Virus record (IMG/VR): IMGVR_UViG_2698536428_000001
Coordinates: 1-21,453 of that record
DNA from: a virus
Taxonomy: Duplodnaviria > Heunggongvirae > Uroviricota > Caudoviricetes
Strand: one strand, 5' to 3'
Length of the DNA: 21,453 bases
Shown here: one piece after another, positions 1 to 21,453 of the stretch
Layout of the letters: every line of letters begins with the position of its first letter
How positions within the stretch are numbered: position 1 is the first letter of the stretch
The notes under the pieces: generated by a model
What the model saw: the letters and a program-made list of their open reading frames with translations, nothing else
Databases searched by the model: none
What the model was told of the DNA's origin: nothing
Made by a program: the position numbers and the translations under genes

Positions 1-1
1 A

Positions 2-619
2 ATCACGGGCGGCGACCCCGTGGAAATCAACCCGAAATATGAAAAGCGTTTCACTACGGTAATCAGGGCGGTGGTGCTGGCGACCAATAACAACCCGATG
101 ATATTCACCGAACGGGCCGGAGGCGTGTCACGTCGTCGGGTTATTTTCCGCTTCGACAATATCGTAAGCGAGGCAGAAAAAGACAGGGAGCTACCGGAAA
201 AGATCGCGGCTGAAATCCCAGTCATTATCCGCCGCTTGCTGGCGAACTTTACCGACCCTGAGAAGGCACGGGCTTTACTACTGGAACAGCGTGACGGTGA
301 TGAAGCTCTGGCAATAAAGCAACAGACGGATCCGGTTATTGAGTTTTGCCAGTTCCTGAATTTTCTGGAGGAAGCGCGCGGCCTGATGATGGGTGGCGGT
401 GGCGATTCAGTGAAGTACACGACCAGGAACAGCCTTTACCGCGTCTATCTGGCGTTTATGGCATACGCCGGAAGGAACAAGCCGCTAAACGTGGCTGAGT
501 TCAGCAAAGCTATGAAGCCAGCGGCGAAAGTTTACGGGCATGAATATATTACGCGGAAAGTCAATGGAGTTACGCAGACTAACGCAATAACAACAGACGA
601 TTGCGACGCGTTTTTATAA
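2..619 (+). CDS. Primase/helicase C-terminal region (P4 alpha / PICI Pri-Rep type), 5'-partial at window edge
   Basis: Frame is open from base 2 with no start inside the window (ORF track shows the 20..619 portion). Translation (…VIRAVVLATNNNPMIFTERAGGVSRRRVIFRFDNIV…) resembles the C-terminal domain of P4-family phage/plasmid primases. An iteron array lies immediately downstream, as expected for a rep gene. Confidence 0.55.
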   Translation: MTGGDPVEINPKYEKRFTTVIRAVVLATNNNPMIFTERAGGVSRRRVIFRFDNIVSEAEKDRELPEKIAAEIPVIIRRLLANFTDPEKARALLLEQRDGDEALAIKQQTDPVIEFCQFLNFLEEARGLMMGGGGDSVKYTTRNSLYRVYLAFMAYAGRNKPLNVAEFSKAMKPAAKVYGHEYITRKVNGVTQTNAITTDDCDAFL

Positions 620-629
620 TTTTTTGCAA

Positions 630-860
630 AAGCCCTCTACCTCCTCTACCTGAAAGGAATAAATGCATATTATTCAATATGATAAGTGGGTAGAGGGCCA
701 GGTAGAAGGCTAATAAAAACCCTCTACCTCTTCTACATGATTTTATCAATTCCAGGTAGACAGGTAGAGGTCTGGTAGAAGGGGATTAAAAGCCCTCTAC
801 CATGCTGAAAGGTGCGCCATTGCTGGATTTTTGCAGTGCTTGGTAGAAGGGGTAGAGGGA
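630..860. repeat. Iteron cluster, putative replication origin
   Basis: About 12 copies of an 8-9 bp motif GGTAGAGG / CCTCTACC (variants GGTAGAAGG, GGTAGAC) in both orientations, mostly in pairs 9-12 bp apart (e.g. 634-650, 689-709, 721-736, 754-782, 794-801, 842-859), flanking an AT-rich segment (661-686). Sits directly 3' of the primase gene. Confidence 0.55.
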
Positions 861-906
861 GGGAGGCACAACTCAAAACTTTTTAAACGAGGGGGTAAAA
901 ATAAAA

Positions 907-1164
907 ATGCGCACATCAGGAAAACTTAATAATCAGAAGAAGCAGCATAACCGCGCCATTGACCTTACAGAGCACTGGCTGAGAGTGGCGATAAAAATCA
1001 TCGACCGCAACACGGGGGAAGGATACGCGAAAGCACATCCCGAACTGATAAGCGCATTCATGACCACGGAGGCGGCAAACTTTGCCACGCTGACAGAACG
1101 GGAGATTGCCGAAGCGGAACAGGTAACAACCATCAACGTTAAAACCGGAGAGCAGACAGCATGA
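907..1164 (+). CDS. Hypothetical protein (85 aa)
   Basis: ORF with GAGGGGG Shine-Dalgarno 11 nt upstream of the ATG; stop overlaps the ssb start (ATGA), suggesting translational coupling. No recognisable family. Confidence 0.45.
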   Translation: MRTSGKLNNQKKQHNRAIDLTEHWLRVAIKIIDRNTGEGYAKAHPELISAFMTTEAANFATLTEREIAEAEQVTTINVKTGEQTA

Positions 1165-1571
1165 CAGCACAGATAGCAGCTTACGGGCGGCTGGTGGACG
1201 ACCCGCAGGTAAAACAGACCAGCAAGGGTACACCGATGACGCTGGCGCGTATGGCGGTATCTTTGCCATGCAGTCAGGCACAGGACGGACAGGCAGCGTT
1301 ATGGCTATCAGTCCTGGCATTTGGTAAGCAGGCCGACGCGCTGGCGAGACATGAAAAAGGCGACCTTATCAGCGTGGCGGGTAACATGCAGATCAGCCAG
1401 TGGACCGGACAGAACGGGGAAACGCGGCAGGGTTATCAGGTTATTGCAGACAGCGTAATCAGTGCCCGTGCGGCACGTCCTGGCGGGAACAGACGCAAGA
1501 CCACAGGCACACAGGGTAATCAGCCACCAGCGGGAGGCGATGACCATTACGGTGATGATATTCCGTTCTGA
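1161..1571 (+). CDS. ssb: Single-stranded DNA-binding protein (SSB)
   Basis: 136 aa. N-terminal OB-fold pattern typical of SSB (GRLVDDPQ…TPMTLARMAV…WLSVLAFGKQADALARHEKGDLISVAGNMQISQWT…) and the hallmark acidic C-terminal tail ending DDIPF. GGAGAG RBS upstream. Confidence 0.8.
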   Translation: MTAQIAAYGRLVDDPQVKQTSKGTPMTLARMAVSLPCSQAQDGQAALWLSVLAFGKQADALARHEKGDLISVAGNMQISQWTGQNGETRQGYQVIADSVISARAARPGGNRRKTTGTQGNQPPAGGDDHYGDDIPF

Positions 1572-1581
1572 GGGGGTGAGG

Positions 1582-1854
1582 ATGGTACATGACCGCATAG
1601 CGGAGGAACTCGAGGCAAAAGGCTTTTACCGGAGGGCGGCGGCACGATGGGGTGAAGTCATGCAACTGGTGGAGACAGACAAGGAACGGCATCAGGTTAC
1701 GATGCGACGGCTGGAATGTTCCAGGAAGGCACAGAAGCCACCGGAGCCGCCGGATAACTTCGGAGACCTGAGAAAGGCAGTAGATCGCACTTATGCTGAA
1801 ATGGGTATAGATGGTGTAAGCGATGAAATATGGCGTAATTACCCAGACAGCTAA
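1582..1854 (+). CDS. PerC-family transcriptional regulator-like protein (90 aa)
   Basis: ATG at 1582 preceded by a strong RBS (GAGGGGGTGAGG). N-terminus MVHDRIAEELEAKGFYRRAAARWGEVMQ resembles PerC/Pch-family activators as I recall them. The longer ORF from 1462 overlaps ssb and lacks an RBS. Confidence 0.45.
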   Translation: MVHDRIAEELEAKGFYRRAAARWGEVMQLVETDKERHQVTMRRLECSRKAQKPPEPPDNFGDLRKAVDRTYAEMGIDGVSDEIWRNYPDS

Positions 1855-1861
1855 TCAATAG

Positions 1862-1884
1862 CCGGAGTAATCCGGCTTTTTTGT
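1862..1884 (+). terminator. Rho-independent terminator
   Basis: Stem GCCGGA / TCCGGC with GTAA loop followed by TTTTTT, just after the perC-like stop. Confidence 0.7.
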
Positions 1885-1889
1885 ACCCA

Positions 1890-1933
1890 AAAAAAGCCCG
1901 ATAAGTACAGGAGGCATCTTATCGGGCTTTTGC
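1890..1933. terminator. Bidirectional terminator-like hairpin
   Basis: 10-bp stem GCCCGATAAG / CTTATCGGGC flanked by an A7 run on the 5' side and TTTTG on the 3' side. Confidence 0.5.
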
Positions 1934-2010
1934 ATATGAGGTTTTTTTTGGTGCACTGACACACATGATCTGGATCATCATTTCATAATTTGCAACACAA
2001 CTCAACATCA

Positions 2011-2038
2011 TTGCATAAAATGCAATCATGATTATAAT
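2011..2038 (+). promoter_or_regulatory. Sigma70-type promoter for the capsid-paralog operon
   Basis: TTGCAT (2011-2016), 16-bp spacer, perfect TATAAT (2033-2038), about 55 nt upstream of the first operon ORF. The -35 lies inside the palindrome ATTGCAT-AAA-ATGCAAT. Confidence 0.5.
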
Positions 2039-2043
2039 CAGAT

Positions 2044-2059
2044 CTGGATGAACATCCAG
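2044..2059. promoter_or_regulatory. Putative operator (perfect inverted repeat CTGGATG-AA-CATCCAG)
   Basis: Perfect 7-bp inverted repeat immediately downstream of the -10 element, overlapping the predicted transcription start. Has CTG-N10-CAG spacing but is off the LexA consensus. Confidence 0.4.
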
Positions 2060-2094
2060 TTATGATTTTTTAAGTCAAAGAGGAATTTCTTACT

Positions 2095-2301
2095 ATGGCT
2101 GAAGAGAAAAAAGGCGGTGTTTCGGTGTACATAAGCCCCGACATCGTGAAGGCGCTCAAGGAACGCCACCAGCAGAACGTAAAAGCAGGCATTGCGGCAG
2201 GACTTGATCCGCTGGCGATGGTTGAGCCGTCAACAGGCTGGCAGGTACGCGCCTATTTACGCGCGGCGCTGGGTATGAATCAGGTTCACGGGGGTGAATA
2301 A
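2095..2301 (+). CDS. Hypothetical protein (68 aa), first gene of the capsid-paralog operon
   Basis: ATG preceded by AAGAGGAA RBS. Stop TAA overlaps the ATG of the next gene (TAATG), suggesting translational coupling. Confidence 0.5.
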   Translation: MAEEKKGGVSVYISPDIVKALKERHQQNVKAGIAAGLDPLAMVEPSTGWQVRAYLRAALGMNQVHGGE

Positions 2302-3356
2302 TGACAGTAAAAGCAATATCACTTAACACTAACCAGCTTTTTGCGTACCTGAATCGCGAGGATATTGCGGAATTTAAATTCAGTCCGCTGTTTACCGCGC
2401 TGTTTTTCCCGAACGTGGCGACATTCAACACACAGGACATCATGTTAGATAACCTGGATATTGAAGAAGTCACTATGTCGGCGTTTTGTTCGCCTATGGT
2501 GGGTAGCCAGGTTCAGCGCGATAAAGGGTACGAAACAAGCATTATTCGCCCTGGCTACATGAAGCCAAAACACGAAATCGATCCATTAAAAACAATAATG
2601 CGCATGGCTGGAGAAGATCCGGCACAGCTTAACGACCCTACCTACCGCCGTATGCGCCTGATTACTGGCAACATGCGCCGCCAGATAAACGCCATTAAAG
2701 CGCGCGTGGAATGGCTGGCGGTAAATGCGGTAACGACCGGAAAAAACATCATTGAGGGCGAAGGCATAGAGCGCTATGAAATCGACTGGAAGATACCGGA
2801 AAAAAACATCATAGAGCAGGCCGACGGTAAAAAATGGTCAGAGCAGGACAAAGACATACACGACCCAATCTATGACATTGAGCTATACGCAGATCAGGCA
2901 GGTTGCCCCGCAAACGTCATGATTATGGGCGTTGATGTATGGCGCATGTTACGCAGCTTTAAAAAATTCCGTGAACTGTACGATCTCTCCCGTGGTTCAG
3001 AATCCGCCGCAGAGCTGGCATGTAAAAACCTGGGAGAAGTGGTGAGCTTTAAAGGCTATCTTGGTGATCTGGCCCTTATCGTCTATTCCGGCAAATACAC
3101 TGACAGCGACGGCACAGAAAAATATTTCCTTGAGCCTGATTTGCTGGTCCTGGGCAACACCAACAATAAAGGGCTGGTGGCCTATGGTGCGATTATGGAA
3201 CAGGAAGCGGTAAGAACGGGCGCAACGCAAAACATGTTTTACCCGAAAAACTGGATTGAAGACGGCGATCCGGCGATTGAGTACGTGCAGACACACAGCG
3301 CACCGCAGCCTGTTCCGGCAGATATTCGCAAATTTGTTACCGTCAAAATTGGTTAA
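2301..3356 (+). CDS. Major capsid protein, divergent paralog of lambda gpE
   Basis: 351 aa, colinear with lambda gpE (341 aa) along its whole length, with conserved blocks such as PGY(M/V)KPKHE, DP.YRR.R.I and YPKNW; roughly 35-45% identity by eye. Clearly distinct from the lambda E copy at 8427-9452. Confidence 0.8.
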   Translation: MTVKAISLNTNQLFAYLNREDIAEFKFSPLFTALFFPNVATFNTQDIMLDNLDIEEVTMSAFCSPMVGSQVQRDKGYETSIIRPGYMKPKHEIDPLKTIMRMAGEDPAQLNDPTYRRMRLITGNMRRQINAIKARVEWLAVNAVTTGKNIIEGEGIERYEIDWKIPEKNIIEQADGKKWSEQDKDIHDPIYDIELYADQAGCPANVMIMGVDVWRMLRSFKKFRELYDLSRGSESAAELACKNLGEVVSFKGYLGDLALIVYSGKYTDSDGTEKYFLEPDLLVLGNTNNKGLVAYGAIMEQEAVRTGATQNMFYPKNWIEDGDPAIEYVQTHSAPQPVPADIRKFVTVKIG

Positions 3357-3358
3357 CG

Positions 3359-3703
3359 GTGGATTCTATGAACACTCCATACATTGAGTTATTTGCAGGC
3401 AGTCAGCAGGTATCAACGACGCTGGTACATTTTGCCGCTGATGCTGGCGTTATTCAGGAATTTACCCCGCTGATGCTGGCGGACAATGGCGAGTTTAAGC
3501 CGTGGGATGGTCAGGAATCTGGCAAGGCTGTTTATCTGACCTCGTACCCCGTTGACACGTCGACGCAGAAATCAGCACAGTGCTATAAGACGGGGATATT
3601 CAATATCGCCGCCGTTAACTGGCCTGAGAGCGTCGACACCGATGCGAAAAAATGCGCCGCCTTTGCGGGTTCTGGCGTATCCGTTCAGCCGCTGGCCAGA
3701 TAA
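3359..3703 (+). CDS. Capsid decoration protein, divergent paralog of lambda gpD
   Basis: About 111-114 aa. Aligns with lambda gpD (110 aa): TPLMLADNGEFKPWDG versus [17 protein letters not shown], and C-terminal KKCAAFAGSGVSVQ versus [14 protein letters not shown]. Start is either GTG 3359 or ATG 3368; the RBS is weak for both. Confidence 0.75.
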   Translation: MDSMNTPYIELFAGSQQVSTTLVHFAADAGVIQEFTPLMLADNGEFKPWDGQESGKAVYLTSYPVDTSTQKSAQCYKTGIFNIAAVNWPESVDTDAKKCAAFAGSGVSVQPLAR

Positions 3704-3715
3704 GCAGGGGGAACG

Positions 3716-4129
3716 ATGGCAACGAATGAAAGCATCATGGCGCTACCGCTGGCGAGTAAATTTAAAGCCGAAGCGCGGGCAATGGCTGACAGAGGGTTAT
3801 CAACCTACGAGGCCGTATATCAACTCAACAAACTGGAAGAACAGGACAAGCCGCGCGCTGATGCGATTATGGCGCTTCATGAACATAACGACTATCAGCC
3901 GCTGTTACGTGCAATGGCAAACGTGCCATGTATTAGCGTCGATAATGCTCGTGAAATCCTGAACATGACCATAGAGCAGGAGCGCCCAAAGGTTGCACCA
4001 GAGCTTACCGCAGCCTTTGAAAACTTTATGGACATGCACAGCCCGCAAGCCGTATCAGCTGGCATGGCATACGATGGCAGAAACCAGGGCGATGACGGCG
4101 ACATCGATCACATACTGAAAACCATCTGA
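3716..4129 (+). CDS. Hypothetical protein (137 aa), last gene of the capsid-paralog operon
   Basis: ATG preceded by a GGGGGA RBS and followed by a strong terminator. No recognisable similarity to lambda FI/FII or other families by eye. Confidence 0.5.
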   Translation: MATNESIMALPLASKFKAEARAMADRGLSTYEAVYQLNKLEEQDKPRADAIMALHEHNDYQPLLRAMANVPCISVDNAREILNMTIEQERPKVAPELTAAFENFMDMHSPQAVSAGMAYDGRNQGDDGDIDHILKTI

Positions 4130-4135
4130 GACAAG

Positions 4136-4159
4136 GCCGGAGAAATCCGGCTTTTTTTT
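4136..4159 (+). terminator. Rho-independent terminator
   Basis: Stem GCCGGA / TCCGGC with GAAA loop followed by T8. Confidence 0.75.
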
Positions 4160-4160
4160 A

Positions 4161-4228
4161 CGGGTCCTTTCCGGCATATGGACCCGTTACGGGGCGGCGA
4201 CCTCGCGGATTTTCGCTATTTATGAGAT
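4161..4228 (+). other. Lambda-type cos segment copy 1 (cosQ-side flank, cosN, proximal cosB), rightward orientation
   Basis: Contains the lambda 12-nt cohesive-end sequence GGGCGGCGACCT (4192-4203) within GTTACGGGGCGGCGACCTCGCGGATTTTCGCTATTTATGA, nearly identical to the lambda cosN region as I recall it (…GGGCGGCGACCTCGCGGGTTTTCGCTATTTATGAAAATTTTCCGG…). Confidence 0.7.
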
Positions 4229-4241
4229 TTTTTGAGGGGGT

Positions 4242-4387
4242 GGTTGTTGTTTAATTGTTTGGTATATCTAATTGATAAGTAAGGTAAAAATAAAATAAAT
4301 ACAACAACCTTACGATGTATTTTGATGTCATTAATGTGAAAAAATTCAATGATATCAAATGGTTTTGTAAAAACACATGGTTGTTGT
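4242..4387. repeat. GGTTGTTGT repeats (two direct, one inverted) in the AT-rich core; candidate cosB R-like sites for cos copy 1
   Basis: GGTTGTTGT at 4242-4250 and 4379-4387, inverted ACAACAACC at 4300-4308. An IHF-like TATCAAATGGTTT lies near 4349-4361. Spacing from cosN is on the same scale as the lambda R3-I1-R2-R1 arrangement. Confidence 0.35.
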
Positions 4388-4563
4388 ATCGCGTATTTGA
4401 TGGCGTAACAGAAAGTGATTTTTAACTTTACCGCTCTGTAACTACGGATTATTCCATGCTGGCACGGAGAACGGCTACGGCATGACGCCACCCAGCCTAT
4501 ACAGAACAGTAAAGCCGATAAATTGTTAATCACGCGCAGCAATGCGTGTGATTTTTGCACACT

Positions 4564-4677
4564 TCCGGTTAACGGGTACGATGTCCGGTTTTAGTGTCTG
4601 TTTTTTGCGCATGTCCGGTTCATAGAAAGCATGTTTTTATATTTTTCATATGGTTAACTTGCAGAGAAACCGGACAT
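4564..4677. repeat. ATGTCCGGTT repeats (two direct, one inverted, one partial); candidate cosB R-like sites for cos copy 2
   Basis: ATGTCCGGTT at 4581-4590 and 4611-4620, inverted AACCGGACAT at 4668-4677, partial TCCGGTT at 4564-4570. They sit on the cosB side of the minus-oriented cosN, with AT-rich DNA between the inverted and direct copies. Confidence 0.4.
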
Positions 4678-4691
4678 GGATCCCGGAAAAT

Positions 4692-4759
4692 TTTCATAAA
4701 TAGTGAAAAACCGCGAGGTCGCCGCCCCGTAACGGGCCATAATTCCAGGAAGGACCCGA
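4692..4759 (-). other. Lambda-type cos segment copy 2, leftward orientation
   Basis: The reverse complement reads GGCCCGTTACGGGGCGGCGACCTCGCGGTTTTTCACTATTTATGAAAATTTTCCGG, matching the lambda left-end sequence through about 50 nt. Plus-strand cosN complement AGGTCGCCGCCC is at 4716-4727. Forms a ~68-bp imperfect inverted repeat with 4161-4228. Confidence 0.7.
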
Positions 4760-4791
4760 CGACACCAGACTATCAGAGCGATGGGGGCACA

Positions 4792-5073
4792 ATGACAGAA
4801 GCCGAAATACTGGGATTAATCCGCCGTGCTGGTGGAATCAGCCAGCAGGTTGACGAACAGGCCACGCAGCCGGACAGCGTGACAGCCGAAAATTATGCGC
4901 GTGTTGTTGCTGAGGTGATGCGCCGTGATGGTATCCAGCTTAATGGCGTGGATATGCGCAACATACGAACCAGAGTTCTTGAGTTGCTGGCCTACCGTCG
5001 CCGCGTGGAGATGTATCGGGAGAAGGAGAAAATAACGTACCACTGGAAGAAGCCGGAGCGGTTGCGGCGGTAA
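4792..5073 (+). CDS. Hypothetical protein (93 aa) adjacent to cos
   Basis: ATG at 4792 preceded by a GGGGG RBS; basic, Arg-rich C-terminus. The longer ORF from 4594 starts in AT-rich non-coding-looking DNA and is less likely. Confidence 0.45.
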   Translation: MTEAEILGLIRRAGGISQQVDEQATQPDSVTAENYARVVAEVMRRDGIQLNGVDMRNIRTRVLELLAYRRRVEMYREKEKITYHWKKPERLRR

Positions 5074-5425
5074 CTGGTTGATATTCCCGACGGCCCAAAA
5101 ATGGGTTGGCTACACCACTCACAACTACGACATTTTCGCAGTTTAATTAATGGTCAGCTTAATCGCTAACCCGCTGATATTTTCGGAAACCTCAATTTGA
5201 GGAAGTCGGCGCGGTAACTTGCTGATATTCCCGATAACGCAAAATTGCGCTGGCTGGCAGAGTGCAAATTTGCACGATGGCCTAACCCATTGATTCTTTC
5301 GAAAACCCCCATTGGGGGAGAACGGGGGAATAAACCTGACTCATTGATTCTTCCACAATCCTCAATTTGAGGAAGTCGGCGCGGTAACTCGCTGAACTTT
5401 AAGCAAAGCGCAAAATTGCGCTTGC
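5062..5425. repeat. Three imperfect direct repeats (core CGGCGCGGTAACTNGCTGA…) with embedded palindromes
   Basis: Copies at about 5064-5100, 5188-5250 and 5358-5425. The last two share about 60 bp, including CCTCAATTTGAGGAAGTCGGCGCGGTAACT and GCAAAATTGCGC. Confidence 0.6.
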
Positions 5426-5956
5426 TGAATAATCATTATGATTACGCAGATGATTAAGGAATGACCGAAGGCGGAAATTCGCCTGTGGTTAATGGGGGAG
5501 TTGCAGATCTGCAACTCGACCATGAAACTACGGAAACTACCCGTAGTTTGGGTAGTAAGAGTAACACCCAGATTTTGGGGCTTACTCGTGATACCCAAAT
5601 TTGGGGTATCGGTGGCAACCATAACGACTTTCGTTACGGTTGATGCTTTTACCCCATTGGGGGAAAGGTATTACGATAATCATAACACCTACCGAACAGG
5701 TAAAGCCCACCAGCCTGATTAACGTTTAACCGGAAAAAAATTCCGGTAGGTGGGGATCCCTATATCGACATTAACGCCCACTAAAACTGTGCATATATGC
5801 ATAGAAAAAGCATCCACCAGCTTTATGACGGATGCCGCTCATCTTATAAATAATCGTGTATTGCAGTGTGTATTGCGACTCCTTTAAACGATAGGTCTGA
5901 GCATTCGTAATGTACTGTTTTTAAATTTTATTTTTTCCTGTCTTTTCATAAAAGCC

Positions 5957-6730
5957 ATGTATGCCGCCACCATTGAAAGTGAGCTGGATACGCAGTCAGC
6001 GATGGATTTTATTCTGGGCGCGAACAGTCAGGAGCAGCGGGAAAGGCTGACGGGCTGGATTGGTGAAATTGCCGCGTATTACGCCGCAGCACCGGTCCGT
6101 CTGGGAGGCGCAAAAGTGCCGCACCTGATGCCGGGGGACTCACTGAACCTGCAGACGGCTCAGGACACGGATAACGGCTACTCCGTGTTTGAGCAGTCAC
6201 TGTTGCGGTATATCGCTGCCGGGCTGGGTGTCTCGTATGAGCAGCTTTCCCGGAATTACGCCCAGATGAGCTACTCCACGGCACGGGCCAGTGCGAACGA
6301 GTCGTGGGCGTACTTTATGGGGCGGCGAAAATTCGTCGCATCCCGTCAGGCGAGCCAGATGTTTCTGTGCTGGCTGGAAGAGGCCATCGCTCGCCGCGTG
6401 GTGACGTTACCTTCAAAAGCGCGCTTCAGTTTTCAGGAAGCCCGAAGTGCCTGGGGGAACTGCGACTGGATAGGCTCCGGTCGTATGGCCATCGATGGTC
6501 TGAAAGAAGTACAGGAAGCGGTGATGCTGATAGAAGCCGGACTGAGTACCTACGAGAAAGAGTGCGCAAAACGCGGTGACGACTATCAGGAAGTTTTTGC
6601 CCAGCAGGTCCGTGAAACGATGGAGCGCCGTGCAGCCGGTCTTAAACCGCCCGCCTGGGCGGCTGCGGCATTTGAATCCGGGCTGCGACAATCAACAGAG
6701 GAGGAGAAGAGTGACAGCAGAGCTGCGTAA
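5957..6730 (+). pseudogene. B: Portal protein gene B, 3' fragment (about C-terminal 257 of 533 codons)
   Basis: Translation matches the C-terminal half of lambda gpB as I recall it, and the 3' end overlaps the C start by 20 nt as in lambda. Sequence immediately upstream (5760-5955) is AT-rich and unlike lambda B coding DNA, so the lambda homology appears to begin near 5955. Confidence 0.7.
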
Positions 6731-8029
6731 TCTCCCGCATATTGCCAGTATGGCCTTTAATGAGCCGCTGATGCTTGAACCCGCCTATGCGCGGGTTTTC
6801 TTTTGTGCGCTTGCAGGCCAGCTTGGGATCAGCCGCCTGACGGATGCGGTATCCGGCGACAGCCTGACTGCCGGAGAGGCACCCGCGGCGCTGGCGTTAT
6901 CCGTTGATGATGACGGACCACGACAGGCCCGCAGTTATCAGGTCATGAACGGCATCGCCGTGCTGCCGGTGTCCGGCACGCTGGTCAGTCGGACGCGGGC
7001 GCTGCAGCCGTATTCGGGGATGACCGGTTACAACGGCATTATCGCCCGTCTGCAACAGGCTGCCAGCGACCCGATGGTGGACGGCATTCTGCTCGATATG
7101 GATACGCCAGGCGGGATGGTGGCAGGGGCATTTGACTGCGCTGACATCATCGCCCGTGTGCGTGACATAAAGCCGGTATGGGCGCTGGCAAGCAACTGAA
7201 CTGCAGTGCAGGTCAGTTGCTTGCCAGCGCCGCCTCCCGACGTCTGGTCACGCAGACCGCCCGGACAGGCTCCATCGGCGTCATGATGGCTCACAGTAAT
7301 TACGGTGCTGCGCTGGAGAAACAGGGCGTGGAAATCACGCTGATTTACAGCGGCAGCCATAAGGTGGATGGCAACCCCTACAGCCATCTACCGGATGATG
7401 TCCGGGAAACACTGCAGTCCCGGATGGATGCAACCCGCCGGATGTTTGCACAGAAGGTGTCGGCATATACCGGCCTGTCCGTGCAGGCTGTGCTGGATAC
7501 CGAGGCTGCAGTGTACAGCGGTCAGGAGGCCATTGATGCCGGACTGGCTGATGAACTTGTTAACAGTACCGATGCGATCACCGTCATGCGTGATGCACTG
7601 GATGCACGTAAATCCCGTCTCTCAGGAGGGCGAATGACCAAAGAGACTCAATCAACAACTGTTTCAGCCACTGCTTCGCAGGCTGACGTTACTGGCGTGG
7701 TGCAAGCGACGGAGGGCGAGAACGCCAGCGCTGCGCAGCCGGACGTGAACGCGCAGATCACCGCAGCGGTTGCGGCAGAAAACAGTCGCATTATGGGGAT
7801 CCTCAACTGTGAGGAGGCTCACGGACGCGAAGAACAGGCACGCGTGCTGGCCGAAACCCCCGGTATGACCGTGGAAACGGCCCGCCGCATTCTGGCAGTT
7901 GCACCACAGAGTGCACAGGCGCGCAGTGACACTGCGCTGGATCGTCTGATGCAGGGGGCACCGGCACCGCTGGCTGCAGGTAACCCGGCATCTGATGCCG
8001 TTAACGATTTGCTGAACACACCAGTGTAA
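6711..8029 (+). pseudogene. C: Head protease/scaffold gene C, disrupted by a frameshift near 7180-7199
   Basis: GTG start at 6711 gives MTAELRNLPHIASMAFNEPLML… (lambda gpC). The reading frame ends at TGA 7197-7199 (…KPVWALASN*) and gpC sequence continues in another frame from 7178 (…QLNCSAGQLLASAASRRL…). The span is 1319 nt, not a multiple of 3; lambda C is one ORF of 1320 nt as I recall. Confidence 0.7.
7424..8029 (+). CDS. nu3: Scaffolding protein Nu3 (in-frame internal start within the 3' part of C)
   Basis: ATG at 7424 (MDATRRMFAQKVSAYTGLS…), 201 aa, ending at the C stop as in lambda. Lies downstream of the C frameshift, so it is intact. Confidence 0.75.
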   Translation: MDATRRMFAQKVSAYTGLSVQAVLDTEAAVYSGQEAIDAGLADELVNSTDAITVMRDALDARKSRLSGGRMTKETQSTTVSATASQADVTGVVQATEGENASAAQPDVNAQITAAVAAENSRIMGILNCEEAHGREEQARVLAETPGMTVETARRILAVAPQSAQARSDTALDRLMQGAPAPLAAGNPASDAVNDLLNTPV

Positions 8030-8038
8030 GGGATGTTT

Positions 8039-8371
8039 ATGACGAGCAAAGAAACCTTTACCCATTACCAGCCGCTGGGCAACAGTGACCCGGCTCATAC
8101 CGCAACCGCGCCCGGCGGATTGAGTGCGAAAGCGCCTGCAATGACCCCGCTGATGCTGGACACCTCCAGCCGTAAGCTGGTTGCGTGGGATGGCACCACC
8201 GACGGTGCTGCCGTTGGCATTCTTGCGGTTGCTGCTGACCAGACCAGCACCACGCTGACGTTCTACAAGTCCGGCACGTTCCGTTATGAGGATGTGCTCT
8301 GGCCGGAGGCTGCCAGCGACGAGACGAAAAAACGGACCGCGTTTGCCGGAACGGCAATCAGCATCGTTTAA
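8039..8371 (+). CDS. D: Head decoration protein gpD
   Basis: 110 aa, [27 protein letters not shown]…[11 protein letters not shown]; matches lambda gpD as recalled. Confidence 0.9.
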
Positions 8372-8392
8372 CTTTACCCTTCATCACTAAAG

Positions 8393-8413
8393 GCCGCCTG
8401 TGCGGCTTTTTTT
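8393..8413 (+). terminator. Intergenic D-E stem-loop with T-run (attenuator/terminator-like)
   Basis: GCCGC-CTGT-GCGGC followed by T7, between D and E. Confidence 0.4.
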
Positions 8414-8426
8414 ACGGGATTTTTTT

Positions 8427-9452
8427 ATGTCGATGTACACAACAGCCCAGCTGCTGGCGGCAAATGAGCAGAAATTTAAGTTTGATCCGCTGTTTCTGCG
8501 TCTCTTTTTCCGTGAGAGCTATCCCTTCACCACGGAGAAAGTCTATCTCTCACAAATTCCGGGACTGGTAAACATGGCGCTGTACGTTTCGCCGATTGTT
8601 TCCGGTGAGGTTATCCGTTCCCGTGGCGGCTCCACCTCTGAATTTACGCCGGGATATGTCAAGCCGAAGCATGAAGTGAATCCGCAGATGACCCTGCGTC
8701 GCCTGCCGGATGAAGATCCGCAGAATCTGGCGGACCCGGCTTACCGCCGCCGTCGCATCATCATGCAGAACATGCGTGACGAAGAGCTGGCCATTGCTCA
8801 GGTCGAAGAGATGCAGGCAGTTTCTGCCGTGCTTAAGGGCAAATACACCATGACCGGTGAAGCCTTCGATCCGGTTGAGGTGGATATGGGCCGCAGTGAG
8901 GAGAATAACATCACGCAGTCCGGCGGCACGGAGTGGAGCAAGCGTGACAAGTCCACGTATGACCCGACCGACGATATCGAAGCCTACGCGCTGAACGCCA
9001 GCGGTGTGGTGAATATCATCGTGTTCGATCCGAAAGGCTGGGCGCTGTTCCGTTCCTTCAAAGCCGTCAAGGAGAAGCTGGATACCCGTCGTGGCTCTAA
9101 TTCCGAGCTGGAGACAGCGGTGAAAGACCTAGGTAAAGCGGTGTCCTATAAGGGGATGTATGGCGATGTGGCCATCGTCGTGTATTCCGGACAGTACGTG
9201 GAAAACGGCGTCAAAAAGAACTTCCTGCCGGACAACACGATGGTGCTGGGGAACACTCAGGCACGCGGTCTGCGCACCTATGGCTGCATTCAGGATGCGG
9301 ACGCACAGCGCGAAGGCATTAACGCCTCTGCCCGTTACCCGAAAAACTGGGTGACCACCGGCGATCCGGCGCGTGAGTTCACCATGATTCAGTCAGCACC
9401 GCTGATGCTGCTGGCTGACCCTGATGAGTTCGTGTCCGTACAACTGGCGTAA
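8427..9452 (+). CDS. E: Major capsid protein gpE
   Basis: 341 aa starting MSMYTTAQLLAANEQKFKFDPLF…; matches lambda gpE as recalled along its entire length. Confidence 0.92.
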   Translation: MSMYTTAQLLAANEQKFKFDPLFLRLFFRESYPFTTEKVYLSQIPGLVNMALYVSPIVSGEVIRSRGGSTSEFTPGYVKPKHEVNPQMTLRRLPDEDPQNLADPAYRRRRIIMQNMRDEELAIAQVEEMQAVSAVLKGKYTMTGEAFDPVEVDMGRSEENNITQSGGTEWSKRDKSTYDPTDDIEAYALNASGVVNIIVFDPKGWALFRSFKAVKEKLDTRRGSNSELETAVKDLGKAVSYKGMYGDVAIVVYSGQYVENGVKKNFLPDNTMVLGNTQARGLRTYGCIQDADAQREGINASARYPKNWVTTGDPAREFTMIQSAPLMLLADPDEFVSVQLA

Positions 9453-9454
9453 TC

Positions 9455-9481
9455 ATGGCCCTTCGGGGCCATTGTTTCTCT
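9455..9481 (+). terminator. Intergenic E-FI stem-loop (ATGGCCC-TTCG-GGGCCAT) with U-rich tail
   Basis: Perfect 7-bp stem with tetraloop directly after the E stop; partial terminator or RNA-stability element. Confidence 0.35.
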
Positions 9482-9493
9482 GTGGAGGAGTCC

Positions 9494-9892
9494 ATGACGA
9501 AAGATGAACTGATTGCCCGTCTCCGCTCGCTTGGTGAACAACTGAACCGTGATGTCAGCCTGACGGGGACGAAAGAAGAACTGGCGCTCCGTGTGGCAGA
9601 GCTGGAAGAGGAGCTTGATGACACGGATGAAACTGCCGGTCAGGACACCCCTCTCAGCCGGGAAAATGTGCTGACCGGACATGAAAATGAGGTGGGATCA
9701 GCGCAGCCGGATACCGTGATTCTGGATACGTCTGAACTGGTCACGGTCGTGGCACTGGTGAAGCTGCATACTGATGCACTTCACGCCACGCGGGATGAAC
9801 CTGTGGCATTTGTGCTGCCGGGAACGGCGTTTCGTGTCTCTGCCGGTGTGGCAGCCGAAATGACAGAGCGCGGCCTGGCCAGAATGCAATAA
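9494..9892 (+). CDS. FI: DNA-packaging protein gpFI
   Basis: 132 aa, MTKDELIARLRSLGEQLNRDVSL…; GGAGGAG RBS; matches lambda FI. Confidence 0.88.
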   Translation: MTKDELIARLRSLGEQLNRDVSLTGTKEELALRVAELEEELDDTDETAGQDTPLSRENVLTGHENEVGSAQPDTVILDTSELVTVVALVKLHTDALHATRDEPVAFVLPGTAFRVSAGVAAEMTERGLARMQ

Positions 9893-9903
9893 CGGGAGGC
9901 GCT

Positions 9904-10278
9904 GTGGCTGATTTCGATAACCTGTTCGATGCTGCCATTGCCCGCGCCGATGAAACGATACGCGGGTACATGGGAACGTCAGCCACCATTACATCCGGTG
10001 AGCAGTCAGGTGCGGTGATACGTGGTGTTTTTGATGACCCTGAAAATATCAGCTATGCCGGACAGGGCGTGCGCGTTGAAGGCTCCAGCCCGTCCCTGTT
10101 TGTCCGGACTGATGAGGTGCGGCAGCTGCGGCGTGGAGACACGCTGACCATCGGTGAGGAAAATTTCTGGGTAGATCGGGTTTCGCCGGATGATGGCGGA
10201 AGTTGTCATCTCTGGCTTGGACGGGGCGTACCGCCTGCCGTTAACCGTCGCCGCGGAAAGGGGGATGTATGGCCATAA
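9904..10278 (+). CDS. FII: Head-tail joining protein gpFII, with 7-codon C-terminal extension relative to lambda
   Basis: Matches lambda FII (117 aa, ending …PAVNRRR), but the codon at 10255-10257 is GGA where lambda has its stop as I recall. The ORF continues GKGDVWP to TAA 10276-10278 and overlaps the Z start. Confidence 0.8.
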   Translation: MADFDNLFDAAIARADETIRGYMGTSATITSGEQSGAVIRGVFDDPENISYAGQGVRVEGSSPSLFVRTDEVRQLRRGDTLTIGEENFWVDRVSPDDGGSCHLWLGRGVPPAVNRRRGKGDVWP

Positions 10279-10847
10279 AAGGTCTTGAGCAGGCCGTTGA
10301 AAACCTCAGCCGTATCAGCAAAACGGCGGTGCCTGGTGCCGCCGCAATGACCATTAACCGCGTTGCTTCATCCGCGATATCGCAGTCTGCGTCACAGGTT
10401 GCCCGTGAGACAAAGGTACGCCGAAAACTGGTAAAGGAAAGGGCCAGGCTGAAAAGGGCCACGGTCAAAAATCCGCAGGCCAGAATCAAAGTTAACCGGG
10501 GGGATTTGCCCGTAATCAAGCTGGGTAATGCGCGGGTTGTCCTGTCCCGCCGCAGGCGTCGTAAAAAGGGGCAGCGTTCATCCCTGAAAGGTGGCGGCAG
10601 CGTGCTTGTGGTGGGTAACCGTCGTATTCCCGGCGCGTTTATTCAGCAACTGAAAAATGGCCGGTGGCATGTTATGCAGCGTGTGGCCGGGAAAAACCGT
10701 TACCCCATTGATGTGGTGAAAATCCCGATGGCGGTGCCGCTTACCACGGCGTTTAAACAGAATATTGAACGGATACGGCGTGAACGTCTTCCGAAAGAGC
10801 TGGGCTATGCGCTGCAGCATCAACTGAGAATGGTAATAAAGCGATGA
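10269..10847 (+). CDS. Z: Tail completion protein gpZ
   Basis: 192 aa, MAIKGLEQAVENLSRISKTAVPG…; matches lambda Z. Confidence 0.88.
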   Translation: MAIKGLEQAVENLSRISKTAVPGAAAMTINRVASSAISQSASQVARETKVRRKLVKERARLKRATVKNPQARIKVNRGDLPVIKLGNARVVLSRRRRRKKGQRSSLKGGGSVLVVGNRRIPGAFIQQLKNGRWHVMQRVAGKNRYPIDVVKIPMAVPLTTAFKQNIERIRRERLPKELGYALQHQLRMVIKR

Positions 10848-11239
10848 AACATACTGAACTCCGTGCAGCCGTACTGGATGCACTGGAGAAGCATGACACC
10901 GGGGCGACGCTTTTTGATGGTCGCCCCGCTGTTTTTGATGAGGAAGATTTTCCGGCAATTGCCGTTTATCTCACCGGCGCTGAATACACGGGCGAAGAGC
11001 TGGACAGCGATACCTGGCAGGCGGAGCTGCATATTGAAGTTTTCCTGCCTGCTCAGGTGCCGGATTCAGAGCTGGATTCGTGGATGGAGTCCCGGATTTA
11101 TCCGGTGATGAGCGATATCCCGGCACTGTCAGATTTGATCACCAGTATGGTGGCCAGTGGCTATGACTACCGGCGCGACGATGATGCGGGCCTGTGGAGT
11201 TCAGCCGATCTGACTTATGTCATTACCTATGAAATGTGA
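10844..11239 (+). CDS. U: Tail terminator protein gpU
   Basis: 131 aa, [30 protein letters not shown]…; ATGA overlap with Z. Confidence 0.88.
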
Positions 11240-11246
11240 GGACGCT

Positions 11247-11987
11247 ATGCCTGTACCAAATCCTACAATGCCGGTGAAAGGTGCCGGGACCACCCTGTGG
11301 GTTTATAAGGGGAGCGGTGACCCTTATGCGAACCCGCTTTCAGACGTTGACTGGTCGCGTCTGGCAAAAGTTAAAGACCTGACGCCCGGCGAACTGACCG
11401 CTGAGTCCTATGACGACAGCTATCTCGATGATGAAGATGCAGACTGGACTGCGACCGGGCAGGGGCAGAAATCTGCCGGAGATACCAGCTTCACGCTGGC
11501 GTGGATGCCCGGAGAGCAGGGGCAGCAGGCGCTGCTGGCGTGGTTTAATGAAGGTGATACCCGTGCCTATAAAATCCGCTTCCCGAACGGCACGGTCGAT
11601 GTGTTCCGTGGCTGGGTCAGCAGTATCGGTAAGGCGGTGACGGCGAAGGAAGTGATCACCCGCACGGTGAAGGTCACCAATGTGGGACGTCCGTCGATGG
11701 CAGAAGATCGCAGCACGGTGACGGCGACAACCGGCATGACGGTGACACCCGCCAGTGCTTCCGTAGTGAAAGGGCAGAGCACCACGCTGACCGTGGCATT
11801 CCAGCCGGAGGGCGCAACCGACAAGAGCTTCCGTGCGGTGTCTGCGGATAAAACAAAAGCCACCGTGTCGGTCAGTGGTATGACCATCACCGTGAAAGGT
11901 GTTGCTGCAGGCAAGGTCAACATTCCGGTCGTATCTGGTAATGGTGAGTTTGCTGCGGTTGCAGAAATCAACGTCACCGCCAGTTAA
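11247..11987 (+). CDS. V: Major tail protein gpV
   Basis: 246 aa from ATG 11247 ([22 protein letters not shown]…), including the C-terminal Ig-like region. Confidence 0.9.
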
Positions 11988-12002
11988 TCCGGAGAGTCAG
12001 CG

Positions 12003-12425
12003 ATGTTCCTGAAAACCGAATCATTTGAACATAACGGTGTGACCGTCACGCTTTCTGAACTGTCAGCCCTGCAGCGTATTGAGCATCTCGCCCTGATGAA
12101 ACGGCAGGCAGAACAGGCGGAGTCAGACAGCAACCGGAAGTTTACTGTGGAAGACGCCATCAGAACCGGCGCGTTTCTGGTGGCGATGTCCCTGTGGCAT
12201 AACCATCCGAAGAAGACAAAGCTGCCTTCCATGAATGAAGCCGTTAAACAGATTGAGCAGGAAGTGCTTACCACCTGGCCCACAGAGGCAATTTCTCATG
12301 CTGAAAACGTGGTGTACCGGCTGTCCGGTATGTATGAGTTTGTGGTGAATGATGCTCCTGAACAGGCAGAGGACGCCGGGCCTGCAGAGCCTGTTTCTGC
12401 GGGAAAGTGTTCGACGGTGAGCTGA
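12003..12425 (+). CDS. G: Tail assembly chaperone gpG
   Basis: 140 aa, MFLKTESFEHNGVTVTLSELSALQRIEHLALMKRQ…; ends …SAGKCSTVS. Confidence 0.88.
   Translation: MFLKTESFEHNGVTVTLSELSALQRIEHLALMKRQAEQAESDSNRKFTVEDAIRTGAFLVAMSLWHNHPKKTKLPSMNEAVKQIEQEVLTTWPTEAISHAENVVYRLSGMYEFVVNDAPEQAEDAGPAEPVSAGKCSTVS
12401..12407 (+). other. Programmed -1 ribosomal frameshift slippery heptamer G GGA AAG (G to GT fusion)
   Basis: GGGAAAG sits 6 codons before the G stop. The -1 frame continues open into the T reading frame (…G K V F D G E L S F…). Confidence 0.8.
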
Positions 12426-12841
12426 GTTTTGCCCTGAAACTGGCGCGTGAGATGGGGCGACCCGACTGGCGCGCCATGCTTGCCGGGATGTCATCCACGG
12501 AGTATGCCGACTGGCACCGCTTTTACAGTACCCATTATTTTCATGATGTTCTGCTGGATATGCACTTTTCCGGGCTGACGTACACTGTGCTCAGCCTGTT
12601 TTTCAGCGATCCAGAGATGCATCCGCTGGATTTCAGTCTGCTGAACCGGCGCGAGGCTGACGAAGAGCCTGAAGATGATGTGCTGATGCAGAAAGCGGCA
12701 GGGCTTGCCGGAGGCGTTCGTTTTGGCCCGGACGGGAATGAAGTTATCCCCGCTTCCCCGGATGTGGCGGACATGACGGAGGATGACGTAATGCTGATGA
12801 CAGTATCAGAAGGGATCGCAGGAGGAGTCCGGTATGGCTGA
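12408..12841 (+). CDS. T: T-frame portion of tail assembly chaperone gpGT (expressed as a G-T fusion via -1 frameshift)
   Basis: Open frame from the slippery site to 12841 encoding …FDGELSFALKLAREMGRPDWRAMLAGMSSTEYADWHRF…; no independent start expected. Confidence 0.8.
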
Positions 12842-15383
12842 ACCGGTAGGCGATCTGGTCGTTGATTTAAGTCTGGATGCGGCCAGATTTGACGAGCAGA
12901 TGGCCAGAGTCAGGCGTCATTTTTCCGGTACGGAAAGTGATGCGAAAAAAACAGCGGCAGTCGTTGAACAGTCGATGAGCCGGCAGGCGCTGGCTGCACA
13001 GAAAGCGGGGATTTCCGTCGGGCAGTATAAAGCCGCCATGCGTATGCTGCCTGCGCAGTTCACCGACGTGGCCACGCAGCTTGCAGGCGGGCAGAGTCCG
13101 TGGCTGATCCTGCTGCAACAGGGTGGTCAGGTGAAGGACTCCTTCGGCGGGATGATCCCCATGTTCAGGGGGCTTGCCGGTGCGATCACCCTGCCGATGG
13201 TCGGGGCCACCTCGCTGGCGGTGGCGACCGGTGCGCTGGCGTATGCCTGGTATCAGGGTAACTCAACCCTGTCCGATTTCAACAAAACGCTGGTCCTTTC
13301 TGGTAATCAGTCAGGTCTGACGGCAGATCGCATGCTGGTCCTGTCCAGAGCCGGGCAGGCGGCAGGGCTGACGTTTAACCAGACCAGCGAGTCACTCAGC
13401 GCACTGGTTAAGGCGGGGGTAAGCGGTGAGGCTCAGATTGCGTCCATCAGCCAGAGTGTGGCGCGTTTCTCCTCTGCATCCGGCGTGGAGGTGGACAAGG
13501 TCGCTGAAGCCTTCGGGAAGCTGACCACTGACCCGACGTCGGGGCTGACGGCGATGGCGCGCCAGTTCCATAACGTGACGGCGGAGCAGATTGCGTATGT
13601 TGCTCAGTTGCAGCGTTCCGGCGATGAAGCCGGGGCATTGCAGGCGGCGAACGAGGCCGCAACGAAAGGGTTTGATGACCAGACCCGACGCCTGAAAGAG
13701 AACATGGGCACGCTGGAAACTTGGGCAGACAGGACAGCACGGGCATTCAAATCCATGTGGGATGCGGTGCTGGATATTGGTCGTCCTGATACCGCTCAGG
13801 AGATGCTGATTAAGGCAGAGGCTGCGTTTAAGAAAGCGGACGACATCTGGAATCTGCGCAAGGATGATTATTTTGTTAACGATGAAGCGCGGGCGCGTTA
13901 CTGGGATGATCGTGAAAAGGCCCGTCTTGCGCTTGAAGCCGCCCGAAAGAAGGCTGAACAGCAGAGTCAACAGGACAAAAATGCGCAGCAGCAGAGCGAT
14001 ACCGAAGCATCACGGCTGAAATATACCGAAGAGGCGCAGAAGGCTTACGAACGGCTGCAGACACCGCTGGAGAAATATACCGCCCGTCAGGAAGAACTGA
14101 ACAAGGCACTGAAAGACGGGAAAATCCTGCAGGCAGATTACAACACGCTGATGGCGGCGGCGAAAAAGGATTATGAAGCGACGCTGAAAAAGCCGAAACA
14201 GTCCGGCGTGAAGGTGTCTGCGGGCGATCGTCAGGAAGACAGTGCTCATGCTGCCCTGCTGACGCTTCAGGCAGAACTCCGGACGCTGGAGAAGCATGCC
14301 GGAGCGAATGAGAAAATCAGCCAGCAGCGCCGGGATTTGTGGAAGGCGGAAAATCAGTTCGCGGTACTGGAGGAGGCGGCACAACGTCGCCAGCTATCCG
14401 CACAGGAGAAATCCCTGCTGGCGCATAAAGATGAGACGCTGGAGTACAAACGCCAGCTGGCTGTACTTGGCGATAAGGTCACGTATCAGGAGCACCTGAA
14501 CGCGCTGGCGCAGCAGGCGGATAAGTTCGCACAGCAACAACGGGCAAAACGGGCAGCCATTGAGGCGAAAAACCGGGGGCTTACTGACCGGCAGGCAGCG
14601 CGGGACGCCACGGAACAGCGTCTGAAGGAGCAGTATGGCGATAATCCGCTGGCGCTAAATAACGTCATGTCAGAGCAGAAAAAGACCTGGGCAGCTGAAG
14701 ACCTGCTTCGCGGGAGCTGGATGGCTGGCCTCAAGTCCGGCTGGAGCGAGTGGAAAGAGAGTGCCACGGACAGTATGTCGCAGGTTAAAAGTGCTGCCAC
14801 GCAGACCTTTGATGGTATTGCGCAGAATATGGCGGCGATGCTGACCGGCAGTGAGCAGAACTGGCGCAGCTTCACCCGTTCCGTGCTGTCCATGATGACA
14901 GAAATTCTGCTTAAGCAGGCAATGGTGGGGATTGTCGGAAGTATAGGCAGCGCCATTGGCGGCGGCGCATCAGCGTCAGGCGGTACAGCCATTCAGGCAG
15001 CTGCGGCGAAATTCCATTTTGCGACCGGAGGGTTTACGGGAACCGGCGGCAAATATGAGCCAGCGGGGATTGTTCACCGTGGTGAGTTTGTCTTCACGAA
15101 GGAGGCAACCAGCCGGATTGGCGTGGGAAATCTTTACCGGCTGATGCGCGGCTATGCCACCGGCGGTTATGTCGGTACACCGGGCAGCATGGCGGACAGC
15201 CGGTCGCAGGCGTCCGGGACGTTTGAGCAGAATAACCATGTGGTGATTAACAACGACGGCACGAACGGTCAGATAGGGCCACAGGCACTGAAGGCTGTTT
15301 ATGACGTAGCCCGTAAGGCGGCAATGGATGTTGTGACCGGGCAGATGCGCGATGGTGGTCTGTTCTCCGGAGGTGGACGATGA
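12834..15383 (+). CDS. H: Tail tape measure protein gpH
   Basis: 849 aa, MAEPVGDLVVDLSLDAARFDEQMARVRRHF…; long coiled-coil-rich protein with a Gly-rich C-terminal region. Lambda H is 853 aa as I recall, so this copy appears 4 codons shorter. Confidence 0.88.
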   Translation: MAEPVGDLVVDLSLDAARFDEQMARVRRHFSGTESDAKKTAAVVEQSMSRQALAAQKAGISVGQYKAAMRMLPAQFTDVATQLAGGQSPWLILLQQGGQVKDSFGGMIPMFRGLAGAITLPMVGATSLAVATGALAYAWYQGNSTLSDFNKTLVLSGNQSGLTADRMLVLSRAGQAAGLTFNQTSESLSALVKAGVSGEAQIASISQSVARFSSASGVEVDKVAEAFGKLTTDPTSGLTAMARQFHNVTAEQIAYVAQLQRSGDEAGALQAANEAATKGFDDQTRRLKENMGTLETWADRTARAFKSMWDAVLDIGRPDTAQEMLIKAEAAFKKADDIWNLRKDDYFVNDEARARYWDDREKARLALEAARKKAEQQSQQDKNAQQQSDTEASRLKYTEEAQKAYERLQTPLEKYTARQEELNKALKDGKILQADYNTLMAAAKKDYEATLKKPKQSGVKVSAGDRQEDSAHAALLTLQAELRTLEKHAGANEKISQQRRDLWKAENQFAVLEEAAQRRQLSAQEKSLLAHKDETLEYKRQLAVLGDKVTYQEHLNALAQQADKFAQQQRAKRAAIEAKNRGLTDRQAARDATEQRLKEQYGDNPLALNNVMSEQKKTWAAEDLLRGSWMAGLKSGWSEWKESATDSMSQVKSAATQTFDGIAQNMAAMLTGSEQNWRSFTRSVLSMMTEILLKQAMVGIVGSIGSAIGGGASASGGTAIQAAAAKFHFATGGFTGTGGKYEPAGIVHRGEFVFTKEATSRIGVGNLYRLMRGYATGGYVGTPGSMADSRSQASGTFEQNNHVVINNDGTNGQIGPQALKAVYDVARKAAMDVVTGQMRDGGLFSGGGR

Positions 15384-15709
15384 AAACCTTCCGCTGGAAA
15401 GTGAAACCCGGTATGGATGTGGCTTCGGCCCCTTCCGTAAGAAAGGTGCGCTTTGGTGATGGCTATTCCCAGCGAGCGCCTGCCGGGCTGAATGCCGACC
15501 TGAAAACGTACAGCGTGACGCTTTCTGTTCCCCGTTGGGAGGCCACGGCGCTTGAGTCGTTTCTGGCTGAGCACGGGGGCTGGAAATCCTTTCTGTGGAC
15601 GCCGCCTTATGGCTACCGGCAGATAAAGGTGACCTGCGCAAAATGGTCGTCGCGGGTCAGTATGTTGCGTGTTGAGTTCAGCGCAGAGTTTGAACAGGTG
15701 GTGAACTGA
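15380..15709 (+). CDS. M: Tail tip assembly protein gpM
   Basis: 109 aa, MKTFRWKVKPGMDVASAPSVRKVRFGDGYSQRAP…; ATGA overlap with H. Confidence 0.88.
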   Translation: MKTFRWKVKPGMDVASAPSVRKVRFGDGYSQRAPAGLNADLKTYSVTLSVPRWEATALESFLAEHGGWKSFLWTPPYGYRQIKVTCAKWSSRVSMLRVEFSAEFEQVVN

Positions 15710-16407
15710 TGCAGGATATCCGACAGGAAACACTGAATGAATGCACCCGTGCGGAGCAGTCGGCCAGCGTGGTGCTCTGGGAAATCGATCTGACAGAGGT
15801 TGGTGGAGAACGTTATTTTTTCTGTAATGAGCAGAACGAAAAAGGTGAGCCGGTCACCTGGCAGGGGCGACAGTATCAGGCGTATCCCATTCAGGGGAGT
15901 GGTTTCGAACTGAATGGCAAAGGCACCAGTACGCGCCCCACGCTGACGGTTTCTAACCTGTATGGCATGGTCACCGGGATGGCGGAAGATCTGCAGAGTC
16001 TGGTCGGCGGAACGGTGGTCAGGCGTAAGGTTTATGCCCGTTTTCTGGATGCGGTGAACTTCGTCAACGGAAACAGCGACGCCGATCCGGAGCAGGAGGT
16101 GATTAGCCGCTGGCGCATCGAGCAGTGCAGCGAATTGAGCGCGGTCAGTGCCTCCTTTGTACTGTCCACGCCGACTGAAACGGATGGTGCCGTTTTTCCG
16201 GGGCGCATCATGCTGGCTAATACCTGCACCTGGACCTATCGCGGTGATGAGTGCGGTTATAACGGTCCGGCGGTCGCGGATGAATATGACCAGCCGACGT
16301 CCGATATCACGAAGGATAAATGCAGCAAATGCCTGAGTGGCTGTAAGTTTCGCAATAATGTCGGCAACTTTGGCGGCTTCCTTTCCATTAACAAACTTTC
16401 GCAGTAA
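15709..16407 (+). CDS. L: Tail tip protein gpL
   Basis: 232 aa, MQDIRQETLNECTRAEQSASVVLWEIDLTEVGG…; Cys-rich C-terminus. Confidence 0.88.
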   Translation: MQDIRQETLNECTRAEQSASVVLWEIDLTEVGGERYFFCNEQNEKGEPVTWQGRQYQAYPIQGSGFELNGKGTSTRPTLTVSNLYGMVTGMAEDLQSLVGGTVVRRKVYARFLDAVNFVNGNSDADPEQEVISRWRIEQCSELSAVSASFVLSTPTETDGAVFPGRIMLANTCTWTYRGDECGYNGPAVADEYDQPTSDITKDKCSKCLSGCKFRNNVGNFGGFLSINKLSQ

Positions 16408-16412
16408 ATCCC

Positions 16413-17156
16413 ATGACACAGACAGAATCAGCGATTCTGGCGCACGCCCGGCGATGTGCGCCAGCGGAGTCGTGCGGCTTCGTGGTAAGCACGCCGGAGG
16501 GGGAAAGATATTTCCCCTGCGTGAATATCTCCGGTGAGCCGGAGGCGTATTTCCGTATGTCGCCGGAAGACTGGCTGCAGGCAGAAATGCAGGGTGAGAT
16601 TGTGGCGCTGGTCCACAGCCACCCCGGTGGTCTGCCCTGGCTGAGTGAGGCCGACCGGCGGCTGCAGGTGCAGAGTGATTTGCCGTGGTGGCTGGTCTGC
16701 CGGGGGACGATTCATAAGTTCCGCTGTGTGCCGCATCTCACCGGGCGGCGCTTTGAGCACGGGGTGACGGACTGTTACACGCTGTTCCGGGATGCTTATC
16801 ATCTGGCGGGGATTGAGATGCCGGATTTTCATCGCGAGGATGACTGGTGGCGTCACGGTCAGAATCTCTATCTGGATAATCTGGAGGCCACAGGGCTGTA
16901 TCAGGTGCCGTTGTCATCAGCACAACCGGGCGATGTGCTGCTGTGCTGTTTTGGTTCATCGGTGCCGAATCATGCCGCCATTTACTGTGGTGATGGCGAG
17001 CTGCTGCACCATATTCCTGAACAACTGAGCAAACGAGAGAGGTATACCGACAAATGGCAGCGACGCACACACTCCCTCTGGCGTCACCGGGCATGGCGCG
17101 CATCTGCCTTTACGGGGATTTGCAACGATTTGGCCGCCGCATCGACCTTCGTGTGA
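16413..17156 (+). CDS. K: Tail tip assembly protein gpK (MPN/JAMM plus NlpC/P60-like), long form of 247 aa
   Basis: Continuous ORF from ATG 16413. The lambda-annotated 199-aa K corresponds to the internal ATG at 16557 (MSPEDWLQAEMQ…). JAMM-like motif HSHPGGLPWLSEAD is at aa 68-81 of the long form. 3' end overlaps I by about 100 nt as in lambda. Confidence 0.75.
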   Translation: MTQTESAILAHARRCAPAESCGFVVSTPEGERYFPCVNISGEPEAYFRMSPEDWLQAEMQGEIVALVHSHPGGLPWLSEADRRLQVQSDLPWWLVCRGTIHKFRCVPHLTGRRFEHGVTDCYTLFRDAYHLAGIEMPDFHREDDWWRHGQNLYLDNLEATGLYQVPLSSAQPGDVLLCCFGSSVPNHAAIYCGDGELLHHIPEQLSKRERYTDKWQRRTHSLWRHRAWRASAFTGICNDLAAASTFV

Positions 17157-17725
17157 AAACGGGGGCTGAAGCCATCCGCGCACTGGCCACACAGCTCCCG
17201 ATGTTTCGTCAGAAACTGAGCGACGGCTGGTATCAGGTACGGATTGCCGGGCGGGACGTCAGCACGTCCGGGTTAACGGCGCAGTTACATGAGACTCTGC
17301 CTGATGGCGCTGTGATTCATATTGTTCCCAGAGTCGCCGGGGCCAAGTCAGGTGGCGTATTCCAGATTGTCCTGGGGGCTGCCGCCATTGCCGGATCATT
17401 CTTTACCGCCGGAGCCACCCTTGCAGCATGGGGGGCAGCCATTGGGGCCGGTGGTATGACCGGCATCCTGTTTTCTCTCGGTGCCAGTATGGTGCTCGGT
17501 GGTGTGGCGCAGATGCTGGCACCGAAAGCCAGAACTCCCCGTACACAGACAACGGATAACGGCAAACAGAACACCTATTTCTCCTCCCTGGATAACATGG
17601 TTGCCCAGGGTAATGTTCTGCCGGTTCTGTACGGTGAAATGCGCGTGGGGTCACGCGTGGTTTCTCAGGAGATCAGCACGGCAGACGAAGGGGATGGTGG
17701 TCAGGTTGTGGTGATTGGTCGCTGA
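17054..17725 (+). CDS. I: Tail tip assembly protein gpI
   Basis: 223 aa, MAATHTLPLASPGMARICLYGDLQRFGRRIDLRV…; matches lambda I. Confidence 0.88.
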   Translation: MAATHTLPLASPGMARICLYGDLQRFGRRIDLRVKTGAEAIRALATQLPMFRQKLSDGWYQVRIAGRDVSTSGLTAQLHETLPDGAVIHIVPRVAGAKSGGVFQIVLGAAAIAGSFFTAGATLAAWGAAIGAGGMTGILFSLGASMVLGGVAQMLAPKARTPRTQTTDNGKQNTYFSSLDNMVAQGNVLPVLYGEMRVGSRVVSQEISTADEGDGGQVVVIGR

Positions 17726-17782
17726 TGCAAAATGTTTTATGTGAAACCGCCTCCGGGCGGTTTTATCGTTTATGGAGCATGA

Positions 17783-21184
<3,402 letters not shown>

Positions 21185-21202
21185 ATTTTATAACCCAGAA
21201 CG

Positions 21203-21229
21203 GGCGTCAGAAATGACGCCTTTTTTATT
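21203..21229 (+). terminator. Rho-independent terminator after J
   Basis: Stem GGCGTCA / TGACGCC with GAAA loop followed by TTTTTTATT. Confidence 0.7.
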
Positions 21230-21250
21230 GCAGAAAAGCGAGAGGTAATT

Positions 21251-21453
21251 ATGCGTAAACTTTATGCCGCCATTTTGTCCGCAGCCATTTGTCTGGCCGT
21301 ATCCGGTGCGCCTGCATGGGCATCTGAACATCAGTCCACGCTGAGCGCGGGGTATCTTCATGTCTCGACGAACGTTCCCGGCAGCGATGCTCTGAACGGG
21401 ATTAACGTGAAATACCGTTATGAGTTTACGGACACACTGGGGATGGTGACGTC
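21251..21453 (+). CDS. lom: Outer membrane protein Lom (Ail/Lom family), 3'-partial at window edge
   Basis: MRKLYAAILSAAICLAVSGAPAWASEHQSTLSAGYLHVSTNVPGSD…: signal peptide followed by Lom-like sequence; GAGAGG RBS; runs off the window end. Confidence 0.8.
   Translation, partial: MRKLYAAILSAAICLAVSGAPAWASEHQSTLSAGYLHVSTNVPGSDALNGINVKYRYEFTDTLGMVT

Follow-up and report, generated by a model that had tools for sequence, protein, structure and literature searches.

The window, the whole stretch of 21,453 nucleotides that was analysed, begins inside a reading frame for a replication protein, and all genes of positions 1-5073 are on the plus strand. The following features were found at its left end:

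1-619, plus strand: 3' end (205 codons and stop) of a PICI replication initiator gene, from Pfam, TIGR01613 and PHROG matches
About 326-592, plus strand: predicted origin-binding winged-helix domain of the initiator (residues about 109-197), from homology to PDB 1KA8
620-906, no strand: predicted origin of replication, 12 iterons with the core GGTAGA, from motif count and alignment to the EcCICFT073 ori
634-641, 643-650, 721-728, 730-737 (degenerate) and 794-801, minus strand: iterons, from the motif
689-696, 701-708, 755-762 (degenerate), 763-770, 774-781, 842-849 and 851-858, plus strand: iterons, from the motif
907-1164, plus strand: small ORF of 85 aa, orf85, from PHROG 1231
1161-1571, plus strand: short single-stranded DNA-binding protein (SSB) of 136 aa, from PF00436, TIGR00621 and PHROG 44
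1582-1854, plus strand: PerC-family transcriptional regulator of 90 aa, from PF06069
1860-1883, plus strand: intrinsic terminator 1, a stem of 7 bp rich in G+C with a 4-nt loop, followed by a T-run, from a terminator scan and folding
1892-1931, no strand: bidirectional terminator 2, an A-run and a T-run flanking a 14-bp stem with the core GCCCGATAAG/CTTATCGGGC, from folding

The initiator ORF is open at the left edge of the window and its stop codon occupies 617-619. The 3' end of a primase-helicase gene had been recognised here in the original prediction, and the protein family matches bear this out. The 205-residue fragment scores 22.5 bits with Pfam Pox_D5 (cutoff 21.4) and matches both PHROG 864 'DNA primase' (1.9e-59) and TIGR01613 'phage/plasmid primase, P4 family'. 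The TIGR01613 score of the fragment, 41.6 bits, is below the cutoff of 108.7 because the fragment is truncated, with the SF3 core upstream of the window. The full-length homologue of CFT073, which is 96% identical in the shared part, reaches 110.2 bits with the same model and has D5_N and DUF5906 domains. Proteins of 584 aa with D5_N, DUF5906 and Pox_D5 are 96-100% identical to the fragment at the C-terminus, and the database annotation is 'DNA primase family protein' (P4 alpha / D5-type SF3 helicase family). Searching the protein database with the fragment itself gave partial proteins only and no full-length initiator.

The helicase part of the earlier assignment is supported by the CFT073 homologue, which matches PDB 7OLA over the helicase core (E 3.8e-15), a staphylococcal self-loading helicase (Qiao 2022, PMC9371898). 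The primase part stands less firmly. Residues 1-150 of the homologue match no Pfam family, primase or other, and residues 1-200 gave no match in the PDB at E values up to 10; self-priming is therefore putative. At the other end of the protein, the homologue matches PDB 1KA8, the P4 origin-binding domain, over 89 residues (E 1.1e-6). A Foldseek search with the AF2 model also gave 1KA8 as the best match (probability 1.00, TM 0.62), the confidence of the winged helix being moderate (pLDDT 66-81). From both comparisons, the C-terminal domain of the initiator is predicted to be a homologue of the winged helix by which P4 alpha binds its origin.

The first iteron, at 634, directly follows the stop codon, giving the order initiator gene then ori. 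Exact GGTAGARG is found in 10 copies, both strands combined, all inside 634-858 and nowhere else in the window; the chance expectation for the whole 21.4 kb is 0.61 copies, and none of 100 shuffles reached 10. Two degenerate iterons, TGTAGAAG on the minus strand at 730-737 and GGTAGACA on the plus strand at 755-762, give a total of 12, the approximate number originally read from the sequence around an AT-rich segment. This segment, a spacer of 38 bp (651-688) in which G+C makes up 24% (76% A+T), is located between the minus-strand pair 634/643 and the plus-strand pair 689/701, and it is the presumed site of melting. The iterons lie mostly in pairs, 8-12 bp apart. The arrangement of iterons and spacer agrees with the PICI ori in the legend of Fig. 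2a of PMC6092414. The iteron positions are kept in nine E. coli relatives as well as in Rosenbergiella and Symbiopectobacterium, and both the GGTAGA core and the positions persist in other genera where protein identity has dropped to 55-64%. Scans of 620-906 for the DnaA-box and IHF consensus gave nothing beyond chance.

Region 620-906 aligns with the experimentally tested ori of EcCICFT073, the test having been made on an ori whose iterons are of the alternative allele, GGTAGA[C/T]A, and not of that of the window. The minimal replicon of EcCICFT073 is pri plus ori; a pri-ori plasmid was maintained, and once pri or ori had been deleted its maintenance was lost or lowered (PMC6092414, Fig. 2). 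The lowered maintenance after deletion of the homologous region speaks against reading the repeats of 634-858 as mainly an operator or promoter array for orf85, ssb and perC, used for autoregulation by the initiator or by another repressor, rather than as an origin. That reading takes its appeal from the position of the repeat cluster directly upstream of orf85 and from the block 860-906, which includes the ribosome-binding site and is invariant in three aligned relatives. Iteron-binding initiators also commonly autoregulate. The scan for sigma-70 promoters in 1-2400, however, found none where 2.6 were expected, and it is with the type and allele of the replicase that the repeats vary, not with the genes downstream. 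A mainly regulatory array is accordingly considered improbable, and the repeats are treated here as an origin. The operator and origin roles of such repeats can coexist.

The original prediction of a coupled small ORF after the origin was correct. The TGA of orf85 overlaps the ATG of the SSB gene as ATGA at 1161-1164. The ORF belongs to PHROG 1231, a family of unknown function (1.4e-46), with no match in Pfam or NCBIfam, and its AF2 model is helical with low confidence (pLDDT 63). Its homologues form 161 protein clusters, nearly all from Escherichia, Shigella and Citrobacter and named 'hypothetical' or 'prophage protein', and the gene follows the ori in 83 of 90 relatives.

The SSB consists of an OB fold, a linker of approximately 25 residues and an acidic tip, and ends in GDDIPF, as had been noted for its DDIPF tail. 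It matches PF00436 (2e-16), TIGR00621 (59.6 bits, cutoff 53.95) and PHROG 44, and SSB structures in the PDB match it down to E 1e-11. In comparison with E. coli SSB, the OB fold is 25% identical and the aromatic residues aligned to W54, F60 and W88 are conserved. The gene is present in 73 of the 90 relatives, where the tail consensus is GD[D/N/G/E]IPF. It is counted as accessory because about one fifth of the relatives (17/90) do not have it. Having a DDIPF tip like that of the host, the SSB might recruit the partners of host SSB, or titrate them, while a helper infects the cell.

The SSB had originally been described as followed by terminators. Two terminators are indeed present at 1860-1931, but a gene that had been missed, perC at 1582-1854, lies in between. 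Its product matches PF06069 with 151.8 bits (6.3e-45) over profile positions 1-89 of 90. PerC is also annotated in CFT073 and other relatives, the gene being found in only 25 of the 90. Together, orf85, the SSB and PerC are classed from the sequence comparisons as variable accessories. The hairpin of terminator 1 (1860-1877) and its T-run fold with -12.5 kcal/mol (z -3.9). For terminator 2 the folding energies are -20.5 kcal/mol (plus strand, z -4.8) and -23.6 kcal/mol (minus strand, z -5.2), and none of 200 shuffles folded equally well.

Decay is seen in some relatives, with a frameshifted SSB in an annotated one (L007), a primase truncated by IS66 (L008) and an IS1 insertion (H12), and the module of the window could likewise be a non-functional remnant whose repeats and genes are kept only by descent. 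This is highly unlikely, given that the four ORFs of 1-1933 are all intact within the window, that 10 of the 12 iterons are exact to consensus and that the C-terminal 205 aa of the initiator are 100% identical to an intact 582-aa protein of another island.

Positions 1-2100 are 89.6% identical in nucleotide sequence to EcCICFT073 of E. coli CFT073 and fully colinear with it; a second E. coli PICI is 94.9% identical to the module. EcCICFT073 is the prototype Gram-negative cos PICI (Fillol-Salom et al. 2018, PMC6092414) and has the gene order int, alpA-type HTH ... primase, ori, small ORF, SSB, PerC, capsid, which from the primase onwards is identical to that of the window. Both elements also have their 11-12 iterons at equal distances from the stop codon, share the A+T-rich spacer and have two cos sites further downstream. 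The two elements differ in the iteron allele (GGTAGA[G/A]G in the window, GGTAGA[C/T]A in EcCICFT073), in initiator residues 165/166/168 (A165/E166/S168 against N/D/G) and in the ori, which is only about 75% identical with flanks above 90%. They also differ in integration site, which is lambda gene B for the island of the window and between roxA and phoQ for EcCICFT073. Two inverted cos-like copies were considered as a new invertible element; this was rejected, since they correspond to cos1 and cos2, already published for EcCICFT073. Among 5426 complete E. coli genomes, as many as 1624 (about 30%) carry matching DNA. In the relatives L001, L002 and L009, int and alpA are found upstream, a part which for the island analysed here would lie, together with attL and the 5' part of the initiator gene, beyond the left edge of the window.

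The initiator is also in the same family as alpha of phage P4 (TIGR01613), with a C-terminal winged helix homologous to 1KA8, and P4 is likewise a satellite replicon with an origin of 8-bp iterons and a multifunctional initiator. P4 alpha is approximately 190 aa longer, with a recognised N-terminal primase domain, whereas the homologues of the window initiator are without a detectable primase domain. P4 uses TGTTCACC iterons and requires a second cis site (crr). The window, in contrast, has a single iteron cluster directly 3' of the gene, with no further iteron copy and so no sign of a second cluster (crr) in the 21 kb downstream, and has no other P4 genes. The initiator family, together with the presence of lambda-like cos, E-like and D-like genes in an element contiguous with lambda late genes, might suggest a P4-type satellite or a prophage replication region, lambdoid or other, instead of a PICI. 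Gene order and nucleotide identity nevertheless fit EcCICFT073 and not P4, no lambda O/P-type replication genes are among the families identified in 1-5950, and the Rfam scan of 1-6200 at gathering threshold gave no RNA family, P4-type immunity RNAs included. Phage records likewise gave no match to 1-5950 beyond short cos-like pieces. A P4 or prophage origin of the module thus has very little probability, and assignment to a PICI is preferred. The SaPIs with Pri-Rep-ori (SaPIbov1, SaPI1, SaPI5), which are Gram-positive PICIs, resemble the element of the window in that the helicase core of its initiator family is homologous to the staphylococcal 7OLA. They differ from the window in having no nucleotide similarity to it, in that Pri and Rep are often separate genes and in that they are without the linked orf85, SSB and PerC. 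Initiator-iteron specificity in SaPIs likewise varies between islands.

The boundary of the island is visible on the right side. Positions 5951-13000 are 98.1% identical to lambda (J02459 3658-10708), beginning inside gene B, which picks up again at about 5948-5957. The abrupt start of lambda within a gene indicates an insertion, and the left 5.95 kb of the window is judged to be PICI DNA. The originally proposed separation of a satellite-type replicon from lambda DNA is therefore upheld by the synteny with EcCICFT073 on one side and the lambda identity on the other. In all, 1-1933 is very probably the replication zone of a PICI of the EcCICFT073 family, inserted in the portal gene, B, of a lambda prophage.

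With PICI DNA up to 5950 and lambda from inside gene B, the element looks like a helper-embedded PICI (HE-PICI; PMC10111431), as judged from the right junction. HE-PICIs sit within a late gene of lambda type, which they interrupt and whose orientation they share (Tommasini, Mageeney & Williams 2023, PMC10111431). The portal fragment of the window restarts at position 238 of Pfam Phage_portal_2, close to the published site B:Phage_portal_2:241, and the replication zone of HE-PICIs is given as Primase/DUF5906/SSB (PMC10111431). One relative, L009, has the complete HE-PICI configuration. The element would thus be physically inside its probable helper, not separate from it. A capsid-forming PICI (cf-PICI) was considered and set aside, as the island carries only E-like and D-like genes. 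The finding separates satellite from lambda DNA and identifies the window as holding a PICI that sits in the portal gene of its helper. The use of this is in annotation, with no new biology added: the module type, the origin architecture and the function are already known from publications, and since the type is well described and the origin has been tested in a close relative, the finding is correct but ordinary.

Replication of the island would be expected to proceed as follows. Helper induction would, according to the literature, lead to expression of the initiator Pri-Rep from the rightward PICI operon. The C-terminal winged helix, as its homology suggests, would bind the GGTAGA iterons just 3' of its own gene, and the opposed iteron pairs flanking the 38-bp spacer may position an SF3-type self-loading helicase, by which the spacer would be melted and unwound. 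This would take place without DnaA or DnaB/DnaC, as suggested by the helicase family, the lack of DnaA and IHF sites and the sufficiency of pri and ori in EcCICFT073. The PICI SSB would coat the unwound strands, its E. coli-like DDIPF tip probably engaging host replisome proteins that interact with SSB. The product of orf85 would be a conserved partner, and PerC is presumably an accessory regulator with no function in replication. The two terminators would end the module before the capsid and packaging module.

The iterons occur in two variants, GGTAGAnG and GGTAGAnA, which co-vary with residues 165 and 168 of the initiator in 92 of 93 loci, the single exception being locus L038. These statistics are drawn from IMG/VR loci, and the scan of genome contigs contributed four loci only, which serve as distant outgroups. 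The allele of the window, 'G8', has A165/S168 with GGTAGA[G/A]G, and the alternative in E. coli PICIs has N165/G168 with GGTAGAnA. Linkage with iteron type reaches an r2 of up to 0.95 at three nonsynonymous sites and decays on both sides, and it is higher at these sites than at synonymous sites nearer the ori. Where the replicase is of another kind (AAA_25/RepA type), as in one relative, the iterons at this position are other ones too, AAAGTGGG, and homology to the window restarts inside orf85.

Replicon specificity appears to be set by a cassette of approximately 380 bp, the recognition helix and the iterons, where the initiator part is the start of the winged-helix recognition helix at residues 165-168. 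More tentatively, and with some doubt on our side, the cassette (about 492-869, the last 130 nt of the initiator and the iterons) may recombine, with selection pairing at least two alleles and thereby defining specificity groups. If true, such groups would let co-resident PICIs replicate without cross-activation or competition; up to six matching places are found per genome. The covariation of residues and iterons is confounded by tight physical linkage. What the analysis adds is modest, namely a hypothesis, open to testing, on how residues of the initiator specify bases of the iterons.

The replication module occupies positions 1-1933. ORFs and other features were read from the sequence of 1-2400.

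Features of the replication module (window coordinates)
Left edge to 617-619 (stop), plus strand: 3' end of the initiator gene, 205 residues; Pfam Pox_D5 above the curated cutoff, TIGR01613, PHROG 864
634-858, both strands: iteron array with ten exact copies of GGTAGARG
907-1164, plus strand: orf85, a small ORF of 85 codons; ATGA overlap with the SSB start
1161-1571, plus strand: SSB gene, 136 codons; PF00436 (2e-16), TIGR00621 above cutoff; C-terminus GDDIPF
1582-1854, plus strand: PerC-family gene, 90 codons; PF06069 (6.3e-45); between the SSB gene and the terminators
1860-1877, plus strand: terminator hairpin with a T-run; folds far better than shuffled sequences
1892-1931, both strands: terminator hairpin between an A-run and a T-run; beats shuffled sequences by far on each strand

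The observation behind the original prediction was confirmed. The ORF at the left edge is the primase/helicase 3' end that had been proposed, with matches to the P4 family of phage/plasmid primases (TIGR01613) and to a PHROG family labelled 'DNA primase' (864). About 12 iterons had been described around an AT-rich segment. The ten GGTAGARG copies all lie in 634-858, with no copy elsewhere in the whole window; shuffled sequences average 0.61 copies and none of 100 reached ten. Two degenerate copies, at 730-737 and 755-762, are found where relatives carry good iterons, at the same position or within a base, and the total is therefore twelve. To the left of the 38-bp spacer at 651-688 (24% G+C) is a pair of minus-strand iterons (634 and 643), and to its right is the first pair on the plus strand (689 and 701). 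The coupled small ORF and the SSB with a DDIPF tail were also found as described. The SSB was said to be followed by terminators; both hairpins are present but the PerC-family gene intervenes, the sole omission. The intergenic region that separates the terminators from the capsid module (1936-2094) is A+T-rich, at about 30% G+C; it has a palindrome at 2011-2025, TTGCATAAAATGCAA, as well as repeated GATCTGGAT motifs, and may be a regulatory site or the promoter of the late/packaging operon of the island.

Window positions 1-2100 align colinearly, at 89.6% identity, with 1383377-1385467 of E. coli CFT073; identity to an island of another E. coli is 94.9%. The CFT073 locus is EcCICFT073, the prototype of the phage-inducible chromosomal islands (PICIs) of Gram-negative bacteria. 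Its gene order is int, HTH (alpA-type), small genes, DUF4222, a 584-aa 'DNA primase family protein', small ORF, SSB, PerC, major capsid and decoration protein, and the second island has the same order. Of 5426 complete E. coli genomes, 1624 contain at least a partial match to 1-2100, and 257 of these contain most of the segment. The colinearity with EcCICFT073, together with lambda identity that begins only at 5951, supports the interpretation of the left part as a separately replicating satellite rather than lambda DNA. A pri-ori plasmid of EcCICFT073 is kept at the restrictive temperature, and deletion of pri or ori abolishes or reduces its maintenance (Fillol-Salom et al., PMC6092414); the cloning experiment proposed with the original prediction has thus already been done on a close relative. 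The family to which the module belongs is very common and has been published and characterised by experiment, so the module is already known.

Across the shared 205 residues the window fragment has 96% identity to the full-length CFT073 homologue and 100% to the protein of the SY033 island. The CFT073 homologue contains the D5_N, DUF5906 and Pox_D5 domains and scores above the TIGR01613 cutoff. Comparison with solved structures pairs its residues 194-432 with 7OLA (E 3.8e-15), which originates from work on self-loading helicases of staphylococci (PMC9371898), and its residues 488-576 with the origin-binding domain of the phage P4 alpha protein, 1KA8 (E 1.1e-6). The AlphaFold model obtained for the window fragment is modest in quality (pLDDT 57 for the whole fragment, 66-81 for the C-terminal domain); it places helices at 111-122, 145-155 and 164-177, with a beta hairpin at 184-193. 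The best PDB match of this model is also 1KA8 (probability 1.00, TM 0.62), followed by weak matches to winged-helix domains of Cdt1 and ORC/Cdc6. Residues 1-150 of the CFT073 homologue (10865-11314 of its locus) match no Pfam family and no PDB chain at E up to 10; 'primase' is therefore an annotation derived from the family name of the helicase part.

Iteron offsets from the stop codon are nearly constant in nine E. coli relatives (15, 24, 70, 82, 102, 111, 145, 156, 176, 224 and 233). All nine keep the GGTAGA core, with the last two bases being either [G/A]G, as in the window, or [C/T]A, as in CFT073. Between the two types the ori is only about 75% identical, against more than 90% in the flanks. 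The core is also kept in Rosenbergiella (64% protein identity) and Symbiopectobacterium (55%). In 93 loci comprising the primase 3' end and ori, 80 of them from IMG/VR, iteron position 8 varies in step with fragment residues 165 and 168, which in the model are placed at the start of the helix preceding the wing.

Initiator residues 165/168 and the base at iteron position 8
A/S: G, 47 loci
N/G: A, 41 loci
N or Q, other genera: A, 3 loci
A/S, locus L038: A, 1 locus

L038 (IMG/VR UViG_3300029303_000153), the sole A165/S168 pairing with A at position 8 among the 93, has the appearance of a recombinant whose breakpoint falls within the last ~100 nt of the gene. It could serve as a natural test of tolerance to a mismatch of initiator and iteron. 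Linkage of each site with iteron type was scanned in 79 distinct sequences.

Linkage (r2) of sites with iteron type
Over 160 nt upstream of the stop: 0.3 or lower
Three nonsynonymous sites in codons 165/168: 0.95
Synonymous sites nearer the ori: 0.04-0.90
Within the ori, 630-869: 0.5-0.9
Beyond 870: no higher than 0.4
Beyond 960: about 0.1, with a local rise to 0.3-0.4 at 1110-1169

The pattern fits a specificity cassette of about 380 bp, comprising initiator residues and iterons, that would be held together by selection; it may also reflect simple linkage. That the repeats belong to the initiator has independent support from locus L009 of an E. coli genome, a closely related helper-embedded PICI, where an AAA_25/RepA-type replicase followed by AAAGTGGG iterons (11203-12870) is found at the place of the P4-type initiator and GGTAGA iterons. 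L009 keeps orf85, SSB and PerC, and its homology to the window does not start again until 961, within orf85. No DnaA-box or IHF consensus was found in the ori, which agrees with a self-loading initiator.

The genes after the ori vary among the 90 relatives with enough downstream sequence. Most frequent is orf85 with SSB (47/90), followed by orf85, SSB and PerC (25/90), orf85 only (11/90) and SSB only (1/90); six of the 90 have none of the three, and one annotated relative has a frameshifted SSB. The published functional fragment is described as the rep gene plus ori (PMC6092414), and on that description orf85, SSB and PerC are outside the minimal replicon. Compared with E. coli SSB, the window SSB is only 25% identical but keeps the aromatics aligned to W54, F60 and W88. 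The tip consensus in relatives is GD[D/N/G/E]IPF. Because of what is established for the E. coli SSB tip, it is reasonable to infer that the PICI SSB would recruit host SSB partners in this way; no experiments on an SSB from a PICI turned up in literature text searches. The orf85 product belongs to PHROG 1231 (labelled unknown function), is predicted with low confidence to form a helical bundle, and has homologues largely confined to Escherichia, Shigella and Citrobacter. Reports on PerC homologues of PICIs are mixed, with LEE activation, no effect or LEE repression.

The separate element sits within a prophage that is its likely helper. Positions 5951-13000 are 98.1% identical to and colinear with lambda 3658-10708, starting inside gene B (portal), and in 1-5950 matches to phage records are confined to cos-like pieces. 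The portal frame resumes at about 5948-5957, at Phage_portal_2 (Pfam) position 238. This right junction is within the window; the left junction and integrase fall outside it. The full arrangement is seen in L009: portal N-terminus, int, HTH, Bro, replicase, small ORF, SSB, PerC, capsid, terS, portal C-terminus and then the rest of the lambda-type late genes. Such an arrangement is that of a helper-embedded PICI, for which site B:Phage_portal_2:241 is listed and Primase, DUF5906 and SSB are placed in a 'replication zone' (Tommasini et al. 2023, PMC10111431). The right junction of the island fits that layout, its position 238 being near the listed 241.

The PICI has its own head genes, an E-like capsid (351 aa) and a D-like decoration protein (114 aa) within 2301-3703, and the prophage has D (112 aa) and E (350 aa) within 8033-9452; the window thus holds two sets of lambda-type head genes. 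An inverted pair of lambda-cos-like sites at 4161-4232 and 4687-4758 (72 nt each, 85% complementary, 454 nt apart) corresponds to the published cos1 and cos2 of EcCICFT073. In L009 and another relative, L002, a 'terminase small subunit' gene lies between the cos-like sites, whereas the window has an A+T-rich stretch there. The longest ORF in this stretch is 4216-4560 (minus strand, 114 aa), and resemblance to CFT073 is limited to a 72-nt piece. A family of direct repeats is found at 5067-5427, in the non-coding DNA that separates the last PICI ORF from the lambda junction, with three 60-nt copies (at 5166, 5282 and 5336) and 45-nt and 19-nt families that contain CTCAATTTGAGGAAGTCGGCGCGGTAACT and CGCAAAATTGCGC hairpins.

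Follow-up and report, generated by a model that had tools for sequence, protein, structure and literature searches.

Why does a satellite inserted in a lambda-like prophage carry genes for a capsid protein and a decoration protein of its own? The question is raised by an operon located at positions 2095-4129 of the window (i.e. the whole stretch of 21,453 nucleotides that was analysed), which is bounded by terminators and contains orf68, a gpE-like gene (E-like), a gpD-like gene (D-like) and orf137 (Table 1). The first-pass annotation had recognised this operon, whose ORFs were found again at the same positions, and had noted that the order of the two shell genes, E then D, is the reverse of that in the helper (D then E), as is indeed the case. 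It had also regarded the module as a novelty; this module, however, was already known. Its genes are c1498-c1501 of EcCICFT073: the DNA is about 92% identical to that of CFT073 over positions 1-4232 and 4493-5085 of the window, and the protein identities to c1498, c1499, c1500 and c1501 are 98.6% (orf68 as compared to C_RS07005), 95%, 96% and 92%, respectively. The c1499 capsid and c1500 head decoration genes of EcCICFT073 were described in 2018 (Fillol-Salom et al., PMC6092414), and the analogy with Ccm was raised and tested in the same work. What is added here is the separation of the satellite proteins into clades, the purifying selection acting on them, their prevalence and the homology, seen at the sequence level, of c1501 to Nu3.

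Table 1. Positions of the features discussed in the text (numbering of the window).
Feature	Position	Strand	Basis or remark
Upstream terminator-like hairpin (intrinsic)	1860-1882		brackets the operon on the 5' side
Regulatory region of the capsid operon	1883-2094	+	sequence read; conserved block in alignment
orf68, 68-aa ORF (c1498 by position)	2095-2301	+	phrog_3255
E-like, gpE-family major capsid protein (HK97 fold), 351 aa (c1499)	2301-3356	+	Pfam, structure model
D-like, gpD/SHP-family head decoration protein (c1500)	3368-3703	+	Pfam PF02924
orf137, small helical protein, 137 aa (c1501)	3716-4129	+	PHROG profiles, hhalign, AF2
Downstream intrinsic terminator-like hairpin and T-run	4133-4159	+	operon end
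Packaging region	4161-4758	.	two cosN inside inverted arms
93-aa ORF	4792-5073	+	phrog_1561; conserved in EcCICFT073-type PICIs
Satellite right end (attR)	5853-5957	+	compared with attL and attR of the like insertion in strain A5
Helper head genes downstream of the insertion	5957-9452	+	Pfam Phage_portal_2; comparison with strain A5 and lambda
Portal B, 3' part	to 6730	+	Pfam Phage_portal_2
Helper C	6711-8029	+	frameshifted near 7190 (with respect to strain A5)
Helper Nu3, nested in C	7424-8029	+	
Helper D	8039-8371	+	109/110 identical to lambda gpD
Helper E	8427-9452	+	341/341 identical to lambda gpE

Gene content and the DNA identity to EcCICFT073 point to the element hosting the operon being a Gram-negative PICI of the EcCICFT073 family and not the head region of a second ordinary prophage. 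The satellite part of the window encodes the C-terminus of a primase, an SSB and a PerC protein (Pfam matches) and contains iterons at positions 628-860; together with the cosN sites, these features bear out the satellite context proposed by the first-pass annotation. The window covers only the right half of the element: attL lies outside it, as do int and alpA, which are found in relatives with the same gene arrangement. Among the ORFs and Pfam matches of positions 1-5950, no portal, protease, head-tail connector or terminase large subunit belonging to the satellite was found.

The satellite is integrated, in the same orientation, in the portal gene B of a lambda-like prophage, i.e. it is a helper-embedded PICI. 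At its right end the GTGTATTGC motif is doubled (5853-5878), and the junction with gene B is located at about 5945-5957 (...IVKA followed by MYAATIESE...), where the portal reading frame resumes. Doubled motifs of the GTGTATTGC type and this class of insertion site have been described (PMC10111431). In strains A5 and 48, too, the PICI lies between the two parts of a split portal gene. An ordinary second prophage as the source of the operon, which the first-pass annotation had itself contemplated, was rejected: the operon lies in a PICI backbone that brings along neither portal nor protease, and the adjacent portal, C, D and E genes are those of the interrupted helper. The lambda E and D genes previously noticed downstream are indeed there, and can now be attributed to this prophage.

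Downstream of the operon, cosN (GGGCGGCGACCT) is present twice in inverted orientation, at 4192-4203 (plus strand) and 4716-4727 (minus strand), and both copies sit within 72-nt inverted arms that flank an AT-rich segment of 454 nt. The sole content of this segment is a remnant of rppA (4428-4496, minus strand); the slot between the inverted cos sites holds rppA in CFT073 and terS in strains 48 and A5. The 144-aa product of CFT073 rppA matches RppC (PDB 6HLK, 5e-31), and a gene of this type is missing from the window. The 93-aa ORF, which is 84% identical to C_RS07030 of CFT073, was considered as an Rpp homologue and rejected, as it gave no match in the PDB (nor in Pfam), while the CFT073 144-aa protein does match RppC.

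Upstream of the operon, a perfect palindrome (ATTGCATAAAATGCAAT) is found at 2010-2026, and a -10 element (TATAAT, 2033-2038), a possible -35 element (TTGCAT, 2011-2016) and additional TTGCA motifs can be read in the regulatory region, which is kept as a block in the alignment of PICIs from E. coli, Salmonella and Edwardsiella. Since the consensus promoter scan made no call in this region, we only infer that it may function as a promoter. The stop codon of orf68 overlaps the ATG of E-like (TAATG), and D-like begins 12 nt past the E-like stop, with a length of 111 aa from the ATG (3368) or of 114 aa from a GTG at 3359. An Rfam scan of the window returned no RNA family.

The E-like protein matched the Pfam family Phage_cap_E (PF03864) along profile positions 14-328 of 329 (E=3.9e-49; 167.9 bits, cut-off 22.9), and D-like matched HDPD (PF02924; E=3.7e-18; 66.2 bits, cut-off 29.1). 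The two proteins are 43% and 37% identical to helper E and D of the window, respectively; the profile and BLAST check that the first-pass annotation had suggested confirms that they are full-length, divergent members of the gpE and gpD families. The crystal structure of c1499 from CFT073 (PDB 3BQW) has 95% sequence identity to E-like. The AF2 model of E-like (pLDDT 80) gave a TM of 0.95 to 3BQW, and a TM of 0.90 with an rmsd of 2.2 Å to the crystal structure of lambda gpE (7SJ5); as modelled, E-like has an HK97-type fold that is superimposable on gpE. The fixed substitutions distinguishing PICI from phage proteins are concentrated in two regions, residues 128-156 (spine helix and adjacent strand) and residues 330-342 (C-terminal strands of the P-domain), and the N-arm of E-like has a 4-residue insertion.

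The best solved relative of D-like is the chain 1TD0, a 'head decoration protein' (5.9e-14) which we take to be the SHP of phage 21; decoration protein chains of lambda matched at about 1.5e-9. The only action of gpD/SHP-type decoration proteins that we know of is on an assembled, expanded lattice of the gpE type. This mode of action, together with the conservation of a cognate D, argues that E-like assembles.

As for the two remaining genes, orf68 matched phrog_3255, a family of unknown function (8e-37), and no Pfam or NCBIfam entry; it is kept upstream of the E-like gene in PICIs of Salmonella and Edwardsiella. Profile comparisons identify residues from about 45 to 137 of orf137 as homologous to the C-terminal part of the lambda/phage 21 scaffold Nu3, a part that also forms the C-terminal end of the protease C. 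In fact, orf137 matched phrog_1999 (1e-63) and profile positions 494-567 of 583 of phrog_53, 'head maturation protease' (7e-10). In the reciprocal direction, Nu3 of the window matched phrog_1999 (1.5e-26), as well as the C/Nu3 end of phage 204576 (5e-48) and a 195-aa scaffold (1e-41). Profile-profile alignment of orf137 with Nu3 (hhalign) gave a probability of 95% (E 3.6e-8), and tblastn revealed 37% identity between orf137 and the end of gene C of phage 204576. Because plain BLASTP of orf137 against the window's Nu3 gave no alignment, this kinship is visible only by means of profiles or phage 21-type sequences. The family is narrow, as phmmer returned only 8 matches from 1.84 billion representative proteins.

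The AF2 model of orf137 comprises helices (1-92), a disordered stretch (96-132) and a terminal helix (128-136); a Foldseek search of this model against viral structures gave nothing significant (top match E=1.3). Its 44 N-terminal residues bear a weak, non-significant likeness to the repeat unit of Nu3, and an internal duplication (E=0.013 in a tiny search space) is suggestive only. The gene is free-standing downstream of D-like and is not nested in an S49 protease gene. c1501 is listed as a 137-aa protein without annotation (PMC6092414 supplement), and our literature searches on PICIs with Nu3 or scaffold, and on 3BQW, found no link of c1501 to a scaffold. The earlier view that the operon lacks portal, protease, scaffold and terminase is therefore to be amended: it stands for portal, protease and terminase large subunit, but not for the scaffold, given that orf137 appears to be a homologue of the Nu3 C-terminus. 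The operon would then encode three shell-assembly components, of the gpE type, of the gpD/SHP type and similar to the C-terminus of Nu3, and a structural, though unproven, role of its products is judged the most likely.

Among 50,697 phage records, the best identity was at most 48% for E-like and at most 45% for D-like. The satellite E proteins are grouped in a clade of their own, and so are the D proteins, both with 100% bootstrap, and the subclades of the two trees are congruent; together with the identities to helper E and D reported above, this led us to reject a recent capture from the resident helper. The E clade of PICIs does not follow the head type of the helper. Related satellites were found in E. 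coli, Salmonella, Edwardsiella and Serratia, where the E-then-D pair is kept; orf137 is missing from other PICI sublineages that retain E and D. Among close pairs, dN/dS was 0.07-0.23 for E-like and 0.03-0.18 for D-like, and equally low for helper genes. E-like and D-like are under purifying selection (dN/dS 0.03-0.23), and within the late region of the satellite the constraint is strongest in the capsid module. Of 5426 complete E. coli genomes, 598 (about 1 in 9) carry the full-length pair, and 591 carry orf137. These comparisons suggest that E-like and D-like represent a functional, satellite-specific lineage, old and distinct from every sampled helper type.

The module of EcCICFT073 has been the subject of several published tests. 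Deletion of c1499 or c1500 neither relieved the interference with lambda nor reduced transfer, and the DNA packaged in the presence of lambda was all phage-sized (PMC6092414). When post-ori genes were cloned singly, c1503 (rppA) alone blocked lambda, and deletion of rppA fully restored lambda plaques (PMC6739421). Upon replacement of the whole c1498-c1501 by melA, transfer with phi80 delta-cosN was 5.2e7 vs. 6.3e7 TFU/ml, and an island marked at c1504-c1507, in which the operon is intact, transfers equally to c1498-c1501::melA (PMC10460865 Table S2). Reviews state that EcCICFT073 uses full-size capsids. In the literature searched, we found no EM, capsid-composition, assembly or proteomic results on the module. 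The objection that all published negative results are confounded by markers placed in the operon was considered and partly withdrawn, given the equal transfer of the operon-intact and c1498-c1501::melA islands. The naming of marked island strains is inconsistent between papers, which touches the packaged-DNA-size test of 2018.

We tentatively propose, with a confidence that stops a little short of even, that the operon supplies a gpE-type capsid protein of satellite lineage, its cognate decoration protein and a mini-scaffold, and that these products join helper-driven head assembly. After induction, the operon would be transcribed from its own conserved and probably regulated promoter, and helper late read-through would add to transcription while the island is still embedded. 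The Nu3-like tail of orf137 would nucleate or chaperone E-like subunits on the helper portal and protease; the shell lattice would consist wholly or partly of E-like, and D-like would stabilise the expanded lattice at sites possibly unsuited to helper D. In the particles, helper portals and tails would be combined with shells that are either satellite-built or chimeric and probably have the normal (T=7) size, and the benefit would be invisible in laboratory transfer assays with lambda or phi80. A more specific form of this proposal is possible, though rather doubtful: c1498-c1501 would be a 'shell kit' building satellite-encoded or chimeric shells on helper portals and tails, with an advantage only with natural helpers or in untried conditions. 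Such an advantage might lie in the stability of the particles, in the range of helpers, in exploiting those that are defective or in a changed capsid size. On the other side, no phenotype resulted in EcCICFT073 from c1499/c1500 deletion, c1498-c1501 replacement or single-gene cloning, and a 43%-identical shell without its own portal and protease must fit helper B, C and head-completion proteins. It also speaks against a shell role that the PICI E clade does not track the helper head type and that orf137 is absent from some sublineages keeping E and D.

Dedicated size redirection of the Ccm type, which the first-pass annotation had put forward, is not the favoured reading. It holds that E-like, together with D-like and orf137, forces the formation of small capsids for one satellite genome of about 11-12 kb, excluding the helper genome. 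A satellite capsid homologue that redirects capsid size does exist, namely Ccm of SaPIbov5 (cited in PMC6092414), and CpmB of SaPI1 is a precedent for an alternative scaffold, orf137 being seemingly scaffold-related; the two substitution clusters and the N-arm insertion of E-like point in the same direction, and the 2018 marked islands were named c1501::tetA and c1499::cat, so that the operon may have been disrupted in the island used for the packaged-DNA-size test. Nevertheless, with the packaged DNA all phage-sized, interference persisting after c1499/c1500 deletion, lambda plaques fully restored by rppA deletion alone, equal phi80 transfer whether the operon is intact or fully replaced, and full-size capsids according to reviews, this explanation is not supported by the published tests and is very unlikely. 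The first-pass annotation had expected deletion of such a module to affect capsid size or transfer, and in EcCICFT073 transfer is left unchanged by deletion of c1499 or c1500 (PMC6092414) and by replacement of the operon (PMC10460865). The satellite E, D and Nu3-like genes might instead be back-up copies that compensate for interrupted, poorly expressed or defective helper head genes, either where the satellite is embedded in A, B, C or E of its helper or where the helper prophage has decayed. Captured late genes have been proposed to act as 'a backup intact copy', among the late genes of Gram-negative PICIs capsid genes are found most often, and insertions hit E more often than any other target (PMC10111431); the helper homologues of the three satellite genes lie immediately past the insertion sites in B and C, and helper C is frameshifted in the window. 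However, the satellite provides no copy of B, the gene that is interrupted in this case, helper D and E are intact here (E is lambda-identical and D nearly so, 109/110), EcCICFT073 keeps the module though it is not helper-embedded, and the lineage appears old, distinct from all sampled helper types and not recently captured. We consider this explanation unlikely.

Bacterial immune systems are often triggered by capsid proteins. The products of the operon might have a non-structural role, as capsid-like decoys, triggers or blockers that take part in phage-host or phage-satellite conflict and are not built into particles, for example by modulating capsid-sensing defence systems or by excluding superinfecting lambdoid phages. 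Strong selective constraint would fit such a role, considering that standard assays show neither a transfer nor an interference phenotype, but the co-occurrence and co-evolution of a cognate decoration protein and a scaffold-tail homologue with the capsid protein would be left unexplained. Moreover, the singly expressed genes had no effect on lambda plating, and the searches made here yielded nothing that directly supports this role, which we hold to be improbable. That the genes are functionless passengers, i.e. recently captured or decaying prophage head genes, would agree with the absence of a laboratory phenotype; it is hardly credible in view of the dN/dS values (0.03-0.23), of ORFs that are full-length in four genera and 598 E. 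coli genomes, of E and D clades that are separate from phages and mutually congruent, and of the conserved promoter region.

The participation of the products in helper-driven head assembly, our preferred reading, concerns a module for which every published knockout is silent, though it is widespread and conserved in E. coli satellites. With the scaffold-tail identity suggested for the third gene, what had looked like 'two stray capsid genes' becomes a coherent set of three parts for assembly. Should the proteins turn out to enter particles, the view of classical PICIs as pure capsid thieves would no longer hold, and this would be relevant to engineered PICI/lambda delivery particles, where cargo routinely replaces the operon.

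Compared to known systems, the present element shares with EcCICFT073 the same operon, with the same order and lengths (68/351/111/137 aa), and the flanking primase, ori, SSB, PerC, cos sites and 93-aa ORF. EcCICFT073 differs in its chromosomal site, as opposed to the helper portal gene here, and in the presence of rppA (c1503) between the inverted cos sites, which is absent here. Helper-embedded PICIs such as Eco567.11capE (PMC10111431) have in common with it a gpE-family capsid gene of their own and a doubled arm-type motif next to att; the prototype sits in gene E, whereas the present element is in B, another reported target gene (PMC10111431). Ccm of SaPIbov5 is likewise a satellite-encoded homologue of the HK97-fold major capsid protein of the helper. 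It gives rise to small capsids and interference, whereas the EcCICFT073 homologues gave neither, and here a decoration protein and a scaffold-tail homologue go with the capsid gene.

The resemblance between CpmB of SaPI1 and the helper scaffold is located specifically at the C-terminus. Similarly, orf137 is a small (helical) satellite protein that seems to keep the C-terminal part of a helper-type Nu3. CpmB works as a small satellite scaffold, which binds the capsid protein of the helper and redirects the size of the capsids (cf-PICI preprint); orf137 is instead paired with the satellite's own capsid protein. With C-Nu3, D (SHP) and E of lambda and phage 21, the satellite proteins share homologous families and fold, but the phage order is C/Nu3, D, E and that of the satellite is E, D, Nu3-like, without a protease domain; identities are 37-48%, and the satellite clade is a distinct one that was found in no sequenced phage searched. 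Finally, cf-PICIs such as EcCIEDL933 also have a PICI backbone encoding its own major capsid protein (cf-PICI preprint). They carry a complete set of portal, protease, head-tail connectors, HNH, TerS and TerL, whereas the present element, which uses cos sites, is limited to shell-level components (E, D and the Nu3 tail). If the 'shell kit' were real, it would occupy an intermediate position between classical PICIs, thieves of whole capsids, and cf-PICIs, which steal only tails.

All four genes of the operon (orf68, E-like, D-like and orf137, the homologues of c1498 to c1501 of EcCICFT073, the model phage-inducible chromosomal island, PICI, of E. coli CFT073) lie on the same strand and are tightly spaced. 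As the first-pass annotation had proposed, it contains full-length gpE-like and gpD-like genes in the order opposite to that of lambda, and profile searches confirmed the membership of both families: the E-like protein covered the entire Pfam Phage_cap_E profile (E=3.9e-49), and the D-like protein matched HDPD, the lambda head-decoration family (E=3.7e-18). Identity to the helper proteins of the window was 43% for E-like vs. E and 37% for D-like vs. D, the helper proteins themselves being lambda gpE at 341/341 and lambda gpD at 109/110 residues. The AF2 model of the E-like protein gave a TM of 0.95 with 3BQW, the crystal structure of the CFT073 c1499 protein (95% identical to the E-like protein), and of 0.90 (rmsd 2.2 Å) with the lambda gpE monomer 7SJ5. 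The novelty initially attributed to the pair did not hold, since c1499 and c1500 were already described in EcCICFT073 (PMC6092414) and 3BQW exists. The first gene, orf68, appears to be translationally coupled to the capsid gene. Its product has a conserved GGV(S/T)VYIS-DIV-AL segment that resembles the start of a ribbon-helix-helix, and family searches gave no supporting match.

Features of the satellite operon, its surroundings and the helper protease gene
Feature	Coordinates	Strand	Basis or remark
Iterons	628-860		CCTCTACC
Terminator-like hairpin + T-run	1860-1882		directly before the intergenic region 5' of orf68
Palindrome, 17 bp	within 2010-2038		ATTGCATAAAATGCAAT
orf68	2095-2301	+	ORF map; stop overlaps E-like ATG (TAATG)
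E-like, 351 aa	2301-3356	+	ORF map; Pfam Phage_cap_E
D-like, 111 aa (114 aa from upstream GTG)	3368-3703	+	ORF map; Pfam HDPD
orf137	3716-4129	+	ORF map
Terminator-like hairpin + T-run	4133-4159		directly after orf137
cosN	4192-4203	+	exact lambda cosN
rppA 3' end	4428-4496	-	relic
cosN	4716-4727	-	exact lambda cosN
attR of helper-embedded PICI in portal gene B	5853-5957		attL/attR comparison; junction between ...IVKA and MYAAT...
Helper protease gene C	6711-8029		split into ORFs 6576-7199 and 7178-8029
Helper Nu3	7424-8029		intact

Upstream of the operon we found a primase C-terminus, the iterons, an SSB gene and a PerC-family regulator. The left half of the satellite lies outside the window, whose first ~5.1 kb are ~92% identical at the DNA level to positions 1383377-1388666 of the CFT073 chromosome, which is the EcCICFT073 locus (PMC6092414). 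At ~5950 the sequence passes into the interior of a portal gene of lambda type (profile positions 238-354 of Pfam Phage_portal_2), whose reading frame restarts at MYAATIESE after attR and which is followed by the helper genes C/Nu3, D and E and then by tail genes up to J. A doubled arm-type motif (GTGTATTGC) is present in attR beside the junction, together with a short identity block (...AAAGCCATGTATG...). In strains A5 and 48, the portal is split by a similar satellite, which has Nu1-A-W-B' to its left and 'B-C-D-E to its right. The possibility that the operon is the head region of a second ordinary lambdoid prophage was rejected, because the nearby terminase and portal belong to the interrupted helper; what we observed is a PICI inside helper gene B. 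A related PICI with an E-then-D pair is embedded in the portal of a phage-21-type helper in Edwardsiella tarda (GCA_001700615.1, 1-17047), and therefore portal-embedded satellites with this module extend beyond E. coli. With respect to strain A5, the helper C gene has a 1-nt deletion near 7190, within a small mismatch patch, reflecting either a defective helper or a sequencing error.

The E-like and D-like proteins form a satellite-specific lineage. A tblastn search of 50,697 phage records gave no phage relative above 48% identity for E-like or above 45% for D-like, and protein searches gave full-length relatives, 50-92% identical, in E. coli, Salmonella, Edwardsiella, Lelliottia, Serratia, Cedecea and Scandinavium. 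The three contexts inspected (Salmonella, Edwardsiella and Serratia) were all PICIs with int, alpA and a primase or replicase, E followed by D, and portal or protease genes in none of the three. Neighbour-joining trees, obtained by a distance method with few taxa, separated the PICI clade from the lambda/N15, 21/Gifsy and myovirus-associated types with a bootstrap of 100% for both E and D; the PICI subclades were congruent between the two trees and did not track the helper head type. Because dS was saturated in distant pairs, we relied on close pairs, among which the E-like genes had dN/dS values of 0.07-0.23 and the D-like genes 0.03-0.18, as low as in the helper genes and below the values of neighbouring satellite ORFs. 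Of 5426 complete E. coli genomes, 598 carried the pair at full length. Substitutions specific to the clade are concentrated at residues 128-156 (the spine helix and the strand after it) and at 330-342 (P-domain strands near the C-terminus), and the E-like N-arm contains a 4-residue insertion; this tentatively suggests these as plausible contact regions.

Lambda Nu3 is a scaffold; its gene is nested in C, so that its sequence is also that of the C-terminal portion of the protease, and we infer that the shared end is the capsid-binding part. By profile matches, orf137 (the gene after E-like and D-like) is scaffold-related. No match was obtained in Pfam, NCBIfam or PDB; in PHROGs, orf137 matched positions 494-567 of 583, at the C-terminus of a 'head maturation protease' family (7e-10). 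The reciprocal test is the stronger evidence: phrog_1999, the profile of the orf137 family, was matched by residues 116-199 of the window's Nu3 (1.5e-26), by the gene C/Nu3 end of a phage-21-like phage (5e-48) and by a 195-aa three-repeat scaffold (1e-41). Profile-profile comparison gave 95% probability (E=3.6e-8), and by tblastn orf137 was 37% identical to the gene C end of phage 204576, directly 5' of that phage's D and E. Plain BLASTP against lambda-type Nu3 returned nothing, and this may be the reason why orf137 has so far been left unannotated. In its AF2 model, residues 1-92 are helical, a disordered segment follows and the chain closes with a further helix. In E. coli the gene is found together with the E/D pair (591 genomes vs. 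598 with the pair); in other PICI sublineages it is absent or has HTH/AlpA-like genes in its place. In RefSeq, one allele (NZ_CP091704.1 2958426-2958841) is named 'phage head-tail connector protein' and nearly all others 'hypothetical protein'. None of the literature searched connects c1501 with Nu3 or with scaffolding, and the homology represents a modest new lead.

The block 5' of orf68 is conserved in PICIs of three genera (E. coli, Salmonella and Edwardsiella). Here a perfect palindrome overlaps the -35 element and the spacer of a promoter-like TTGCAT-16 nt-TATAAT arrangement; it is probably an operator, with orf68, PerC and AlpA as candidate regulators.

The homologous genes have been studied in EcCICFT073. 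In 2018, deletion of c1499 or c1500 did not restore lambda plaques and left transfer unchanged, and phage-sized DNA was all that the particles yielded (PMC6092414). The chloramphenicol-marked island is named c1499::cat in that paper, and a strain from 2018 appears as c1504-c1507::cat in a later strain table, so that the sizing of packaged DNA may have been done with a disrupted operon. The supplement of that paper gives 351, 111 and 137 aa for c1499, c1500 and c1501, the last unannotated. In 2019, when the post-ori genes were cloned one by one, lambda was inhibited only by c1503 (rppA), whose deletion fully restored lambda plating (PMC6739421). In 2023, phi80 delta-cosN gave 6.3e7 TFU/ml with the c1504-c1507-marked island, where the operon is intact, as compared to 5.2e7 when c1498-c1501 were replaced by melA (PMC10460865). 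Among Gram-negative PICIs the capsid gene is common, being present in 21 of the 29 reference elements, and it is dispensable (review; PMC10111431). On the negative results, laboratory transfer by phi80, by lambda or by the CFT073 helper does not need the operon, and the operon has no part in interference with lambda; small capsids are made less likely.

What the region is can be taken as established; how it works cannot. The simplest explanation is that the operon products participate in head assembly, because capsid, cognate decoration and scaffold-tail proteins are kept together in a constrained, satellite-confined lineage. The only known role of a decoration protein is on the assembled, expanded shell. 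The products would then form normal-sized shells, either satellite-encoded or chimeric, a reading that we prefer over all its rivals and to which we give somewhat less than an even chance. Complementation of damaged or interrupted helpers seems unlikely. We also consider unlikely a non-structural role in conflict. The first-pass annotation had suggested capsid-size redirection in the manner of Ccm, the capsid homologue with which SaPIbov5 shrinks helper capsids; published experiments do not support this, given the silent c1499 and c1500 deletions and the phage-sized packaged DNA, and we regard it as quite improbable. That the operon is junk is hardly credible: its silence in the laboratory stands beside the low dN/dS of both shell genes.

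Downstream of the operon, the two cosN sites are inverted and lie inside 72-nt inverted arms, and between them (window 4161-4758) neither rpp nor terS was present, the slot being a 454-nt AT-rich segment with the rppA 3' end as sole relic. A variable and possibly invertible cassette may lie between the arms. Families of direct repeats 45-60 nt long were observed at 5067-5427, between a 93-aa ORF and attR (for example, 5166-5225/5336-5395 with 82% identity and 5067-5111/5211-5255 with 80%), and could be candidate protein-binding sites for packaging or recombination. In EcCICFT073 the inter-cos slot is occupied by rppA, of which the window's satellite keeps only a remnant, whereas in strains 48 and A5 it is occupied by terS, which this satellite lacks. 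The satellite shares its configuration with the helper-embedded PICIs described in PMC10111431, where its target gene, B, is listed among the main ones. Both the feature and the element that carries it were known before; what is new is this copy.

Follow-up and report, generated by a model that had tools for sequence, protein, structure and literature searches.

The window (the whole stretch of viral DNA that was analysed, 21,453 nt in length) carries two lambda-type cos sites placed head-to-head within a satellite, and in the model that we favour, at a probability of roughly 70%, these phage-derived sites would allow the satellite to be packaged directly by helper terminases of two different specificities, with the inverted arrangement serving the stability of the pair. 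Positions 1 to ~5960 of the window are a phage-inducible chromosomal island (PICI) of the EcCICFT073 family, and the cos pair is its packaging module, located at the late end. Judged by comparison with phage cos sites, both copies are phage-derived units with the succession cosQ-cosN-spacer-R3-(I1)-R2-R1, of which copy 1 is a Monarch-type cos with the N15/Monarch packaging specificity, and copy 2 is treated here as a second common E. coli prophage specificity, which we term B-type (as in phage PhiR12) and keep separate from that of phage 21.

The genes of the island follow each other in the order primase (C-terminus), SSB, PerC-like, capsid-like, decoration-like and a gene for a 137-aa protein (hyp414), after which come the cos pair and a gene for a 93-aa protein (hyp282) (Table 1). 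The position of hyp414 is conserved in CFT073 and in other EcCICFT073-type islands, that of hyp282 is the same across all related islands, and the cosQ halves of copy 1 and copy 2 constantly adjoin hyp414 and hyp282, respectively. Pfam returned nothing for either protein and PHROGs placed both in families of unknown function alone, with the 137-aa protein additionally giving a weak match to the C-terminal part of a head maturation protease phrog; no relatives of the 137-aa protein were found in the PDB. Around the pair, Rfam matched nothing in 3500-6200 and a search of 3900-5100 gave no promoter-like site, while a 36-aa ORF at 4315-4425 was rejected as spurious, lying as it does inside cosB and having no family match.

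The pair itself is an inverted repeat with arms of 72 nt each, which are 85% complementary, with mismatches at 11 positions, and are spaced by 454 nt; the repeat with its cos 12-mer, reported in the initial annotation with 68-nt coordinates, is real, and those coordinates were off by 5 nt at most. The 12-mer GGGCGGCGACCT, which in both copies is identical to bases 1-12 of lambda, occurs exactly twice in the window, once on each strand (0 of 100 shuffles), and in both copies the cosQ motif GGGTCCT is found ~30 nt upstream of cosN and in the same orientation (in copy 1 at 4163-4169 on the plus strand). The core between the arms (4233-4686) is AT-rich, as had been noticed, with a G+C content of 38.5% vs 54.7% window-wide. 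Two different repeats flank the two sites on the inside: GGTTGTTGT is present three times (0.17 expected in the window), in the order plus, minus and plus strand, and is confined to the flank of copy 1, and ATGTCCGGTT is likewise present three times (0.04 expected in the window), at 4581 and 4611 on the plus strand and at 4668 on the minus strand, and is confined to the flank of copy 2. Counted from zero at the first base of cosN, R3, R2 and R1 lie at 50, 109 and 187 in copy 1 and at 50, 107 and 137 in copy 2, compared with 48, 108 and 150 in lambda, which means that both copies possess a cosB of three R boxes with R3 near +48 and an inverted R2 near +108. The R3-I1-R2-R1 layout that had been proposed is borne out for the R boxes, at near-lambda offsets; by eye, no perfect match to the IHF consensus was seen between R3 and R2, and I1 is not claimed.

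Table 1. Positions of the cos pair and of neighbouring features in the window
Feature	Positions	Strand	Remarks
Lambda E-like capsid protein gene	2301-3356		
D-like decoration protein gene	3359-3703		
hyp414, 137 aa	3716..4129	+	Final late-operon gene before the cos pair; phrog_1999 at 1e-63
Terminator-like hairpin and T run	4133..4160	+	Closes the late operon, directly 5' of copy 1
Left arm	4161..4232	+	cosQ side, cosN 12-mer 4192-4203 and I2-like spacer of copy 1
Copy 1, cosN to R1	4192..4391	+	R3 GGTTGTTGT 4242-4250; R2 inverted 4301-4309; R1 4379-4387
Core, cosN to cosN	4192..4727		536 bp; either orientation in related islands
rppA 3'-end remnant, codons ~123-144	4426..4497	-	72 nt, inverted; tblastn and blastn vs CFT073 rppA
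Terminator-like hairpin	4531..4548	+	Follows rppA in CFT073, kept here; alignment with the CFT073 island (L002) from 20608 on
Copy 2, cosN to R1	4581..4727	-	R3 4677-4668; R2 4620-4611; R1 4590-4581; 12-mer 4727-4716
Right arm	4687..4758	-	Spacer, cosN and cosQ side of copy 2 (GGGTCCT 4757-4751)
hyp282, 93 aa	4792..5073	+	Downstream of the pair; phrog_1561 at 2e-56
attR core, right end of island	5951..5963	+	Portal gene resumes at portal nt 823

An alignment with lambda cos had been named beforehand as a check on the two sites, and with the joined ends of NC_001416 as the reference it revealed similarity in the flanks of the 12-mer as well. Compared with lambda, the two copies reach 93% and 95% identity between cosN and +40, 76% and 64% on the cosQ side and ~58% in the cosB region, the last of which equals the background. 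The view that the window holds two cos sites of the lambda type, which have cosQ and cosN in conserved form and differ in their cosB-like sets of R boxes, is upheld by this comparison. The likeness to lambda cos lies in the same 12-mer, the conserved cosQ and the placement of R3 at ~+50 and of R2 at ~+108. It has to be noted, however, that the R boxes found here are unrelated to the CGTTTCC boxes of lambda, that R1 of copy 2 is oriented as R2, and that the sites form a facing pair, whereas lambda has a single site.

A layout with two cos sites has been described for EcCICFT073 by Fillol-Salom et al. (2018, ISME J; 2019, Mol Cell). In that island each of the two sites supports phage-mediated transfer, and their double deletion abolishes it (PMC6092414); cos1 is needed for transfer by lambda and phi80 (PMC6092414, PMC6739421), and cos2 is dispensable for transfer by these phages, even slightly harmful (PMC6092414). 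The TerS of the phage is bound by the island-encoded RppA (c1503), which diverts it to the cos1 cosB (PMC6092414, PMC6739421). When the sequences printed in Figure S1A are located on CFT073, cos1 falls on the plus strand, upstream of rppA, and cos2 on the minus strand, downstream of it, and a head-to-head pair is, on these placements, implicit in the published data; the word "inverted" is not used for the cos pair in either article (PMC6092414, PMC6739421). The belief that such a pair had not been described in satellites has to be given up, as cos1 and cos2 of EcCICFT073, lying on opposite strands, were both published and tested (PMC6092414, PMC6739421).

The comparison with EcCICFT073, which had also been proposed, identifies copy 2 as the published cos2, as its sequence matches and the CFT073 cos2 region is 92.7% identical. 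Copy 1 has the cosQ-cosN arm in common with cos1, the cosQ half being identical, and has a different inner flank: the alignment with the CFT073 island, at 92% identity, stops at 4232 and resumes at 4493. The two islands are alike in family, in the position of the pair (which follows the genes for the capsid-like, decoration-like and 137-aa proteins and precedes that for the 93-aa protein), in the facing cosQ-cosN arms and in the ATGTCCGGTT boxes, which cos2 of EcCICFT073 shares with copy 2. They differ in that the sites of CFT073 are separated by rppA and its cos1 has a cosB dependent on Rpp (GGTGACACCACCACC), whereas the cos1 position of the window holds the tripartite cosB of the N15/Monarch type. 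In the EcCICFT073 papers cos2 is not assigned to a phage specificity, and the question of why some islands hold two different cos sites was posed by the authors themselves (PMC6739421) and left open; the review of Murialdo and Feiss covers cos1 alone. The literature searched contained no assignment of the sites to phage specificities, no rpp-less variant and no inversion at cosN. Two cos sites that are conserved in cosN and cosQ and diverge in cosB are a layout already published, and the phage-specificity assignment, the rpp-less variant and the inversion are what is added here.

Copy 1 is ~97% identical, from cosQ through R1, to a prophage contig (L010) in which a Nu1 gene follows, and the identity stops a few bases after R1. 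The cosB of copy 1 was not found by blastn in INPHARED; it came to light when IMG/VR was scanned for a cosN with GGTTGTTGT after it, which gave 88 sites. About 60 of these are phage cos sites with boxes at +50, +109 and +187 (or +175) and with the start of Nu1 at +230 or +241. The N-terminal domains of the Nu1 proteins of this type are 93-100% identical to each other, their C-terminal parts being 64-72% alike, and the N-terminus matches N15 gp1 at 32 of the 36 aligned residues, the cosB of copy 1 thereby co-occurring with an N15-type TerS in ~60 phage contigs. The copy-1 R3 GTGGTTGTTGTTTAAT (bp 49-64) corresponds to GAGGTTGTTGTTTAAT of R3-N15, both being equally far from the cohesive end, and in this copy 1 agrees with the R3 that marks the N15/Monarch specificity, GAGGTTGTTGTT at bp 48-59 from that end. 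R3-N15 itself was defined by mutagenesis, and the Monarch-type prophages have a three-box cosB with the same specificity (PMC4669245; Feiss et al. 2015, Virology 482:260; PLoS One 10:e0141934). The three-box layout of copy 1 is as described for Monarch. Copy 1 departs from the N15/Monarch sites in that its cosB is located in a satellite without a terS of its own (no TerS of the N15 type, with its winged helix-turn-helix domain, is encoded in the window) and in that its cosN is the lambda 12-mer vs the variant present in N15.

Copy 2 is ~98% identical, from cosN through R1, to the cos of phage PhiR12_1, which is located just upstream of the PhiR12_1 Nu1 gene, and here the identity stops just after R1. 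A scan of IMG/VR with the motif ATGTCCGGTT gave more than 119 stretches, and a 169-aa Nu1 follows at ~+196 in 104 of 123 ATGTCCGGTT sites. In its N-terminal domain this Nu1 shares 10-13% identity with the N15 type and 15% with lambda, and in the alignment this domain has no evident similarity to that of phage 21; the C-terminal parts of the copy-2 and copy-1 types are 50-77% identical. The boxes of copy 2 resemble those of phage 21 (ATGTCGG vs ATGTCCGG), but the two differ in the TerS domain. When 53 distinct sequences of the copy-1 type and 67 of the copy-2 type are aligned, conservation is found in the columns of cosQ, cosN, the spacer and the R boxes. The suggestion that small-subunit specificities would choose between the two sites fits these data, in which each type of phage cosB is followed by a Nu1 that has its own DNA-binding domain at the N-terminus.

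In CFT073, rppA is positioned between the two cos sites, where it was identified through a match to RppC in the PDB (5e-31) and as c1503 (PMC6739421). In the window, tblastn gave no match to Rpp besides the inverted remnant of its 3' end (Table 1), which is joined at ~4497 to the tail that follows rppA in CFT073, with a CAGCC shared at the joint, and the Rpp-dependent box (R3-PICI, GGTGACACCACCACC) is absent from the cos1 position. A redirecting factor, which the initial annotation had considered as another means of choosing between the sites, is not encoded in the window, rppA being reduced to this remnant. As RppA and its cosB, which serve helpers of the lambda/phi80 type in EcCICFT073, are lost here, the variant, as read from its sequence, would depend on direct recognition.

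In the model proposed here, the DNA-binding domain of a helper Nu1 would match one of the two cosBs and the terminase would be assembled there, following which the gpA-type large subunit would introduce the nick at the shared lambda-type cosN, and the replicated island would be packaged away from the used site to the next co-oriented cosQ-cosN of the concatemer. A helper of the N15/Monarch type would start at copy 1 and a B-type helper at copy 2, resulting in opposite directions of packaging. From what is established for lambda, the inverted layout would be what lets two functional cos sites coexist: termination requires cosQ and cosN and is directional (PMC9026076), and two cos sites in the same orientation delimit DNA that is packaged as one unit (PMC4669245), so that a direct pair would be expected to delete or duplicate the inter-cos DNA, whereas an inverted pair would be stable. 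Cutting or packaging by terminase has been published for cos1 and for the CFT073 homologue of copy 2 (PMC6092414, PMC6739421), and the island is predicted to be packaged via its N15/Monarch-type copy as well. The dispensability of cos2 fits this two-specificity reading, and it equally fits a useless relic. If the model is correct, a candidate answer to the question of the two sites (PMC6739421) would be that the second site (here both) is a native cos of another lambdoid specificity; one satellite could then be mobilised by several helper classes, with Rpp being needed for helpers of the lambda/phi80 type alone. Under the model, these islands, which in some strains carry virulence genes, should be mobilised by phages of N15/Monarch specificity and of the PhiR12 type.

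The island is inserted in the portal gene of a prophage. The ORF at 5957-6730 encodes the C-terminal portion of a portal protein of the lambda family (Pfam Phage_portal_2, positions 238-354), and in alignments with the intact RM8385 gene and with a composite of island and prophage (L226, GCA_003778705.2) the portal resumes at 5951, with an overlap of 13 nt that marks the att core. This composite is 99.86% identical to the window on the left flank and 99.95% on the right flank, and at such 99.9% identity it makes the left junction of the island visible. In strain L26 (L005) the order is Nu1-A-W-portal N-terminus, island, portal C-terminus-C-D-E...J, the same type of island is found at the same portal location in several draft genomes, and in L226, L005 and a further composite (L222) the prophage Nu1, A, W and portal N-terminus lie on the far (left) side of the island. 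The location of the island inside the portal gene thus explains the apparent lack of a terminase in the window. Both cos copies are ~1.2 kb inside the island, and copy 1 is therefore not part of the structural genes; that it would serve the lambda structural genes, as had been assumed, is contradicted by the position of both copies within the satellite, to the left of attR, and by that of the terminase on its other side. Among complete E. coli genomes no record spans the PICI-portal junction. Contigs with the truncated portal protein end just upstream of that protein, and the protease gene of the surrounding prophage is frameshifted.

The configuration of a PICI embedded in its helper has been described by Tommasini, Mageeney and Williams (2023, NAR Genom Bioinform; PMC10111431). 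The island of the window resembles the islands in that study in lying inside a late gene of a prophage, in the same orientation, and in carrying captured capsid-like and decoration-like genes; it differs in its double cos site, none having been analysed by Tommasini et al., and most portal-embedded islands with this integrase have a single, different cos and a TerS of their own. The helper in which the island of the window is embedded is probably of the lambda type, matching neither of the two cos sites. As L226 ends ~430 nt before the start of the helper Nu1, the cos type of this helper was read indirectly, from the length of Nu1 (181 aa), from its C-terminus, identical to that of the lambda-type Nu1 found in a relative with 99.8% identity, and from the cos geometry (-3864 from int). 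Since the lambda terminase has been reported to suffer a ~5000-fold penalty on N15-type cosB (PMC4669245), the island is probably not packaged by the prophage in which it is embedded, and for the copy in the window the packaging helper is likely another resident or incoming phage. In L222, the cos of the embedding helper itself is of the B-type and 97.8% identical to copy 2 of the island, which supports the matching of helpers to island sites. A general rule that embedded islands share the cosB of their helper was considered and rejected, as most portal-embedded islands with this integrase lie in lambda-type helpers and have another cos type.

The core of the pair is found flipped in related islands. 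Among 25 rpp-less pairs of the window type, the Monarch-type copy lies by the 137-aa gene in 8, as in the window, and in the other 17 the core is flipped and the B-type copy is found there; all 16 rpp-containing pairs have one orientation (Fisher p = 0.014, with samples in both groups that are not independent), as would be expected if flipping were tolerated just when the core is without a gene. With no gene left in the core, flipping would be neutral. In all rpp-less pairs the cosQ halves are fixed to the flanking genes and the cosB halves move with the core, which places the switch points within CCCGTTACG-GGGCGGCGACCT-CGCGG, a block of 26 bp that contains cosN and is the sole long run of identity between the arms. 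The clpS site (L001 vs L213-L215) and the yejO site (L211 vs L003) each hold islands of both orientations, the left flank of the window is 99.9% identical to that of flipped islands, the core of the window carries two SNP alleles of the flipped group, and L226 is the embedded composite of the window with the core reversed; together, these comparisons argue for multiple recent inversions. A history with a single inversion was rejected, given that orientation does not track the relatedness of either flank or core. In the Ch1 island (L006) the same cosN variant GGGCGTCGACCT is present in both arms, which points to homogenisation between them. No recombinase gene is located in or next to the cassette, the sole recombinase being the island integrase, ~10 kb away in L226, and in this absence of a dedicated invertase the cassette is unlike the Hin/Gin or FimB/E switches. 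Flipping could proceed by short-homology recombination within the identical 26-bp block, or by cutting of both cosN by terminase, after which the two identical cohesive ends of the core would re-anneal either way; both routes fit the breakpoints.

The proposed model has to be weighed against readings in which the pair has less of a role in packaging, or a different one. It is conceivable, though on balance unlikely, that one cos is functional and the other, left over from an earlier capture or from the rpp deletion, is decaying and has no part in packaging. Such a relic would account for a cos2 that is dispensable and slightly harmful in transfer by lambda and phi80 (PMC6092414), would be in keeping with the decay seen elsewhere in the variant (the rpp remnant) and would agree with an embedding helper that is probably lambda-type and fits neither site; however, both full units are ~97-98% identical to phage cos sites, with the identity ending at the edges of the units, the R boxes are intact and at canonical offsets, and the rpp-less pair is found at at least four integration sites with a core identity of 98-100%, all of which argues against decay. 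A functional invertible switch, in which flipping would be selected and would set which specificity packages in which direction (e.g. with the island cos co-oriented with the helper cos in embedded islands, or for in-situ packaging of neighbouring DNA), appears improbable to us. Both orientations are common and recent, and the B-type copy shares its orientation with the helper cos in the five portal-embedded composites that are flipped, as a switch would have it, but no invertase gene lies nearby, orientation is predicted to be neutral in a circular or concatemeric island, the rpp-containing pairs are fixed as if flipping were merely tolerated in the absence of a core gene, and the samples are few and not independent.

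Very little credence is left for the window as a junction of two elements, with copy 2 for the satellite and copy 1 for lambda structural genes devoid of a terminase. It is true that copy 1 faces right, in the direction of the structural genes, yet the 93-aa gene and attR lie to the right of both copies and thereby place both inside the satellite, islands at clpS, yejO and phoQ carry the same pair without an adjacent prophage, and in L226, L222 and L005 the prophage terminase is located to the left of the island, which together refute this reading. That the pair is a spurious inverted duplication made in assembly, a concern already raised in the initial annotation, is the least credible of all: inverted repeats can confuse assemblers, but the arms are just 72 nt in length and differ from each other at 11 positions, the structure was verified experimentally in CFT073 (PMC6092414), and the pair recurs in complete RefSeq genomes, drafts, IMG/VR contigs and one metagenome, amounting to at least 25 independent assemblies, by which an artefact is refuted.

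Beyond the model of direct packaging by two terminase specificities, a more speculative extension of it, which we put forward tentatively and consider rather doubtful, is that the inter-cosN DNA constitutes a cassette bounded by terminase cuts, in which a core, once cut out, re-anneals either way or is swapped with the core of another island. If true, this would provide for flipping without a recombinase and for the shuffling of packaging specificities among satellites. Natural cos pairs flipped at cosN offer a simple system in which to ask if DNA can be rearranged through cuts made by terminase. Within the same pair of cosQ arms, cores with a cosB of the Rpp-type, PICI-TerS-type, N15/Monarch-type, B-type and 21-type have been seen, and at the cos2 position the cosB across islands is of the B-type, N15/Monarch-type or 21-type. 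Two islands (L006 and L007) and 8 IMG/VR contigs have kept cos1 and rpp and have a Monarch-type cos at the cos2 position, and a further type of cosB is present in an IMG/VR island (L250) that carries its own 180-aa TerS and an inverted cos of the phage-21 type, and whose two cosQ arms are the same as those of the window.

The island is a helper-embedded PICI: it interrupts a lambdoid prophage within the portal gene, and of the island's junctions the window covers the right one only. The features of the island, of the surrounding prophage and of a further cos pair found elsewhere are collected in the table.

Coordinates of features in the window and, where indicated, in the IMG/VR contig L250
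Feature	Position	Remark
Island and its right junction	1-5963 and 5951-6730	att core ~5951-5963, in the portal gene of the lambdoid prophage
Lambda E-like major capsid protein, D-like decoration protein and 137-aa protein	2301-4129	island-encoded
36-aa ORF	4315-4425	entirely within the cosB of copy 1, the plus-strand member of the facing cos sites
~60-nt direct repeat, three copies	5166-5225, 5282-5341, 5336-5395	60-82% identical; near right end of island
Shorter repeats related to the ~60-nt repeat	5067-5111, 5211-5255	near right end of island
Protease/scaffold gene (lambda C equivalent)	6576-7199 and 7178-8029	prophage; two overlapping ORFs
Head-to-head cos pair of L250	L250: 19766-20730	portal-embedded island; cosB type differs from the window's

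The same two cosQ arms that bound the cos pair of the window also bound that of L250, which includes an inverted phage-21-type cosB and encodes its own 180-aa TerS with an N15-family DNA-binding domain. A related pair in L074, also from IMG/VR, has a 637-bp core with a larger remnant of the redirecting gene rpp (codons ~78-128), suggesting that rpp decayed stepwise or independently. In the cos pair of strain GF4 (L212), one cosN reads GGGCGTCGACCT and the other GGGCGTGGAACC; the island of strain Ch1 (L006) carries GGGCGTCGACCT in both arms, which suggests that these have been homogenised with each other.

EcCICFT073 has been described as being without capsid morphogenesis genes (Fillol-Salom et al. 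2018). Among the products encoded by the window island, the major capsid protein matches PF03864 (4e-49), and the 137-aa protein has a weak match to the C-terminal portion of a head maturation protease phrog. The 36-aa ORF is probably spurious, since a search for a family match to it found none and its sequence is non-coding cosB in phages. The ~60-nt repeats may be integrase arm sites.

The division of the prophage protease/scaffold gene is apparently caused by a frameshift; the gene is split in the same way in two Logan contigs (L216 and L219) and is whole, at 439 aa, in L217. The prophage around the island may be defective.

Follow-up and report, generated by a model that had tools for sequence, protein, structure and literature searches.

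Organization of the satellite right end

The window, that is, the whole 21,453-nt stretch of viral DNA analyzed here, contains a helper-embedded phage satellite (HE-PICI) inside the portal gene of a lambdoid prophage. The arrangement is that of an HE-PICI at site B:Phage_portal_2:241, with an insertion in a late gene (portal), co-orientation and both gene fragments flanking the element. In strain A5, whose prophage bears a closely related embedded PICI, the order is portal N-terminal fragment, int, alpA-like, Bro, primase, SSB, capsid genes, orf93, the stretch under study and portal C-terminal fragment. The lambda B remnant begins at ~5957 in the window. The stretch that precedes it is the conserved right-end module of a family of Escherichia coli PICIs; the conserved non-coding module extends to ~5786, and the entire gap up to the lambda portal remnant to ~5956. 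As the preliminary description had stated, these ~700 bp hold no convincing ORF. There is no credible ORF in 5062-5786, RefSeq annotation places no features in homologous stretches, and the three minus-strand frames give no Pfam or PHROGs match (plus-strand frames were inspected by eye), which speaks against a decayed minus-strand gene.

The stretch is tripartite, with six co-oriented ~48-bp modules (5066-5423) followed by a run of longer hairpins and a conserved terminal block with a Chi site. Its features, together with the upstream gene and the downstream arm, are as follows.

4792-5073, plus strand: orf93 (PHROG 1561, function unknown), always directly upstream of the array
5066-5105, plus strand: module 1, IHF consensus TATCAACCAGTTA (5071-5083, minus) and dyad CCCAaaaaTGGG (5094-5105)
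5164-5202, plus strand: module 2, IHF consensus TATCAGCGGGTTA (5167-5179, minus) and dyad CCTCAAtTTGAGG (5190-5202), of roi-allele type
5210-5249, plus strand: module 3, IHF consensus TATCAGCAAGTTA (5215-5227, minus) and dyad CGCAAaaTTGCG (5238-5249)
5262-5275, no strand: free-standing perfect palindrome GTGCAAATTTGCAC, between modules 3 and 4
5278-5318, plus strand: module 4, IHF consensus AATCAATGGGTTA (5283-5295, minus) and dyad CCCCCAtTGGGGG (5306-5318)
5336-5373, plus strand: module 5, degenerate putative IHF site with one mismatch and dyad TCCTCAAtTTGAGGA (5359-5373)
5380-5423, plus strand: module 6, CTGAA leader variant and dyad AAGCGCAAaaTTGCGCTT (5406-5423)
5430-5700, no strand: nearly contiguous run of longer hairpins and imperfect palindromes
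5614-5786, no strand: terminal block with Chi GCTGGTGG (minus, 5707-5714) and a last dyad, ACCGGAAaaaaaTTCCGGT (5729-5747)
5787-5956, plus strand: integrase-specific attP/attR arm, outside the conserved array

In the first IHF consensus, TTR is provided by the stop codon of orf93 (TAA). A structural model of the orf93 product shows three helices, and this low-confidence model (pLDDT 64) finds no fold match in BFVD. The hairpins of the run lie at 5430-5444, 5469-5484, 5498-5517, 5525-5549, 5560-5588, 5590-5610, 5616-5642, 5652-5662, and 5671-5693, and different hairpins are found at the same places in other PICIs. The terminal block is the most widely conserved part, with 74-99% identity among PICIs that have different integrases. 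Beyond it, the attP/attR arm contains a terminator-like hairpin (5809-5836), in which a second Chi lies, and ends at the junction with the lambda portal gene (~5947-5957). HE-PICIs carry a doubled motif, tgTGTATTGCantgTGTATTGCa, whose distance upstream from the centre of attP is 81 ± 2 bp (PMC10111431), and the arm contains such a doubled motif, cgTGTATTGCagtgTGTATTGCg, at 5855-5877, ~81 bp before the ~5947 junction.

Of 5426 complete E. coli genomes, 1514 (28%) contain the stretch, and a scan of the genome collection with orf93 returned a single locus. The orf93 gene and the array module also terminate a capsid-forming PICI at tqsA. A leader profile run against the 21-kb window, and against 45 kb from strain A5, matched in the array only, and nearly all leader matches in IMG/VR adjoin orf93. 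The modules are thus almost confined to the vicinity of PICI orf93, the exceptions being single copies within phage regulator genes.

A conserved leader and a covarying dyad

The dense dyad symmetry first described in this stretch proved to be far above chance. When stems had to be perfect over 5, 6, or 7 bp or more, positions 5062-5786 yielded 19, 14, and 10 hairpins, respectively, against 5.7, 1.6, and 0.42 in dinucleotide shuffles, none of which (0/500) reached the observed values. No other 725-nt segment of the whole 21 kb is as dense in palindromes. The direct repeats were also confirmed, with three copies of a 60-nt family (5166, 5282, and 5336) and two of a 45-nt family (5067 and 5211). 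CGGCGCGGTAACT is found at 5207 and 5377, and GCGGCGGTAACT at 5064. All the palindromes that had been named were found: CCTCAATTTGAGG (5190 and 5360), CGCAAAATTGCG (5238 and 5409), CCCCCATTGGGGG (5306), GTTGCAGATCTGCAAC (5500-5515), AAACTACGG..CCGTAGTTT (5525-5549), CCCAAATTTGGG (5594), and CCCCATTGGGG (5652). The free-standing GTGCAAATTTGCAC is present as well, one base to the left of the position first given for it (5262-5275 instead of 5263-5276). The shared "CAAATTTG core" holds as the A/T-rich centre of some palindromes, but not as a general feature. What the repeats share in general is a conserved leader and, at a constant distance from it, a dyad whose sequence varies.

This architecture is highly regular. 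The leader is followed by a hairpin in 255 of 269 matches, a perfect stem of 5 bp or longer is present in 73% of distinct modules (vs. 9% in shuffles), and the centre of the dyad is 20.5-21.5 nt from the TGA of the leader for 116 of the 128 modules. The dyads of 146 distinct modules show covariation via Watson-Crick changes, with G·U pairs almost absent. Changes on both sides are seen at all seven dyad pairs, amounting to 62 double-change cells, while shuffles yield 21 ± 2.9 and never reach this value (0/500), and the covariation collapses in controls in which the partner was slid. The seven-pair dyad contributes only 7 G·U cells for ~309 Watson-Crick cells. The excess of G·U over A·C that is expected of RNA helices on a transcribed strand was not found in the dyads; internal mismatches comprise 12 G·T and 10 A·C, so neither strand is favored as RNA. 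Two outcomes that would have weakened the initial proposal, i.e., palindromes that are not conserved in homologous loci and membership in a known extragenic repeat family, were both looked for. Compensatory changes preserve the dyads in over 140 loci, and no membership in such a family was found, the modules being nearly always beside PICI orf93.

As for the leader, it matches the IHF consensus position by position, which makes the leader of each repeat a putative IHF binding site. Modules 1-4 each contain an exact match to WATCARNNNNTTR on the minus strand. The 21-kb window has five such matches, four of which lie within 225 nt of array sequence, all on the minus strand. Among 144 distinct modules, the stricter WATCAANNNNTTR is matched exactly by 70 and with one mismatch by 40 more. 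The IHF-specified positions (T-A-A, TGAT, and W) are among the most conserved of the leader, at 81-100%, with T-A-A at 94-97% and the T of TGAT at 81%; conservation of TGA itself is a given, since it was fixed as the alignment anchor. Within the N4 spacer, three of the four positions are variable, with 49-70% conservation, and C occupies the fourth in 90%. The IHF cores of the modules read YAANNNNYTGATW.

Kinship with an intragenic element of phage rha and roi genes

The modules are 84-95% identical to an element, composed of a dyad and an IHF consensus, that lies inside phage rha/roi genes. Module 5, for example, is identical at 45 of 49 positions to the antisense of roi from Stx and lambdoid phages. 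In 80 roi loci and in HK022, a dyad and a perfect IHF consensus are arranged as in the modules. These loci fall into four allele classes, which differ in their dyads (e.g., TCCTCAAATTGAGGA in the JLK-2012-type and CTGCATTGCAG in HK022) and in the peptides that these encode (PQIE, PALQ, PPMV), and each class has a counterpart among PICI modules that is 37-42/44 identical. The distance from the centre of the roi dyad to the A of ATCA is 18.0 nt in 16 of 19 distinct sequences; for the other three, the scan chose a different palindrome (two) or the consensus is absent (one). A centre 17.5-18.5 nt upstream of the A of ATCA, on the strand that carries WATCAR, corresponds to the 20.5-21.5 nt from the T of TGA seen in PICI modules. 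The helix-turn-helix (HTH) region of Roi varies together with the dyad class, which could be explained by linkage, since both lie within one 150-nt mosaic block.

The canonical Rha genes have a related organization. Their dyad, CGCAAttTTGCG, encodes RNFA and is extended by the flanking codons in 27 of 29 cases, and the dyad of module 3 is the antisense of these R-N-F-A codons. The IHF consensus in rha genes coincides with codons I-N-x-L, so coding constraint could create the consensus there. One Arc-like gene and one KilA-N gene also contain the composite element. In all these phage regulator genes it is present as a single copy just past the DNA-binding helix, and its palindrome differs between alleles. 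A link between this gene family and IHF is documented, since Rha proteins stop phage growth in hosts lacking IHF and the rha gene is regulated by IHF (PMC4936722); the title of an earlier study likewise connects Roi with IHF (Clerget & Boccard 1996).

The satellite copies nevertheless differ from the phage element (phi80/P22 rha, HK022 roi) despite sharing its dyad type family, WATCARNNNNTTR consensus and dyad centre ~18 nt from ATCA. Phages have one in-frame coding copy (I-N-x-L; RNFA, PQIE, or PALQ), whereas the satellite has one to seven tandem non-coding copies, inverted relative to the neighboring genes, with minus frames that contain stops and no longer have the coding location of the Rha family. 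The spacer in type-A modules is 11 nt, vs. 12 in canonical rha genes. Moreover, the satellite has no cognate protein gene, and it has additional dyad types absent from phage genes. Two of these, CAGCC.. and TTCGCC.., are seen in PICI arrays only, and a search of IMG/VR for phage-gene counterparts returned nothing beyond PICI arrays and chance matches. Since some dyad types are exclusive to PICI arrays, dyad symmetry is maintained within the satellites themselves. In strict terms, the array is therefore not a member of the rha/roi element family; it probably resembles this element in action or derives from it.

None of 42 PICIs encodes a homologue of Rha, Roi, or Arc. No roi or rha is annotated in the helper prophage of strain A5, which weighs against the model favored below. 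A test for an association between dyad types and PICI proteins was confounded by clonal groups.

Candidate functions of the array

The preliminary description had offered dimeric protein sites, priming or packaging signals in single-stranded DNA, or a structured RNA as explanations. The first of these options fits best with the IHF consensus, the Watson-Crick dyads, their fixed spacing and the rha/roi kinship, although IHF of the host and Rha/Roi-type regulators of the helper are likelier binders than the products of orf93, the PerC-like gene, and orf68 that had been named. We therefore favor, while giving it somewhat less than an even chance, a binding array that acts at the level of DNA and serves IHF and the Rha/Roi-type regulators of helpers. 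Since the modules copy a control element of helper rha/roi genes, the satellite probably holds a bank of predicted sites for IHF and for these regulators. Each ~48-bp "rha-box" module would consist of a predicted IHF site and a short perfect palindrome, about two helical turns apart; IHF would bend the module, and the palindrome would serve as an operator. Roi reportedly binds a site within its own gene, beside an IHF site, and this, together with the covariation of HTH and dyad, makes the dyad a candidate operator for Rha/Roi HTH proteins. As the satellite has no rha/roi gene of its own, the regulators would be supplied in trans by the helper. The satellite would thus keep, beside its attachment site, a multi-allelic bank of helper-regulator sites acting as a decoy or landing pad that ties it to the lytic programme of the helper, and the bank might also be a protein roadblock where the late operon ends. 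The hairpin run at 5430-5700, which has no IHF sites, is left unexplained by this binding-array model.

A bolder and rather doubtful proposal is that the array is a tandem, expandable "library" of helper rha/roi control elements, with one helper allele per module, working either as a decoy/sensor or as an antisense array. Protein-binding arrays of comparable layout include F sopC (12 x 43 bp) and P1 parS, in which an IHF site lies between ParB boxes. The satellite array is similar in its ~45-bp tandem units with a short inverted repeat and in its potentially IHF-assisted architecture. However, the dyads of sopC are all the same and have a single binding protein, whose gene is adjacent, while the array keeps the IHF part constant and varies the dyads, and the satellite has no partition ATPase or ParB-like gene.

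We consider it unlikely, though it is the chief rival explanation, that the array acts as antisense RNA. According to this explanation, the plus strand would be co-transcribed with orf93, the modules would pair with the most conserved mRNA segment of helper rha/roi, Arc-like, and KilA-N genes, with the hairpin as a kissing loop, and several modules would cover several helper alleles in order to silence helper regulators. All 269 modules are indeed co-oriented with their plus strand antisense to the phage genes, the identity of 84-95% extends to the four roi allele classes, and the array lies downstream of a co-oriented ORF with no clear terminator in between. In addition, the two exceptions to dyad extension in rha are G·T, a wobble pair in mRNA, and CI/C4-type RNAs are known in the Bro zone of PICIs and HE-PICIs. 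P4 CI and P1 C4 (isrK) immunity RNAs, which are satellite-borne and aimed at ant/kil-type (Bro-network) genes of the helper or of the satellite itself, would be the closest analogues, but the array differs from them in its tandem multi-allelic layout and in lying at the right end, outside the Bro zone, and no C4 or isrK match was found in the window. More generally, Rfam 15 gave no match at gathering threshold in the whole window, and 4500-6000 showed only a chance-level match (E = 4.6); together with the lack of a G·U excess, this argues against the structured RNA initially considered. The array also has no promoter of its own. While the IHF-specified positions are kept, three of the four N4 positions and the spacer from IHF core to dyad diverge from the phage genes, and type-A modules have only a 12-mer and ATCA..TTA in common with canonical rha genes. 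Furthermore, the common CAGCC.. and TTCGCC.. dyads have no phage-gene counterpart in IMG/VR to act upon, and PICI dyads are more perfect than their supposed targets (e.g., CCCCCAtTGGGGG vs. CCCCCAaTGGtGG).

Several other explanations are weaker. It is quite improbable that the stretch is a structured 3' UTR similar to REP/BIME, whose hairpins, in the mRNA of the late operon or of orf93, would block 3' exonucleases or act as weak terminators or insulators before attP and int. It lies at the 3' end of a co-oriented gene set, it has many consecutive hairpins that substitute for one another at the same place across PICIs, and E. coli BIME-1/RIP elements likewise combine short palindromes with an IHF site downstream of genes, in variable copy number. 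Nevertheless, the hairpins have no U tracts, module stems are short (4-8 bp), and the Watson-Crick-only pairing, with G·T equal to A·C, does not point to RNA. In contrast to BIMEs, which are dispersed over the chromosome at extragenic sites and contain inverted pairs of one conserved 35-nt REP palindrome, the array has direct tandem units with sequence-variable palindromes of 12-18 bp, no similarity to the REP consensus, and a location near PICI orf93 (apart from the single phage-gene copies). The exact IHF consensus, the fixed dyad spacing, and the rha/roi homology would all be left unexplained.

Neutral debris, in the form of functionless scars of repeated illegitimate or homologous exchange with helper rha/roi and among PICIs, amplified by unequal crossing-over, is in our view very improbable. 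It would account for the lost reading frames, for module number (one to seven per PICI) and order differing between close relatives, for the ~170 nt that the window has in excess of the most similar genomes, and for the overlap of module 1 with the end of orf93, of which ~10 nt from the 3' end are repeated by internal type-A modules. Yet decay would erase features that the 146 distinct variants keep, namely, the IHF-specified positions and compensated perfect dyads, and solely this 48-nt piece of rha/roi occurs, always complete and at the same satellite position. It seems far-fetched that the array extends the attP arm or assists recombination as an accessory region to which integrase, AlpA, and IHF bind. 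The stretch adjoins the attachment site in every element, and IHF sites are typical of attP arms. However, orf93 and the stretch also end PICIs that use other integrases and attachment sites, which argues that the array is not an integrase arm; similarity stops at ~5786, where integrase-specific sequence begins, the modules are 520-880 bp from the crossover, and a separate HE-PICI arm motif is present at 5855-5877.

We find hairpins in single-stranded DNA for priming or packaging, or a second origin like P4 crr, scarcely credible. Although the element encodes a primase and SSB and the hairpins are symmetric on both strands, its iteron origin is at 620-870, with repeats (GGTAGAGG and GGTAGAAGG) unrelated to the modules, its cos sites are at 4161-4232 and 4687-4758, and lambda-type and HK97-type PICIs place the array differently with respect to cos. 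The origin or crr-like interpretation was discarded on account of the iterons, and priming or packaging signals are unsupported. A nut-like boxA/boxB (linear motif and hairpin) was dropped because the leader is the IHF consensus and the dyads are Watson-Crick only. Integron attC, CRISPR, type III toxin-antitoxin repeats, and retron RNA do not fit the anatomy, with no partner gene and the wrong geometry.

PICIs and capsid-forming PICIs are widespread, and how they sense and exploit many helpers is only partly known. A conserved non-coding array that copies the IHF-linked element of helper Rha/Roi in several allelic forms would represent a new type of satellite-helper interface. If the array were a library of helper alleles, satellites would have a sequence-based way to recognize and manipulate many helpers, and Rha-family genes would contain an unrecognized, self-contained cassette composed of a recognition helix, its own operator, and an IHF site. 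This also offers a handle on the old question of the role of Rha/Roi and their need for IHF, the dyad and IHF site past the recognition helix being a likely cis target. Since the array is short, modular, and easily deleted or transplanted, these hypotheses are directly testable. The orientation of the modules is uniform relative to the upstream genes, which an RNA model predicts and a DNA-site model merely tolerates.

Anatomy and setting of the non-coding stretch

The preliminary description had proposed that the DNA downstream of orf93 lacks a convincing ORF and is packed with direct repeats and palindromes, which is borne out for the entire stretch at 5062-5786. Its ORF list consists of short overlapping frames only. 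Searches of Pfam and PHROGs with the three minus-strand frames gave no match, the plus-strand frames were inspected by eye only, and homologous stretches carry no annotation in RefSeq. The direct repeats and all the palindromes quoted are present in the sequence, although GTGCAAATTTGCAC lies at 5262-5275, one position away from where it had been placed. The palindrome density of 5062-5786, the highest for any 725-nt window in the whole 21 kb, is highly non-random, with 19, 14, and 10 perfect stems of at least 5, 6, and 7 bp, versus 5.7, 1.6, and 0.42 in dinucleotide shuffles (observed values reached in 0 of 500). The stretch can be divided into three parts:

5066-5423, six co-oriented modules of ~48 bp
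5430-5700, longer hairpins in a nearly contiguous run
5614-5786, the block with the widest conservation, holding a Chi site and the last dyad

In each module, a short perfect palindrome (the dyad) lies 3' of a conserved leader, (G/C)TAAC-N3-YTGAT(A/T)TT.., and in the first module this leader overlaps with the orf93 stop codon. In the window and in 45 kb of strain A5, a comparison genome with a closely related embedded satellite, matches to the leader profile are confined to the array and without exception on the plus strand. Nearly all pattern matches in IMG/VR are directly 3' of an orf93 homologue, with one to seven modules per element and 200-750 nt between orf93 and the terminal block. About 30 of 80 viral-contig records (IMG/VR loci L004-L083) stop exactly 3 nt past the orf93 stop codon, which indicates that prophage-boundary callers routinely trim the non-coding right end of satellites. 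This may explain why the array went unnoticed; we found no description of it in the PICI, capsid-forming PICI, or helper-embedded PICI literature searched.

The first 5.95 kb of the window make up the right-hand portion of a phage satellite (PICI), with the following features:

20-619, primase C terminus
620-870, iteron origin
between the iteron origin and the PerC-like gene, SSB gene
after the SSB gene, PerC-like gene
after the PerC-like gene, lambda-E-like capsid and gpD-like genes
3716-4129, small protein occupying the Rpp position (PHROG 1999; an HTH regulator according to the strain A5 annotation)
4161-4232 and 4687-4758, two inverted 72-nt cos copies
4792-5073, orf93

The strain A5 element, which covers 82% of the window at ~97% identity, sits between both halves of a lambdoid portal gene with its integrase at the far end, i.e., it is a helper-embedded PICI as described by Tommasini, Mageeney and Williams. 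The doubled attP-arm motif of these elements (PMC10111431) is found at 5855-5877, ~81 bp ahead of the junction at ~5947-5957, and is thus outside the non-coding stretch. Since a capsid-forming PICI at tqsA also terminates in orf93 plus the stretch, and similarity between PICIs with different attachment sites ends at ~5786, the stretch is a shared right-end module. An integrase-specific arm was ruled out because the module is common to PICIs with different attachment sites. The stretch is present in 1514 of 5426 complete E. coli genomes. One PICI, near dinD/yicG (NZ_AP042695.1 4362132-4363098, locus L084), has modules on either side of a gene whose annotation is Q-family antiterminator; the same element also codes for three PerC-like proteins and a protein of the ProQ/FinO family.

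Leader and dyad

A hairpin follows the leader in 255 of 269 leader matches, with 49 different hairpin sequences. Perfect stems reach 5 bp or more in 73% of 146 distinct modules versus 9% in shuffles, and for 116 of 128 modules the dyad center is 20.5-21.5 nt past the T of TGA. When 55 distinct modules were aligned over seven pairs, all seven showed changes on both sides, with 62 double-change cells versus 21 ± 2.9 in shuffles (62 reached in 0 of 500) and a covariation score of 0.435 versus 0.125 (slid-partner controls, at most 0.143). The pairs are almost exclusively Watson-Crick, and internal mismatches are G·T (12) about as often as A·C (10), so that neither strand is preferred as RNA. Dyads in PICIs are often more perfect than those in phage genes, and two frequent types, CAGCC.. 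and TTCGCC.., are found in PICI arrays only, which indicates that satellites maintain dyads for their own sake.

As for the leader, all the positions specified by YAANNNNTTGATW (WATCARNNNNTTR on the other strand) are among its most conserved, while three of the four N positions of the IHF consensus are variable and the fourth is 90% C. An exact WATCAANNNNTTR match occurs in 70 of 144 distinct modules (one mismatch in 40 more), and four of the five WATCARNNNNTTR matches in the window are within modules 1-4 (5066-5318). Judging from sequence, the module leader is an IHF consensus, to which IHF would be predicted to bind.

Relationship to helper regulator genes

Phage sequences resembling the array are only intragenic and in antisense orientation. 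Module 5 (5336-5373) is identical at 45 of 49 positions to part of roi, a gene of the Rha-like HTH plus KilAC/ANT type in Stx and lambdoid phages. A second module type has its match in a KilA-N gene from Salmonella phage UPF_BP1, and a third is found within an Arc-like gene. In 80 roi loci and HK022, the segment for residues 43-58 is a dyad, centered 18 nt ahead of ATCA, followed by a perfect IHF consensus. HK022 Roi reportedly binds a site within its own gene adjoining an IHF site, with binding stabilized by IHF. There are four roi allele classes, in which both dyads and encoded peptides differ:

TCCTCAAaTTGAGGA and CCTCAAaTTGAGG, peptide PQIE
CCTGCAtTGCAGG and CTGCAtTGCAG, peptide PALQ
CCCCCAaTGGtGG, peptide PPMV

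That symmetry is retained despite protein sequence change argues for selection at the nucleic-acid level. Every class has a PICI module identical at 37-42 of 44 positions, class-specific spacer included. The HTH region just upstream of the dyad varies with dyad class, which may be due to linkage since both share one mosaic block. This single ~150-nt block (codons ~17-64), in which the roi alleles differ (L194-L273; HK022 L193 7656-8378), contains the HTH recognition helix, the dyad, and the IHF consensus between nearly invariant N- and C-terminal flanks. It looks like a self-contained "specificity cassette," a recognition helix with its own putative operator.

Canonical Rha proteins have a conserved motif, RNFA, whose codons read in antisense give CGCAAaaTTGCG, the most common of the type-A dyads. 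Among 29 distinct Rha genes, selected solely on that 12-mer plus an IHF-like site, flanking codons extend the dyad in 27, both exceptions being G·T. Rha family products block phage growth where the host lacks IHF, and the rha gene is itself under IHF regulation (PMC4936722; Pfam description as given in PMC6591296), while the HK022 Roi paper links Roi and IHF in its title. Since no Roi, Rha, or Arc-like homologue is encoded in 42 PICI loci, each covering the 13 kb upstream of the array, any dyad-binding regulator would have to be supplied in trans.

The best-supported reading, which we advance tentatively, is a DNA-level array of composite sites for IHF and helper Rha/Roi-type regulators. Each site would couple IHF with a variable dyad operator, and the array would derive from the control element inside helper rha/roi genes and change in step with it. 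Bound by IHF plus these regulators, it might act as a decoy or landing pad beside attP, and possibly also as a roadblock where the late operon ends. The main rival, an antisense RNA array targeting rha/roi mRNAs, would fit the uniform module orientation and the match of modules to roi alleles. It is nevertheless unlikely, given the IHF-like conservation profile inside PICIs themselves, a complementarity with canonical rha genes that is poor beyond the 12-mer, the dyad types exclusive to PICIs, and the lack of a promoter and of G·U pairs. A REP-like 3' UTR, neutral recombination debris, an attP accessory arm, and ssDNA signals are lesser alternatives. None of the models accounts for the hairpin run at 5430-5700. 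While IHF-linked palindromic repeats and binding-site arrays, which the satellite array resembles, are known kinds of element, a satellite in which the internal control element of a helper gene is copied in tandem and in multiple alleles would be new.

Chi, cos, and other satellite elements

All seven Chi sites (GCTGGTGG) in the window, at 1190, 1524, 2166, 3173, 4828, 5707, and 5814 (three plus, four minus strand), are within the 5.95-kb satellite part, with none in the 15.5 kb of lambda-like genes. The expectation is ~0.9 over the whole window (seven reached in 0 of 100 shuffles), and the first correctly oriented Chi is ~1 kb from each cos copy. This suggests RecBCD protection of a satellite without a gam gene. 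The stem of a strong terminator-like hairpin at 5809-5836 (minus strand; 11-bp stem, then TTTTCT), which faces into the satellite from the attR side, includes the region's second Chi site. The origin at 620-870, directly adjoining the primase gene end, is a typical PICI origin with at least 10 iterons, GGTAGAGG or GGTAGAAGG, in both orientations around an A/T-rich core.

Between the inverted cos copies (lambda-like cosQ/cosN region, 85% complementary) is an A/T-rich segment of 454 bp that contains CCGGACAT-type repeats (4560-4690); a TerS gene takes the place of this segment in related PICIs. Two cos sites are known from EcCICFT073, with no inverted pair described in the literature covered. 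The last dyad of the array, ACCGGAAaaaaaTTCCGGT (5729-5747), has AACCGGA in common with CCGGACAT and AACCGGAAG, the repeats of the putative cosB that belongs to the minus-strand cos copy, which may be chance or point to a further candidate terminase/Rpp site.

Follow-up and report, generated by a model that had tools for sequence, protein, structure and literature searches.

Organization of the locus

The window, by which we mean the whole stretch of 21,453 nucleotides analyzed here (IMG/VR record IMGVR_UViG_2698536428_000001), starts inside a satellite island and passes through portal gene B into the head genes of a lambdoid prophage. The features on the island side and at the junction are the following.

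1 to 5950, plus strand: right-hand part of an EcCICFT073-family PICI, recognized by Pfam and PHROG matches, with non-coding repeats at its end
20 to 619, plus strand: C terminus of the PICI primase (Pfam/PHROG)
1161 to 1571, plus strand: PICI SSB (Pfam/PHROG)
1462 to 1854, plus strand: PICI PerC (Pfam/PHROG)
2301 to 3356, plus strand: PICI E-like capsid protein (Pfam/PHROG)
3359 to 3703, plus strand: PICI D-like decoration protein (Pfam/PHROG)
3716 to 4129, plus strand: PICI protein resembling the Nu3 C terminus (Pfam/PHROG)
4792 to 5073, plus strand: small PICI ORF, followed by the non-coding repeats
5855 to 5877, plus strand: doubled motif cgTGTATTGCagtgTGTATTGCg, about 80 to 90 nt upstream of the att core
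5951 to 5963: att core at the right junction (attR) of the satellite, AAAGCCATGTATG as compared with AAGGCGATGTATG in intact portal genes
5957 to 6730, plus strand: 3' part of portal gene B, 257 codons, covering Pfam Phage_portal_2 positions 238 to 354 and corresponding to portal nt 829 to 1602 of the intact gene

The gene content and order of the island, a replication zone followed by a late zone with a capsid homologue, are those of a PICI, and the island is 92% identical to that of CFT073 (1383377-1388666), in which the genes follow one another in the same order. Among complete E. coli genomes, the best match of this block (95.6%) lies in JNEC-KY203, at a chromosomal site; the PICI capsid protein is common to many PICIs at chromosomal sites. 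Unlike the A5-type islands, the island of the window lacks a Nu1-like small-terminase gene and has instead two convergent lambda-type cos sites. The minus-strand ORF between these two sites (4216-4560) was considered as a Nu1-like gene and set aside for want of a Pfam match. Scans of the whole window for tRNA genes and Rfam families returned nothing.

A helper-embedded PICI in portal gene B

The initial annotation had described a truncated portal gene and an absent terminase. A fragment of B is indeed what the window contains, but the missing part was most probably not deleted; the window starts inside the island, and the remainder can be seen in genomes that have the same junction. In A5 and CFSAN029787, Nu1, A, W, and the 5' 834 nt of B lie just left of the island's integrase, and the tyrosine integrase WP_000963723.1 adjoins the 5' portal fragment. 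A deletion of the terminase and the 5' portal region was therefore rejected in favor of a PICI insertion. The right side is provided by the window, in which the 3' part of B stands directly 3' of the island and on the same strand; the attL and the integrase gene of this island fall outside the window, so that the left side is that of A5 and CFSAN029787, which share its attR.

The att sequences point to the same arrangement. The core in the window differs from uninterrupted prophages at positions 5953 and 5956, and the 13-bp core (portal nt 823 to 835) is duplicated at both island ends in strain A5; precise excision would therefore rebuild B. The doubled motif cgTGTATTGCagtgTGTATTGCg is likewise found at both junctions in A5. 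A doubled TGTATTGC / tgTGTATTGCantgTGTATTGCa motif is specific to the att sites of helper-embedded (HE) PICIs, where it lies 81 +/- 2 bp from the att centre (PMC10111431), and the doubled tgTGTATTGCantgTGTATTGCa motif is present in the window at 5855-5877.

What appeared as a "truncated" portal is thus the attR of a helper-embedded PICI that occupies portal gene B. The arrangement, which we had considered as possibly new, belongs to a class already published (PMC10111431). It resembles the HE-PICIs described at B:Phage_portal_2:241 (Tommasini, Mageeney & Williams 2023, PMC10111431) in that an EcCICFT073-like island is co-oriented in a lambdoid late gene, the att core has a doubled TGTATTGC motif nearby, the portal fragment begins at Pfam position 238, and the integrase seen in complete genomes is next to the 5' half of the portal gene. 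It differs from them in that the helper of the window is additionally defective in gene C, which adds to the HE-PICIs a case in which the helper has a second, independent head-gene defect.

The lesion in gene C

Downstream of the portal fragment, the gene for the head protease is interrupted, and the relevant features are as follows.

6711 to 7199, plus strand: 5' fragment of gene C (head protease), 162 codons and then a premature TGA at 7197-7199 (ORF list and translation); matches PHROG 53, head maturation protease, over profile positions 1 to 155
7178 to 8029, plus strand: downstream ORF in the shifted frame, 283 codons, with the remaining S49 domain and the scaffold domain (Pfam Peptidase_S49, E=1.2e-38)
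7181 to 7231: palindrome, now nearly perfect, with arms at 7181-7205 and 7207-7231 (25 nt, 96% complementary, 1 nt apart)
7190 to 7196: 7-nt tract AAGCAAC, which replaces the ancestral 8-nt CAACGACA in alignments with intact alleles and shifts the frame
7205 to 7207, plus strand: AGT codon for the catalytic Ser166 of gpC, at the palindrome centre and out of frame with the gene start in the window
7216 to 7222: GTTGCTT in the opposing arm, the putative templating tract, the same in intact and mutated alleles
7424 to 8029, plus strand: Nu3 scaffold gene, in the original C frame and nested 3' of the lesion; ATG at 7424 and a complete 201-codon ORF, of which positions 1 to 201 of 201 match PHROG 8940, "capsid assembly protein"

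Much of what had been noted for gene C was borne out. The C frame, which opens with a GTG at 6711, does end at the TGA at 7197-7199 and resume in another frame, as seen from the two ORFs; the gene spans 1319 nt (6711-8029), whereas all intact relatives, including lambda-type phages (record coordinates 4418-5737), align over 1320 nt; the break is close to the active-site serine, at codons 160 to 163 and immediately 5' of the serine of the NCSAGQ motif (codon AGT, 7205-7207); and Nu3 is unaffected from 7424 onward. The nature of the lesion proved to be different. Alignment with intact alleles places the indel, a one-base deletion, after 7196 and beside three substitutions, at 7190, 7192, and 7194. 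All four changes are confined to 7 to 8 nt, and no homopolymer is present, so that what had been taken for a single-base difference, and possibly a homopolymer error in the consensus, is the replacement of 8 nt by 7.

This replacement can be seen against a near-isogenic relative with an intact gene. JNEC-KY179 has an intact C in the same prophage, down to the IS3 insertion in ybcN, and from 5957 to about 21320 (about 15.4 kb) it differs from the window only by the gene C cluster and one SNP at 20959. The change, and its arrival as one event on a near-identical background, are thus observed directly. Eight complete genomes match gene C at 99.7%; this amounts to 4 differences over 1,319 nt, as many as the cluster contains. 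The identical mutated allele is found in the complete genome JNEC-KY208, where C is annotated as "frameshifted" (PGAP) and the lambda block is 99.93% identical to that of the window. Its near-isogeny with JNEC-KY179 makes the polarity of the change unambiguous.

The allele is rare. It accounts for 1 of about 2,119 copies in 5,426 complete E. coli genomes, and census scans of GTDB species representatives, IMG/VR, and JGI metagenomes did not find it, while the intact allele has 46 matches in IMG/VR. Nevertheless, the exact truncated product is encoded by 22 contigs of NCBI and of SRR, ERR, and DRR runs; two of these contigs (L013 and L017) match the window at 100% identity through the PICI junction. 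The mutated allele is seen in two different flanking contexts, with a shared haplotype marked by the SNP at 20959.

These occurrences bear on the alternative that the initial annotation itself had raised, in which a hairpin-provoked error of sequencing or assembly obscures an intact 439-codon ORF. Strong hairpins can upset some sequencing chemistries, and the presence of the allele in just one of the complete genomes might be read in the same way. However, such an error would have had to produce three substitutions and a deletion where there is no homopolymer, and to do so identically in a complete genome from another laboratory and in contigs from the runs of several laboratories, in both flanking contexts and on the same haplotype, whereas thousands of assemblies have read the intact quasi-palindrome without such an error. 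We therefore regard an artefact as highly improbable. With JNEC-KY208 and the 22 contigs from several independent runs, the allele is real and inherited, its inheritance being visible in these genomes.

A probable templated origin of the frameshift

The replacement tract is not arbitrary, as AAGCAAC (7190-7196) is the exact reverse complement of GTTGCTT (7216-7222). In the intact alleles of 89-3156, JNEC-KY179, and phage 1H12, an imperfect inverted repeat already spans the site, around the Ser166 codon: the outer 9-nt arms GGCGCTGGC / GCCAGCGCC are complementary, the inner 9-nt arms TGAACTGCA / TGCAGGTCA are complementary with one mismatch, and the middle is not complementary, with CAACGACA opposite GTTGCTT. 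The mutated allele turns the arms from 16 nt with 81% complementarity into 25 nt with 96%, and leaves A7200/G7212 as the sole mismatch between them. The predicted DNA fold is correspondingly more stable (-30.2 kcal/mol, z = -10.3, versus -17.7 kcal/mol for the intact allele), as is the RNA fold (-49.9 versus -35.3 kcal/mol). The new hairpin was also considered as an intrinsic terminator and rejected, as it has no T-run and was not flagged in the terminator check.

Since AAGCAAC copies the opposing arm and an interrupted palindrome has become a hairpin with 25-nt arms, gene C was very probably inactivated by one template-switch event associated with the quasi-palindrome. During DNA synthesis, the nascent strand, with the right arm and the centre already copied, would fold back on itself, and the middle and the outer arm would then be copied from its own right arm, before the 9-bp match of the outer arms allowed a return to the proper template. 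AAGCAAC would in this way take the place of CAACGACA, and a single step would account for the three substitutions and for the net loss of a base, leaving a near-perfect 25-bp hairpin and a frameshift that ends the C frame at codon 163, three codons short of the nucleophile serine. We infer the switching mechanism and its direction from the product alone. The retention of the inner A/G mismatch (7200/7212) fits synthesis from right to left in gene coordinates, and this would be the lagging strand if the event took place at the DLP12 site in the orientation of JNEC-KY208. This assignment stands on one retained mismatch and on the assumed DLP12 site; in the E. coli reporters that have been published, the bias is mostly toward the leading strand (PMC7202029). 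Hairpin-templated repair outside replication would give an identical product.

Two other routes to the same sequence were weighed. In the first, the four changes accumulated independently, as point mutations and a separate one-base deletion in a decaying pseudogene, which might be expected where an interrupted portal relaxes selection on C. Yet four changes within 7 nt stand against one other difference in the 15.4 kb shared with JNEC-KY179, alleles with a subset of the four changes are absent among the alleles aligned and the best-ranked matches, and only 1 of the 7,560 possible paths of three substitutions and one deletion yields AAGCAAC, the exact complement of the other arm. In addition, the same allele sits in prophages whose portal and terminase are uninterrupted. 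Stepwise decay consequently has a negligible probability.

In the second, the 7-nt tract came in by recombination, its source being a diverged homologue of C or some other locus in which GGCAAGCAACTGAAC occurs naturally. The head genes of lambdoid phages are highly mosaic, and one contig (L010, discussed below) has the allele on a different background, so that short patches may move. Against this, a donor was looked for without success. Every other copy in the 5,426 E. coli genomes lacks the mutated sequence, as do IMG/VR, the JGI metagenomes, and the GTDB representatives, and the 1319-nt form does not occur in the phage records among the matches listed. A functional donor could not have had the net one-base loss, both flanks of the tract are identical to the intact allele, and the opposing arm, at a distance of 20 nt, is the sole template that matches. 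We give very little credence to an imported patch as the origin of the lesion.

Templating from the opposing arm also agrees with what is known of such events. Quasi-palindrome template-switch mutation is established in E. coli, with quasi-palindromes acting as hotspots (PMC7202029), and the gene C allele shares with the Ripley model, the thyA hotspot, and the lacZ QP5/QP6 reporters of Lovett an imperfect inverted repeat that is made more perfect, several base changes that arise together with an indel as the exact complement of the other arm, and matched sequences flanking the tract that permit the switch and the return. In contrast to the reporters, it is a natural allele of a prophage structural gene recognized by comparative genomics, its arms are long (25 nt), and the catalytic serine codon forms the hairpin centre. 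Comparative genomics of yeast has similarly traced clusters of multinucleotide mutations to template switching that homogenizes the arms of inverted repeats, by comparing close relatives (PMC8604942). There, protein innovation was the outcome considered, whereas in gene C the outcome is a loss of function, and the near-isogenic pair JNEC-KY179/JNEC-KY208 differs by almost nothing else over 15 kb.

The allele is thus a well-defined natural case of a known type of mutation in an equally known kind of composite element, and current understanding is not overturned. It illustrates how a prophage frameshift that looks like a one-base change can in fact be a templated event of several bases, for which the PGAP annotation gives only "frameshifted" and which variant calling may easily miscount as several independent mutations or discard as errors. 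JNEC-KY179 and JNEC-KY208 offer a natural near-isogenic pair, before and after a quasi-palindrome mutation in E. coli.

Predicted loss of the head protease

Gene C of the window is 97 to 99% identical at the nucleotide level to that of lambda-type phages and, as in the lambda gpC/Nu3 type, contains a nested, in-frame Nu3 with its own start, at the same position. The serine of the NCSAGQ motif is also that of lambda gpC: in the intact protein, S166 aligns with the nucleophile in the AASGG motif of SppA from B. subtilis and E. coli (3RST, 4KWB, and 3BEZ), and residues 81 to 298 form the region homologous to solved S49 structures. A single polypeptide with the S49 fold and the serine nucleophile is absent in the window. 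Since the ORF stops at codon 163, with the serine codon in another frame, gene C is, as judged from its sequence, a pseudogene of the S49 prohead protease family. Unlike in lambda, the protease ORF is split, and only Nu3 remains as a complete ORF.

A functional protease might still be made by recoding, either through programmed ribosomal frameshifting or through reinitiation at ATG 7178, with which the downstream frame begins 19 nt ahead of the stop; the very stable RNA hairpin across the site could be taken as a signal for such an event. However, no slippery motif or ribosome-binding site was seen on inspection, and the hairpin encloses the stop codon instead of lying downstream of a slip site. 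The product from 7178 would miss residues 81 to 160 of the S49-homologous region, and the allele is a rare derived state that is not conserved among homologues. Recoding that restores the protease is accordingly most unlikely. The downstream ORF, which contains all of Nu3, is itself probably not translated from 7178, as this ATG has no obvious upstream ribosome-binding site.

Lambda C was scored as essential, its knockdown reducing the efficiency of plating to <2e-7 (PMC10695390), a CRISPRi score that may include polar effects on downstream genes. By analogy, a prophage with no functional gpC protease would be unable to mature its own heads. This agrees with the earlier suggestion that the lambda head pathway would be defective by itself, in that the prophage would have no head protease of its own, C being frameshifted beside the catalytic serine. 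Nu3, D, E, and the tail genes are intact ORFs. It is conceivable that gpC is supplied in trans by another lambdoid prophage of the same cell.

Inheritance and possible recurrence of the allele

One occurrence departs from a simple line of descent. The contig L010 (SRR17729780) is 96.8% identical to the window overall, a background diverged by about 3%, yet its C allele is identical. "One event, then inheritance" may thus be an incomplete account, and L010 needs either recurrence or a short recombination patch. The same templated origin could have acted repeatedly at a hotspot, so that the product arose at least twice, once in the lineage of JNEC-KY208 and the window and once in that of L010. 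The closest intact relative of L010, USMARC-51408, is identical to the window over 6999-7731 except for the cluster, which means that this background offered the same quasi-palindrome; moreover, the product of a templated event is deterministic, and hotspot behavior is known for quasi-palindromes (PMC7202029). On the other hand, L010 is explained equally well by gene conversion over less than 733 bp, with a prophage of the JNEC-KY208 type as the donor, and this 733-bp interval holds no site informative for the choice between patch and recurrence. The allele is also very rare overall, and the reciprocal product, in which the right arm is converted, was not found in IMG/VR. Recurrence is therefore a possibility that we hold tentatively, on the less probable side.

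We further speculate, with still more reserve, that the quasi-palindrome around the serine codon of lambda-family C could be a recurrent, sequence-determined hotspot that inactivates the protease in independent lineages, L010 being a second origin. Such a site would provide a built-in route to domestication, possibly favored when a helper-embedded satellite obtains gpC from another resident prophage; we think it unlikely that the whole of this proposal holds.

The C-defective prophage occurs both with and without the HE-PICI in portal gene B, the window being the PICI-occupied form, and the presence or absence of the island thus varies inside one nearly clonal prophage lineage.

Gene C lesion

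Gene C, the head protease gene of the lambda-like prophage, spans 1319 nt in the window (6711-8029) versus 1320 nt aligned in every intact relative, a comparison covering 80 phage records and over 3,000 genomes of E. coli, with lambda-type genomes aligned at record coordinates 4418-5737. ORFs and alignments agree with the initial annotation that the frame stops at 7197-7199 and continues in another frame, leaving the nested scaffold gene Nu3 intact. The window's D, E, FI, FII, and tail genes all remain intact ORFs as well.

Features of the gene C region
6711 (GTG) to TGA 7197-7199, plus strand: 5' part of gene C, 162 codons, lambda-type
7178-8029, plus strand: second ORF, in a frame other than that of the C start, with a Peptidase_S49 domain and the scaffold region
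7181-7205 and 7207-7231: arms of the mutated palindrome, 25 nt each, 96% complementary, spaced by 1 nt
ATG 7424, plus strand: Nu3, complete, 201 codons, matching the PHROG "capsid assembly protein" family over its full length

The break had been read as a single-base difference and a candidate homopolymer error, but alignment with intact alleles shows that the ancestral GGC-CAACGACA-TGAACTGCA has become GGC-AAGCAAC-TGAACTGCA, through substitutions at 7190, 7192, and 7194 and one deletion after 7196, all within 7 to 8 nt and with no homopolymer present. The resulting AAGCAAC (7190-7196) is the exact reverse complement of GTTGCTT (7216-7222). An interrupted palindrome is already present in the intact allele, with complementary outer (GGCGCTGGC/GCCAGCGCC) and inner (TGAACTGCA/TGCAGGTCA) arms, the middle alone being noncomplementary. 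Of 7,560 possible placements of three substitutions and one deletion in the ancestral 8-mer, a single one gives the observed 7-mer. In DNA, the hairpin is predicted at -17.7 kcal/mol for the intact allele and at -30.2 kcal/mol for the mutated allele (z = -10.3 versus shuffles); the corresponding RNA values are -35.3 and -49.9 kcal/mol. The new hairpin lacks a T-run and is not terminator-like.

Inheritance of the mutated allele

From 5951 to its end, the window aligns gaplessly over 15,503 nt, with 11 mismatches, to the DLP12-site lambdoid prophage of the complete E. coli genome JNEC-KY208, and KY208 has the identical C allele, labeled "frameshifted" by PGAP. Its sister strain JNEC-KY179 carries this prophage too, including the IS3 insertion in ybcN, but its C is intact. 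In a three-way alignment, the sole differences between the window and KY179 from 5957 to ~21320 are the four-change cluster and a SNP at 20959, both common to the window and KY208. In eight complete genomes, the match to gene C is 99.7%, or 4 differences in 1,319 nt, as many as the cluster contains. The exact 162-residue truncated product is on record in 22 contigs, from one NCBI assembly and several SRR, ERR, and DRR runs, and two of them (L013 and L017) match the window at 100% identity through the 5951 junction. The KY208/KY179 comparison and the repeated finding of the identical product exclude, for practical purposes, both a sequencing or assembly error, the same allele being found in KY208 and in 22 contigs from several runs, and a stepwise decay of C, given that only the cluster and one SNP separate the window from KY179.

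Among 5,426 complete E. coli genomes, the mutated allele is found in 1 of ~2,119 copies of the segment; searches of GTDB species representatives, IMG/VR, and JGI metagenomes gave no match to it. IMG/VR has 46 occurrences of the intact allele and none of the reciprocal product, in which the right arm is converted.

Mechanism of the mutation

The C lesion is a textbook signature of quasi-palindrome-associated template-switch mutation; a hairpin-templated repair process at the same palindrome would give the same product. In template switching, the nascent strand self-pairs at an imperfect inverted repeat, copies a stretch of the other arm, and rejoins its proper template, which raises the complementarity of the arms and makes several changes in a single step. 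Quasi-palindromes are documented hotspots for such events in E. coli (PMC7202029). In gene coordinates, it is the 5' arm that changed, while the inner mismatch A7200/G7212 is retained; both points fit a strand growing from right to left. Such a strand would first make the right arm, the center, and the inner left arm, then copy the middle and outer arm from itself, and finally realign with its proper template through the 9-bp outer arm. The KY208 record begins at dnaA, with the prophage on the minus strand, 3.67 Mb into a total of 5.02 Mb, so the late genes are codirectional with the fork and the growing strand would be the lagging one. This assignment is an inference, and the event may have occurred at another site or while the phage was replicating.

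The lesion adds a natural case to a known class of mutation, in a well-studied gene and in a known type of helper-satellite composite, and is a tidy example with KY179 and KY208 as a near-isogenic before/after pair.

The identical allele, with its perfected palindrome, is also found in contig L010 (SRR17729780), whose prophage is 96.8% identical to the window overall (~3% diverged) across the equivalent of 5951-15777. L010 equals the window exactly only within 6999-7731, and its closest intact-C relative, USMARC-51408, equals the window across that interval except for the cluster. On sequence comparison, independent recurrence and a conversion patch of <733 bp are each compatible with the data. 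We consider it rather unlikely that the serine-centered quasi-palindrome is a recurrent hotspot for prophage inactivation.

Consequences for the protease

Residues 81 to 298 of intact gpC are homologous to the SppA structures, and Ser166 aligns with the AASGG-motif serine of the B. subtilis and E. coli enzymes; its codon (AGT, 7205-7207) is the palindrome center. Since the mutated frame stops three codons ahead of this nucleophile and the S49 fold is split midway, no functional protease would be expected. Rescue by recoding is unlikely, because inspection revealed neither a ribosome-binding site ahead of ATG 7178 nor a slippery motif. Up to 7 copies of gene C are found per E. coli genome, and gpC could therefore be provided in trans by another lambdoid prophage. 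Lambda C scored as essential upon knockdown (efficiency of plating [EOP] below 2e-7), with polar effects on downstream genes possible (PMC10695390), and gpC is reported to take part, along with B and Nu3, in initiating head assembly (PMC3224144).

The KY208 prophage (L005 8340-10056 and 35205-38560) also has the ybcN IS3, shared with KY179, and a frameshift in the side tail fiber gene that KY179 does not share; C is thus not its sole lesion, but no other affects the head and tail-shaft genes.

Satellite in the portal gene

The part of the window to the left of 5951 bears no relation to the KY208 prophage.

Features of the satellite region
1-5963: PICI part, with primase C terminus, SSB, PerC, lambda-E-like capsid, D-like decoration, and small Nu3-C-terminus-like proteins
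5951-5963: attR core, AAAGCCATGTATG

The PICI part is 92% identical to the region of E. coli CFT073 that holds the prototype PICI satellite and shares its gene order. It represents an EcCICFT073-family PICI integrated in the lambdoid portal gene B, whose right-hand portion makes up the left quarter of the window. The initial annotation had reported a truncated portal and an absent terminase. B is interrupted, not deleted: in A5 and CFSAN029787, complete genomes with the same junction, Nu1, A, and W are followed by the 5' 834 nt of B and a tyrosine integrase, and beyond the island come the 3' 783 nt of B and then C. By analogy, the window's terminase genes would be expected just past its left end, on the far side of the island. 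In A5, portal nt 823-835 (AAGGCGATGTATG) is present at each end of the island, and each junction is flanked by GTGTATTGCA repeats.

Such an arrangement has been named a helper-embedded PICI; the related integrases use 14 target sites in lambda-type late genes, including B:Phage_portal_2:241, and the att sites have a doubled tgTGTATTGCantgTGTATTGCa motif ~81 bp from the center (PMC10111431). The window shares this doubled motif, at 5855-5877, and its portal fragment begins at Pfam profile position 238; its site is apparently the published B:Phage_portal_2:241. The same attR is present in 59 complete E. coli genomes.

The mutated C occurs with an uninterrupted portal and terminase in KY208 and in 6 of the 10 contigs listed, and with the PICI junction, in a near-identical prophage, in the window, L013, L017, and L015. 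Among carriers compared over 5929-15851, PICI presence or absence is incongruent with the SNPs at 7987 and 10172 that subdivide the lineage: L015 (DRR588887) combines the island with the KY208 SNPs, while the window has the island without them. The C mutation is thus older than at least some of the events of island gain, loss, or recombination. The pattern implies that, in a single prophage lineage that is nearly clonal, the island was gained or lost repeatedly or recombination took place.

Following 15 kb that are nearly identical, the final ~120 nt of the window contain seven differences (21322-21443) versus both KY208 and KY179, a cluster that looks like a recombination boundary just past gene J.

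Other features of the PICI end

The 12-nt lambda cohesive-end sequence GGGCGGCGACCT has two exact copies in the PICI late zone, at 4192-4203 (plus strand) and 4716-4727 (minus strand), versus ~0.003 exact matches expected by chance; they are convergent, ~520 nt apart, and have lambda-like cos flanks. A5-type islands differ in carrying a Nu1-like small-terminase gene where the window PICI has the two cos sites. The minus-strand ORF between these sites (4216-4560) has no Pfam match.

The noncoding right end of the PICI (5074-5750) is dense in short palindromes with A/T-rich centers. A ~60-nt unit occurs in it three times (starts at 5166, 5282, and 5336), together with other repeats of 19 to 38 nt; tRNA and Rfam scans gave no match in this region.

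The PICI ORF at 3716-4129 encodes a 137-residue protein of PHROG 1999 that resembles the C-terminal scaffold part of gpC/Nu3, and PHROG 1999 also matches residues 199 to 282 of the window's own C/Nu3 ORF. PGAP labels the A5 counterpart a helix-turn-helix regulator. This protein may be a satellite scaffold or capsid-assembly factor.
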